The notes below the pieces were generated by a model. The model was not told the origin of the DNA. It did not search any database and saw nothing but the letters and a program-made list of their open reading frames with translations. Positions 1-64,000 of a stretch of 64,000 nucleotides of DNA are shown one piece after another (position 1 is the first letter of the stretch; every line of letters starts with the position of its first letter). The stretch is from Mantamonas sphyraenae STR306 (taxonomy: Eukaryota; Protista; CRuMs): the NCBI GenBank assembly GCA_026936335.1, contig JAPMXV010000050.1, positions 124,001-188,000 on the forward strand, in the 5' to 3' direction. Position numbers and translations under genes: made by a program.

Positions 1-110
1 GCTGCTCAACCTATCAACTCCAAACCAGACCGAACACCAATTGCGGAAAACAATTCGCTGTTTTGACTCTGGGATTGACACGAAAAGCAAGAGAGAAGAG
101 AAGAATCAAG

Positions 111-3100
111 ATGCAAACCGCAACGTTGCTGCAACTTGTGGTTGTGCTGCTTGCGTGCAGCGTCGTGATGACGACGGCTGTGCCTGCAGCCAGTGTGTCG
201 TCCACGGCTGTGGGCGCCACGCAAACACTGAAGCAAGGCATGGTCGCGAATGGCTCGCCGTCGGGAGCGACGGAAAGCGAAGCGGCCGCGGCCGATGTCG
301 GCCTTGTGGATGTGCAAGACAACGAGCTGGACGAGCTCAACCAGGCCGCATCCGACCTGTCTGCACAGTCCAAGTTCTACCAGGACGACGAGCGCGACGA
401 CCCATTTGCCTCGGACTTGTCTGGTGAGTGTGTGTGGGCAACGCGGCGGGCGGCAAACGCGGGCGCCGGCGAGAGGGGATTTGGCGTGGTGATTTGCAAC
501 GGACCGTACGGCTGACACACATGGGCACAGACTTTGACGAGTACGAGGAAGAGGTGTCCGACCCGACGACCGAACAGGCCGAGGCTGCGCTGACATCTGC
601 CGAGCCAGACAGCTCCATGGAGGTAAGCCTTTTCTTGAGGAAACTGCGCGTTTCCACCGTGCCCCTTTTTTTTCCGAGCGCCAAACGGCATTGTGCACGC
701 AGCTTGCGGCGGGTACGCTTGTAGCAGCGACGCATGGACAGGAGCAATGTGTGCACACTGGATGTGTGCAGCGTGTGTGCAGGTCGTGCCGGCGTGCAAG
801 TGAACGTGGGATGCGGCAGGGCGGAAGGGAAAGGCCAGCGGATGGCATCTGTTTTTTTTTCGCCAGCCCCAAATTTCAAGAGTCTTGTTTTCTGCTGTCG
901 AGGCAATCGAAGCTGACACGGGAAAACGCAGGACGTGGACACGAGCGACGAAGAGGTGGAGGACGAGGCCGCGCGCAAGTTGCGCGACGAGTACCGCCAT
1001 TGTGACAGCAAGGGCAACCACCGAGCGTGTGTGTGTCTGCGCAAGATTCACACGCCCGTGCCTCGACCCGGAAAGCCCGCAAAGCCCCAGTGGGTGCTTG
1101 CGAGCAAGTATGCCAAGCGCGTGGTCAAGCGCACGGCCAGGAGCCAGAAGAAGCGTGCCAAGCGCGCTGTGAAGCGTCGTGTCAAGTAGGTTTTGCGGAT
1201 GGAGAATGCGGCGAGGAAGGAGATGGCAAGCAGGCACTCACACACACTCTCTCTCCCTCTGGTGTCTGTGCAGGAAAATGACGCTGCTGACAGCCGAGAT
1301 CAAGACTGTGCAGAAGACGCGTAAGTTGAGGCAGAAGAATTGTGCTCGTGGGGACTGCTGAAGAAGATGGAAGATGCACAGACACTCACACGACGAGGGA
1401 TGACGACGTGTCACAGTCAAGGTGTGGAAGAACAAGAGCAACCAGTACGGACGCACGCTGCGTCTGCAGCGTAGTCAGCGACGTGCGTCGCGCAAGATCT
1501 ACCAGAGACTGCGCAAGGACCGCAAGCACGCCAAGCTGGCGCGTGCTGAGCTGGGTCGCTTCCGTGCACTCACGCGAGCAATCAAGACGTCGCGTGCGCG
1601 ATATGTAAACGCACGTCGCCGCCTGCGTGCGCTGCGCCAGCGCGTGTCGCTGTACCGCCGCGCAAGCCGCTTTGGATGCAAGGTGCCCACGTCGGCAACC
1701 AAGGCCAAGGGAGCACGCCGTGCAGCGCTGTTGAAGCGCTTTGCACGCAAGTGCAAGCTTGTGATGCGACGCAAGAAGCGACGTGCGCGCCGACGCCTGC
1801 GCAGCCTGGCTCGAAAGCAGGTTGCGCGCTGCCGGCGCAGCCGAGCGTCGTGCCGACGCCACCGCGCGCTTGTGCGCAAGTACAGCCGCGCAGCGAGTGC
1901 GCAGCGCCGTGTGGCGCGCAAGTGGGGCCGCAAGAAGCAGTACAAGCGAGCTGCGGTGCATACGCGCCGTGCGGCCGCGCTGACGAAGCGCTTGAAGGGA
2001 GCACGCAGCCTGTTGCGCTCGTGCCGCTCTGTGATGACGCGTTGCCGACGCCGCGTGCGCCTCGCCAAGCGTGCACGCCGTGCACGCTGTGTGATCAACC
2101 GACGCGCGCGACGCAACCGCAAGAGTCTGCGCCGCGCACTTGCTGTGTGCCGCCGCAAGCGTGTGGTGCGTCGCCGACGCCGTGCAAAGGCCCTGCGCCG
2201 CCGCTTTGTGCAGCTGCGCCGCCGTAGTGCGCGCCAGGCTCGCCGTCTGCGCCGCCTGGCAAAGAAGGCGAGCAAGAGCCTGCGTGCAGTTGCACAGCGT
2301 GCTCGCGTGGCTGTGCTTCGCCGCAAGCAGCGATTGGCAGCCAAGGCTCGCCGCCTGGGCTGCAAGTACGTGCGCGTGCCTGCCATTTCCGCACGCATGC
2401 GCTCGTGGAAGCTGTTTTACCGCCGCTGCCGCCGCAAGGCGCTGGCTGTGCGTCGCCGACGCCGCAAGGCTCTGCGCCGACGTGCACGCCGTGTGCCGAA
2501 AAAGGTGCGCCGTTTCGTGCGCGCCGTGCTGCGACGCAAGTGCTTCGGCGTCAACGCACGCATGCCCGGCGCCAAGGCGTCTGTGGCAGCGTGGCGCAAG
2601 TACTGGGTCAAGTGCCGCGCCAGCAAGAAGCGCCGTGTGCAACGACGCACGCGCAACGTGCGCCGTCGCTTCCGTGCGATCAGCAAAAAGACAAAGGCAG
2701 CCATGCGTGCGTGGAAGGGCGCGAGCGCATTCTGCCGCGGCCAACTGGCTGCGATGGAGAAGAAGACGGCGGCCATGGACAAGAAGGGCCAGTTTACGGC
2801 TGCGCTGGCGTACCAGAAGGCTGCGCTGACCAAGCTGCAGGCCAACAAGAAGTGTGCCAACATCCTGGCTGTGCGCCAGCGCAACCGCGACGCACAGAAG
2901 CTGGCTGCCCTTGTGACCAAGAGCATCCGCCTGGGCTGCCGCCGTGGTGCGCCGCACAAGGCGTGGAGCCCGTCCAAGTGGGCGGCCTACCTGCGCAAGT
3001 GCAAGGCTCGTCGCTACCTCAAGACACTGCGCAGCACATACGCACGCACGATGCGCACTGTGCGCAACCTGCGCCGTCGTAAGCGCTACACCGCGAGCGT

Positions 3101-6100
3101 CAAGGTCACTCTGCGATCCCTGCGCCGCCGCGCACACTCGCTGCGTGCCAAGATTGCACGTGTGCTGCGACGCAACGTGCGCCGTCTGCGCCTCAAGCAG
3201 AAGCGTGTGCGTCGTCGCCTGCTCGGCCGCCGCCATGTGCGTCGCCGTCGCCGTGCCCTGCGCCGTGTCAAGCGACGCATCCGCGCCGCAGCGCGCAAGG
3301 CACGCGCTCTGCAGCGCAGCCGCCGCCGTTCGCGTGCGCAGGCGTTTGCACGCCGTGTGAAGCGATGCCGCCGTGGCCTGCGTGTGTCCAAGCGCAGCCT
3401 GGTGGTGCTGAAGCGCCGCCTGCGCAAGCTTCGCCGTCGCCCTGCACGTGTCCAGCGCCTTGTGGCACGCAAGCTCAAGATTGTGCGCCGCCGTGTGCGT
3501 AAGTACGCCTCGTGTGTGCGCCGTACGGTGCGCGTTCAGCGCATCACGCGTCGCCGTGCGCGCCGCGTCAACGCCAAGCGCCGTGCCAGCCGCCGACGTG
3601 TGTTGGCTCGCCGTGCACGCCGCCTGCAGCGCAAGCGTGCGCGTTTGGCACGCCGTGCGCGTGGCCGCAAGGTGACGCGTGCTGCCAAGCGTGTGGTACG
3701 CCGCCGCCTGCGTCGTGTGGGCCGTGCGGCACGCCGCATCGAGGCGCGTCTGCGTGCCTCGCGCCGCCGTGAGCGCAAGACACTGCACAAGCGTGTGGTG
3801 CACTGGCGCAAGCGCATGCGTGCAGCTGCACGTGCGCGCCGCCAGTGTGTGCGCCGTTTCCGTCGCCATCGTGCCAAGCGCACGCGCTGCCTGCGTGCCA
3901 AGGCGGCCACGGTCAAGCGCATGCGTGCACGCTACGCCGCCGCACGCCGTGCGCTGCGCATCAAGGCAAAGAAGCACTCTGCGGTGCGCTTTGTGCGACG
4001 CAGCGTGCGTTTTGAGCGCCGTTTGCTGCGCAAGCGTGCGCGCGCACGACGTGCGCTGGCCAAGGCCAAGCGTGCCAAGAAGGCAAAGAAGACGAAGAAG
4101 ACGAAGAAGCAGAGCAAGACGGCAGCCAAGCGTGTGAAGCAGGCGCGTGCCACAGTGCGCGTGCTGACAAAGCGTCTGCGCAAGGTGCGCCGCAACCGCG
4201 ACCTGGTCGAGGTGAAGCTGCGCAACCGCCTGTACCGCATGCTGCGTGCGTTGAACAAGTCGATCGCACGCTGGCGTGTGACGGTGCGCCGCAGCAGCGG
4301 ATACCGCGCACGTGTGTCTGCTGGCTTCCGCCTGGCGCTGCTGTTGCAACAGCGCGTGACCCTGACCGCACGCATTGCGGCCAGCAAGGCACGCACGTAC
4401 CGCCGCCGCCGCGCACGCTACATGGCGCTGGCCAAGGCGACCAAGAGTGCCAAGCGCCGTGTGGCTCTGGCCAAGAAGAGTGCCGCGCTGCGTAAGCAGT
4501 GGGCCAAGTGGCAGGGTGTGTTTTGGCGCCAGTCGACGGCCACACTGCGACGCATGTCGTGGACGCTGAACCAGCTGCGTCGCGAGGCCAAGGTGCTGCA
4601 GCACACGCTGCTGACGCTGAAGACCAAGATGGCCAAGGCAGGCACGAGCAAGCGTGCGCTGTCGGCGATGGGCAAGGAGTACACTGCCCTGCGCCAGCAG
4701 CTGGCCTACAAGCACAAGCAGATCCGCGCCTACGCCAAGGTGGTGGCCAAGCGCAGCCGTGCGCTGGCCGCAAGCAAGCGCCGCACTCTGAAACGCACGC
4801 TGGGCCGCTGGAAGCGCGCCTTTGCACGCCTGCAACGCAAGCAGCGCAAGATGCCGGCCAAGAAGTTTACCGCCCTGCGTGCACGCATGCTTGCGCGTCG
4901 CAAGCGCCTGCTGCGCCGCCGTGCCAAGCGCGTGCGCCGCAGCAAGCGCGTACGCAAGGCTCGCAAGGTGATGCGCCGCGTGCGCAAGGTTGCACGACGC
5001 ACGCGTCGCCGCATCCACAAGGCCCAGCGCAAGCTTGCGCGTGTGCTTCGCCGTCGCCGCGGTCTCAAGATCAGCCGCGCCCGATTCAACTTTCTGCGTG
5101 CGCGATTGGCCAAGCAGCTGATGCGCAAGAGTGCACGCAAGGCCAAGCGCCTGGCACGCCGCACCCACCGTGCGCGTCGCCAGCTGGCCAAACTCGTGCG
5201 TGCACGCGCTCGCGCCAGTGTGCTGCGCCGTGCGCGTCGCTTGTTGCGCACGCGTGCCAAGCGACACGCGCGCGCCGCGGCCCGCCTGCGCAAGCGCTTT
5301 GCTCGCCGTCGTGGCTGGCTCGCACGTGTGCGTCGCCGCCGACGCAAGGGCCGCCGCGTTCAGGATTCGGAGGACGACGCGTTTATCCGCAAGCGCTTTG
5401 CGCTGCTGCGTCGCCTGCGTGCACGCCTGCGCAAGGCGAAGCGCGTGCGCCGCGTGCTGCTGAAGAAGCGCAAGACGCGACGTGCGCGACGTGTCCTGCG
5501 ACGCACGCGCCGTCGCAAGCGTGTGTTGGCGCGTGCGCAGCGCAAGCGCCTGCACCGCGTGGTGTCGTGCCGCTCGACGGGCGATCCGCACTACACCGCA
5601 TTTTCGGGCAAGCACTTCAACGTGTACGGCAAGCAGGGTGCGTTTACCCTGTTTAAGCTGGGCGACGTGCAGGTGGACACGACGCTCAAGTATGGAGCCA
5701 AGTGGGGCGTGCGAGGCCTCAACTCGCAGGTGACGGTGCGCACGGGCGGCCGCGCCACAACGTACGACGAGAACGGACGCTCTCGTGGCGGCGCACGCTC
5801 GATGCAGCTGCGCACACGCCGCGGACGCGGATCGGTGGCGTACTGGCTGCGCACACGTGCGGGCCAGCGCGTGCACGTGCGCCTGCAGTACGTGCGCGTG
5901 GCGTCGCGGTCCAAGAAGCACACGCGAGGCTACTACAACGTGTACGTGCGCACCGAGGCACGCTACGCGGCCAAGGCCACTGGGGTGTGCAACAAGCGCC
6001 ACGGCGCCATCTCGGCCCACGCACGCCGCTGGATTGTGCTGGCCACACGCATGCTGCGCAAGCTGTCGGCCACGCGCCGCAAGCGTGTGCGCCGCCGTTG

Positions 6101-9100
6101 CCGCGCGCGCACCAACGTGGCCTTTTACAACTGCGTGCGCGACTCGTGCCAGAAGCTGGCGTCTGTGGCCAAGCGTGCCAAGCGTGCACGCAAACTTCGT
6201 CGCCGTCGCACGCGTGCGCGCGCCGCACGCCTGCTGCGCATGGTGGCCCACATGCCGGACCGTGTGAGCATCCAGAAGCGCTGCCAGCAGCGCTACGCCT
6301 TCCTGCCGCTGGCTGCGGTGGGCAACAAGCAGACGGGCCGCAAGCTGGTGTGCCGCTCCACGGGCGATCCGCACTACCGCAGCTTCTACGGCCGCGCCTT
6401 TAACGTGTACGGCAAGCAGGGCGCCATGACACTGTTTGCCTACCGCAACGTGGCGGTGATCACCACGCTCAAGTACGGTGCCAAGTGGGGCAACCGCGGC
6501 CTGAACGCCGGTGTGCAGCTGCGTGTCAACGGACGCACGGTGGCCACGTACAACGACGTCTGCAAGTCGTCGGGCAAGCGTGCGTTCCGCATGAAGGGCA
6601 GGAGTGCCAACGTGACGCTGCGTGCCAACGACGCCTCCACCGTCAACGTCCGCCTCACCTGCCACCGCGTGGGCCGCAAGTCGGCCAAGCACACGCGTGG
6701 CTACTACAACGTGTACGTGTACGCGCGCGAGCTGAGCGTGCACACCGGCCGCGGTCTGTGTGCCAGCGGACGCGGCCGCTCCGTCAACGCCGCCCACTGG
6801 AAGCGTGCCACCAAGGCCCTGATGGCCAAGGTGACCGCGCCCATCCGCGCACGCATTGCCCGCTTCTGCAAGCGCTCGGCCTTCAAGACGGCCGTGCACT
6901 TTTACGACTGTGCCTACGACGTCACGCGAGGCCTGGCCAAGCAGACGCGCAAGCACATCCTGAAGCGTCGCAGCCGACGTGCCCAGCGCACAAAGGCCGC
7001 ACGCCGCTTCATCGCCCTCGTGCGCAACGTGACGGCGCGCAACCGCATCCACCGCCGCTGCCGCCGCTACAAGTGGGGCACCCTGCGCAAGCTCGCCTGC
7101 ATCCGCAAGCACGTCCGCGCCTGGCGCTCCCGCCGCGTCAAGAAGCGCAAGACCAACAAGAGGAAGACCAAAAAGCGTGCCCGCCGCAGCGGTGTCCGAC
7201 GTGCCCTCAAGAAGATGCTGCGTCGCCGTCGTCGTCGCAAGGCACGCAAGGCACGCAAGCTCAAGAAGCGTGTGCGTCGTCGTCGCCGTCGTCGTCGTCG
7301 TCGTGTCATCCGCCGCAAGGTGCGCCGTGTCAAGAAGCGTGTGCGTCGTCGCAATGCGCGTCGCCGCGTCTGGCGTGCCTTCAGGCGTCGCCGTCGTCGT
7401 CGTCTTAACCGTCGTCGTCGTCGCCGCCGCCGTCGCGGACGCGTGCAAGACTCGGACTCGGAGTCGCACCTGCGCGGCAAGCGCATCCACGTGGGTCGCA
7501 AGCAGGCCGGGCGTGAGCTGTCGTGCCACGCCACAGGCGACCCGCACTACCGCAGCTTCTACGGCCGCCGCTTTGACATCTACGGCAAGCAGGGCCGCCT
7601 GACTGTGTTCCAGTACCGCAACGTGAAGCTGGTCACCGTGCTCAAGTACGGCAGGCACTGGCGCAACCGTGGTCTCAACTCGCAGGTCGAGCTGACCGTG
7701 AGCGGACGCCGCGTGGGCACGTACAACGACCTGTGCCGCTACGGCGGCAAGGCTGCCTACCGCCTGCGTGGACGCAACGCCCACTTTTGGGTCACGGCCA
7801 ACAATGGCCAGCGCATCCGCGTGCGCATGAACTGCCGCCGTGTCAGCGGCGGCGGACGCCACACACGCGGCTACTACAACGTGTACGTGTACGCACGCGA
7901 GCTGGCGGCCCACGCGGCCGGCGGCGTCTGTGTCAGCGGACGCGGCAAGCAGGCCAACGGACGCGTGTGGATCCAGCGCATCAACGCAATCCTGCGCAAG
8001 ATGAACAAGGCCCAGCGCCGACACGCCGTGCGCATCTGCCGCAAGCAGCGCGTGCAGGTCCATCGCTACAACTGCATCTACGATGTGGCCCGCGGCCTGG
8101 ACCGTGCCGCCGCCAAGCACATTGCTGCGCGACGTGCACGCGAACGCAAGCTGCGCGCCGCCGCCGCTCGCGTGCTGGCCACCATTCGCAACCGCCGCCT
8201 GCGCGCACGCACACGCGCACACTGCCACAAGCGCTACGGCAAGCACGCACAGCGCTACCTGTGGTGTGTGCGCAAGCAGACGCGCAAGGCCATCCACACC
8301 GAACACCGCAGCCAGCTGTCCCGCCGCGTCACGTGCCACGCCACAGGCGACCCGCACTACCGCAGCTTTGCCGGGCGTCGCTTTGACATCTACGGCAAGC
8401 GAGGCAACATGGTGCTGTTCAAGTACGGCCCCGTGCAGCTCAGCACCACCGTCAACTTTGCCAAGCGCTGGCGCAACCGCGGCCTGCAGACAGGCGTCCA
8501 GCTGCGCCTCGGCGGCAAGCAGGTGGCCAGCTACGACACCAACGGACGCTACCGCGGACGCAAGGCCTACAAGATGGTGCGTCGCGGCAAGCGTGGCAAG
8601 GTGGCGTACACCCTCAAGGCACGCGGCCGTTCCATCCGCGTGCGCATCCACTACACCTACCTCGGCTACGGCGGCCTGCGCGGCTACTACAACGTGTACG
8701 TGGACACCCGCCAGTACGTGGCCGTCGCCGCCACGGGCATCTGTGCACGCGGCACGGGCCACCTGGCAAACAGCCCCTACTGGCGCACCATGGCCGCCGC
8801 CATCCTCAAGAAGCACAGCAAGGCCACGCGCGCTCGCTTTGCACGCGTCTGTGCACGCGTGCGCAGCAACGCCTCGCGCTACTACAACTGCGTGTACGAC
8901 GCCCACCAGGGCTTCCTGCGCGCAGCACGCGCACACGCCGCACGCCTGCGTGCACAGCGCAAGCGCTACCTGGCCGCCGCCCAGAAGCTGATTGTGCGTC
9001 TGCCCAAGCGCTCCCTGCGCGTGCGCACACAAACCTACTGTGCCAAGCGATACGCACGCCGCCACCACAAGAGCGTCGTCCACGCACGCCGCTACTACAC

Positions 9101-9998
9101 CTGCGTGCGCAAGCACTGGTCCAACTGGCAGCAGAAGCGCCGCCTGCTCATGGCTCGCCGCCGCTCCGTCGTCGGCTACACCAACTGTGTCGTCAAGGCC
9201 GTGCGTGCCTACCTGCGCCACAAGGCCACCGCCATCAAGCTGCACCAGCGTCGCGTGTGCACACGTGTGTACACCGGTCTCCGCGCACAGTGGCACGCCA
9301 AGTGGAGCAAGGCCCACAGCAACCACGCCCTGCTCCTCCACCACATCACACCGTGGATCCACAGTGCACGCGTGCGCCTCAACCGCCTCTGCATCGGCTT
9401 CCCGCGCCGACGACGCCACTACCTCAACGTCGTCGCCCGCTGGCGCCGCGCCTACCTGCGCATGGTTCGCCGCCGACGCATCCGCCACTACGCAACCTAC
9501 CGCCCCGTGGCCATCTGCCAGCGCCACGCACACATCCAGTACAAGAACCTGCGCACCTACGAGGAGATGAAGACCCTGCTCACGGGCAAGCACGCCCTCA
9601 GCACACGCTGCGGCGTCACCCACAAGTACGTCAAGTTTGCCTTCCGTGCCTCCAGGTACATCTGGAACCAGGTCGCCCTCAGCGAGCGCCACCTCAAGTG
9701 CTCCGCTTGCTTCAAGACACGCCCCCGCGGACCCAAGCGCTGGGGCTGCCTCGTCACCCTCTCCCGTGGCCTGCCCAAGACCTGCAAGACCACGGGCTAC
9801 CTCCTCAGGTACGCAAACTACGCCTACAACCGCCTCAGGCACTTCTTCAAGAACAACGCCGCCGCCATCGAACGCGACGCAGGCTACCGCACGCGCAAGC
9901 TCTTTAAGCGCGCCGTGCACAGGCTCAAGTACATGCGAGCCAGCTTCAAGCGCCTCCTTGTTGCCCAGAGCTGCAAGGCATGCGGAAGCAAGAAGTGA
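111..9998 (+). CDS. Giant secreted Arg/Lys-rich protein with acidic pro-region and four VWD-like (GDPH) domains, ~3095 aa; exons 111-423, 531-622, 932-1185, 1274-1320, 1417-9998
   Basis: Four GT-AG introns (donors gtgagt, gtaagc, gtaggt, gtaagt; all acceptors cag) join the exons in frame to 9288 nt. N-terminal hydrophobic signal MQTATLLQLVVVLLACSVVMTTA. Strong codon bias (AAG, CGC/CGT). Four C-x3-GDPHY repeats. Confidence 0.85.
5560..8905 (+). repeat. Four internal VWD-like domain repeats (~5560-6145, 6345-6925, 7515-8090, 8325-8905)
   Basis: Each has C-x2-TGDPHY-x2-F-x-G-x2-F-x2-YGK-x-G, then W-x2-RGL, RGYYNVYV, G[VLI]C and Y[ND]C-x2-D. Confidence 0.85.
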
Positions 9999-10335
9999 GC
10001 GCCGCACAGCTCGCCCACGGTCTTCTCCGCGTAGCGCACTCGTGTCTTTCGGTTTTTTGGCACGTGTGTCTGTCTGCACAGAGTCGACTGTGGCCAGTGC
10101 CTGTAGTGGCCCCGTCTGCCGCGTCGCCATCGATGGTTCGATGGTGCGGGGCGGATATTCGGAACCTCGCGACAACCCCTCGCCACGCTTGGCGCAAAAG
10201 CCAAGTGCGCGCACAGGATTCGCGAGCACACGCAGCGAGATGGAGCGTGTGCACAGTTGGGTGGGTGTGAGAGAGATTGCAAATGCAAATGCACAAGCAC
10301 GACTTGAACATCATTCTTCCTTCATTCCCCATTCC

Positions 10336-13158
10336 TCACTGAATGGTGTTGATCACCGTAAACTCACGGTGCGTGTCCTCCACCACGGCCTCCTTGAGCC
10401 GTTCAAAGCTGAGATTCTTGCGTGTGATGATACCCACGACGCGGTGTTGGTTGTCGACGACAAGGAGGTGGCGCATGCCCAGGTTGCGAAAGAGTGTAAA
10501 CGTACTGCCCAGATTCGTGCACGGCGCCACCGTGTGCGGACTGGGATTCATGTACCTGCGCAGATCCACAATGTCGTCGTAGTGACTGCCCTTGATGTTG
10601 ATGTCCGACAGGCTCAGGTAGCGCGGATAGTGCTCCGCAAACGCCTCCCACGACAGCAACGGCGCGTGTGCAGCCTCCACTGCGCTCGAGTAGTACTCCT
10701 TGTTGTACAGCAGTGTGTAGAGCTGGGAGCGCAGGATGATGCCCGACACGTGTTGGGACCCCTCCAGGCCCGGTTCGACACTGACACACGGGAAGCCGTT
10801 GTGCCTGTTGCTTTCCAACACACGCAGCAGGTTGCCCACAGTGTCCACCTCGTTCACATACACCACAGGCTGCGTCATCACGTCCTGTGCCTGTAGGAAC
10901 TGCATGGCTCCATGCGGCACCCACTCCAGGAACGGAATGTGCTTCAACTCAATGTGAATGTCATACAGGCCCCGGTTGAACAGGTCTCCCACCCACTTGG
11001 CCACCATGATGGTCATCATCAGCGGCAAACCGTACGTGATGTCGTTGGTGCTCTCCAGGATAATCACCGTCAGCGAAATGGTCATGCGCACGACGCCTCC
11101 AAGCATGGCCGCCGCGCCAATCAGCGCATACGTGCCAGCGTCGATGTCCAGCTCGGGGAAGAAGAGCGAGAGCAGACGACCAAACATGCGGCCCATGGCA
11201 CAGCCAATGAGCAGGGTGGGCAGAAACAGACCGGCAGGCGTCGCGGCGCCGTAGGTGCAGCACGCCAGGCAGAACGAGACAATGGTGAACACGAGAAGGG
11301 TGGACACGGAAAACTCGCCTGTGTTGTGGAACAGCTGCTTGATGGCGTCTTCGCTGGTGGTAAACACAATCGTGGCCATGTCGTTGTAGTAGCCCTCGGG
11401 GCAGAAGAACTGGTGCAGGGTGGTTTCAAACGGCACCACCGCAGGCATGGGCTTGCACTGATAAAACACAAGGGGCATCATGTACGTGAGACAGGCAGTG
11501 AGGGTGGCCAGGGCAAACACCTCCAACCACCGGTGGAAGCGGCTGGTCACATGTTTCATGCGAAACATCGTCAGGCGTGTGTTGATGGCGTTGAACAGCG
11601 CACCCATGCAACCACCCAACACACCCAGAAACAGAAACAGTGGCAATTCCCAGATGCGGTACCCCTGCTGCGGGTTGCCTGCAAACGAGCCAAAGTTGAT
11701 CAGACCCGGGTTGGACAAGTCGCCCCACTTGCCCTTGTAGCCACTGAGGAACAGGTTCAACGTGAACGACGAGATCATGGAGCAGAAAAAGGTCTTCCAC
11801 GTCAACGGCTGGTCCCAAAACGAGGACCCCTCCTCCAGGGAGAACAGCACCCCTCCAATGGGTGCCCCAAACGCAGCAGACACCCCCGCTGCCGCACCCA
11901 TGCTCACAAACCGCACCTTGTGGTTGTCATTGCGAAAGTTCTTCAGCACCTTGGTTTCAATGGGCATGGACGACGACTTGCCCTGCGTCACACCCGCGGC
12001 AATGATCGCTCCAGAATGAATCATGGGTCCCTCCTTGCCCAGCAACGCCCCACTGGCCACACTCAACATAATGCCCACCGCCTTCACAAGCAGTGTCTTG
12101 AAGCGAAGGATCCGCGGCAGACGCAGCGAATTGAGAAACACCTTCAGTTCCGGAATGCCCGAGCCCGCTGCCACCGGCTCAATGAACGCCACCATGAATC
12201 CGGACAGCGAGAACATGCACACAGACATCGAAAAGTACACAAGGAATGGAAGCATGCTGTTGGGTCCATTCGCATACAGCAGATTCAGCGTCGACGAGAA
12301 CTTCCACGTTTTCAGCAGGCTCACACCCAGATCGATCCTGTCATGGGATCATGGGAGGAGGAAGGTGGGACACACACACAAGGGTGTGTAAGGGAGGGGT
12401 GTGTCAGTGCATGGTACGCAGACTTGTGATTGCCGTGTCGTGTGTGCTTTGGGGAAGGCAAGGCGGAAAGCGCAGGCACAGCAGAGGAGGAATCACAACA
12501 CGTACAAAAACGCCACCAAACCTGTGAGGGCACCAATGACAACTGCCAACACCCACACCTGCAGCTCCTCGTACTTGTACAAGCCTGTAGCAGTGTGGAT
12601 GGCAATGTGCAGTGCGGAGCGAGGAGTCAGCAAGCGCAAAAAGAAAAGATCCATGCAAGGCCCCACTCGGCATCATCATCATCCACGCGCCGCAACAACC
12701 CACCATTCTTCTCTTTGTCCACCATGGCCTGGTCAGCCACTTCGTTCTGGATCACCTCGTAGTCCAAACTCTGAGCAGGTGAGGGAATGGACGGTTGGAC
12801 GCTGTCAGTACGCCAATGGACGTGTGTGGGTGGACCAAGACATGCGTCGCGGAACGGAACGGCACGGCGGCGGCGGCGTCCACACACTCACCTCGAGACT
12901 GTCGATGAACTGCTTCTGCTGTTCGGTGGGTGGTGGGAAGTGATGGTGCAAGGAGATGAGGTCGACATCGATGCGACGCTTGCGCAGCAGGGCCTTTTGC
13001 GGATCGTCCGCCTGGAATCGTTCCGTGGTCGACGAGGCACGCGAGCGACCCGTGTTGTACGCCGCTCCATCCACCAACTCTCCGCTCTGTCCTCCTCCTC
13101 CTTGTCCCTCGTCCGACGACACTGAAGGATCTTGGTTGCCCAGCAACGAGTCCTGCAT
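10336..13158 (-). CDS. CLC-family Cl-/H+ antiporter (CLC-6/7/ClC-d-like) with C-terminal CBS domains, 804 aa; exons 13158-12892, 12770-12704, 12584-12506, 12337-10336
   Basis: Motifs ESLDYE, GSGIPE, GKEGP (gating Glu), GGVLFSLEE (proton Glu), GLFLP and GLYD, plus CBS motifs HNGFP and RHLLVVD. Three GT-AG introns restore the frame (2415 nt). Confidence 0.93.
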
Positions 13159-13278
13159 GTCGACAAACAGTGTGTGTGTTGCGTGCCCCAGCGCCAGCGC
13201 AACCAAGCACCGCACACACACACAACTCACAACTCACTTGGGAATCGTTTACACAACGTTCCCCATCGACTCATTCTA

Positions 13279-14448
13279 ATGTCGTCTGTGGGTGGTGCTT
13301 CTTCATCCATGACTACGGTGGAGGAGGTGGAGGAGGAGGAAACACCCGTTCGCCATTGGATGCCCCTCCTGCAGCTCATGTCGTTGCAATTGCAACGGGA
13401 ATTCTTGCGCCATCGCATACGAAGGTTGTACCTGGTGGATGTGCAACTGACCAACGAGGTGTGCTTCTTGCTGGCGGAGGAGTTTGCCAGCGGACGCAAC
13501 CAGTTGTTCGACACGCTATACCTGCGCAATGCCGGACTGGACGACGCCATGCTTGCGCCCATTCTGGTTGCTCTGCAACATGACACAGCACTGCAGGTGT
13601 TGGACATCCAACGCAACGACAAGTTGACGCAGGTGACGGTGTGGACCTGCACGGAACTGGTGCTCACAAACCGCTCCCTGTGCCAACTGCGCATGGATCG
13701 TCGACTGGACGACGTGGCACTCTCCCAAACCAGCATCAACACCCTTCTGCAAACAAACAAGGAAAACGCAGAGGAGTTTGGCCGTGCTTGCGAGGTCGGG
13801 GATTTGCAGCGTGTACGGGAACTTCGCTCACTCGGCGTTTCCGTCAATGCCAACCCCGGCGGCGGTGGCAAGCCTCCTGTGCGACGTGCCATGGATGCAG
13901 GGCATGCTGTGTTGGTGCAATTCCTCTTGCAAGAGGGTGCAGACGCAGACCAGCTGGTCACCAAAGCCACACGCGATGGCCTCCCAGACATGCTTCTGCT
14001 TGCCCTGCTCCACGGCGCTGAACCGCCGCCATTGAACAGTGGCAAGCTTCACTTTGAACAGGGCCAATCCGACGTGTGTAGGGCCCTTCTCAAGGGATGG
14101 GAGAACGATGATCTCAGCCAGTGGTGGACACAATACGGGTTCCAGGTGGCTCGAAACATGGGCGGGGTGGCTGTCAATTGGACACCCGAGGTGCACTTGT
14201 GTGTGACCCAGGCTGTGGACATGCAGATTGAACTGTGCATGGTCATGAATGACACCGAAGAGGAGGAACTCTTTGCTGTCGGCCACATCGACGACTACAC
14301 ACCCACCGCTCTGTGGCATGTCATGCCCATCGAAATCCTCGATCGCATCCTGGCCTATGTCGGTGCCGTCATGGATGTGCAGGACGTGCAACCGGCGGGC
14401 AAATCAACGGGGGGCAAATCATCCAATTCGTCCTGCAGTGTGCAATAG
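13279..14448 (+). CDS. LRR + ankyrin-repeat protein with C-terminal F-box-like motif and CaaX box, 389 aa
   Basis: RNI-type LRRs (TLYLRNAGLDD, LQVLDIQRN), ankyrin repeats (ACEVGDLQRVREL, GHAVLVQFLLQEGAD), LWHVMPIEILDRILAYV, and terminal CSVQ-stop. Confidence 0.75.
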   Translation: MSSVGGASSSMTTVEEVEEEETPVRHWMPLLQLMSLQLQREFLRHRIRRLYLVDVQLTNEVCFLLAEEFASGRNQLFDTLYLRNAGLDDAMLAPILVALQHDTALQVLDIQRNDKLTQVTVWTCTELVLTNRSLCQLRMDRRLDDVALSQTSINTLLQTNKENAEEFGRACEVGDLQRVRELRSLGVSVNANPGGGGKPPVRRAMDAGHAVLVQFLLQEGADADQLVTKATRDGLPDMLLLALLHGAEPPPLNSGKLHFEQGQSDVCRALLKGWENDDLSQWWTQYGFQVARNMGGVAVNWTPEVHLCVTQAVDMQIELCMVMNDTEEEELFAVGHIDDYTPTALWHVMPIEILDRILAYVGAVMDVQDVQPAGKSTGGKSSNSSCSVQ

Positions 14449-14481
14449 AGACCTCACATGTGTCCCCTCTCTCTCTCTCAT

Positions 14482-16389
14482 TCACCACAACGTCCATCCA
14501 TCCACCACAGTGCCTGTGCGATCCAAGGCAGCGCCACATTGCTCATAATCGGGCACGTTTCCAGCTTCAGCCGAATGGAATTCCAACGCCCCGAGCTCGT
14601 ACAGACTCACATGCGGCGCATTGCCTCCGTCATACATTCCCACCTTGTGTGTGCATGCACTGAGACGGGTCTCATCGTCGACAAGAGCCTCCAGCTCCTC
14701 CCAATCGCTCTGAAAGTAGGTGAGCACCCCTGGCACCGATGTCATGGGTGCATCACACACAGCCACAGAGGCATCCTTGTTGCGCAGTTCGTCGTTGAAA
14801 CAGGTGCCGTCCTGCCACACCATCAGCACATCCTGTCCATAGCCATCCATGGATGGGGCGTTGCCCGCGGCCACAGGCACTGCTCGTCCAGAGGCAAGGG
14901 TGCCCACGTGGATGACAGCTCCCGGCGCAGAAAAGGCAATTGCCACGTGGCTTCCATTGTCAGCCAGGGTCAATGGCGACGCCACCTGGGCCGTGATGGC
15001 CACACAGGACCACGTGGGTGGTGGTGCATCTCCTCCCACACCCACACCCACATCCACACCCACACCCACACTCCCCTCATGTCGCCATGCCACAAACACA
15101 CACCCGGGCTTGGAGGCCATGGTGGTGGCCATGGCACGTGCGGACAGGGAAAACTGTGCGCAGGTTTCTCCCTGCGGACAAAACGTGCCGTTGTTGAGGA
15201 TGTTGGTCGCATTGGCCACCATCCATCGTCCCGTGTCGTCGCTCAACACAAACCCACTGGCTTGCGTGTCCAATTGCACCGACGTGAGTGTGTTCCAACC
15301 ATCCACCACCGCGGGCATGGCCATCAATCTCCCATCCAGCGGTTCCGTGATCCCCGACGCTTCCGCGCCACCCGCATACATGCGACCCTTGTCATCCTGT
15401 GCATACAGCGTCACAAACAACCCATCCCCATCCAGCGTCAGTTGCGTGTGCGGTATCACCCGTGCGTACGAGGCGTTGAAGAGCAATTCGTTGCGTGCAC
15501 GAGAGAACCCGCGCGCAGGAGACACAAACACCTCGAATTGCAATGGGTCGATGTTGATGGCCATCAACATGCCCCGTGGATTGGTGATGTTGGCCTTCAG
15601 ATACGCGTTGGCAATGCTCAACACGTCTTGCTGTGCGCTGGGTTCCCAGCATTGGAAACGATGGTCCATCGACCCAAACTTGGCATAGTGTTTGTCTGCA
15701 AACATGGCAATCAGCAATCCGGCGTCAAACGGCACTGCCGGTTCGTTCAACACTTGCATGCGTGCGTACACGCCGTCGTTGCTGGTCGCTGGTGCCAAAC
15801 CGTCCCCCTGACTGTTGTATGTGCCTACCAGCGGTTGCCACTTGTTGGCCAGGCACGAACGTGTGCTGTTGTTCGGCACCGCCGCTCCATCCAGCGTCAC
15901 CGTGACTTTGGTGCCCGTGGCAAGCAACCCGGTGACAAACGCATCAAACTGCTCCAGCCACAACGCCGCCTCGGCACTTCCGTCGCATGGATGGCCCTTG
16001 AACGCATATTTGGCACACAGTGCCAGGTCGATGCGCTCCTGTTGGAAGGCAGGCATCGTCGACACGAGGTCAATGAGCTGCTCCGACGAGTTGTACACGC
16101 GCAGGGGCTCCGGGGTGTTGTGGTTCAGCACGATGCACCCGTCGCCATGCTTGCTCGGATCCCACCAGGGTTGGCTCGCACAGAACGACGCATCCATCAC
16201 CGTCGGGTCAATCTTCAAGTAACGTGCCCCTTTGGCGTTGATGGCCACATCCCACTCTCGCAGGTCGTTCCAACTATGGATCTGGAACCCCAGCGTGTCG
16301 CGGATGTCATCAACACCATCTACTGGGCGGCTACACGCAACCACCAGCACAAGCAGCAGTGCAAGGAAGGCTGCTTGTCTATTCTTCAT
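14482..16389 (-). CDS. Secreted protein, probable PLC-like phosphodiesterase (TIM-barrel) N-terminal domain
   Basis: Signal peptide MKNRQAAFLALLLVLVVACS. FQIHSWND ... GARYLKID ... VLNHN resembles the two-His PI-PLC/GDPD-like active-site pattern. The function is inferred. Confidence 0.6.
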   Translation of the reverse strand: MKNRQAAFLALLLVLVVACSRPVDGVDDIRDTLGFQIHSWNDLREWDVAINAKGARYLKIDPTVMDASFCASQPWWDPSKHGDGCIVLNHNTPEPLRVYNSSEQLIDLVSTMPAFQQERIDLALCAKYAFKGHPCDGSAEAALWLEQFDAFVTGLLATGTKVTVTLDGAAVPNNSTRSCLANKWQPLVGTYNSQGDGLAPATSNDGVYARMQVLNEPAVPFDAGLLIAMFADKHYAKFGSMDHRFQCWEPSAQQDVLSIANAYLKANITNPRGMLMAINIDPLQFEVFVSPARGFSRARNELLFNASYARVIPHTQLTLDGDGLFVTLYAQDDKGRMYAGGAEASGITEPLDGRLMAMPAVVDGWNTLTSVQLDTQASGFVLSDDTGRWMVANATNILNNGTFCPQGETCAQFSLSARAMATTMASKPGCVFVAWRHEGSVGVGVDVGVGVGGDAPPPTWSCVAITAQVASPLTLADNGSHVAIAFSAPGAVIHVGTLASGRAVPVAAGNAPSMDGYGQDVLMVWQDGTCFNDELRNKDASVAVCDAPMTSVPGVLTYFQSDWEELEALVDDETRLSACTHKVGMYDGGNAPHVSLYELGALEFHSAEAGNVPDYEQCGAALDRTGTVVDGWTLW

Positions 16390-19207
16390 TGCTGAGATGC
16401 TCTGGCTCATCCTGGGCGGCGACCAGGTCTCCTGCCTCCAACACCAACCCTCCCACTCTTGCTCTCCTCTTGCCATCCATGCCGTTGATGACTTGCCACA
16501 ATGTGTTGACCGCTGCTGTGCGCAACTCGTCGGTGGGCATTCCTTTGATTTGGCCCACCACAGTGTGCCACACGTCCTGCACACGCTCCTCCGGCACGCT
16601 GCCCAGCATGGCCATGGTACACAGCATGCCTGTGGCCCCTCGTTCCTCCACGGCACCCAACAGTGCATCCACGGCCTCGTGCTGGCAGGCTGCCGCATCG
16701 TGCAACAACGCCGCAGCGTCCGTCATGCTCACGTCATCCAACAAACGTGCAACGACACGCGTGCACGTCTCACCCCCATCTGCCATGCCACGCAGCAGCT
16801 GCGACTGCATCACAGCACGCCAAACGCCAACCACACGAGGCACACGCATCGCGTTGACACTTTCAATCAGAGGGAGAAGCCTCGACATCACAGCGTCTTG
16901 CACTGTGTGCACCGCCTCTGTAGGCCATTGCCACACATGCACTCGCTTGAGGGCACTTGACAGGGCGTGCAAGTGTGCATCGATGCGTTCGGCGGTGGCT
17001 TCTGCCTCGTCACCAGCGTCGGGAACCCTGGTCAACAGATCCATCACAGTCAGCATCACGCCATGCTGACCCTGCTCATCACACAGGGCGTGTACGGCAG
17101 TACGGACGCCCGAGGACCCACGCGTGCCTGCCATTCGCCTAGCGTAGGCCATGGCAAGCAGAATGCGAAGGCACTGCCGACGCTGCTGGCTCGAACAAAC
17201 GTCCTGCACGATGTTGACCAGGTGACACGTGACCACCACACCCAATTGCCACCACAGACTGCGGTGTGCACTTGCCATCGCGCGTGTGGCCTCGGCCTTG
17301 CTCCGATGTGCCTCAAAGTGCACCTCCGCCAGCAGTTCCAACGAGTCCAACACGTGTCCACGTGCCTCCTCATCCACAGGTTCAGCAGCAAACGCTGCAG
17401 CCAGAGCACGGGTCATTGCATACACCTGCTTGACGAGGGGATGACTCACCGTGCGCGCCACATGTGTGTGCCACTCCTTCTCGTCCTCGCTCAGCTGCAC
17501 CTCCCACAGCCACGTCATATCGCACACATCCATCAGCAGACAATCGCGCAACACGCACATCAACGCAGGCCTGTCACTCGTGTGCACGCAGCCTATGCAT
17601 TGGCCCAGGGCCAATCCCAGGCTCAAGCGCATGCTCGCGTCCCCTGTACACTCCACCCACTCTACCAATGCCTGCATATGGCCCGCAAACAGGCCGTAGA
17701 TGTCCATGCTTGCGTACCTGCGCATCACGTCAGAGTTGCCGTCCCACAGCGCACGCACGTGGTCCACATCCGCCAGGTCGCTCAGGTGCGATGCACCCAC
17801 CTCCACGGGATCCTGCAGTTCGCTGTGGATGCCATGCAGCAGACCACTCACCGCATACCATCGTGCATGCCAAAGTCGCGGGGCGTTGTGTGTCTGCTTG
17901 GCTATCCTGGGGGTGTGTTGTGTGTTGTGTGCCACGAGCGTATGCACCCACGGTGCAAGTTGCACCTTGCCGTCCAGCAGTTTGTGGATGTCCGACACGT
18001 ACGCCAGTTGTTGGCCCACGTGTGTGTAAATGTGATGCAGCAGCAGGCCTCGTGTGTGCATCTGTGTATCCGTGGGTGATGTGTGCTCCTCCAACACCTG
18101 CAGCAAGGCCGTGTGTACCTCCAGACCCAGCTGAGTATGCGCCTCCCCTTCCACTCCGCTCAGGAACAATCCACTGCCGGCGCACGCGTACTGCAGACTT
18201 GCCTCGTGCAGCGTCGCCGCGCGCCCCAACTGCGTGCACAGCAGCTCACACGCAGCCCATTTCTCATGCACCAGGCCACTCACCGCACCTGCACACAGCA
18301 CACTGTGCGACACCATCAGCACCGTGGCCGCGGGGCATCGACTCAGCGCGAGCAGGGTTTCGAGCAAACCGGGTCCGTGAACAGCCCACGACTCAACCCA
18401 CGCGGTTGCGTCGTCGGTCCCATCCTCCTCCCCATCGCCTTTGTCCCACGCCGCTGCCTCGCAGTCCACATGGCTGCACATGCCCACCGCTTCGCTGGCC
18501 TGCATACGTCGCGCGTACACCGCGGCGCTTGTCAGGATTTTCAAGGCGTCCACAAGAGCGGTGAGCGATGTCCGCTTCAAACCGGCCTCTTCCAACGCCT
18601 CGAGAAACGTGTGGCCCTTCCCTCGCACCCTCACCCTGTACAATTGGTCTGTGTACACCTGCACCGCCTGCACCGCCGTGGCCACCACCGACACAGGTAA
18701 CACCGAGCCACGCTGCAGCGCAAGTTCGCGGAGGAACAGCACACGCAGCTCCTCGCTGTGCCACACTGCCGTCTGCAGCTGCCTGGCACAATGGGCCACG
18801 CTGTACACCCCGGCCGCACCGTACATGTCCCTGCGTCGTTCCACACACGCCAGCACATGGGCCTCTTGCCACGCCACAGCCACTTCGTCCTCTGCGTCTT
18901 CCACCACCAGGGTCGACTGCAGTGCCTCTTTGTCCTGCACGCTGTCCAGCGCACGTGTCACCTCCTCCTCTCTGTTCACTGCCTCTTTGTCACTCTCTTG
19001 CAGCCATTTCCGCAGACGAGGTGCCCGCAGAGCGAACCTGCCGCCGCCGCCGCCCCCCGCTGCTGCTGCCAGATGCTCGGCCACCACTGCTGCACGTGCT
19101 GCCTCCTTCACCTTGCCCTCGCGTGCCAGCGTGTACGCACGCTGCACCCACCCTCGCACGCTTTGTGTCTCCTCCACCACCTCCTCCTTTTCTTCCTCAT
19201 TGCTCAT
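16379..19207 (-). CDS. Uncharacterised alpha-helical (ARM/HEAT-like) protein, ~942 aa
   Basis: Long intronless ORF with typical codon usage. The start MSNEEEKEE lies head-to-head with HSP60. No family recognised. Confidence 0.7.
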   Translation of the reverse strand: MSNEEEKEEVVEETQSVRGWVQRAYTLAREGKVKEAARAAVVAEHLAAAAGGGGGGRFALRAPRLRKWLQESDKEAVNREEEVTRALDSVQDKEALQSTLVVEDAEDEVAVAWQEAHVLACVERRRDMYGAAGVYSVAHCARQLQTAVWHSEELRVLFLRELALQRGSVLPVSVVATAVQAVQVYTDQLYRVRVRGKGHTFLEALEEAGLKRTSLTALVDALKILTSAAVYARRMQASEAVGMCSHVDCEAAAWDKGDGEEDGTDDATAWVESWAVHGPGLLETLLALSRCPAATVLMVSHSVLCAGAVSGLVHEKWAACELLCTQLGRAATLHEASLQYACAGSGLFLSGVEGEAHTQLGLEVHTALLQVLEEHTSPTDTQMHTRGLLLHHIYTHVGQQLAYVSDIHKLLDGKVQLAPWVHTLVAHNTQHTPRIAKQTHNAPRLWHARWYAVSGLLHGIHSELQDPVEVGASHLSDLADVDHVRALWDGNSDVMRRYASMDIYGLFAGHMQALVEWVECTGDASMRLSLGLALGQCIGCVHTSDRPALMCVLRDCLLMDVCDMTWLWEVQLSEDEKEWHTHVARTVSHPLVKQVYAMTRALAAAFAAEPVDEEARGHVLDSLELLAEVHFEAHRSKAEATRAMASAHRSLWWQLGVVVTCHLVNIVQDVCSSQQRRQCLRILLAMAYARRMAGTRGSSGVRTAVHALCDEQGQHGVMLTVMDLLTRVPDAGDEAEATAERIDAHLHALSSALKRVHVWQWPTEAVHTVQDAVMSRLLPLIESVNAMRVPRVVGVWRAVMQSQLLRGMADGGETCTRVVARLLDDVSMTDAAALLHDAAACQHEAVDALLGAVEERGATGMLCTMAMLGSVPEERVQDVWHTVVGQIKGMPTDELRTAAVNTLWQVINGMDGKRRARVGGLVLEAGDLVAAQDEPEHLSNEE

Positions 19208-19275
19208 CTTTGTGGCAAATTGCTGGCAGCTCCAGCGCAGCCACCGAAAACTCAACAACCTCGAAAGACACGTCA

Positions 19276-21510
19276 ATGTTTGCCAGGAACGCAAAGGTAG
19301 GTGCCCTGCATGCTGCGCATCCACATCACCATGGTCTCGTGCCCACCAAACTGCCCTTTGTGTGCACGCGAGTGTGCGCATGGGCTTGGCTTGCGAGGTG
19401 GGGAGGAGCGCGCACATGCTGTGGGAGCTGCGGACGCGGACGGAAAGCGGAAAATCCACCGAAGCAGCTCTGCGCCTCCAACATCCCTTTGGCATGAGGC
19501 CAGACACACACCACAGCGTCGTTGGCATGCCCATGCATTGTGGCCACGCAACCGTGTCACTCACACCGTGTGCAGAAGGGACTCGCTCTGCTGCCCAAGG
19601 CTTCCAACCATGTCAACGTCGCGGCTGCCGCTGCGCTGTCCACCAGCGCCTCTGCCCTCTACCCGGGTAAGGAGATCAAGTTTGGTGTTGACGCACGCTC
19701 CAAGATGCTTGCCGGTGTCGACCAGCTCGCCGACGCCGTCCAGGTTACTCTGGGACCCAAGGTAGGTGCCATTTCATCGAGGGCGGGTTTTAACAACTCC
19801 CGCTCCGATTTTTTTCCGTCCTTGCATTTCTCCGTTCAAACGGGGCCTTTGCTCCGAGGGGTGGGCCACATGGACACTGACATGGAAGGACACCCCACGT
19901 GCGGAAAATGCTCCGTGGACCCATTGTTGTGGATGGTGGGTGGGTGACAACACACACAGGGCCGCAACGTGGTGCTGGAACAGGCGTTTGGCTCGCCGAA
20001 GATCACCAAGGATGGTGTGACGGTGGCCAAGCACGTGGAGTTTGAGGACAAGTACGAAAACCTGGGTGCGCAGCTGGTTAAGGATGTGGCCAGCAAGACC
20101 AACGACGTGGCAGGCGATGGCACGACGACGGCAACGGTGCTGACGCGTGCGATCTACTCGGAGGCATGCAAGGCGGTGGCGGCGGGCATGAACCCGACGG
20201 ACCTGCGACGCGGCATCAACCTGGCCACGACGGCACTTGTGGAACAGCTGCAGAAGGCAAGCACGGCGGTGACCAGCAATGATGCAGTGAAGCAGGTGGC
20301 CACCATTTCGGCCAACGGCGACACGGAGATTGGTGCGCTGATTGCCTCGGGCATGGAGAAGGTGGGCTTCGAGGGAGTCATCACCGTGACGGAGGGCAAG
20401 AGCCTGGAGAACGAACTGGAGCACATTGAGGGCATGAAGTTTGATCGTGGCTTCATCTCAGCCTACTTTGTGACGGACCAGAAGAGCCAGAGTGTGGTGC
20501 TGGAGAACCCGCTGATCCTGCTGGTGGAGAAGAAGGTCAGCAACTTCAAGAGCATCGTCAACGTCGTCGAGGCTGCCGTGGGCATGCAGCGTCCCATCCT
20601 CTTTATTGCCGAGGATGTGGAGAGTGAAGCCCTGGCCTCGCTGGTCATCAACAAGATGCGCGGCATCGCCCAGGTGGCCGCCGTCAAGGCCCCGGGCTTT
20701 GGCGAGAACCGCAAGGCCACCCTGCAGGACATTGCCATCATGACCGGTGGCCGTGTGGTGAGCGAGGAGCTTGGTCTGAAGCTGGAGGATGCCACCCCGG
20801 AGTGGTTGGGTCAGGCCAAGAAGGTGGAAATCACCAAGGACAGCACCCTGATCCTGGACGGCCAAGGCGACAAGGCCGCCCTTGCCGAGCGTTGTGACCT
20901 GATCAAGGAGTCCATCAACAAGACGACGTCGGAGTACGAGAAGGAGAAGCTGCAGGAGCGTCTGGCCAAGCTGCAGGGTGGTGTGGCTGTGCTCAAGGTG
21001 GGTGGGGCCTCCGAGGTGGAGGTGGGTGAGATCAAGGACCGCGTGGTGGATGCACTCAACGCCACACGCGCGGCTGTGGAGGAGGGCATTGTGGCAGGCG
21101 GTGGATCTGCACTGCTGCACGCCTCCAAGGTCCTGGACACTCTCGAGGGCGACAACTTTGACCAGAACATTGGCATCAAGACGGTGCAGAAGGCCGTGCG
21201 CTACCCGACCAAGCAGATTGCCACCAACGCAGGCGAGCAGGGCGACGTGGTCGTGGGCAAGCTCCTCGAAGTGGACGACGTCAACATGGGCTTCAACGCA
21301 GCCGTCAGCGAGTACGTCAACATGGTGGAGAGCGGCATTGTCGACCCCACCAAGGTTGTGCGCACTGCCCTCCTTGACGCTGCCTCTGTTGCTTCCCTGA
21401 TGGCCACCACCGAGGCTGCCATCGTCGACCTCCCGGAGAAGGAGGGTGGCGGAGGCATGGGCGGCATGGGCGGCATGGGTGGAATGGGCGGCATGGGCGG
21501 CATGATGTAA
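19276..21510 (+). CDS. HSP60: Mitochondrial chaperonin 60, 585 aa; exons 19276-19296, 19576-19761, 19960-21510
   Basis: Transit-peptide-like [28 protein letters not shown]|[23 protein letters not shown] and a GGM-repeat tail. Two GT-AG introns keep the frame. Confidence 0.97.
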
Positions 21511-21646
21511 ATCCTATGCCCCATTTGGCTCCGTGTGTGCCCCGTTTTTCTTCGTTGCAGAACAACAATGCAATTTTGATCGAATGCTTCCAAAAAAACA
21601 CCCTTTTGCATTCATTGTTGGTTGCACACACATGTGCAGCATCCAC

Positions 21647-24600
21647 CTACTCCCCACCCACAATCTCCAAAGGGATGACAAACCGCTCCTGGCCGCTAAA
21701 CACCATGAGTTTGACCCTGCGCACGCCGATGCCCTTGTCGAGCTCCCTGCCTGCGTAGAGGACGGTGAGGAGCTGTGTCTCATCCGGTTCAATGAGTCCC
21801 TGGGTGATGAATTCAAAGTCGTGTGCCCCTTCGCCCTTGGCACGTGCCACCCATTCCAACGGCTCTTCGTTGCTCACGTTGCGCAGCTTGACCACACGCG
21901 ACTGTCCACTGTGGTCAAACACAAGCGGCTTCTCGCTCACATCCAGTGCATTCAGCACACAGTTGCCCATCACCGAGGCTGCCAATTCAAACGTACGTCC
22001 ATCTTCCAACTCACTGTCGTGGTGATGATGACGGTCCTCCTCCTCCTCCGCCTCCTCCCTCCTGTTTCCCACCCGTCGCTTGCCCGCACCTGTGCGCTTC
22101 CTGTGCAGGCGTCGCTTGTCGGCCACCGTGGCCACAAAGCGCACCAATGCTCGGCTGGGGCCGCGGCTGACAGGTGCAAAGCGCACACTCAGCTTCACGT
22201 AGGAAAAGGGCTTGATGTGGAAGCGGCCGTGGTTGATGACAAATTGGTGGCTGGGATTGTCCACCGTCACATTGATGCGATGCCGCGTGCGGTTGCACAC
22301 TGTGATCCGCTCCTTGCGCATGCCTCCAATCAGCGTTGGCGCAAACCGCAGCCGTGCCTCCTTCAGGTAGATCCGCTCCTTCTTGCCAAACAAGCGCTCC
22401 TTGGATGTCTTGCCCTTGCCACTGCCACTCTTGTGGTGGTGGTGGTGGTGATGGTGATGGTGGTGCTGATCCTGATCGCTCACCGATCCCACACTCATGC
22501 TGTCCTGGCTTCCCATGTCCCATCCGTCGTCGTCGTCATCATCGTCGTCTTTGTCGTCATCACTCTCATCCCTGTAACTGTGCATGTCGTCGTCGTGCTC
22601 ATCATCATCACCCTCATCATCGTGTCGTTTACCCTTGCTCTTGCCCTTGCTGGTGCGCTGCAACACATCATGTGCAGAGTCATCCACGCCCCCTGCACTG
22701 CGCTTCATCTGTTGCCACGTCTGCTCAAGTTTGCGCTCGTCGGCCCCGACGTGCATCCAGCCGACGCCTCGCAGCACCAACTCGCTGCGCGCCTCGTTCT
22801 CCACACTGATAAATTCCAGCGACTGCACATGCAGCCCATCTTCCTGTGGACGAAAGCGGATGGGGACCTCCACGCACGAGTGCGCAGGCACAATGCCTGT
22901 CCAGCTGGGCAGTAGAAACACCTCGGCGTTCAGTTCCCGGGAATCCTGACCGAAAAAACTCTGCTGTTGCTGTTGCTGTTGCGAGCCACCGCGCCGCCGC
23001 CACTACGGGTGGAGGTAGGCCATGGCGAGTGGCAGCCAGCACGCTGGCGTCGTGTGCGTTGACGCTATCGAGATCGACGGTGTCGTGGACGCGAGCCATG
23101 CCCGCAGAGGCGCGAAACACGTACTGCTGCGACACGGGCGAGATGTTTTCCACCAGCACGTGTGCCTCCTCACTTGTGTGGCCCACTTCCGTGCGAGGAA
23201 ACAACACACTGCTCGTACGCAAGGCCAACGGCTCGTTCAACAGCGCCTCCTTCATCAACACCTCGCCCATCTGCGACTGTGCCACCAGCCGTGTCGACGT
23301 CTCCTCGTGCTGTTGACCAACAACACCATCGCCACCACTCATCATGGCCATTTGCCTGTGTTGTAGTTTGTGGCCTCGCGAGGGTGTGTTGACTGCCGGC
23401 GGATCCACAACATCACCCGCGCCTGACAGACTGCCCTGTGCGTTGATCGACACACGCACACGCTTCATCACACCCCCGCAGTTGACTCGCAGCTCACCCG
23501 ACCACGGGTACTGCAGCCATGTGGGCAGCGGTGACACCAGCGACACGCTGACCACCACGTCTGTGTACGCTGGCAACACACCCCCCGAGGGCTCCACATG
23601 CAGCGGATTGAACGATCCATGCGATCCGACGCCATCCAGAGCCACTTCGAACATGTAATCGTGCTCGCTTGCGTTGATCAGCACAAACGTCGTCGATTGC
23701 CAGCTGTCCAGCGCCAGCAACACATGCTGCGGCGACACACACCACGCCGTCTGTTTGGCCTGTGGTCGTTGCTGCAGGCTACGCAGAGACAAGCCGCTGG
23801 CCAGCAGGGAGGAGGAGGAAGAGGAAGAGGAAGAGGAGGAAAGGCCAGCCTGGCCCGCGATCATGCTGGATGCCATGGAGCCCATGCCAGCACCACCCGC
23901 AGCATAACGGCCCTCCAGGTTGCGGAAGCGAGGGACGGCGACGCCACAGACGGTGAGGGTGGTGCATCGGATGTTCTCCTTGAACAGCTGGTCGTCAAAG
24001 TAGTCCTGTGCGACCTCGCGTTGCCACACGGAGGAGGTTTGCGACAGGTGTTCGTGTTCCACCTGAAAGGCTTGCTCACGACCAAACTCGGTGTCAAAGG
24101 CGTCGGCGCGCAGGGGCACGCCGGTTTGACTCTGCAGGAAGCGTTTGGCGCGGCGATGCACACGCAGGATCTCGTCGCCGTGGTACAGGTCGATGTTGAG
24201 CATGAAGGACGCCAGGCGTGCGTCTCCGGAATCTCCATCCGCGGGTGTGTACACCACTTCAAACTCATGGGTGCCATGGGATCCCGCCACACACACGGCT
24301 TCCGGTCGCACCGACAGCCGTGAGTCCTGGTGTGGCACCACAGCACGCACATACGCGGAACGGGAACCAATGTTCTGCACAATCACACGCCACAGCACCG
24401 ATTCCCCCTCTGTGATTTCGCCAAAGTCATGGATGGTGGACGTGCACAGCTGCAAGTTGGATGTGCCCCCGATGCCCACCAGGGGCAATCGGAAACGAGG
24501 GCCACCCGTGTGTAGGTCGTTGGCACTGCTGCTACTGCTGCTGCTGCTGGTCATCTCAATGATGACACCGGAGTAGACGGTGGCCAGGAGGGACGGGGCA

Positions 24601-24875
24601 TACAACATGGCGACACTCTGCTCCTGGCCAGGGGCAAGCAAGATGCGCGTGCGTTCGCTGCCCTCGTTGAACCCCCCCTCGCTCAGACTGCCAAATCGGA
24701 ACAGGGGATTGCTGTCCTGAAAGTGCAGCTCCACCTGACACGAACTCAGTCCAATGTTGCGCATCACAAACGATGCCGCACCCACCGATCCCAGTCGCAC
24801 GCTGCCAAAGTGCACCAGCGGCTTGTCGCACACAATCGGAATGTCTGCGTCCTGGATTACAGACGATGCCACGTG

Positions 24876-24909
<34 letters not shown>

Positions 24910-26343
24910 TTCTTTCCCTTGTGGTGGTGCTGCGACACCTCCAACTGTTGGTGTTGGTGGTGCTGTCCTCCTCGTTGCCCCATGTCCCACCCATCCCCCG
25001 CATCACTGCTACTGTGTCCCAGCTTACTTGTGCCGTGGCTGCTGTGCGTGCCATCCAGGACACTCATGCGCATGGTGGAATTGCCCGTGGATCGCTCGCC
25101 TTGCACGTGACCCATCCATGTTGACGAGCCCCCCGTCATTGCCTCTCCTGTGCTGCTGTCTTCACCACCACCACCGCCACCACCACTGCCACCACTTCCC
25201 AGGTACCTCCCTTGCACAGAGACGGCATGTGCCACCCTGTTGGACGTGTCAAACCGCACGCTACCACCTGTCACCCCACCGTACTCGTCTGCACACACTC
25301 CATTGATGCCAATGCGAAACACATTGTCCAATGTGCTCACGGTGAGTTCTGCCGAGAAGCGTCCCACACTGCTGGGGGTAAACGACACGGTGGCCTCACC
25401 CACATGCTGGGCATCAATGTGCAGCATGCGTGGCTGCACCTGGAAGCACCTGTCCATACCATTGCCATGGTTGCCATGGTCGCCATACCCATTGCCCAGC
25501 TCGTGCTCGTCCTCCACACGCAGCAGTGTCTCCAGTCCAATTGTCCCTGCGTTCCGAAGTGGCAGCTGCACCGTCTGCGTGGCCCCGGGCGCACACCGGA
25601 TGTTCAACATGTGTGCGTCCCGTGGTATCTGCAGCCGTGTGAATCCCACCGTGGCGTGCAGTGGGCGTGTGTATGTGCCGTACCGTGCCAGGCTACGGTG
25701 GGCAAAGTCGAATTCCGGCTGCACCAGCAGTTTGCCCACGTACCGCGCCGTGCCCATGCCTCCGTCATACCCCTGCGGTTGGAACAGCACACGCAACCAC
25801 GCACGCGCCCCTGCAGCCACCTCCACCACCGCCTCGTTGCCACTCCTCCCAAACGCCTCTGTTTGCGCCGTCAGTGGCGCCTGTGCCTCGGCCCCGGATT
25901 GTGCTTCGCTCACTCGCCATGATTGGTGGACCGCCATCTGCGACGCAAACACAGACGCCTGCAGACGCACACCCACCTTGCCTGTGTTGATCACACACAC
26001 ACAACGACTCACCGTGTGTGTGTGATCCACAACACCCATGTCCAGCGTGTCATCATCATCATCATCATCCTCATCATCCTCATTGTCATTCACCTCATCG
26101 TTACCGGGTCGTCGGTCGTGCCCATGCTCACCCACCGAATTCACCACGCGCCACTCCGGCGCATACGCCTCACCCTCCAACTGCACCAGACCCGTCTGCG
26201 ACAAATGCTCAAAGATAACCTGCATGCCCGCCTGTGCCAGACCCGCACGCACTGGCCGGAACGACACCTGCACACGCACCGTCTCGTGGGCAGCCACCGT
26301 AAACCATTGCACGGGCACCTCAAAGCTGCTGTGACCACCGCCA

Positions 26344-26374
<31 letters not shown>

Positions 26375-27867
26375 TGCCTTTCCCCCCGGTGGATGCCTCC
26401 TCCACATTCAATGTGAAGCGCACCGTGCGTGTGCTGTTGTTGCGGAACGGCACCATCACCCGGTTGTCTGTGCCCACCCCACACGCCTCCCATCGCACCT
26501 TTTTCGGCAGACGCAACAGAGCACGCACATCCTTGGGCTGACTGTGGCTCTCATGGGTCATGGTTGCTCCCGGCTGTTGTTGTTGTTGTTGTTGTTGCTG
26601 CTGCTGCTGTTGTGCCATGTCACCCCCATCAGCACCAGCAACACCACCACCAGTGGACGCTGGCATGGATTGTTGCCGTGACCCGTACCGTGGGCCTTCA
26701 GGAACATACGACGAGGATGACGATGAGGTTGACATTCCGCCATCTGCTTCCATGGCGTGTGGTGCCGTGTACACCGCCTGCATGTGCACCTGCACGGATT
26801 CGATGTGTTCATGGGCGCCTGCAGCCAGATTCTGCAAACTCAGCGTGGCGGTGTGTTTGGCACGTGCCAATCCCGCGTAGGCATCCGAAGCCAGTGGCGA
26901 GTAGTGCACCTCCAACACCGCCGTCTTGCCACTCTCCACACGAAACAGATTAAAGGGCATGCCCGTCGATCCAGACCCTGTCGTGCCCGGGTGACTCTGT
27001 CCAGCCTCCAGCTGCCTCACAAAGAAGCGCTCCTCGTGGTCGCCGTACACATTGGCCGCAATCGTCAACCCGGTCTCGTGCAGGTTCAACACACTCATGC
27101 GACGCACCTCGTGGCGTGTCACCTCTCCAAAGTCCACTCTGTTGCTGTCACACACAAAGAGTTTCCCCCCACCTGTGTGTCCTCTGTGCCTGTGGCGGCT
27201 GCTGGTTGTCGTTCCAACCTCCTCATCTTCCTCCTCCTCCTCCTCCATTCTTCCATCATCATCGTCATCATCATCTCCCAAATCGGCCAATTCCAGGGCA
27301 GAGTCTGTGCTGGCGTCCAACTGACTGGGCACCACAAACACACTGTTCTTGGGCCATTTTGCCTGCAGCCGCTCCAACGCAGGCGTCTCCAGCTGGGTCT
27401 TGTTCGGTGTGTATGCGCCTGCTCCGTTGGGTGTGGTGAACATGCGATGCCGTACAAACGCAGCCGGTGTGCTTTCGTATCCCATGGCCCTCTATGCTGC
27501 TGCTTTCACTGCTGCTGCTGCTGCTGCTCGCGCCCGCGCCCGCGCCCGCGTCTCGTGTCGCCCGCGCTTGGAACCGGACGGATTTTTGCGCAGACTCTTC
27601 CACCGCCGTGTCTTCCAGCCACGATGCCACCTTGCGTCGTCCACGCGTCCCTACGCTTTCCTCTGTAGCCTCAGTGGCGTGTGTGCCCTGTGATGCACTC
27701 TCCCCCATCGCTTCGTCCTCGTCGTCGGCTGCCGGCGGCGGTTGGTTTTGGCGCCAAGCACCGCCGTCGTCGTACTCCTCCACCCCATTTCCTCCCACGT
27801 CGTCTTTCTCCCCATGGCTGCTCTCCTCGTCCACAACAGCTGCACTGGGTACCAGGTAAGCGTCCAT
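21647..27867 (-). CDS. CEP192: CEP192/SPD-2-like centrosomal protein with multiple ASH/PapD-like domains; two apparent frameshifts (~27486 and ~22925-23000)
   Basis: Repeated ASH-type motifs (VDFGEV, VHFGSV..G, NxG..., F-x-P). SPD-2-domain-like LVGIGGTSNL and HGDEILR. Three ORF segments join by single-base shifts. The start codon is less certain. Confidence 0.72.
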
Positions 27868-27936
27868 TCCAATTGCCAAGTTGGTTTGCGCGCAGCGGTG
27901 CTGCGCCAGCTCCACCAACCACCTCCCTCGCACGCC

Positions 27937-28932
27937 ATGTCTTCATGTGACGACACCACCCCATCCACATCCGTGGTGCGCGCTGCTATTGTCAAACACC
28001 TGCAGGCGCATCCGCAGAGTGTGTTTACACACGCCCAGCTGGCATCACACCTTGCTTCACAGGAACTGGAGGTTCCCGAGATCACGGACGCAGACATCAA
28101 GGATGCCCTTGCCTCGCTTGTTCAGGAGCACAGGATAGCCACGCGCACGTCGTGGTTGCTCCTCAAAGGATCCACACACTCTGTACAGTACAAACACAGC
28201 CACATGGCACGCCACGACGTGTACTGGCACCCGCGGCCAAAGGTGAGCGATTCGCCCAGCCCGAAATCGCCTTCCAAATCGATCGTATCGCCCAGCAGTA
28301 CCGAGGGTGATGGCCAGGAGGCGCCATTGGGCACTCCATCGTCCAACGGCGTGTCGCCTCCGAGTCCAAAGAGGCGCAAGATTGGCACACCGGCCAGCAG
28401 CAGTGGCAGGAAGCGCGGATTGGGAAGGCGCAGGGGCGGTGGGCTTGTGCGCAGGCGCAAGCTGGGCACAGGCAGCCCACACACACCCAGTGGAAGCATT
28501 GTGGGAGGACTGGGAGTCCATGGAAACAGCAACAACAGCAGCAGCGGAAGCAGCAGCGGAAGCACAGGAAAGGCAAACGGAGGCTTCAAGAGACACACGC
28601 CGGCCAAGAAGAATCCGCAGACAGTGGCCGAGTGCCAGGTTGCTCTGCGTGTGCGCACACGCGAGCTGGAAAACGTGCGAAAGACTCTTGCAGAGCTCAA
28701 GACGTCACACAAGGATGCAGGCAACGACGACGACACTCTGATGGCGCTGGCAGACAAGTGGAAGGCCGCGTGTCAGGAATGCCTGCGGCAGCTCTTTGAT
28801 CGCTTCAAAGGCTCCGTCACCCTCGACAACGGACAAACGTTTACCATCCAACACCTTATGGCGAGCATGGCCGTCGATCCACGTCTTGTGGGATGGGTGG
28901 AGGCCGAAGAGCTGTTTGATGACGAGATTTGA
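27937..28932 (+). CDS. SFR1: SFR1/Mei5-like recombination mediator, 331 aa
   Basis: C-terminal coiled coil followed by LADKWKAACQECLRQL...TIQHLMASMAVDPRLVGWVEAEELF, matching the Mei5/Sfr1 C-terminal pattern. Central Ser/Pro/basic disordered region. Confidence 0.75.
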   Translation: MSSCDDTTPSTSVVRAAIVKHLQAHPQSVFTHAQLASHLASQELEVPEITDADIKDALASLVQEHRIATRTSWLLLKGSTHSVQYKHSHMARHDVYWHPRPKVSDSPSPKSPSKSIVSPSSTEGDGQEAPLGTPSSNGVSPPSPKRRKIGTPASSSGRKRGLGRRRGGGLVRRRKLGTGSPHTPSGSIVGGLGVHGNSNNSSSGSSSGSTGKANGGFKRHTPAKKNPQTVAECQVALRVRTRELENVRKTLAELKTSHKDAGNDDDTLMALADKWKAACQECLRQLFDRFKGSVTLDNGQTFTIQHLMASMAVDPRLVGWVEAEELFDDEI

Positions 28933-28941
28933 AATCGCCTT

Positions 28942-30443
28942 CTACTTATTCAACAATCTCAAAATAGTTGACGGAGCATAGCCCTCCTTGCCAGACTGGT
29001 TGCGCACACGCAGCCACCCATCGCCTTCGTCGGTGTCCAGGATGTCAAACGACTCGCCGACGTCGATGTCAAGTTCGACCCAGCTTCGTGCAGCGAATCC
29101 GTACAATGCCACTCCTCGTCGCAGGCCATTCCCACCACCCACACCCGCACTTGATGAGGAGTGTGATTGAGCAGACACCTCGATTTCGTCCTCCTCTTCG
29201 TCTTCGTCGTCTTCCTCCTCCTCGTCGTCCACAAAGCCCAACTCTGCCAGTTCCTCCCGCAACGAATCAATCAAGCTGTACACACCTTGCGGAAGGGCAC
29301 GGTACTCACACTGGCCATCGTGCACCTCCATCTCGTCGCCGTCGCCCTTGAAATCGCATCCATACTTTTCAAAGCCACAGGGCCTGATCACCAGCCTGCA
29401 GGTCCTTGTCTCGTGATCATACAGCTCCTTGCGAGGCACAGACTGGTTGCAGCCATTCTTGCATTCCACCATGGCTTCGGGACACACCGTGTTGTCGTGC
29501 TGCACCTGGTGAATCTGGGAACCTCTCGCCCACACCTGCACATGACAGGCTTCCACTGGCACCCATCCTCGTGCTCCTCCATACTCTTACGCTCCGTGCG
29601 ATGGTCACACCACTCGTACCTGCACCCAAGAACCTCCCACGGACACGACAGCTCGTGCAGAAAGAATGTTCCCCGCGGGCCCTTGTGTCGACACATGCCA
29701 TTCTTGCACACCACTGGATACGCTGTACATGTTTCCTGGTGCTTCCCCAACTCCTTGCGCATGCCATGCCACTCGTTGCAATGCATGCACGCCACAGGCT
29801 CAAACGCACACTCTTCCTGCAGATGCTCTGCAAGCTCGAATCGAGTGCCCGTCGCTCTGCACCGCTCCCACTTGCAACCCAACCCAGGTGCTTGCATGCA
29901 AGCTTGTGTCACATGGCCACGAAACTCACTGCGTTTGCCCTGCCACCCACAGCCAAAGCCACACTCGATGTCCTGCCCGTCCAGGAATTCCCGACAACGC
30001 GGATCCGCCTTGCTGGAGCCCACACGCGTCCGACACAGAGGACACGCCTGGTTCTTACGAAGCCACAGACTGATACACGCCCCACAGAACGTGTGCAGAC
30101 ACGGAATCGCCGTTGAAGGCTCCCGAAACACCTCCAAGCAGATCGCACACGTCCACAAATCTCCCAAATCTCCACAGTACTGATTGCTTGCCTCTTCAAG
30201 AGCGTCCTCTCCAATGCGCAATGTAATCCCCTGGCCAACCACAGGCTGCTCCTGTTGTGAATGTGTGTCTGACGCTTTGCCCTTGCCCTTTTCCTCCTTC
30301 CCGACGAATTCCTGCAGGTCGTGGGCTTTTCTTGACCCACCCTTGTGCACCTGCCCAGCACAGGTGTGGCAAAACACATCGCCATCACACCGTTCACACA
30401 CCAGAGTGGCTTGTTCTTCTTCACACTCCACGCACAGGCGCAT
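28942..30443 (-). CDS. B-box + RING + TRAF-type zinc fingers + SH3 putative E3 ligase; one frameshift at ~29510
   Basis: B-box CVEC..CERC...FCHTC..VH, C3HC4 RING CAIC..PCLHTFCGAC..CPLCR, about six CxxC..H..C TRAF fingers, and SH3 ALYGF..EL...GW.RV...GYAPS. Confidence 0.85.
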
Positions 30444-30539
30444 GCCAGAGTGTGATGATGATGGGTTGAAGTTGTCTGCCCATGCGCACACGCACGCTGC
30501 ATCCACCAACTCAACCTGTTTCCCCCGCGTCCAACCAAC

Positions 30540-32147
30540 ATGACATCGCAATCCTCCGATGCAGACCGGTGGATGCGCATGAGTCCTCGCAATTCGGATG
30601 AAATGACACGCAAATTGCTTCCTGATCACCAGCTTTCGTCGTCTCCGGGGGCGGCAACCTCTACCGCAGCATCAAGCCCTTCTGGACGCTCGGGACTGAA
30701 GAAGGTGACTGCAGACATGCCTTCGTTGCAGGCGGCGGATGGTGACATGGAACCTGCAGACATGCACTCGCACAGGGGCACGAGCAGTACACGCGGGACT
30801 TCGGCGACCTCGTCCGCCACCTCTTCACGCCGTCTCCACCAGCAACGACCGGCGCCAGCACCGATTCAGGGCGAGAGTGGCGTCACTGTGTTGGCCATCC
30901 CGGAGGACATCTCGTTCTCCTCCCTGGTGGATGAGTACTTCAGCGATGAGGAGCATTTGTCGGACGAAGAGGACGAGGATGCACAATCCGCGGGGCACAA
31001 CAGCAGCGGAGCCCTGACGTCGGTGGTGGTGGGCGCCGATAGCGTCGGGTCGTACCGAGACACGGGCAAACTTGCCAGCTACGACCAATTCCCACTTCTG
31101 TTTGCCTTGATGCGCTTCACCCAAGTGTATCACCATCCTTCGTCGTCTCCACTGGCGCCATTGTTCACGGCGTTGTTGCCCGCGACGGTGCTCGTCCTCA
31201 GCTGGGCCCTGGACATGGTCATTCTGCTCTTTTACACCGTAACCTTCTCCGAATGGGTGCTCCACTTTGTGTCCATGGCCACAGTGACCACCTCCTTTGT
31301 CTTTCTGTACATCATCCTCCGCAAACCCGTCCTCCGCGTCCTCCTCACCACCTACCGCAGCCGCCTACGCCGTCGTGCCGCACGCAACGTACGCAACCTC
31401 ATCCTGGCCACTGTCACCACCTCTGTGGTTGGGGTCCTTGCCGATTTGCCCCTCATCCTGAATCTGGTGGAACAACTGCAGGCGGTGGACCACGAGTTGC
31501 ACCTCAACTTCCAACTCATCCTCATTGTCGTCTGCATCGGTGAAATCCTATACTACAGTGTGTTGGTGCTGGCCATTGCCACCGTGTGGTTGGTGGCATT
31601 GGTGCAAGCACGCCAGTGGACCGACTATCGACGTTCCCTCACCGCCGGCAGAATGGATGTCGACCAGGCCACCCTGCGTCACGCACGCCTTCGTGCAACC
31701 ATCAGTGATGTCAACACATCCTTCCAACACTTCCTCTCCGTCATCCTCCTCCTCATCATCATCAGCATCGTCGTCAACACCTACGCCGCACTCCGTGCCG
31801 TGGACAATTCCCGCTTCTTGTTCTTCGTCTCCTCCTTTGCCTTTAACATCTTTGTCATGTTTGCCCTCATGCTGCCCCTGCCCCTGGTCACCTCCAAAAT
31901 CAACAAGGTTCGCAAGACGGTGGCCCGAATCCGAGCCTTTACGCCTGTTGTCCACGCGCAGCAACTCGACTCCTTCCTCATCTACCTCGGGTCCGTAAAC
32001 CCCAGCATCAAACTGGCTGGCATCGATCTCACCCTCTCCTTTGTCACCAAAACCATCCTGGCCGTGTTTTCCATCACCGCCTTTGTCGTTCAGCGTGAAC
32101 TCAGCTCCGCGCCACTCAGCGACAATCCTTCCACCCCAACTCACTGA
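30540..32147 (+). CDS. Gustatory-receptor-like (GRL/7TMIC superfamily) seven-TM protein, 535 aa
   Basis: Long hydrophilic N-terminus with no signal peptide and ~7 hydrophobic helices. The C-terminal LDSFLIYL...IKLAGIDLTLSFVTKTILAVFSITAFVVQ resembles the GR TM7a/7b signature ending in Q. Confidence 0.7.
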   Translation: MTSQSSDADRWMRMSPRNSDEMTRKLLPDHQLSSSPGAATSTAASSPSGRSGLKKVTADMPSLQAADGDMEPADMHSHRGTSSTRGTSATSSATSSRRLHQQRPAPAPIQGESGVTVLAIPEDISFSSLVDEYFSDEEHLSDEEDEDAQSAGHNSSGALTSVVVGADSVGSYRDTGKLASYDQFPLLFALMRFTQVYHHPSSSPLAPLFTALLPATVLVLSWALDMVILLFYTVTFSEWVLHFVSMATVTTSFVFLYIILRKPVLRVLLTTYRSRLRRRAARNVRNLILATVTTSVVGVLADLPLILNLVEQLQAVDHELHLNFQLILIVVCIGEILYYSVLVLAIATVWLVALVQARQWTDYRRSLTAGRMDVDQATLRHARLRATISDVNTSFQHFLSVILLLIIISIVVNTYAALRAVDNSRFLFFVSSFAFNIFVMFALMLPLPLVTSKINKVRKTVARIRAFTPVVHAQQLDSFLIYLGSVNPSIKLAGIDLTLSFVTKTILAVFSITAFVVQRELSSAPLSDNPSTPTH

Positions 32148-32238
32148 GATTGGTGCTGCTGAGCTGAAATGAATGAATGAGTGAATGAATGTGTTCATTG
32201 AATCCCATCTGTTTATCCTCGTTCTTTTCTGCTGGTGA

Positions 32239-35200
32239 TCACTGAGCCATGGTTGGCGTTCGATCCACCTGCTTCTTCAACGCCCTCTTCATGGCCATGG
32301 CTGCACGCAGGTTGACATCTGCCTGCTTGCGTCGCTTGCGTGCCAGACTGGCGGTGTACCACAGCCACACCAGGGCACACACACCGGCCACGATGACGCC
32401 GATGACAAAGACCAGAAAGACGTCTGCGTTGCTTGCCTGATCCTGGGTGGTGGCCCCAGCAATGAGCGAACACACCATGCTCCACAGAGCCAATCCATAC
32501 CCAGCCGTGCGCATGTTGTTGATGGTAGGATGCCCCTCGCATGGGTCCATCCAAATGTTGGCCACCAGCATGCCCAGAATCACCGCCGCACTCACAGACA
32601 ACCCGGCCACCTTGTACTCCGAGTTGGTGAAGAAGATGGCCACCACCGCTGCCAGGAACTTGAGCACTCGCTGCACCAGCAGGAACGATTCACGTTGTTG
32701 GATGTCCAGGCTGCCACTGCGATCCTCAAGGTACAGCGTGCCCAGGATCACACTCGTGTACAGATAGTACACCAGAGCCACACTGGCCACGCTGGCATAC
32801 GTCACATGCTCACCCGTCCAGCACAGCACCCGTCCCGGCAGGTTGTCCGCCACGGCCTCCGCACCGTACGTGCAATCCAGCGCCTTGAGCAGATTGGTCA
32901 CAATGGGCAGGAAGGCAGACGAGGGCAACAGTTGCACCAGGGTGAACCCAAGGGGCAGACTCTTGACAAAGTCCAGCCCAATGTAGCCGTAGTGACGTTG
33001 CAGGTAGCCTGCAATGCGATTGTACGTGTGTCCACCTCCGGGCAGCTGCGTCTTGTTGAGACGAATGATGCTGCCAGCCGAGAGGAAGAAGGCCACCAGC
33101 AGCCACAGCAGGGTGCCAGCCACGGCACCCCAGAACGACCCAAAGTAAAACTCGATGCCAAAGTCCAGGGCCACACTGCTGGTGCCCTCACGTGCAGGTT
33201 CGTTCACCTCCTGCGGGTACACGCCTGCAATAAAGGCAAAGGAGCTGAGTTGCACCACCTCTGCAGCCATGTTGAAGAGCACCAACAGGTTCTTGCGGTT
33301 CCAGCGGATATCCTTGCTCGGGTTGCTGATGCTGCCCAATTCCGGATCGTGGGTGGCCACCCAGACCACCAGAAGCATCCACACGAGTAGAAAGAGCATA
33401 AACACACCCATGTGCACAATGGGCACCTCGTGCATGAACCCGGCGCCGTCGTCTGTGGGCAGCTGGGCAACCACAAAGGGGAACACAAAGGGCATGTACA
33501 CCACGGTGGCCAGGTACAACACCAGCGCAGGCAGAAACAGCAACAGCGTGCTCTTGGCCCATCCCACACGTCCAAACACCTCCAGCATGTGGTCCAACTT
33601 CCAGTTGATCGCATCCGTCAGGTGGTACCGCGACCGTGCCTTTTGGCCGTTCAACACCGCGTGTCCTGTGTTGTCCAACAGCACAGAGTCTTGTTCCACC
33701 AGTCCCGCCAGAGCCACAGGAGCTGCCTTGGCTGTCTTTGCCTTGGCTGTTGTCGCCCCCTGTGTGCCTGAAGACGATGCATCTGCCGTACCCACACCGG
33801 CACTCGATGCGGATGCGGATGCGGACGCAGATGAGGATGACGATGACGATGAGGATGCACCAGCAGCAGCACCGCCACCACTGCTCGCCACCCCGGGGTG
33901 CACCAGTTGGCCACGTGCGTTGGCTCGTCCATGGAGTACGTTGGCATACACTGTGTCTGCATAGCCCAACTCGTCACGCGGCTTGAACCCTGGCTGCACC
34001 AGAGAGAGGAGGCCGACAAACATGAGGTAGGGGAACAGGAGGGCGTAGGGCACAATGAACCCAAACAGGAAGCGAGCAAACCGTACGGGCCACGTGCCAT
34101 AGTTCCCTGCCGCCTCTGAGCTGCTTCCTGCATCCACCAACAGTTGGGGAATCACCTGTGCCTCCTGCAACTCCTCATGCAGCATTTCCACCTGTGAGCT
34201 CACACGTACCACAGTCTTGCCCGCATCCAGACGCTTCTGGTACCGAGGCGGCAAACGCGGGTTCTGCATGCGTGCCTGCCGTCCAGCGGCACCCAACGCA
34301 GCCTCCAGGGCCTCACCGGATCCACACAGCCACGAGGGAAACCACAGGAACAGCTGCAGGCGCAACATGAGCCAGTAGTTGCCCCACGTCACGGGCAGAT
34401 CGTTGTACATGGTTGCCTGTGCTCGGAAACGGGAGCGTTTGCCCCAGCTGAAGGCCACCACGTATGCGTTCTGCAACCAATCGCCACAGAGTTGGGACAG
34501 TTCGGTGGTGAGTTCCCCACGACGCACACCGGCCAAGGCAATGGCAGGCTGGCCCTCCCTGTTGGGTCGACTGATGTCCACAGGAACCTCCGCATACTTG
34601 AGAAGCATCTGGATGGCTTCTGGATGGTTTGCGTTGACGGCGTCGTGCAGGGGAGTCCAACCGTCGCGATCCTGCACGTTGGGATCCATCTTGGCCACAC
34701 GCAGGAGCACAAGGATGGTGGTGAGATTGTTGTGTGCACACGCGGTGTGCAACAGGGTGCGTCCACTGTCGGCGTTGAACATCTCCGACGTGAGCATGTG
34801 TCGGAAGCTGGTCAGTGACATGCCCAGTCGAAACGCAGTGATTTCCACACTGGAATCCGCGGCCACGCGATGCACATCGCTGCTGGTCACAGTGACACTT
34901 CGCAGCAGGGAGGGATGACGTCCGTGGATGTCTGCGCCATGGTGTTCCAGCCAACGGATGGCCTCCACATTGCTGGAGGCCACAGCACTCTCGTACACGG
35001 TGAGCCCTCGTTGGCTGCGAGTGCCAAAGGTGCGCAGGTTGACACACGTGTTGTCCATGTTGTAGAAGAATTGCATGAGATCTGGCAACCCCTGCTGGGC
35101 TGCCACATGCATGACGGTGTTGCCCTCTGCGTCACGCACAGCCTCCATAAACGCACCGGGATCGCGGTCAAAGTGCACACGCACCACCGCAGCGGTGAGG

Positions 35201-38200
35201 GCACTGGCAGTAAACACCAGGTTGTGTTTGCATGCGGCCAGCACCACACGCGTCACCGTACGCACGTCGTTCATCAGCGCCACCAGCAAATCCACGTCGG
35301 CCATGAACAGTTCCCACATGAGTCGTTCGTCACGTGGCACCGCACGTGCGTTTGCCTCCGCGTCGCTGTGGTCGCCATCATGGTCCTCTCCTCCCAGGTA
35401 ACGTCTGGCTGCAGCCAACAGCACATCCACCACCTCCATCACCTCTTTCACACGATCCACACCGTCTCCCTGGCTGGGCAACTCCACACGTCGCAACATG
35501 CTCACCCCTGCCATGGCGGCCATGGTTTCGGCTGAATCCTCCAAGCTACTTGCTGCTGCTGCTGCTGCTGCTCCTCCTCCTCCTTCGCCCCCTTGCTGCA
35601 CCATGGACTGCGCTTCAAGGATGACCACAGCACTGGGAAAGGCAAAGCGAGCGAGGGTGGCCTGTGTGGCATGCACATCGGGGATGGCCGCGTTGTTGGC
35701 CAACACCAGGCGTCGAAGGGTGTGGTTGACCATGAGGGGTTTGGCAAACCTCAGGGCTGCCTTGTCATCCAGGCGATTGCCAGCCAGGGACAGCTCACGC
35801 AGGCCTGTGTTCTCGTACAGGGCATAGGCAAAGGCCTTTGCACCGTTGGAGGCAATGAGGTTGTGGTCCAACACAAGGCGACTCAGGGTGCTGTTGCTCT
35901 TGAAGAAGGCCGGATTGAGCAGATTGGCCAGGGCCTTTGCACCCTGGTAGCCGATGGCATTGTGGGCCAGGGATAGACTGGTGAGGGAGGTGTTGTCGTA
36001 CAGCGCATGGGCAATCAATTGCACGCCGTCGTCGCCCAACTGGTTGCCATCCAGGGTGAGCGTGTGCATGGTGTGGTTGCCACGCAGACAGATGCCCACG
36101 GCAGAGGCAAGGGGATCAAATCCCAAGGCCTGGTGTCCGCCAGGCAGACCACGTTGCATGTTTGCCTCGTTGCTCATGGCTGCCCCACGTGTGTTGAGCA
36201 CACTGCGGTCCAGCAGCAACTCTTCGTTGTCCTCGTGTTTGGGTGTGTGGTCGTGGAACTTCTTGGCTTTGGGACGATTGCGAGCCCAATCCACCACCCG
36301 CACGTGCCGATTGTTCCTCAGGCCCAGAAACAGCTTGGCGCCCACATGTGCACCCATGCCATTGTCCCCAAGGTACAACGACGTCACCAGCAGGTGTTCC
36401 CGTCGGTTGGGTGCACTCAGCATGTACGCCAGCGCCGTCTGCACACCCACCTGGCTGCGCAACACCCCTCCGTGTGCATCCAGACGCGTGCGCGATCGCA
36501 CCGTGCGCAACAGTTGCGACAGGCGAAGGGTGCCTCCTTGCACCCGCTTGCTGGCTGGCAGAAACTCCACGTCCACCAGCTGGTGGACCAAAAAGGCAAA
36601 CCAGGACTCGCCGGCCACCGTGTCCCCCCGTGCCGATCCTTGCCCGGTCTTGGCATACGTGCTGTGGCTGGCAAACAGGTCGTCGGCATTGCCTGTGGCT
36701 CGCACCCGATCTTCCAGAAGCTCGGGGTGGGGCTCGAGACCCAAGTACTCCAAGGTGCTGTTGTACCGGAGACCATCCAGGAGGGCATCCATGCCCTTCA
36801 ACTGTTCCTTGGTGTCGTTGGGCACGGTGCTTTGCATGGCCAGCAGCATGCGCTGGTGTTCGTTGCTGCTGCTGCTGCTGGATGGGCGATGGGAGGTGCT
36901 TGTGCTGGGAGACAGGGGTAGGGCAGAGGGACCCTTGGGCAATGCAGCATCCAGCATCATGGCAGGACCAGCAGCACCAGTAGCACCCTCCTTCTCCGGT
37001 CCCTCTTCTTCCTCTCCATCGCCCTCGTCCTGCTGCTGCGAGCCGTCCTCACCCACACGCACACGATTGTCAAAGTCGTTCTGACGCAGATCGAGGTAGC
37101 GCAGGGCAGTGTTGTAGCGCAGCAACTGACGCAAGTGGACCGCACCGTGGGCAGAGATCTCATTGTGGGCCAGGTTGAGGGAGGTGAGGGTGTGATTGGT
37201 ACGCAGAAACACCCCGACATCCTCCGCCCCTTGATCACCAATGAAGTTGTTGCTGATGTCCAAGTGACGCAGGGAAGGACAGGATTGGGCGTCCTCATCC
37301 CCTCCCCTCAGACTCTGCAGCAGTGCAGACATGCCCAGCATCTTCATGTCGTTCACAGACACATCCAGGTGTTCCACCGCACACCCATCCCATCGCAACA
37401 GCCGAGCCAATGCATACGCATCCTCTGCACCCAATGTGCATGCACTCACACTCAGCTTACGCAATCCAGACCCGGTGGCCATCAGTCCGCTCACCAGGCC
37501 GTGGATCGACCCACGCAACTCGTTGCTACCCAGCGCAAGCGATTGCAAGTGACGCAGTGCATCCACCAATGCCCCCAATGGGTGGCTGGTATGTGTGGAC
37601 ATCGCATCTGAGCCCCCACCGGACACCTGTGGGCCTTGTTCCTCTTCAGAGGCCGATGCCACGCCGGCGCCGTCTTGGCGCCAAGCCCCTCCGTCGTTGT
37701 CCTCGCCCTCCTCGTCGTCAAAGGACTCTTCGTATTCGGGCGACTCCAGATCCAAGGAGATGTCCTCCAGGACAAGGGTGGTGAGGGTGCAGTCACTGCA
37801 TCCAGCCACCAGGAGGGCCAGGCCTGCGCTGCCGAGTGCGTTGTGGCTCAAGTCCAGCAAATCGAGGGCCGCCAAGGAGGAAAGGGCGGCAAACACGCGT
37901 GCATCGTCGGCACTACGCACCGATCCTTGGCACAGGGACAACCCAATGTCCTTGAGACGTAGACGACGCAGGGTGTTGTTGGCCCCAGAGGCTGTGATGC
38001 CTTCCAGCAGCTGCGCCAGACCCTCGTTGCCCAACGGGTTGCCGCTGAGATCCAACACACGCAACCCCGAGGCTCGTGCTCGTCCCATGGCCCCACCCAA
38101 CACACTGGCTTCTGTGCCTTGCAACACATTGTGTCCACAGATGAAGCGTTGCAACTTGCCCTGGGCATGTTCCAGCGCCTGCAAAACGACCGTTAGAGGG

Positions 38201-38688
38201 TGGTTCCCCTCTGCCGGCCCGCCATGCACCACCCCAGACACATCCAATGTCGTCAGTTGGCTTTCCTCACTCATCAGCAATCCCGCCAAGGCCTTGGCCA
38301 ATTCCGGTGCTTCTGCATGGTTCTGGCCCCCGTCCTGCTCCTCGGTCCAGGCCAGCAGCGCATTGTCGGAGATGTCCAGCACGTTCAGTGTCGATTGCTG
38401 CAGCGCCTGCATCAGCCGCGCCAGCCCATCCGCCGAGAAGGCGTTGTTGGTCAGATCCAGGACGCGAAGGGACTCCGGCAGACGTGTGCACAGTTGTTCC
38501 AGCGCGTTGGTGTTGTCAAGCCGGTTGCTGGTCAGATCCAACGCCGTCACAGACGGTGTGCTCTGCACTAGCTCCAACACAACCGGCAGATCCTCAGTCG
38601 GGTTGGACATCGGGTGTGTCGACAGGTCCAGCTCCTTCACCGTCGCGTCAAATGGCGACGGCCGGATGAGTGTTTGGAACCTGTCCAT
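32239..38688 (-). CDS. Large LRR + ankyrin + multi-pass membrane protein, 2149 aa
   Basis: Many RNI-type LRRs (LxxLxLxxNxIGDxG), ankyrin repeats (GNTVMHVAA, GRTLLHTAC, GWTPLHDAV) and ~10 C-terminal TM helices including ALDCTY...LCWTGEH. Confidence 0.85.
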   Translation of the reverse strand: MDRFQTLIRPSPFDATVKELDLSTHPMSNPTEDLPVVLELVQSTPSVTALDLTSNRLDNTNALEQLCTRLPESLRVLDLTNNAFSADGLARLMQALQQSTLNVLDISDNALLAWTEEQDGGQNHAEAPELAKALAGLLMSEESQLTTLDVSGVVHGGPAEGNHPLTVVLQALEHAQGKLQRFICGHNVLQGTEASVLGGAMGRARASGLRVLDLSGNPLGNEGLAQLLEGITASGANNTLRRLRLKDIGLSLCQGSVRSADDARVFAALSSLAALDLLDLSHNALGSAGLALLVAGCSDCTLTTLVLEDISLDLESPEYEESFDDEEGEDNDGGAWRQDGAGVASASEEEQGPQVSGGGSDAMSTHTSHPLGALVDALRHLQSLALGSNELRGSIHGLVSGLMATGSGLRKLSVSACTLGAEDAYALARLLRWDGCAVEHLDVSVNDMKMLGMSALLQSLRGGDEDAQSCPSLRHLDISNNFIGDQGAEDVGVFLRTNHTLTSLNLAHNEISAHGAVHLRQLLRYNTALRYLDLRQNDFDNRVRVGEDGSQQQDEGDGEEEEGPEKEGATGAAGPAMMLDAALPKGPSALPLSPSTSTSHRPSSSSSSNEHQRMLLAMQSTVPNDTKEQLKGMDALLDGLRYNSTLEYLGLEPHPELLEDRVRATGNADDLFASHSTYAKTGQGSARGDTVAGESWFAFLVHQLVDVEFLPASKRVQGGTLRLSQLLRTVRSRTRLDAHGGVLRSQVGVQTALAYMLSAPNRREHLLVTSLYLGDNGMGAHVGAKLFLGLRNNRHVRVVDWARNRPKAKKFHDHTPKHEDNEELLLDRSVLNTRGAAMSNEANMQRGLPGGHQALGFDPLASAVGICLRGNHTMHTLTLDGNQLGDDGVQLIAHALYDNTSLTSLSLAHNAIGYQGAKALANLLNPAFFKSNSTLSRLVLDHNLIASNGAKAFAYALYENTGLRELSLAGNRLDDKAALRFAKPLMVNHTLRRLVLANNAAIPDVHATQATLARFAFPSAVVILEAQSMVQQGGEGGGGAAAAAAASSLEDSAETMAAMAGVSMLRRVELPSQGDGVDRVKEVMEVVDVLLAAARRYLGGEDHDGDHSDAEANARAVPRDERLMWELFMADVDLLVALMNDVRTVTRVVLAACKHNLVFTASALTAAVVRVHFDRDPGAFMEAVRDAEGNTVMHVAAQQGLPDLMQFFYNMDNTCVNLRTFGTRSQRGLTVYESAVASSNVEAIRWLEHHGADIHGRHPSLLRSVTVTSSDVHRVAADSSVEITAFRLGMSLTSFRHMLTSEMFNADSGRTLLHTACAHNNLTTILVLLRVAKMDPNVQDRDGWTPLHDAVNANHPEAIQMLLKYAEVPVDISRPNREGQPAIALAGVRRGELTTELSQLCGDWLQNAYVVAFSWGKRSRFRAQATMYNDLPVTWGNYWLMLRLQLFLWFPSWLCGSGEALEAALGAAGRQARMQNPRLPPRYQKRLDAGKTVVRVSSQVEMLHEELQEAQVIPQLLVDAGSSSEAAGNYGTWPVRFARFLFGFIVPYALLFPYLMFVGLLSLVQPGFKPRDELGYADTVYANVLHGRANARGQLVHPGVASSGGGAAAGASSSSSSSSSASASASASSAGVGTADASSSGTQGATTAKAKTAKAAPVALAGLVEQDSVLLDNTGHAVLNGQKARSRYHLTDAINWKLDHMLEVFGRVGWAKSTLLLFLPALVLYLATVVYMPFVFPFVVAQLPTDDGAGFMHEVPIVHMGVFMLFLLVWMLLVVWVATHDPELGSISNPSKDIRWNRKNLLVLFNMAAEVVQLSSFAFIAGVYPQEVNEPAREGTSSVALDFGIEFYFGSFWGAVAGTLLWLLVAFFLSAGSIIRLNKTQLPGGGHTYNRIAGYLQRHYGYIGLDFVKSLPLGFTLVQLLPSSAFLPIVTNLLKALDCTYGAEAVADNLPGRVLCWTGEHVTYASVASVALVYYLYTSVILGTLYLEDRSGSLDIQQRESFLLVQRVLKFLAAVVAIFFTNSEYKVAGLSVSAAVILGMLVANIWMDPCEGHPTINNMRTAGYGLALWSMVCSLIAGATTQDQASNADVFLVFVIGVIVAGVCALVWLWYTASLARKRRKQADVNLRAAMAMKRALKKQVDRTPTMAQ

Positions 38689-38847
38689 TGCGCGAATTTG
38701 GTTGGATGGGTGTGCGGAGAACGGGGAACCACACCATGCGTGCGGTCAAAAGGATCGGTGGTTTGTGAGCTGCTGCCATCATGCGCAGACACGGGGTGGA
38801 AGGATGTCTGGAAACGGGCAGAAGGCAGTGGCACAGTGTATGGCCTA

Positions 38848-38913
38848 GAATTTTGATTGACATTGAAATCACACCAGTCGAGGGTTGTACAATTTGTATA
38901 TCAATCAAAATTC
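38848..38913. repeat. Perfect 13-bp AT-rich inverted repeat GAATTTTGATTGA / TCAATCAAAATTC with a 40-bp spacer in a divergent promoter
   Basis: Read directly: 38848-38860 is the reverse complement of 38901-38913. Confidence 0.85.
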
Positions 38914-39076
38914 ACGAGGACATACGTGGTCAAGCGAACTGCGTCGTTCATGTCGACACACATCGATTTGAGGGGACACATGACACTGAAAGGCCCTCCG
39001 ACGCATAGTACACAGATTCATCCAGGCGGAAGATGCGGGACACGCATGAACAGCTGGAACGGGGAGGGAGGCGCGA

Positions 39077-41023
39077 AGACGCGCAGGAGCAGGCATTGCA
39101 ACAAACCAGAAAACAAGATGAGCGAATCCATTTCTCTGCGCGGTACCCTGGAGGGCCACGATGGCTGGTACGTGAGGCTGTGGATGTGTGTGGATGTCCT
39201 CCTTCTGTCTTGTGTGTCTCTGTGCGGCGCCGTTGCAGCTGCCCTCCCGAATTGAACGGGACGGCCACGCACACACGTTTTGGGCCCTGCACACACACTC
39301 TGCTTCTACCACGTCGCATGACAAAGTGTCTGGGGATGCGCATGTGCATTGTGCTACCCTTGGACGTGATGAATGCGTGCGTGTGTGCTTGTGTCGTGTG
39401 CTGTGGTGCCAAACGTTGTGCCGAGGCAGCCGTGAGCAGAGCCCGGCAGCACCCTTGTGGCCGCCGTGGCGCATGGCTGGCCACGCGCAGCAGACACAGA
39501 GACACACAAGAGGGAGGATGGAGCTGTGTGGCATGTGTGGACAGGATGGCGTGTGGCAGAGCCGACTGGACGAGGCTGTGTGCGTGCGAAAACGAGCGTT
39601 GGGCCTGAAGGAGGCATGCATGCAAATTGCTGGGCCACGCGAAAAAGCACCTCGTTCCAGCTGGCACATGCGGTTGCGTCGTCCACCATCTGTGTGCACA
39701 CGGGAGATGGGATACGTGAGGGACAGAACAACTGACACACAATCTGTGGCTCGTGTGTGTGTCTGTAATGTGCTTCCTTCTCCTGTGTTGGCGTTTCCCC
39801 ATTTTGCCTCCCGTCAACTCTCGCCTGGCTCTGCTCCTCCTCTCCTTCCCCACCCCTCTGCTACTCTCCCTCTCCCTCTCTTTCTCCCTCTCTGTGTCTC
39901 TACCCTATCTGCTCTACCCACACCCTCGCTGTGTCTCCATGCATCCACCCCCTCCAACCCACCCCCCCTCCAACCAACCTCTTTATGCATCCCCCCCACA
40001 CTCTTCCCCACCCTTTCCCCTTCCCTCTCCACCTCCACAGGGTGACGTCGATTGCTACGACGTCCGAGACGAACGACATGATTCTGTCGGGCAGCCGAGA
40101 CAAGTCGATCATTGTGTGGCGCATCACACGTGACAGCGACGGAGAGTTTGGCGTGCCGTCCAAGTCTCTGACTGGCCACAGTGGATTTGTGCAGGATGTG
40201 GTGATCTCTTCGGATGGACAGTTTGCACTGTCGGGTTCGTGGGATGGCACTCTGCGTCTGTGGGAGATCAGCTCGGGCGAGTCGACGCGTCGCTTTGTGG
40301 GCCACGAGAAGGATGTGCTGTCGGTTGCGTTCAGCACGGACAACCGCAAGATCCTGAGTGGCTCGCGGGACCGCAGTGTGAAGCTGTGGAACACGCTGGG
40401 TGACTGCAAGGTGACACTGTCCCAGGATGGTCACTCGGATTGGGTGTCGTGCGTCAAGTTCTCGCCCAACAACAAGAACCCGACGATTGTGTCTGCCGGT
40501 TGGGACAAGGTGGTCAAGGTGTGGTCGCTGAACAACTACAAGCTGCGCACGAACCTGATTGGCCACACGGGATACATCAACAGTGTGACCATCTCGCCGG
40601 ACGGGTCGCTGTGCGCCTCGGGTGGCAAGGACGGAGTGGCGATGCTGTGGGACCTGAGCGAGGGCAAGCACCTGTACTCGCTGGAGGCCAACTCGATCAT
40701 CCATGCTCTGGTGTTCTCTCCCTCGCGCTACTGGCTGTGTGCTGCCACGACCAACGGAATCAAGATCTGGGATCTGGAGACCAAGTCGCTGGTGGACGAG
40801 CTGAAGCCCGAGTTTGAGGATGTGGGCAAGCAGCAGCCGTACTGCATCAGCCTGGCCTGGTCTGTGGACGGTGAGACGCTGTACAGTGGCTACACGGACA
40901 ACATCATCCGTGTGTGGTGTGTCACTTCTTCCCAGTCTCAGTAAAGAGCGTGCGATCTTGTTGCGAGTGCACCTTTGTAACGTGGTTGTGTGGGGTCGGA
41001 ATGGGGTCGGGATGTCGTTGTGG
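39077..41023 (+). repeat. Left arm of ~1.95-kb inverted duplication (whole RACK1 gene with short UTR flanks)
   Basis: Reverse-complement match to 51833-53779. Identity stops abruptly on both sides. Confidence 0.92.
39118..40944 (+). CDS. RACK1: RACK1 (WD40 ribosome-associated scaffold), copy 1, 317 aa; exons 39118-39167, 40041-40944
   Basis: [11 protein letters not shown]|[48 protein letters not shown] and [11 protein letters not shown]. One 873-nt GT-AG intron. Confidence 0.97.
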
Positions 41024-41126
41024 GACGAGAGAGTGGGTGGAGAAGGAGAGCCATGGGGACCAAGAAAACCCTCGTCCACTCACCTGGTCCCATCTCCTTC
41101 AACACAATAGGGTGTGGAAAGTAGCG

Positions 41127-44100
41127 ATGGAACGATCCAAGCAGGTGGAACTGTGGGACAAGAAGCAGGTGTTGCACTATGTGCGTGGCAACCTGCGACT
41201 GAGCTCTTTTGAGCCTGTGTTTCGCAGCATGGATCTGGATGGACGTGCACTGTTGCACCTGGACAATGACATTGTGGGCAACGCACTGGTGGAGTGGAGG
41301 GACACCGAGGAGCATCTGGAGTGGATGGTGGACCTGATTATGGCTGAGGTCGAATCTCTTCGCACTCCACTTCGTGACACCTTGGGTGCAGGGCTTACGA
41401 TCCACGAATCTGGCGACGTGGGCTTTCCCAGTTTTGCCGATGTGTACGGTGGCACAGAGCCATGGCCAGAGTGGTGTAAGTGTCACGGGGCAGACGGGTG
41501 TCAGAAATGCAGCCAGCGGACCACGACGACGTTGGGGTCCACAGACGGCGAGGGGAGCATGCAATGGCGATAGAACTGACACCAAATGGACCGCCATTGG
41601 ATGTGCATGTGTGATTGTACGCGTGTGTGCGACGTGTGGGACCACAGCATGGAGCAAACCGGAGGAAGTGACGCGAGTGCGCTTCGAAGGTGAGCGAACA
41701 CGACGGACGAATGAGGAAGATGAGGCGGAGGAGGCGAGGGAGTGGCAGGTGGAAGATCCACTGGTGGCAACATGCATGCCGGAGAGACCCACAGGTGGAC
41801 AATTGCTGGATGGCGACCAACAGTTCATGGTGGAGTATCTGAGCGACTCGCCCTTCACGCGACTGGTTCGCGGGAGCGAGGTGAGCCACGAGCTGAGGGA
41901 CTTTTGCAGCGAATGGCTGCATGTGCAGGAGTCGAACATTCGATGGTGGATCGACTGCTCGGGGCCGTGGACGTGGTTGCGGGATGTGTTGGCGCTGGGC
42001 AATGCCTTGGGATGGATTGGCGAGGAACATCTGCACGCGCTGGAAACGACGGCAGAGATGCTGGCTGTGTCACGGCGCATTGTGCAGACACTGGTGAATG
42101 GAAGGTACAGCCACAGTTACCGACGAACACACCCGCTGTCGTGGTCGCTGTGTTTGTACCGGCTTTGTTTCGACACGAGTGTGGCACCGGCGGAACGGGA
42201 CAGCGCCGAGGTGTTCAATCTGCTGGCCGAAGTGGCACCGCTCATGGAACAGACGCAGGGACAGGTGCTTGTGTATGCAGGCATGCACACAGATACGGTG
42301 GCACACATGTATGGCACAGAAGTGGTGCAGATCAAGACCCTGCTCACAAAGCCCAGTCGCTTCATCGGCAGGTTGGGACAGGACCAGGGTCAGGGAGAGA
42401 CAACTGGGAGCAGTGTCAGCAGCAGCAGCGACAGCAGCCATGAGGACGATGATGGCATTGCGGCAGCAGAGGAGGCGTTGGAGTCGATGGGAGAGTTGAG
42501 CTGGGCGATGGAGCAGGGACCCTTGCAAGGGCTGTCGGACGAACACATGGCCATGGTGCAGGCCATTGGACTTGTGTGGCCGTCGAGTTTGGAGGAGCAG
42601 CGGTTGGTGGAAGGGGTGGTGGGGGCAGGGTTAGCCGACGATGAGGAGGAGCATGGGAGCAATTGGACGAGTTGATGGCCTTGTTGGGCTGGGGTCATGA
42701 CGGAGCAGGGCTGTTGTTGCGCACGACACATGGATTGAGCATGAGCAGTCATGCGTGGGGAAGCTTTGTGGCGACGTGGATGATGCAGGAGGGGAGCACA
42801 GGCAGGTTGGCAGTGCGCGTGTTGGAACAGTCGCTGGTGCGTGAGACACGTGTGGCAGACTTGGTGGTTGCCATGGTGTACTCGGGTGCCCCTGCACACA
42901 TGCGCCTGCGAGTGTCTGTGTTCTCCCACCTGGGATGGTTGCAATGCTGCGAGCAGGCGTGGAGCATGGCGGTGCGATTGCAACCAGGCACTGCCTCTGC
43001 CAAGCTGGGCGACGACACACTGCCCATGGCCTTGGAGGAGATGTTGGCTCGTGTACATTATCACGCCCTCAACTTGTATCTCGTGATGGAGATGCCCCAC
43101 GTGGCACTGCAAACCAGTCGCGAGAGCTGTCGTCAGTTGGATCTCATGGGCATGTCGTACGAGGGTAAGGGCATGTTGCTTGTGCGGCTGGTGCGTGCAC
43201 AGGCCTTGTTGGCCACCTACTGCAGCAGTGAAGCACGGGATGACCTGGAAAAGGTGCACCTGTGCATGCAACGCCTTCGCAAAGAGTCCAAAGAGTGGAG
43301 TCACCACGCCCTCGTGGCCTGGGCGCAGCTCTTGGTGGCCTATCAGGCGTCACAGGATGTGGAGGCGTTGCAGGCACACATCAACACGTTCAACGAGGCA
43401 GTGTCAACGCGCACCAACCTGTCCACTCAAGCCATGGCACTGTTGCAGCTGGTCCACGCCGAGACGCTGGTGTTGTGTTGGCGCACGTGGTTTGGGTACG
43501 ATCTCATGTGGCAGACGGTGACGTTGTCGCGACGCAACGACACGTGGAGTGGCGTGCACGGCGAGTGGAGTGTGGGACGGCTGCATGCACACGTGCTGGT
43601 GCGTGTGGCACGCATTGCCCTGCGCTTCCAATTGGGCACCTACACACGCCTGATTGAGTTGTGTCAGGAGGCTGTGCTGTCTCTGCGCAAGGTGTATGGC
43701 ACCGACGAGGTGCGTGCCATCGCCGAGCTGTTGCAGGTGGAGTGTGAGTTGCTGCACGCAAACCACGTCTACTCGGACGAGGTGGCCGATTCCATCGAGC
43801 ACCTGGTGGGTGTGTGCAAGGCCATGACTGTGGACGACCGTTCGGCACAGCCTGCATTGTGGCAAGCCAACCTGTTGCGTGCTCGGCACCTGCTGAACAC
43901 AGGCTTTGTGCGAGAGGGCTTCCACCTCATGCACAGTACAAAGGTGGCTCTGGAGAAGCATGCTGGCACGCAGTCGGACAGTGGACACCTGCTGTCCATC
44001 CGTTTGGAATTGGCCAATGCCTACCGGAGCATGGGGATGACAACCGAGGCTGTGGCTGAAGCCAAGATGGCTTTGTCACGCGCTCAGGGCGTGTTTAAGG

Positions 44101-47030
44101 AGTGCAGTGAACCCATGGTACGTGCCACGGCCATGGTGGGCACACTGTTGAAGGAAAACGCAGAGGCGGAGCAGGCGGAAGCCATGGAATCCCGGGCACG
44201 ACGCATCTTGCATGAGTTGCTGTACACGCTTGCACGGTACCAGTATCCCATGTACACCAGCATCGATGTGGAGTACACTCGTGCATGGGACGCCACCTGT
44301 TCGTTCATGCGCATGGCCATGGGCATGGAGAGTGAAACCGAACCCATTGCCATCCTGGATCGGTGCAAACAGGCCATCCAGAACGGTGTGCTTGGCGACC
44401 ACAGCCCCCGTGGCCTCATGCGCAATCCTGCCACCAGCAAGTTGCGTACTGCCACCGGTGCATCTTCATCCACCTCCTCATCGGTATCGGGAGACACCCA
44501 CTCGTCGTCGGGTGCTTCATCCGGCTCATCCTCTTCTTCCTCTTCCTCTTCCATGAGGACCCTGAGCAACATGGCACCAACACTGGCACCAACCCTGGCA
44601 CGGGATTGGGCGTGATTGGGCGTGGCAGCAGCAGCAGCGGGCTGTCGAGTGCAGTGGAGCACGACTCGGAGCTGATGTTCATGGAGGAGGAATCGCCGTC
44701 GTTCCACCTTGGGGACATCGACGTGGTCAACGTGGAGAGCATGATGGTGGTGGCCCATCTGTTGGGTCGCATGCACCTGCCTGCGTCTCTGCTGTCGCAA
44801 TACCTCACCACAATCGACGAAGTGCTGGGTCTGGTTGCGGGATGGGAGGGCGATTCCATGGTGCGCGTTCGCATCAAACGCAACCTTGCCGCCAGTCTGC
44901 ACGCCCAAGGGCGCATCTCCAGTGCCCTCACAGTGTACCAGGAGGCGTACGACATGACACGGCGTGTGCGCAAGGCCGACGACGACCTGGAAAGGCTGGA
45001 AATCCTGCGGCTGTGGGTGAAGCTGCTGGTGGAGGCACGTGATTACACACGCGCGGAACTGCTTTGTGAAGAGGTGTTGCTTGTGCACCACAAGGTGGTG
45101 AAGGAGAAGGGGCAACGGTGGGAGCAGCCGCATGCCAAAGCTGCTGCTGGGTGACACCATGCTGTCGTGTGCAGTGGTGCTGTTTGAACTCAACAAACTC
45201 ACGCAGGTCGAGTCGGCCCTGCGTGAAGCCATGCGGTCGCTGGGCGAGGCGGCAAAGAAACTGCCGCCGGCAAAGGTGCGTCTGATGGAGGCGCAACGAT
45301 GGCAAGCGTTGCTGCTCGGTCGCACGGGCAAGTTTGAACAAGGCAACATGCTCATGGACACGGTCCTCAACCAACTGGCCAGCATGTTCCTCAGTGGACG
45401 TGACACGGGTGCGGAGCAGATGTACGACGCATACCAAATGTGGGCGCGCATGAAGATTGGCGCCCGCGACCTGGAGGGTGCCGTGGACAAGTTGCTGCAA
45501 CTGGAGGACGCCCAGTTGCGTGATCGTGGTGAAACAGGACCTCGCATGACATACTCCATGCTGGGCAACGTGTATGCGGAGCTGGGGGACACGGTCAAAG
45601 CAGAGGCGTACCACATGAAGGCAGTCAACGCGTACCGGCGACACTATGGCGACACACAGCACCCAGAGACGGCCGACGCGATGTTCTCGCTGGCCAAGTT
45701 TCTGCTGTCGTCCAAACGCGACCAGAATGGTGCCAAGGCGTGGCTGCGGTCGGCGTACCAGATCCGACTGGCGTGCATGGGGCCAGACAACAGTGAGACG
45801 AAACAGACGCTGTCGTTGTTGGAGACGCTGCAAACGCCTCAGGAACGCAGTTACAATGCCATGGAGGCACAGATTGTCATCTACATGTCGACGCTTGCCA
45901 ACGGCGAGGCGGACATGGAGGCGGTGCGCATGCACAAGTACCTGGCGTTGCTTATGCTGAAACAGGGCGACGTGGCAGTGGGCATCACACACTGTCGCCG
46001 CGCCCTGGATCTGCTGGGGACCCTGGGATACACAGAGGCGCAACGTGACCTGCACCGATTCCTTGCCGATCGCCTGATGCTGCTGGAGGAGTTTCGCAAC
46101 AGTGCGCTTCAGTATGCACAGTTGGCGAAGCTGTACGACGAGTGGGAGCCCATGTGTGTGGCGCTGCGACGTGGCACGTATCCGACAGGCGTTGCGCTGT
46201 TGCCGGGCGAAGACGCGCTGGAATGGCGTGTGTTGGAGGAGGACAGGGTGTCGTATGGAAACCACACGATTCACTTGCACATGTCCGAGGCTGTGGCACG
46301 TGCGCATGTGCTGCGTGAGCTGGGACGACTGCGTTTGCGCGAAGGCCCTCCCAAGGGTCATTCGGGCGAGCGCACCGAGGCCATGAACGAGGCCCTGAGA
46401 CAAGCCCTGGTGGCGCTGGAGCTGTCGTATGAACTGCGCAACCACTCGGCCACCATGAAGCTGCTTGTGAACACGCTGCTGCAGGTGGGCGAGGAATCAC
46501 GTGCGCGGGAACTGTGTCAGGATTCCGTCGCCGTGGCGGATGAGGTTGTGGGCGCACAGGACCACCCACGCAGGGTGGAGGCCACACGGTTGGCAGGCGA
46601 CCTGTTGGTGGAACATGACAGCACATATGAGCTTGGCTGGAAGTACCTTGAGCAAGCCATGGAGATGCAAACCGTCCTGACAGGCGCTGTCAGCGAGGAG
46701 GTGGCGCAGCTGCACCACCGCATGGCCGAGGTGTTGATGCATCGTGGCAATCTGCAGGAGGGCATGAAGCATGCTATGCAGCAGAAACAGATCCGAGAGC
46801 AATTGGCCGCGTCTGCCTCCGAGGCCGGTGCGGCTTCGTCAACCTCATCCTCCACGTCATCCTCCTCCTCTTCAGGCCCAGGTGGCGACCAGGCGTCCAC
46901 ACAGGCCACAGTGCAACCTGGCACCATGTCCACGGACAAGGGCAAAGGCAGTTCCGGTGGAGGAGGCACCAGCCACAGCAGCTCCTCGTCGGGCAAGTCT
47001 GGGAAGAAGGGCCGCAAGGGACGACGTTGA
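41127..47030 (+). CDS. SAM domain + Cys-rich segment + TPR-repeat protein (~1960 aa) with four apparent frameshifts (~41553, ~42652, ~44590, ~45138)
   Basis: SAM-like WDKKQVLHYV...FRSMDLDGRALLHL, CxC/CxxC motifs and kinesin-light-chain-type TPRs (YGDTQHPETADAMFSLA, MGPDNSET). Five consecutive ORFs abut by single-base shifts. Confidence 0.65.
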
Positions 47031-47088
47031 CCATGAGAATGACAATGTGAGGGGTGGAATTACAGTGGGGGGGGGGGAGGTGTCCTTC

Positions 47089-48102
47089 TCATCGGAATCG
47101 ATTCATTTCCTTCTTTTTGAAGTGGCGCATCGCCATGAGATCTCCCTTGCTCATCTTGGCCCGTTTGTCGTCGTGACCCCCAACAGCACCGCCGCCATGG
47201 TTGCCTTGCGATGAGACTGACGATGACGACGATGATGATGAGGCCCCAGGCGGCTGTTTGCGTTTGCGGTCGTTGGATGAGTTGTTGGAGGAGGAGGCAG
47301 CACCTCCCGAGCGGTAGGCAAAGCGTTGGTGGCCAATGTAACTTGTGTCTGTGTTGCCGTGCTGTCGACGCTCCCGATCCCGTTGTTCCTTGTGGCGTGC
47401 CATCATGGCTTTCTTGGCTGCTTCTGTGGCCTCTATGTTGCGCAGTTTGACTTCGACAGGCAGATCCACCTCGACGATGGCAATGCTGGCCATGTCATCG
47501 TCATGCTCCTGTGTGTTCTTTACCTTGACCTGGAGATGGTCGGGCACCTGATACAGGGAATCCACTTCGGATTGCACCTTTTTCACCGCCTCGGCCTTCT
47601 CGTCCGTGGTCTTTGTGGCCGCCCCCATCTCCACCATCCGTTTCTGGATGTACTCCTCCATGCGCTGGTCCATCATGACCCCCTCCGATTCCTGTGTGAA
47701 TGTGGATCCAAACGCCTTTGTCCCCTCGCCGTCGCCGTCCTCCTGGCCGTGTACCGTCAGGCCGCTCTTTGGGGCGCGCGATTCGGCCGCTGCCTTTTTG
47801 GCCGCCTCCACAGCCGCTGCGCCCATGCTGCTGCTGTCCACCAGACCATTCTGTACAATGTGTTGCAACTCTTCGGCAGAGGTGCCCACTCGGCGCTGAC
47901 GCATGGCCTGCACCCGTTTGATCCTCTCCAAGGGATCTTCCTCCTCCTCTTCCTCCTCCTGCGCCGACCGCTGGCTCTGGCTCCCACCTTCCGCCTTCTC
48001 CTCGTCTGCATCTGCCTCTGCCACCCGTTTCCTCATGTGTCGCTTCTTTCGTCCCTTGGGCTTGCGGAACGCCACCACACCTGTGTCTGACCCGTCGTCC
48101 AT
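47089..48102 (-). CDS. C9orf78: TLS1/C9orf78 (HCA59) splicing-associated protein, 337 aa
   Basis: MEEYIQKRM, SLYQVPDHL, IVEVDLPVEVKLRNIEATEAAK and a C-terminal D.MAMRHFKK match the family pattern. Confidence 0.85.
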   Translation of the reverse strand: MDDGSDTGVVAFRKPKGRKKRHMRKRVAEADADEEKAEGGSQSQRSAQEEEEEEEDPLERIKRVQAMRQRRVGTSAEELQHIVQNGLVDSSSMGAAAVEAAKKAAAESRAPKSGLTVHGQEDGDGEGTKAFGSTFTQESEGVMMDQRMEEYIQKRMVEMGAATKTTDEKAEAVKKVQSEVDSLYQVPDHLQVKVKNTQEHDDDMASIAIVEVDLPVEVKLRNIEATEAAKKAMMARHKEQRDRERRQHGNTDTSYIGHQRFAYRSGGAASSSNNSSNDRKRKQPPGASSSSSSSSVSSQGNHGGGAVGGHDDKRAKMSKGDLMAMRHFKKKEMNRFR

Positions 48103-48210
48103 GCTTGAGGGGTTTGAGCTGTGTGCATCGGTGCGTGGAGTGGTCCCCAGCGTGATCGTCAAGAGGTTTGCATGCATTTGCACTTTTCATGTTCATCTCC
48201 ATCCAATGGT

Positions 48211-49137
48211 TCATTCGTTGTTGTTGCCTTTGGCCTGTGCAAACAGGAGCTCGTAGTGATAGGGGGTTCCCAGTTTCTCTGTGGCATCCTCCACCAGGGT
48301 GAACCCAGCCGACACAAACACCTCCTCCACCTCCTTTGCCGTTTGGAAGTGGTGGTGATGGTGGCCATGGTCGCCGTGTTTGTCCTCATCTTTCTCCCCG
48401 TCCTCATGGTCATGGTCATGGTGATGGTGATGGTGGTGGTGATGATGGTGGTGATCATCCTCTCCGGACGTCTCCTCACCCTTGTCCTCACCGTGTCCAT
48501 GTCCATGTCCGTGTCCATGTCCATGTCCGTGTCCATGTCCGTGTCCATGCCCGTGTCCGTTGCCATGTCCATGTCCATGCTTGTGTTGGTGCTCTTCGTC
48601 CTTGCCGCTCTTGACCTTGCTGACCCAGTCCGGGTTTTCAAAGTCGACGATGCACACCATCCCGGTGCCCTGCTTCAGCTGTCCACTGCTCACCAGGTTC
48701 TCCAGATACTCCTTTTGGTTGTCGATGTGATGCAGGGTCTGGCAAATAAACACCAGATCGCAGGCTTCCGGAACTTCCGGCGAGTCGAGTTTTCCCACCA
48801 GCCCCACCAGCTTGCCTTGCAACCCCTCCTTCTCTGCTCGCTCGTTCACATACGTGGCCATCATTTGCTTCACCTCCGACACGTACGACGTCACGTTGTC
48901 GCATGCCTTGGCAAATCGGGAGGCAAAATACCCCGTGCCTCCGCCGACATCAGCCACCACCGCCCCGTCAAACAATGCCTTGGCATCCACCAACCATTGC
49001 ACCACTTCATCCGGTTTCTGGTATTCATCACGTCCCTCGTGTTCAAAGTGTCCCTCGTACGTCTCCACTGTCTGTGCGTACTCGTGGGTGTCCTTCCCGT
49101 CGCGTTCGTCGTGCACATGCTCCGTGTTCTCACTCAT
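48211..49137 (-). CDS. Class I SAM-dependent methyltransferase with internal (GH)n and poly-His insertion, 308 aa
   Basis: RDEYQKPDEVV, motif I VADVGGGTGYF, DLVFICQTLHHI and VCIVDF. The His-rich tract lies at ~48348-48592. Confidence 0.85.
   Translation of the reverse strand: MSENTEHVHDERDGKDTHEYAQTVETYEGHFEHEGRDEYQKPDEVVQWLVDAKALFDGAVVADVGGGTGYFASRFAKACDNVTSYVSEVKQMMATYVNERAEKEGLQGKLVGLVGKLDSPEVPEACDLVFICQTLHHIDNQKEYLENLVSSGQLKQGTGMVCIVDFENPDWVSKVKSGKDEEHQHKHGHGHGNGHGHGHGHGHGHGHGHGHGHGHGEDKGEETSGEDDHHHHHHHHHHHHDHDHEDGEKDEDKHGDHGHHHHHFQTAKEVEEVFVSAGFTLVEDATEKLGTPYHYELLFAQAKGNNNE
48492..48580 (-). repeat. (GGACAT/GGACAC)n hexamer repeat encoding a Gly-His tract
   Basis: The plus strand reads tandem tgtcca/tgtccg. 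Confidence 0.9.
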
Positions 49138-49277
49138 GGTGATGTATGTGTGTGTGTGTGTGTGTGTGGTTGGGTGGGTGGTTGGGTGAACCAAGGTGAG
49201 TGTTCTTGGATGATTGGTTGCCATGCCTCGCGCGTTGGACGCCAACCTTTTGCCACTTGCCAACCCTTTCCGCCCAC

Positions 49278-51659
49278 ATGACGTCATTCGGTCCCAAGCA
49301 GCGTCAGCAAGACGTCATCCAGCGCATGCTGCACCTGAATGACTCTGCGTCCCTGGGCAACGAGGACTGGGAGGAGGTGTGGAAGATCCTCGTCTACGAC
49401 GACCACTGCCGCGACATTGTCTTTCCGCTCTTCTCCGTCAACGCCCTTCGCAAGGAAGGCGTCACCCTCAACCTGTATGTGTGTCCCTGTGTGTATTCCC
49501 ACCATGTCCCACCTCTTCGTTCCCATCCCTCCTCTCCCATCCCATGTCCCACTTCATCCCCACCGCTCTCTCTGTACACCTTTGCACGCCCCAAACAATG
49601 CGGCGGGTGCTCATCCTGCAAATCCCTCCCCTGCCCTCCATGGCCTTCCCACTGCACACATTCGCTCGCACACACTCACCCACACACTGTGTACACACAC
49701 ACGCCTCTGCGTTGGTGGGTGCAGTCACATCAAACAGAAGCGCACACGCGTGGCAGACGTGCCTGCAATCTACTTTGTCGAGCCGACCAGCGCCAACATC
49801 GACCGAATCTGCGAGGTAGGCGCGGGCGCCCTGAAAGCGGCTGGTGGGGTTACAGAGTGCCACGTGCTGACCCTCCACACACACACATACATGACAACAC
49901 AACACATTGCATGCACGACGAATGGTAGGATCTGGAGAACAACCTGTACGATCAGGTGTACTTGAATTTCAGCACCAAGTTGCCTGAGGAGCTGATGGAG
50001 CGTCTGGTGAGCCGGACGGTGCAATTGGACACGGCAGAGCGTGTGAAGCAGGTGTATGACCAGTATGTGGACTTTCAATGTCTGGATTCGCATCTGGTGT
50101 CGTTGCAATTGCCCAAGGCGTTCTACAAGCTGCAGAGTGCCAAGAGCGAATCCGACGTCATGCCTCTGCTCGACCACATTGTGCAGGGTCTGTTTTGTTA
50201 CTTTGCCACAATGGCCACGGTGCCCATCATCCGTGCACAACCTGGTGGGGCGGCCGAACAGGTGGCTATCATGCTGGACGACCAGTTGCGTTCCCATCTC
50301 AACCTCACCAACAATCTCTTTGCCAACACAGAAGGGACGGGCGAAGGGTCGTCGTCGTCGTCGTCGTCGTCGTCGTCTTCATCTTCATCCTCCTCCTCCT
50401 CCACATCGTCATCGTCATCGTCGCAGGGACGACCGGTGTTGATTCTGTTGGACCGCACCATCGACCTTGTGGCGATGCTGCATCACAATTGGGGCTACCA
50501 GGCACTGATCCACGACCTGCTGCACATGGAACTCAACTCTGTGGCGGTGCCTGTGGAGGAGAAGGACGGCGAATCGGGGCAGAAGAAAACGGTGACGCAC
50601 CACTACTTCTTGGACGACGACGCAGACGCGTTCTGGGGCAGCAACGCAGGCAGACCGTTTCCAGAGGTGGCAGAAGAGGTGCAGGTCAAGGTGGAGGAGT
50701 ATCGTAGCGAGTACACGCGTGTGACCGACTTTCAGGCAGACAAGCAAACCAAGGATCTGGTGGATGCGGTCAACATGCTGCCGGAACTCAACGCGCTGAA
50801 GCAGAGTGTGGACATGCACACAAACATTGCCACGTGTCTGTTCAACCTCATCAAGGAGCGCAAACTGGACGCGTACTACAGCGTGGAACAGAGTCTGATG
50901 AACAGGACCACGTTGGACAGCGACACCTTTCGCACCCTCATCCACGACGCCGACAGCGGCAGCATCGACGACAAGGTGCGTCTCTTTCTCATCTACCACC
51001 TGTGCGATCCCAAGGGGGCGGCAAAGGAACGTGTGCAGGAGTTGGAAGAAGCCTTGCTGGCACAGGGGGCCACCATGGATGCACTGGCCACAGTCAAACG
51101 ATTGGCCTCCTTCTCCCTGGCTCAGTACGGTGGCACACAGAGCAGCAAGTCGGGAAGCACCTCGCAGCTGAGCCAGAGTTTCGGCTCCATGCTCAAGTTT
51201 GCCGACGACGCCTACTCCAAGGGTCTCAACACCCTCATGGCCGGCATCCGCGACTTTACGGTGGATGTGAACAACACCCGGCTGGCCATCAGTAATATTG
51301 TGCAAACGGTGATGGAGAACAGAGGCGGCCAGGAGCGCTCCTCCTCATCTTCCTCCGGTGGCAATTCCGGCGATGACGTCGACGTCAGCCAGTATCTGTA
51401 TCTGGATCCCAAGCTGGCCACCCGCAAGAGCAGCAGCAGACAGCGCAAGAGCTTCAGTCGTGCAGTGGTGGTGGTGGTGGGAGGAGGCAACTTCCTGGAA
51501 TACCAGAACCTCATGGACACCATGGGCGGCAAGGGCAACGTCGTGTACGGCGTCACAGAGGTTGTTTCTCCAGAGAGCTTCCTCAGTGAGTTGGCAGACC
51601 TCAGTCGAGGGCCTTCCACGTCGTCGTCTGCCATTGCTGGGGACTTGCAGGTGGATTGA
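49278..51659 (+). CDS. SLY1: Sec1-family protein SLY1/SCFD1, 672 aa; exons 49278-49474, 49725-49815, 49929-51659
   Basis: WKILVYD...LRKEGVTL, DVPAIYFVEPT, RPVLILLDR, HNWGYQALIHD, FPEVAE, DMHTNIAT and GGGNFLEYQNL. Two GT-AG introns keep the frame. Confidence 0.95.
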
Positions 51660-51832
51660 GGGAGGACCTGGCCTGGGGACAACAATGGATTCCACGTGCA
51701 ATCGTTTCAATGATCACCGACACTCATTGGGTCGAATTTCTCCTCTCCAGCAATCAGTGTCGCACTTTCCATCTCTTCCAGCGAGTGTGATTTGGGGAAA
51801 GGAAGTGGGAGCCAAACGGCCCTGCTCCCCAT

Positions 51833-53779
51833 CCACAACGACATCCCGACCCCATTCCCACCCCACACAACCACGTTACAAAGGTCCCATTCGCAACAAG
51901 ATCGCACGCTCTTTACTGAGACTGGGAAGAAGTGACACACCACACACGGATGATGTTGTCCGTGTAGCCACTGTACAGCGTCTCACCGTCCACAGACCAG
52001 GCCAGGCTGATGCAGTACGGCTGCTGCTTGCCCACATCCTCAAACTCGGGCTTCAGCTCGTCCACCAGCGACTTGGTCTCCAGATCCCAGATCTTGATTC
52101 CGTTGGTCGTGGCAGCACACAGCCAGTAGCGCGAGGGAGAGAACACCAGAGCATGGATGATCGAGTTGGCCTCCAGCGAGTACAGGTGCTTGCCCTCGCT
52201 CAGGTCCCACAGCATCGCCACTCCGTCCTTGCCACCCGAGGCGCACAGCGACCCGTCCGGCGAGATGGTCACACTGTTGATGTATCCCGTGTGGCCAATC
52301 AGGTTCGTGCGCAGCTTGTAGTTGTTCAGCGACCACACCTTGACCACCTTGTCCCAACCGGCAGACACAATCGTCGGGTTCTTGTTGTTGGGCGAGAACT
52401 TGACGCACGACACCCAATCCGAGTGACCATCCTGGGACAGTGTCACCTTGCAGTCACCCAGCGTGTTCCACAGCTTCACACTGCGGTCCCGCGAGCCACT
52501 CAGGATCTTGCGGTTGTCCGTGCTGAACGCAACCGACAGCACATCCTTCTCGTGGCCCACAAAGCGACGCGTCGACTCGCCCGAGCTGATCTCCCACAGA
52601 CGCAGAGTGCCATCCCACGAACCCGACAGTGCAAACTGTCCATCCGAAGAGATCACCACATCCTGCACAAATCCACTGTGGCCAGTCAGAGACTTGGACG
52701 GCACGCCAAACTCTCCGTCGCTGTCACGTGTGATGCGCCACACAATGATCGACTTGTCTCGGCTGCCCGACAGAATCATGTCGTTCGTCTCGGACGTCGT
52801 AGCAATCGACGTCACCCTGTGGAGGTGGAGAGGGAAAGGGGAAGGGGGGGAAGAGTGTGGGGGGATGCATGAAGAGGTTGGTTGGAGGGGGGATGGGTTG
52901 GAGGGGGGGGGATGCATGGAGACACAGCGAGGGTGTGGGTAGAGCAGATAGGGTAGAGACACAGAGAGGGAGAGAGAGAGGGAGAGGGAGAGTAGCAGAG
53001 GGGTGGGGAAGGAGAGGAGGAGCAGAGCCAGGCGAGAGTTGACGGGAGGCAAAATGGGGAAACGCCAACACAGGAGAAGGAAGCACATTACAGACACACA
53101 CACGAGCCACAGATTGTGTGTCAGTTGTTCTGTCCCTCACGTGTCCCATCTCCCGTGTGCACACAGATGGTGGACGACGCAACCGCATGTGCCAGCTGGA
53201 ACGAGGTGCTTTTTCGCGTGGCCCAGCAATTTGCATGCATGCCTCCTTCAGGCCCAACGCTCGTTTTCGCACGCACACAGCCTCGTCCAGCCGGCTCTGC
53301 TACATGCCATCCTGTCCACACATGCCACACGGCTCCATCCCCCCTCTTGTGTGTCTCTGTGTCTGCTGCGCGTGGCCAGCCATGCGCCACGGCGGCCACA
53401 AGGGTGCCGCCGGGCTCTGCTCACGGCTGCCTCGGCACAACGTTTGGCACCACAGCACACGACACAAGCACACACACACGCATTCATCACGTCCAAGGGT
53501 AGCACAATGCACATGCGCATCCCCAGACACTTTGTCATGCGACGTGGTGGAAGCAGAGTGTGTGTACAGGGCCCAAAACGTGTGTGCGTGGCCGTCCCGT
53601 TCAATTCGGGAGGGCAGCTGCAACGGCGCCGCACAGAGACACACAAGACAGAAGGAGGACATCCACACACATCCACAGCCTCACGTACCAGCCATCGTGG
53701 CCCTCCAGGGTACCGCGCAGAGAAATGGATTCGCTCATCTTGTTTTCTGGTTTGTTGCAATGCCCGCTCCTGCGCGTCT
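51833..53779 (-). repeat. Right arm of the RACK1 inverted duplication
   Basis: Reverse complement of 39077-41023, with scattered differences only in the intron and UTR flanks. Confidence 0.92.
51913..53738 (-). CDS. RACK1: RACK1 copy 2, 317 aa; exons 53738-53689, 52816-51913
   Basis: Protein identical to copy 1, with the same intron position. Confidence 0.97.
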
Positions 53780-53942
53780 CCGCTCCCCCCCCTCCCCCAT
53801 TCTGGCTCCCTTCCCAGCAGCGTCCAACCCCCTGCACACCCATCACCACTCACTCCTGATCCCCTCTCCCTTCTTCCCAAACCCCCCCCTCCCCCGTTGA
53901 TGCCAACCAAACAACTCACTTCTCCCCCCCCCTCCCGGCACC

Positions 53943-56009
53943 ATGGATCTCGGTCCCGTGACAGGCCTTGGGTCTGAGGAACAGGACTCCACATTGCTGC
54001 GTTCTCGTTCCCGTGCAGCCACAAAGGCGTACATGGAACGCGTGGCAAGCAAACGCACACACTCCATCAACAACAACAAGACGGGCAACAACAACGACCT
54101 GCAAACCTCGCTCCTGTCCGATCAGGACAAGGCAAGCGTGGAAGACGGCGCTGCTGCTGGCGATGCACCCTTTGTCCAGGATGGTCCCATCCTCAGTGTC
54201 AAGGAAAAGATTTTCTATGGCGCGGGCGATTCGGCCAACTCCATCAGCGCCGCCATCCTTGGCTTCTTCCTCCTCCAGTTTCTCCTTGAGGTCGCTCAGC
54301 TCGAGCCGCCACTGGCCAGTGCCGTACTTCTCATCAGGTAATGTCACCGTGCTCACAGGGGGAAAGTCTTCGTGTCGACCCAGCTGCGTATGCATGGGCC
54401 CCTTGGCAACGAGCGGCGGTTGTTGTTTCGCCTTTTCCCTCCAAATCTGCACGCTTTGGCTTTTTGTGTGAAAAACGCAACCCGGCGCTGACCCTGTTGC
54501 CCAATGCCACCATGTGTGCCACAGCAAGATCTTTGATGCCATCAGTGACCCCATTGTGGGCCGTTTGAGTGATCTCACCAACACCCGCTGGGGTCGTCGC
54601 CGTCCCTGGCTGGTTGTCTTTGCCATCCCGTTTGCGATCACCTTTATCCTCATGTTCCAAGTGCCCTACGGCCCAGAGAACCAGATGGGTCTGTTTTGGT
54701 ACTATCTCATTGCCCTCATCATGCTCAACACCTTCTACACAACCATTGGCGTGCCCCACGTTGCCTTGACCCCCGAGCTCACCCTCGACTACCAGGAGCG
54801 CAACGAACTCACTGCCGTACGTGCCCCTTCCCCCTCTCCTCCCCTCCTTCCCCCCCTTCCACCCCGCCAGTCCTGTCTAACCCCATCCTCTCACAGTACA
54901 AACTGATCACCACCGTGCTGTCGTCCTTGGTTGGCTCCATTGGCCATGCAGCCATCCTTGCAGGGTACCCTGGTGACCCAAAGACAGGGTATGTGGTGTC
55001 CTCGCTGGTGTTTGGATGTTGGATGATGCTCCCGCCGTGGATGACTGCATACTACGCGCGTGAGTTGTTTTCGGTCCCACCCGACACCACACCGTTCCTG
55101 GACCAGGTCAAGTTTGCCGTGCGCAACCGTGAGTTCCGCAAGATCTGCTTCCTGTACCTCACCGCCTGGTTGGCAGTGCAGTTCACCCAGAGCAACCTCA
55201 TCCTGTACCTCAAATACTGCCTGGAGATCCACAGCGGCGGCGCCGTCGTTGCCATCATTGCCGTCGTCCAGATCACCACCAGTCTCAGCATCGGCGCCGC
55301 GGGTGCCCTCATTCCCCGCTGGGGCAAGAAAAAGGTGTTTCGCATCGGCATGCTCTGGCTGATGCCGCTGATGGCGGTGATGGGTCTCTTGCCCGCAGGC
55401 ACCCCGGTTGCCATTGTCATCGTCCTCTCTCTGCTGGCTGGCATTGGCATTGCCGTCGCCTTTCTCATCCCATTCACAATGGTGCCGGATGTCATCGACC
55501 TGGACGAGCTCCACAGCGGCACCCGACGCGAGGGCATCTTTTACGGTCTCTTTATCTTTCTACAGAAGCTGGGCATCAGTGTGGGCCTGGGTGTGGCCTC
55601 CGCCCTCCTCGGTGCCGCTGGCTACAATGCCAAGCTGGGTGACAACCAGCCGGCCGCTGTTCCGCTTACCCTTCGTCTCATGCTTGGTCTCGTCCCGCCC
55701 ATCTTTATTTCCCTCTCGCTGTACTTTAACCACCAGTACAGCATCACACAGGAGGTCCATGCAGACATCATGCGTCAGCTTGCCGAACGTGCTGGCACCG
55801 ACGAACTCCAGGACATTGCTGCGCTCAAGGTTTCCGCCCCCGCCAAGAAGTACAGCGACAAGCCCGACAACGATGGTGGCGATGATGACGACAACGACAA
55901 TGACAATGACAATGACAACGACAACGACAACGACGTTGGTGGTGGCAATGACAGTGACAATGACTCCGGTGGTGGCAACGACAGCGACGGTGGGGGATCA
56001 TCCGACTGA
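53943..56009 (+). CDS. MFS transporter, GPH/MelB-MFSD2 family, 599 aa; exons 53943-54337, 54525-54816, 54897-56009
   Basis: KIFYGAGD, FDAISDPIVGRLSD..TRWGRRRPW, ALTPELT.DYQERN.LT and MVPDVID.DEL..G.RREG.FYG. Acidic (DN)n tail. Confidence 0.92.
55880..55990 (+). repeat. Hexamer repeat (GACAAT/GACAAC)n encoding an Asp-Asn acidic tail
   Basis: Read directly in the MFS C-terminus. Confidence 0.85.
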
Positions 56010-56077
56010 ATCGAACAAGATGTGTCCATTTCTCCTCTTCCTCTGCATTGCTGCTCCACACAACACACACTCTGCTC

Positions 56078-59000
56078 TCACGTGCTCAGCTGGCAAATCA
56101 GTGCGGTGCCCTGCAGCGTCCAATACTCGGGATCCTCCTTGTCCTGGGGCAGATCGATGGCCAACACAAAGTTGGTGGACAGACCCGTGGTGCTGAGCAC
56201 ACCCGCACGTGCGCTGGTCTTGTACAACGGACACTGGTAACTCTCCGGATCACGCACATACCCGCTGCTGGGCAACAGATACACCACAGGCATCTCCGAA
56301 TACACGTCTCCCGGCTCGGCATCTGTCAGCACGTGGTTCTCCGCATCCCATCGTCCGGCCTCCAGGTACATGCCGTCGACAAACACGCCGTCCTGCGGCG
56401 CCACCAGTGAGTGACGCGGCTGATCCATGACCTCAAACTGAAACTCCAGCTGGTCGATGGCCAGCTTGTAGGTGCGTGCGTGTCGCTGCAGCACACCCGT
56501 GAGGAAACCCTGCGGGAAGAAGAAGTAGCTGATGCAGTACACGGTGGGTGCACCGTTGCGCAGCCAATCGCGCATAAACGCCACACGCTCCACCAGATTC
56601 GTCACCCACGATCCCAGCGGCTTCATGCTTGTGTATGCGTTTTCCTGCCACCTCTCCGGCACCTGGTTCGACAGCAACGAGTTGAACATCGTCTCCAACT
56701 CCGCGCTCATCACCTCCTCGCCCACAATTGCACGTCGCAGACGCACCAGCGTGCTACGCAGCACGGCAAGCAGGTTGTTGTACCGCACCATCTCCTGGCT
56801 CAACGCCGTGGCCAACGAATCCATCTGACCCGTCTCCGTCACCGCAAACGTGTGCTGTCCGGCCTCGTCCATGTCCAAATCCGCAGGCAACAACTCCAGA
56901 ATGTTCCCTGCCAGCGTGTGCACCATCTCCTCCGCCTTGCCCGACGCACTGCCACCGCCACGTGTCACACGCGGCTGCATCTGCACAATGGTGTTCACCA
57001 GCCGCGAGCTCTCCTGCAATTGGAACACCATGTCTGCGTTCTCGCTCATGCCAAACAGCTCCGGCGCATCCGTGGCCGGCATGTCGTTGACCCACGCACG
57101 GTACTGCTCCAGCGTGCCCACCGCAGGGCTGCTGTACTGCTCGCTCACCGTTGCGTACGCGTAGCCCTCCTCCAACACCACCGGGTTGTAAAAGTTGTCC
57201 AGGATGCTCATCATGCACCGCCTGTCCCAATCGTCCGTCACACGTCCGCCGTACAGGATGTCTCCCGTCAGCGAACGCAACGCCTTCCACGGAATGTCCT
57301 CCTCCGTCATGTCGTCCGTCATCCCCTCCAGCAGCATGCGCAGCGCCACCAACGACACGTCCAGGTCGCTCTGGTTGAACTCGTACCGGATGTTCCATCC
57401 CAACGGCCCAAACTTGCGCCGCTCCTGGATCACCGCGTTGAAGAAGGCCAACGAGTACAGCAGCTTCTTCCACACCTTGGGCCTGCGTGCGCTCTCAAAC
57501 ATCGTCTCGTTAAAGTCGGCAAACGTCCGCGCCATGTTGGCCTTGATGCCACGCGGAGGCTCGTGCGTGAGCTTGATCCCATTCTGCAGCACACTCACGG
57601 GGAAATCCTTGCTCGGCATCGATGTCAACCACAGTCGGAAGCTCGGGTGCAACGCCTCGTCCCACTGCAAATCGTTCACAATCTTCTCCAGCTCGGGCAT
57701 CCACGACGTCGCCAGATGGCAGTTCTGCAACAACACCCAATCGCCCGACTTGCGCGCCCCTCGAATCATCTCCGACGCATACTCGCCCTGGCCCTGGCCC
57801 AACGATCGCATCTGCATGCGATCGCCCATCTCCATGTCGCCCGCAAACCGCTTCAGGAAGCCCACCGGGTCTGCTCCCGTCGACAGCACAAAGATCACCG
57901 GCGTGTTCGGGCTCGTGTCCGGATACACCTTTTCCAGGCTCAACGGCATGTTCTCTCCAAACTCCTCGCCCAACGAGCGGATGGTAAACTCCCGCGTGGC
58001 GTACACAAGCTTCTCCTCGCGGATGGCACGCAACAGCAGCAGCTTCTGGAACGGCGTCAGCGCACCCTCCCACGGCTGCGGCAGCGGCTCTGCGTACGGC
58101 AGCTCCAGATCCTGCCACTCGTACCACGCCTTGTTGTCCTTGGCCATCGAGGCAGGCAGCTCTCCAAACACCTCGGGGAACTGTTCGCTCAGCGTGCACA
58201 CAAAGTTCCACTCCTTCGCACTGATCCATCCGGGGTCCGGGTTCACAGGACGTCCCTCCACCACACCCGCACGCATCACGGCGCCACGCACAAGCAGGTT
58301 CCACTCCTCCGTGCTCACCTCGCCTGCCTGCCGTTGGATCTGCGACGCAATCAGAAACGCAAACATGGGCTTGTGGCTCTCAAACAGGCCGCGGCAAATG
58401 TTGCGATAGATCGAACGCGTCACGTTGGTGTTCAGCATGTCCAGGCGCGTTTCCAGATCGTCGCTCTCCTCCGTCTTGCGCAACACCATCGTAAACAGCT
58501 GCGTAAAGTACTGCAGCGAATACTGGTACATCGGATCCACCGCTCCCATGTCCGCCGTCACAAAGTACAGCAGCGAGCCACGTTCCGCCACGCTGCGGTA
58601 CTTGTCGTACGACACCGCCAGGCTGGCTTCGATTTCCTGCGTCTCCTTCAGTCGGTTCTGAATGATCACAGCCGTCATTTTGGCCTCGTTCAGCGTGTTG
58701 ATCATCGTCTCGTCGTCCAGGATCGACGTCTCCTCGCCCCCCTGGTTCAGCAGACGCAGGATGGTGTCTTCGATGTCCTCCACCTTTTTCTTGTCGTTGG
58801 AAATCGTCTCCACCAGGTGGTTCTTCTGCTTCTCCAGCTCCGGACGCTCGTGGGCCACCGTGTGGTTCACCAGCTGTTCCTGCAGTCCCTCCATCGTCAC
58901 CGTAAAGTTGATGATGGTCACCTTGTTGCACACGTCCGGCAGGTAGTGCGGGTTGCTCAGCGGCGTCGTCATGTAGAACTTAAAGTCCAGGTCGTAGTCG

Positions 59001-62000
59001 ATGTCCTGGTCGCCCAGGCGCAGCAGGTGCCTCTGTCCCACCTTGACCACCTCCTGGTTCAACAGCGGCTCCAGCGCAGGATCCAACTCCTCGCCGCAGT
59101 CTTCCAGCAGCACAGGCTTGCCGTTGTGGATGCACGCCTCCAACGTGCGCAACACGTTGTCCGACGAAGGCTTGAGCACCGTCAAGCGATCCCCTTCCAT
59201 CTGCTTGATCCACCTGTTGGCTTGCTTCTGCGGATCAATCATCAGGGGCCAGCGGCGACCCTGCGTCACCATGATGGCGTTGTCGATGCTCACCGTGTCC
59301 GTGGGCAGTCCCTCCACATTCCACTGTCGGATGTCCACCGCCTTGCTCAGCGTGTGCCGCAGCGAAAAGTCCGCGCTGATCGGGATGCTGTGTGATTCGC
59401 ACCACTCCACCCACTTGCTCACCATCTCCGCACGGTACGGCCCTGTGAACGGACCGCAGTACGCAACCGCCGCCGCGCTGACAAACACGTCGCCCACAAG
59501 GAACGTCATGCTCTCCTGCAGGCCAGCCGCCGTCTCGCTCCATCGCTCCTGTTCGTCAGCCAGTGCCGTCGTCAGCTTGCTTGCGCGTCGCAGACGCTGT
59601 GCCGTCACCTCCAGGTCCTGCTGGTGCGACACCTTGTCTGCCAGCGACATTTCGTACGAGCGACGCAGGTCGTTGAGTTTGCGTTCGATTTCCATCAGCT
59701 GCTGCTGCTTCGACGCAAGCTTGTCCTGCGACTGCTTCAGGTGCACCTCTGCCTCTGCCACACGCCTGCGTTTCGGCTCCACCTTCTTTGCACGCGTGGC
59801 ATACTCGTCGATGGCACGCACCCACATGCACAGCGAGTACGCCGCCTCCGACGACTCGCGGATCGCACGCGGCTGGAAATCGGGGTCGTCCACGTACTTG
59901 CGCAGGCGCCGCAGCACCTGGTCGCTGATGCCCTCCTTGTTGTAGTTCAACAGCTTGTACGCAAACTTGGTGTCCGTCAGGATGCGCTTGCTCGTCTCCC
60001 AATCCGGCTTGCGTTGGAACAGGATGCACACCGCTTCCATCACCATCTTCACCAGACGCGGCGGCGTCTTGAACGACTTGATTTCACCAATGTCTTCTTG
60101 TCCAGCTCGTTGACCGCCTTGGCTGCAGCCTCAAACGCAGGCATCACCTGGTCCAGCTCCAACTTGGCCTCCTGCGCCACCATTTCAATCTCCTGCGTTT
60201 GCTGCTTCACCATCGCCTCTTCTGACTGCACCACCTTCTTCAACTGGTCCGTGTTGTCCTGCGACACCGCCAGCTGCTGCAACAGCTGCTCCGTGTGCGC
60301 CGCCTTCTCCTTCAGAATCGGCTGCTGCGTGTTCAGATGCTTCTCCATGCGGAACACGTCCTCGTTCGCCTCTTGCAGTCGCTTCAACCCGTTCAGCAAC
60401 CTGTCACGCGCCTGTCCAATCTCGTCTCGCTTGCTCTCCAGCAGCGTCAGGTACAGGTTGATCAGTTCCAGGTAGCTCTTGGGCGTCGTGTAGAAGCGGC
60501 GACGCAGCTCGGCGAAAGAACTCCTCCGCCTGTTCCGTCACAAACAGATGCATGTCCACACACAGCCTGGCAATGTCCGACTTCATCTGTGCGCTGCCCA
60601 GATCGGTGTCCTGCAAAAAGTGTTGCGACACACTCAGCAGCGCCTCCTCGGGCCACGGGTCGAACCAGTCGATGGTGCAGCAGTTGATCAGCGACGGAAA
60701 CTGTCGGTTCCACTCGCGGAAGTTGCTGCCCACGGGACTCATACACAGCACCACGTGCAGGTTCTCCTTGACACGCTCGATAAAGTGCCTGTAGATCGAA
60801 TCCTGTGTCTCGGGCAGACCCAGCGCGTGCACCATCGGCCGCACATCCGAAATCACCTTGTCCAGGTCCTCCGCCTCAAACAGATGCGGCACCTCGCCAC
60901 TGTTCAGGATCATGTTCACATCCTCCAGGAAGGACGTCTCCCGAATCTTTGTGTCCGGAAACAGAAAGACCACCGGCTCGCCCAGCACGCCTGCCGTCAG
61001 GTACAGCGAGCGCAGATCCTCGTGAAAGTCCGCCTGGGCGTAGTTCTTCCTCCCCTGGATCTCCTTGCAGTGGTACTCCATGATGCCACACGCCAAGCGC
61101 GTCAGACTCTGCTTGCCGCAGCCGCCCACACCCACCAGCATGGCGTGGCCGCTGGGCTGACGCAGCACGCGGCAGATGCGGCACACGTGGTCGATGGCAT
61201 CCTGGAAGAACACCAGGTTCATCTCCTGCGAGTGGTCTGTGTTGTACTCCACCAGGTACTGCTCCAGCACCTTGAGCAGACGCTCCTTGTCTTGGATCTC
61301 CTCGTACGTGCGCTCGTCGCGCGAGACGCCAAAGCGCATGAAATCGCCAAACAGGATGCGTTCCTCCTCAAACAGCGCCTCGTGGCTCCATTTCACGTTG
61401 AAATGCTTGCGCAGCATGTCCACCAGCAGTTCCGTAAAGAAGCGCCTGTCTTCGTTGTTGATCAGGCGATCGTGGAACACGCGCATGTTTTCGTGCACCC
61501 ACAGACGAATCATCGACTCGCTGCCCTCCAACGAACGCAAGTCCGCACTCAGGATGCCCTGGTACATCTTGCCCATGTCGCGCAGGTTGAACGTGTAGTG
61601 TGACTTTTCGGGTCGCGGCCGCAATCCCTCCTTGATCTTCACAAACACATCCACACCTCCGTGCACCAGCGGCTTCACCAGCTGCTGCAGGTCGTAGTCG
61701 GCGCCCTTGAGCCATCCGCCCACAATGGCCGAAAAGATGGTGCGCATCGAATCCTCCGACGTGGCCGGGATGTTGTACATGTTGAAGTGACGGAAGAAGC
61801 GCGGCGTCACCTCGTTGCGTCCTCCACCGGGCGGTGCACACGCAGCCACAATCAACACGTCGATCACATTCTTCCACGTCCACTCCTCGCGGTCGTAGAA
61901 GCCGCCAAAGTCCAGGTACTGACGCAGCAGTTCGATCGGCGGCTGTGCGCCGCTCTCTTCACGGAACGGCATGTTGATGTCGTCCACAAACAGCACCAGC

Positions 62001-64000
62001 TTCTTGCCTGCCGGGGGTCCAAACACGTTGCGTCCACGCTTGCCGTAGTTGTCCTCAATGGCCTGCTGCACACTCTGTGCACTCGTGCGTGCCGAAAAGT
62101 GCAACGTCACATACTTGTACGGCGACTTGTCTTCCTTGCCCTCGTCTGTGCCCGGCAACAAAAGACGCCCTGCGCCTCCGCCTGCGCCTCCGCCACCGCC
62201 ACCGCCGTTGCCACTGGCTCCGTCGTTGCCATCCTCGCCGTTCTTGGCTTTGCCCTTGCCCTTGGCGTCGGCCTCGCCACCCTTGAGCAACTGCTGCCAG
62301 TTGGCCGTGGTCATGCCGCCCATGGCCATCTGTGCATTGGCAGCGCGTGCGGCTGCGCGTTCGGCCAGCTTCTTGGTGGCCTTGCGGAAAAAGTCGTCTG
62401 CAATCACACTCTTGCCTGTGCCTGTGACACCCGTGAGCAACACGTGGCGATCCACACGCAGGCAGGCTTCCATCATGTACTGGTAGCGCAGGGTGTCCAC
62501 AGTGGGCACCAGCACCTGGTGCGACGGCGTGGCCGGATCGTACTCAAACGACGGCAACACGTCCGCCCAGCTCATCCACACCGCATCCCCGTCCGCGTCC
62601 ACTTCCACAAAGTAGTCAAAGACCGTGTCTTGCGGCGGGATGACCACGTCTGCAAACAGCCCACGTGCCCAGTCGTCAAACAATTGCCGCGACTGTTCCG
62701 TCAGGTTGCCACCCATGCTCCAGATAAACGCAAACGTAAACATGCGCGTCACCATCACCATCATGCGCTGCTCGTCCTCCTCTTCGTCGTCACTCTCCAT
62801 GTCCATCAGCGCATTGCCACGCGCACGCAGTGCGGCTGCACCCGCTGCAGACACGCCGTTGGTGCCACCCCGCCGACGACGACGACGACGACGACGATCC
62901 CACACCGCCGCCATTGCCTCCGTTGCCGCCTCCCAGTGCCTGTCCCGGTCCATCGTCGTCCCAGATCGACGTTGTCTTGCGACGTCCGCCGTCTTCGTCC
63001 TCCTCGTCCTCCTCCACGGGCGGATGGATGGTTTGCATCGGCGTGTCGTACTGCAACAGCACCGACTCGAGCATGGAACACAGCGACACAACCATGTTGA
63101 AGGGTGTCACGGGCACTTCGTTCGTGCACTTGCTCGACACAAAGTACAGGCCCCTGTCCACAAACTCCTCAAACAGGCCGTAGAACTGCTCACGCACGCT
63201 TTCCGTAAACAGAGTCACGCGTGTGTCCATCCACGTGCGCACGTACGGGCGCCACCCGATGGTGTCTTCGGGCATGTACACCATGCCGCAGCGTGACACC
63301 GTGGCCGGCGAGGCCTTGTGCAGGTCTTCCACCTCAAACAGCATGTGCATGGTGTCGATGAGGATGATGCGGTCGCCGTTGGGCAAACACAGCACGCGCG
63401 AGTCGTCCAGCACCGAGTTCATGTTTTCGATCCAGTTGGCATCCACGGGGCCGTCAAACACAACCCACTTCACAAAGTTGTTCTCCTCCACGTCCAGGCA
63501 CGCCTCGGTGATGGCCGACATCACACCAGGCTTAAAGTCCTTGGTCACCTCCGACGATTCGCCGTACAGCTCGCCCAAGGAGATGGCCTTGGGGTTCAGC
63601 ACGTACGTTTGCACCTCGTTGTACGGCAGATTCGGGTTCACGCCCTCGTGTCCCGATCGCTCGTGCAGCATCGTCATGGCCTGCTGCAGCGTCTGGTAGC
63701 ACGTTGTCTTGCCGCTCATGGTAGGGCCAATCAGCATCACGCCAAAGCGCGACTGCAGCGTCTCGTGCAGCTGGAGCACCTTGTCGATGAACGCCCCCTT
63801 GGGCTGCAGGTGGTTCATCTGCAGCACCTCCTCGATGGCGTCCTTCATCTCGCCCTGGTTCTTGGCGGGCAGCTCCGTGGTGGGGAACAGGTCCTTGATG
63901 ATGTGTTCAAACAGCACCACGTCCTCCTGCAGGAACTTGGGGATGTTGTTCTCCTTCATCGCCCGGATCAGCACCTTTTCCTCCTCCATGCCCTTGTTGG
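56078..64000 (-). CDS. Axonemal dynein heavy chain (single-headed inner-arm type, DNAH6-like), 5'-partial; frameshifts at ~62870, ~60515 and ~60093
   Basis: P-loops GPTMSGKT, GVTGTGKS and GVGGCGKQS. Also FDGPVDANWIENMNSVLDD, FPSLINCCTIDWF, RWPLMIDPQ, WVLLQNCHL and CPLYKT...LSTTG.STNFV. Confidence 0.96.

What the first reader, a model, noticed from the sequence alone, without database searches (positions are those of the whole stretch)
111..9998. Giant secreted protamine-like polyprotein: signal peptide + acidic pro-region + ~2900 aa polycation with VWD domains
Seen in sequence: splicing four short exons onto the 8.6-kb exon gives one ~3095-aa protein. It has a signal peptide and a ~130-aa Asp/Glu-rich pro-region, then switches abruptly (VEDEAARKLR) to Arg/Lys-saturated sequence. 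By eye there are only about a dozen acidic residues in the first ~1300 aa of the big exon, Cys is scattered throughout, and Arg runs reach 8-10 residues. Established: such basicity is typical of nuclear protamines, not secreted proteins. The layout signal-acidic pro-basic repeats recalls diatom silaffin precursors and cationic antimicrobial precursors, and VWD domains drive mucin/vWF polymer assembly. Inference: an undescribed secreted polycationic scaffold, possibly an extrusome core, prey-capture glue or bactericidal net, cyst wall, or silica/polyphosphate-condensing matrix. I do not recognise this architecture from any known family.
Basis: partly seen in the sequence, partly recalled or inferred. 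Interest (0 to 1): 0.92.

Follow-up and report, generated by a model that had tools for sequence, protein, structure and literature searches.

The report
Giant cationic VWD glue-like protist protein
A small gliding, bacteria-eating marine flagellate (Mantamonas) encodes a family of huge, very positively charged secreted proteins built around mucin-type, probably self-cleaving domains; they resemble the underwater glue proteins of flatworms and sea stars more than nuclear protamines, but their job is untested.

Summary
The gene is real: five GT-AG exons give 3,095 aa (Arg 23.7%, Lys 9.4%, net +930) with a signal peptide and an acidic pro-piece. The genome matches Mantamonas sphyraenae by assembly statistics. 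A M. plastica transcript encodes a colinear orthologue carrying the pro-piece and basic body in one ORF (35% identity, 51 of 59 Cys kept). The four repeats fold as von Willebrand D domains (Z 15 to vWF). Each keeps the GDPH cleavage motif and the tethering Cys pair of FCGBP, lacks the Ca2+ motif, and is followed by a partial C8-like module. The basic body has amphipathic helical periodicity, so it is not protamine-like. At least six paralogues share the signal/acidic/basic/GDPH-VWD plan; the scan's first readers noted several of them on other DNA of this genome. Shorter cationic relatives occur in Naegleria, Willaertia and Percolomonas. The closest tested analogue is the flatworm glue protein Mlig-ap1 (secreted, K/R-rich, vWD-C8). 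Best reading (0.45): a secreted polycationic adhesive or cohesive matrix for substrate and prey. A prey-killing role is the main rival (0.25). The introns were not checked against reads, and no function was tested.

The parts
111..179 (+). Signal peptide (aa 1 to about 23), in exon 1 (111-423)
   Evidence: Hydrophobic core, Kyte-Doolittle 11-mer up to 3.3; four paralogues have equivalent N-termini. SignalP was not available.
180..973 (+). Acidic pro-piece (aa about 24-149, about 35 Asp/Glu) over exons 1, 2 (531-622) and the start of exon 3 (932-1185)
   Evidence: Composition; colinear match to the acidic N-terminus of M. plastica P0117
974..5555 (+). N-terminal polycationic body (aa 150 to about 1615; exon 3, exon 4 at 1274-1320, exon 5 from 1417); 42% K+R in its exon-5 part, amphipathic helical periodicity, 16 conserved Cys before the first repeat
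   Evidence: no second copy of its first 594 exon-5 residues found in the genome
5358..5378 (+). Internal acidic spacer 1 (VQDSEDD after a basic run), candidate processing site
   Evidence: Same [VL]-Q-D-acidic pattern in three paralogues and a V-E-D-D-D-E counterpart in the orthologue
5556..6155 (+). Repeat 1: GDPH mini-VWD plus C8-like helical module (GDPH at 5580, aa 1624)
   Evidence: groups with repeat 1 of the M. plastica orthologue (94/96)
6339..6935 (+). Repeat 2 (GDPH at 6363, aa 1885)
7068..7466 (+). Second Arg-rich stretch with runs of up to 10 Arg, ending in acidic spacer 2 (VQDSDSES, 7443-7466)
7512..8105 (+). Repeat 3 (GDPH at 7536, aa 2276), followed by a second helical module to about 8309
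   Evidence: AlphaFold2 pLDDT 94.5; vWF and mucin D domains Z 14-15, rmsd 2.5 over about 130 residues; C8 similarity over 22 columns, probability 83%
8322..8921 (+). Repeat 4 (GDPH at 8346, aa 2546)
   Evidence: groups with the last repeat of the orthologue (100/99)
9168..9998 (+). C-terminal Cys-containing all-helical domain with a four-helix bundle; no membrane anchor; shared with two paralogues on the same contig
   Evidence: pLDDT 85.7; no specific fold match; 47% identity to the orthologue
1389..10310 (-). Antisense shadow ORF (2,974 aa), not considered a gene
   Evidence: Codon-aligned with the sense frame; 0 TTA/CTA/TCA among 348 Leu+Ser codons; no Pfam hit

Best explanation
A secreted polycationic adhesive or cohesive matrix protein of a surface-gliding bacterivore. 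Steps: (1) the signal peptide takes it into the ER, where disulfides form [sequence, conserved Cys]; (2) each GDPH is cut autocatalytically at Asp-Pro, giving five pieces that stay linked by the disulfide inside each VWD, as in FCGBP [inferred from motif, fold and Cys spacing]; (3) the acidic pro-piece and spacers assist transit and are removed or nicked at [VL]QD or x-Ala/basic borders [inferred]; they cover under 5% of the positive charge, so a separate polyanion is needed for storage [arithmetic]; (4) on release, the Arg/Lys helical arms bind anionic surfaces (sediment, biofilm polysaccharide, bacterial envelopes, the cell's own coat) while the VWD array and helical modules give a scaffold; assembly would be by charge pairing rather than Ca2+, since the Ca2+ motif is lost [inferred]. 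It would work like flatworm Mlig-ap1 but is not a member of that family.
For: Signal peptide and acidic pro-piece in the gene and four paralogues and in M. plastica P0002. No TM segment or anchor in exon 5. 51 of 59 aligned Cys conserved. VWD fold Z 15. Cys five residues before the Asp and a second Cys 135-140 residues later in all four repeats, against C472/D477/C611 in FCGBP. Mlig-ap1, a secreted protein with K/R-rich ends and a vWD-C8-TIL core, is needed for adhesion (RNAi) and blocked by heparin; it has GRK repeats, and two Mantamonas paralogues have GRK runs. vWD-C8-TIL is common in aquatic adhesives. A diatom GDPH-domain protein is localised to raphe and gliding trails. Sea-star footprint proteins have autocatalytic sites of this type. 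Mantamonas glides on surfaces and this strain came from fish skin.
Against: No localisation, expression level or phenotype. No ultrastructure is published for Mantamonas. No sequence link to Mlig-ap1 or to diatom trail proteins was shown beyond the VWD fold. Amphipathic cationic helices fit membrane attack equally well. The pro-piece/basic layout is typical of granule toxins such as proMBP-1. The M. plastica orthologue ORF as called has no signal peptide.
Confidence: 0.45

Rival explanations
1. A prey-killing or prey-processing precursor: after removal of the acidic pro-piece, the basic body is cut at its many basic sites into cationic amphipathic helices that permeabilise bacteria in the food vacuole or on contact, with the VWD array as carrier or agglutinin (works like proMBP-1 or defensin precursors).
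For: Helical amphipathicity z 9.4; about 8.5% of 18-mers have a hydrophobic moment above 0.5; 84 R-x-K/R-R sites in exon 5; the named cationic GDPH-VWD relatives are from phagotrophs (Naegleria, Willaertia, Percolomonas); proMBP-1 precedent; unchecked scan notes report other acid-masked cationic helix proteins in this genome.
Against: Mean hydrophobicity of the basic body is about zero, low for lytic peptides by general knowledge. Conserved Cys along the body point to a disulfide-fixed structure rather than free peptides. Basic sites are expected by chance at 33% K+R. The pro-piece cannot neutralise +930. No pore-forming fold was found.
Confidence: 0.25
2. The structural core of a dense secretory granule or extrusome: several paralogues co-condense with a polyanion into a packed core that expands or is ejected on discharge.
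For: At least seven related precursors with the same pro-piece plan; MBP-1 forms a crystalline granule core after propiece removal; VWD arrays pack into tubules in vWF and mucins (entries). Overlaps with the best explanation if the discharged material is sticky.
Against: No ultrastructure and no report of extrusomes found for Mantamonas. The Ca2+ motif of the animal D domains is missing.
Confidence: 0.15
3. A cyst wall component or a silica/polyphosphate-condensing matrix (silaffin-like).
For: Signal-acidic-basic layout; polycations precipitate silica and polyphosphate in vitro (general knowledge).
Against: Cysts were never observed in culture, yet the orthologue is present in a M. plastica transcriptome. 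I found no report of silica structures. Silaffins are built of short Lys/Ser repeats (own knowledge); this protein has no long tandem repeats outside the VWD units.
Confidence: 0.05
4. An intracellular nucleic-acid-binding, protamine-like protein, with exon 1 mis-joined.
For: Composition; the splice joints were not seen in reads; the orthologue ORF as called lacks the signal peptide.
Against: Canonical splice sites and a continuous frame; the acidic end of exon 1 is in the orthologous transcript ORF; signal peptides in four paralogues and in P0002; VWD fold and conserved Cys pairs.
Confidence: 0.03

Closest known systems
[quoted passage not shown]
   Same: Giant secreted protein of a marine surface dweller; very long K/R-rich regions flanking a vWD-C8 core; GRK runs (in two Mantamonas paralogues).
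   Different: Mlig-ap1 has one vWD-C8-TIL unit, a C-type lectin and 17 EGF modules in a Cys-rich core. The Mantamonas protein has four cationic mini-VWDs, no TIL, EGF or lectin domain, an acidic pro-piece, and a helical, largely non-repetitive basic body. No homology shown beyond VWD.
FCGBP (IgGFc-binding protein; PMC8267560)
   Same: Tandem VWD domains each with CxxxGDPH and the tethering Cys pair; best sequence match among solved structures.
   Different: FCGBP is near neutral and Cys-rich (7-9%) with VWD-C8-TIL units and a GLCGNxNG..DD motif; this protein has 2% Cys, a shortened VWD without that motif, a partial C8, no TIL or FCGBP_N, and net +930.
Gel-forming mucins and von Willebrand factor D assemblies
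   Same: VWD fold (Z 12-15, rmsd about 2.5), several D units in one secreted chain.
   Different: No PTS region, TIL, E module or cystine knot; no Ca2+ motif; polycationic rather than glycan-polyanionic.
Diatom GDPH-domain trail proteins (Ac629; cited in bioRxiv 10.1101/2023.03.06.531300) and sea-star Sfp1/Sfp2 (PMC9382459)
   Same: GDPH-type domain or autocatalytic site in secreted adhesives of surface-moving marine organisms.
   Different: Those are described as PTS-rich/glycosylated or Cys-rich multidomain proteins. I did not align them directly; the link is the motif and one Atlas hit to a diatom VWFD cluster (0.90).
Eosinophil proMBP-1 (PMC11483036)
   Same: Acidic propiece followed by an extracellular fold turned strongly basic; stored in granules.
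   Different: MBP-1 is 117 aa with charge +15 and a propiece of comparable size; here the body is about 2,950 aa and the pro-piece covers under 5% of the charge. Different fold.
Naegleria gruberi XP_002671385 and Willaertia magna KAL9649995 (uncharacterised)
   Same: Signal peptide, one or two GDPH-VWD units with a C8-like helical module, long K/R-rich tail.
   Different: Under 1,000 aa, no acidic pro-piece, Lys-rich rather than Arg-rich; their VWDs branch apart from the Mantamonas repeats. No function known.

Membership tests
VWD domain (PF00094) fold | Pfam VWD match above the curated cut-off | tested here: met
   Whole exon 5: 25.7 bits against cut-off 22.9, from the N-terminal 35 positions of the model; 20 of 60 family members match singly
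VWD domain (PF00094) fold | Beta-sandwich superimposable on vWF/mucin D domains | tested here: met
   Z 15.0, rmsd 2.5, 129 aligned to 8d3c; unrelated rows start at Z 6
GDPH autocleaving VWD proteins (FCGBP type) | CxxxGDPH with a partner Cys near the domain end | tested here: met
   C1620/C1760, C1881/C2017, C2272/C2407, C2542/C2678; D, P, H and the late Cys invariant in 60 sequences
GDPH autocleaving VWD proteins (FCGBP type) | Actual cleavage at Asp-Pro | not testable with these tools
   Needs expression and reducing/non-reducing gels
FCGBP family | FCGBP_N domain and VWD-C8-TIL units | tested here: not met
   No such Pfam hits in exon 1, 3 or 5; C8 similarity only partial
Gel-forming mucins / vWF | VWD-C8-TIL assemblies, PTS domain, cystine knot | tested here: not met
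   Ser+Thr 9.6%, Pro 1.1%; no TIL or cystine-knot hit
Gel-forming mucins / vWF | Ca2+ motif GLCGNxNG..DD at the end of VWD | tested here: not met
   All four repeats lack the acidic ligands; FCGBP control has them
C8 domain (PF08742) | Helical domain with eight conserved Cys | tested here: inconclusive
   Profile match to animal C8 over 22 columns, probability 83%, E 9.5e-6; reversed control negative; only two Cys kept; no Pfam hit
Flatworm ap1 adhesion proteins | C-type lectin, vWD-C8-TIL and EGF core flanked by K/R-rich regions | tested here: not met
   K/R-rich flanks and VWD present; lectin, TIL and EGF absent
Flatworm ap1 adhesion proteins | Found in adhesive footprints and required for attachment | not testable with these tools
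   No localisation data
Protamines | Small nuclear proteins with Arg clusters, no signal peptide, no folded domains (own knowledge) | tested here: not met
   3,095 aa, signal peptide, folded VWD repeats, helical amphipathicity
Silaffins | Short Lys/Ser-rich repeats released from a precursor, in a silicifying cell (own knowledge) | tested here: not met
   No such repeats; modifications not testable

The most novel reading that the evidence does not exclude
Mantamonas has an undescribed polycation-based secretion system: a family of self-cleaving, Ca2+-independent VWD polyproteins that form a charge-assembled extracellular glue or net for gliding and catching bacteria. Together with cationic relatives in Heterolobosea, it would show that tandem GDPH-VWD plus C8-like arrays served as secreted materials in unicellular eukaryotes well before animal mucins.
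Probability: 0.35. Interest if true: 0.85.

Novelty: new variant of a known kind. Interest (0 to 1): 0.7.

Why it matters
Nothing is published on Mantamonas ultrastructure, and I found nothing on the molecules it uses to stick, glide or hold prey. This family gives named candidates and a simple test borrowed from flatworm work (heparin blocks attachment, polycations block release). Lang et al. 2016 (PMC4948705) found VWD in few protists and VWD with C8 first in choanoflagellates; tandem GDPH-VWD units with a C8-like module in CRuMs, the sister group of Amorphea, bear on where mucin-type assemblies came from, though the C8 link is partial. A 200-aa, Ca2+-free, cationic VWD unit is also a small system for studying Asp-Pro autocleavage. 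A secreted chain with net charge near +930 raises the question of how it passes the secretory pathway.

Tried and rejected
RNA check: the look-up of sequencing runs listed no run. The genome paper names an RNA run (SRR21818794), but read laying takes only listed ids, so I did not send it. The spliced model was compared and searched exon by exon; the joined search step was left out, and the exons were joined only inside one script to count residues. Word-indexed homologue searches with repeat alignments found nothing useful; the exhaustive search did. The look-up of encoding contigs had no record for the M. plastica proteins. No relative in prokaryotic genomes by pattern scan; metagenome contigs gave one cationic relative and motif-only hits. 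The C-terminal domain gave only generic four-helix-bundle matches; I do not read the tetraspanin-like or PMEI rows as homology. The weak Gp34_trimer Pfam hit is below cut-off and was ignored. The antisense ORF was rejected as a codon-bias shadow. A PEXEL/RxLR reading of the spacer motif was dropped because the Arg position is not consistent. Loci on C57, C31 and C2 could not be fetched. The original Sfp1 paper was not held. A literature search for secreted polycationic extrusome proteins returned nothing.
Full report
OBSERVATION. Exons at 111-423, 531-622, 932-1185, 1274-1320 and 1417-9998 are separated by four GT-AG introns of 107, 309, 88 and 96 nt and give a single ORF of 3,095 aa: Arg 23.7%, Lys 9.4%, 1,022 basic against 92 acidic residues, net +930, 63 Cys. 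The first 149 residues hold a hydrophobic N-terminus and about 35 Asp/Glu; the switch to basic sequence is at aa 150. There are 12 acidic residues in the first 1,300 aa of exon 5, as stated. An antisense ORF of 2,974 aa covers the same DNA. It is codon-aligned with the sense frame and has no Pfam hit, and the sense frame has no TTA, CTA or TCA among 348 Leu and Ser codons, where five neighbouring genes have 1 to 16 each. I treat it as a shadow.

SPLICING EVIDENCE. No RNA run was listed for this DNA, so no junction was seen in reads. The spliced model was searched exon by exon; the joined search step was left out. Indirect support is good: a M. plastica transcript (EukProt EP00003, TRINITY_DN63_c0_g1) encodes a 3,119-aa ORF in which the end of exon 1, exon 3 and the start of exon 5 match consecutive stretches (0 of 300 shuffles reach each score), exon 2 falls in between with a weak score (28 of 300), and exon 4 has no match. 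From the sequence, joining exon 3 directly to exon 5 shifts the frame, so an exon like exon 4 is needed. The M. plastica ORF starts inside the acidic region without a signal peptide, so the signal peptide of this gene is not confirmed by its orthologue. It is supported by hydropathy, by four paralogues with signal-like N-termini before acidic pro-pieces, and by M. plastica P0002, the counterpart of the C59 paralogue, which has both.

ORGANISM. The assembly has 25,061,354 bases in 78 contigs, the figures published for Mantamonas sphyraenae (25.06 Mb, 78 contigs, GC 59.19%; PMC10492846); the orthologue in M. plastica agrees. This is an identification by statistics and kinship, not by a marker gene. 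Mantamonas is a 4-5 micrometre marine gliding bacterivore of the CRuMs group; cysts were never seen in culture and no ultrastructure is published (PMC12133344). The neighbours in the window are ordinary flagellate genes (CLC channel, Cep192, LRR-ankyrin, dynein heavy chain).

ANATOMY. After the pro-piece comes a basic body of about 1,460 aa (42% K+R in its exon-5 part). Its hydrophobic moment at 100 degrees exceeds local shuffles by z 9.4, with no excess at beta periodicity, so it is built of amphipathic helices; its mean hydrophobicity is about zero. Four repeats of about 200 aa follow (44-52% identical to repeat 3), each starting with CxxTGDPH. An AlphaFold2 model of repeat 3 (pLDDT 94.5) matches vWF, MUC5B and MUC2 D domains at Z 14-15, rmsd 2.5-2.7 over 126-131 residues, far above unrelated rows (Foldseek agrees). 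In each repeat a Cys lies five residues before the Asp of GDPH and another 135-140 residues later, the arrangement of C472, D477 and C611 in FCGBP, where cleavage occurs in the ER and the pieces stay linked by that disulfide (PMC8267560). The GLCGNxNG..DD motif of animal VWDs, the Ca2+ site by established knowledge, is absent from all four. The helical module after each VWD resembles the first half of C8 (22 columns, probability 83%, reversed control negative) and appears to be followed by a diverged duplicate. The last 276 aa form a helical domain (pLDDT 85.7) with only generic bundle matches. There is no transmembrane segment or anchor in exon 5. Two short acidic spacers begin with VQD after basic runs; the same [VL]QD-acidic pattern recurs in three paralogues. 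Exon 5 aligns to the orthologue over its whole length at 34.7% identity, and 51 of 59 aligned Cys are kept, including 16 before the first repeat.

FAMILY. The genome holds at least six more genes with these repeats: C50:71-84 kb, C50:42-52 kb, C6:27-36 kb, C43:31-39 kb, C59:67-70 kb and C60:228-230 kb, with two to ten units each, plus weaker loci on C57 and C31 that I could not fetch. All six are polycationic with acidic pro-pieces or spacers. Two end in a full-size VWD that branches near FCGBP and keeps part of the Ca2+ motif; the first and last repeats of this gene pair with those of the M. plastica orthologue, while middle repeats have been duplicated within and between genes. Two paralogues contain GRK runs. 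Among 1.84 billion representatives only two proteins match strongly along the repeat, both from M. plastica. Weaker full-length matches include shorter secreted cationic proteins from Naegleria gruberi, Willaertia magna, Percolomonas and unnamed sources; the named Naegleria and Willaertia proteins have no acidic pro-piece. No prokaryotic relative was found by pattern scan.

MECHANISM. Shown: the ORF, its composition, the VWD fold, the motifs, an expressed orthologue, the family. Inferred: secretion and disulfide formation; Asp-Pro autocleavage into five linked pieces; removal of the pro-piece; function. Cross-linking through the Asp anhydride is possible but not favoured, since in FCGBP it was found hydrolysed. 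The pro-piece can offset under 5% of the positive charge, so storage needs another polyanion. For function I favour a cohesive or adhesive extracellular matrix (0.45). The closest tested protein is Mlig-ap1 of the flatworm Macrostomum lignano: 5,407 aa, more than 3,600 aa of K/R-rich ends around a lectin-vWD-C8-TIL-EGF core, secreted, required for attachment by RNAi and blocked by heparin (PMC6410801), with GRK repeats (PMC8621496). A diatom GDPH-domain protein is localised to the raphe and gliding trail (bioRxiv 10.1101/2023.03.06.531300), and sea-star footprint proteins carry autocatalytic sites of this type (PMC9382459). These are analogies, and no sequence relationship beyond the VWD fold was shown. 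The main rival is prey killing or processing (0.25), backed by the amphipathic cationic helices and the proMBP-1 precedent (PMC11483036) but weakened by low hydrophobicity and conserved Cys along the body. Cyst wall or silica matrix (0.05) and an intracellular protamine-like role (0.03) are unlikely.

COMPARISON AND NOVELTY. It is a VWD-domain protein of the GDPH type. It is not an FCGBP, a mucin, a flatworm ap1, a protamine or a silaffin, each failing a defining feature tested here. The combination of acidic pro-piece, kilo-residue Arg-rich helical body, tandem Ca2+-free cationic mini-VWDs and a family-specific helical C-terminus was not found in the papers searched. Lang et al. (PMC4948705) reported VWD in few protists and VWD with C8 first in choanoflagellates, so a tandem VWD plus C8-like array in CRuMs is of evolutionary interest, with the caveat that the C8 match is partial. 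Because secreted K/R-rich vWD proteins already exist as tested adhesives, I rate it a new variant of a known kind.

VERDICT. Observation confirmed; interpretation partly supported. Interest 0.70. The scan's first readers noted several paralogues on other DNA of this genome; I had found six of these loci independently and did not use the notes as evidence.

Noticed in passing
G000:C50:86579-119660 (+), upstream of the window, between two family members (L033, L048, L047, L046): A very long acidic, internally repetitive coiled-coil ORF set (open frames of 6,825, 1,500, 1,978 and 781 aa, about 25% Asp+Glu), possibly one gene of more than 10,000 aa with frameshifts; no signal peptide seen.
   Followed up: partly
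G000:C50:81050 and about 83000; G000:C6:27244-36013: The C50:71-84 kb and C6 paralogues change frame two to four times in mid-domain, with no introns evident; these may be long-read assembly indels or decay.
   Followed up: no
G000:C43 paralogue, open frame 30775-38439 (-), aa 566-641: An acidic spacer of about 75 aa, twice introduced by VQD, is inserted inside a VWD domain, splitting it before its last strand.
   Followed up: no
G000:C6:27244-28440 (-): The C-terminal 399-aa frame is 58% K+R with no acidic residue and a long GRK tandem run, like the GRK regions of flatworm ap1.
   Followed up: partly
G000:C50:82405-82914 and C43:31216-31989: Two paralogues carry a terminal full-size VWD that branches next to animal FCGBP repeats (96/88) rather than with the mini-VWDs.
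   Followed up: partly
   Followed up: no
window 1184-1189: Reading into intron 3 meets an immediate TAG, so retention of that intron would give a product of about 220 aa with pro-piece and a short basic tail.
   Followed up: no
P0058 (Naegleria XP_002671385), P0080 (Willaertia KAL9649995), P0014/P0118 (Percolomonas), P0020, P0053: An uncharacterised set of secreted cationic GDPH-VWD proteins with K/R-rich tails in heterolobosean and unnamed protists.
   Followed up: partly
window 10339-63106 (-): Neighbouring genes: CLC channel with CBS domains, Cep192-like, LRR-ankyrin and dynein heavy chain; two long ORFs at 14485-16722 and 16382-19612 have no Pfam hit.
   Followed up: no
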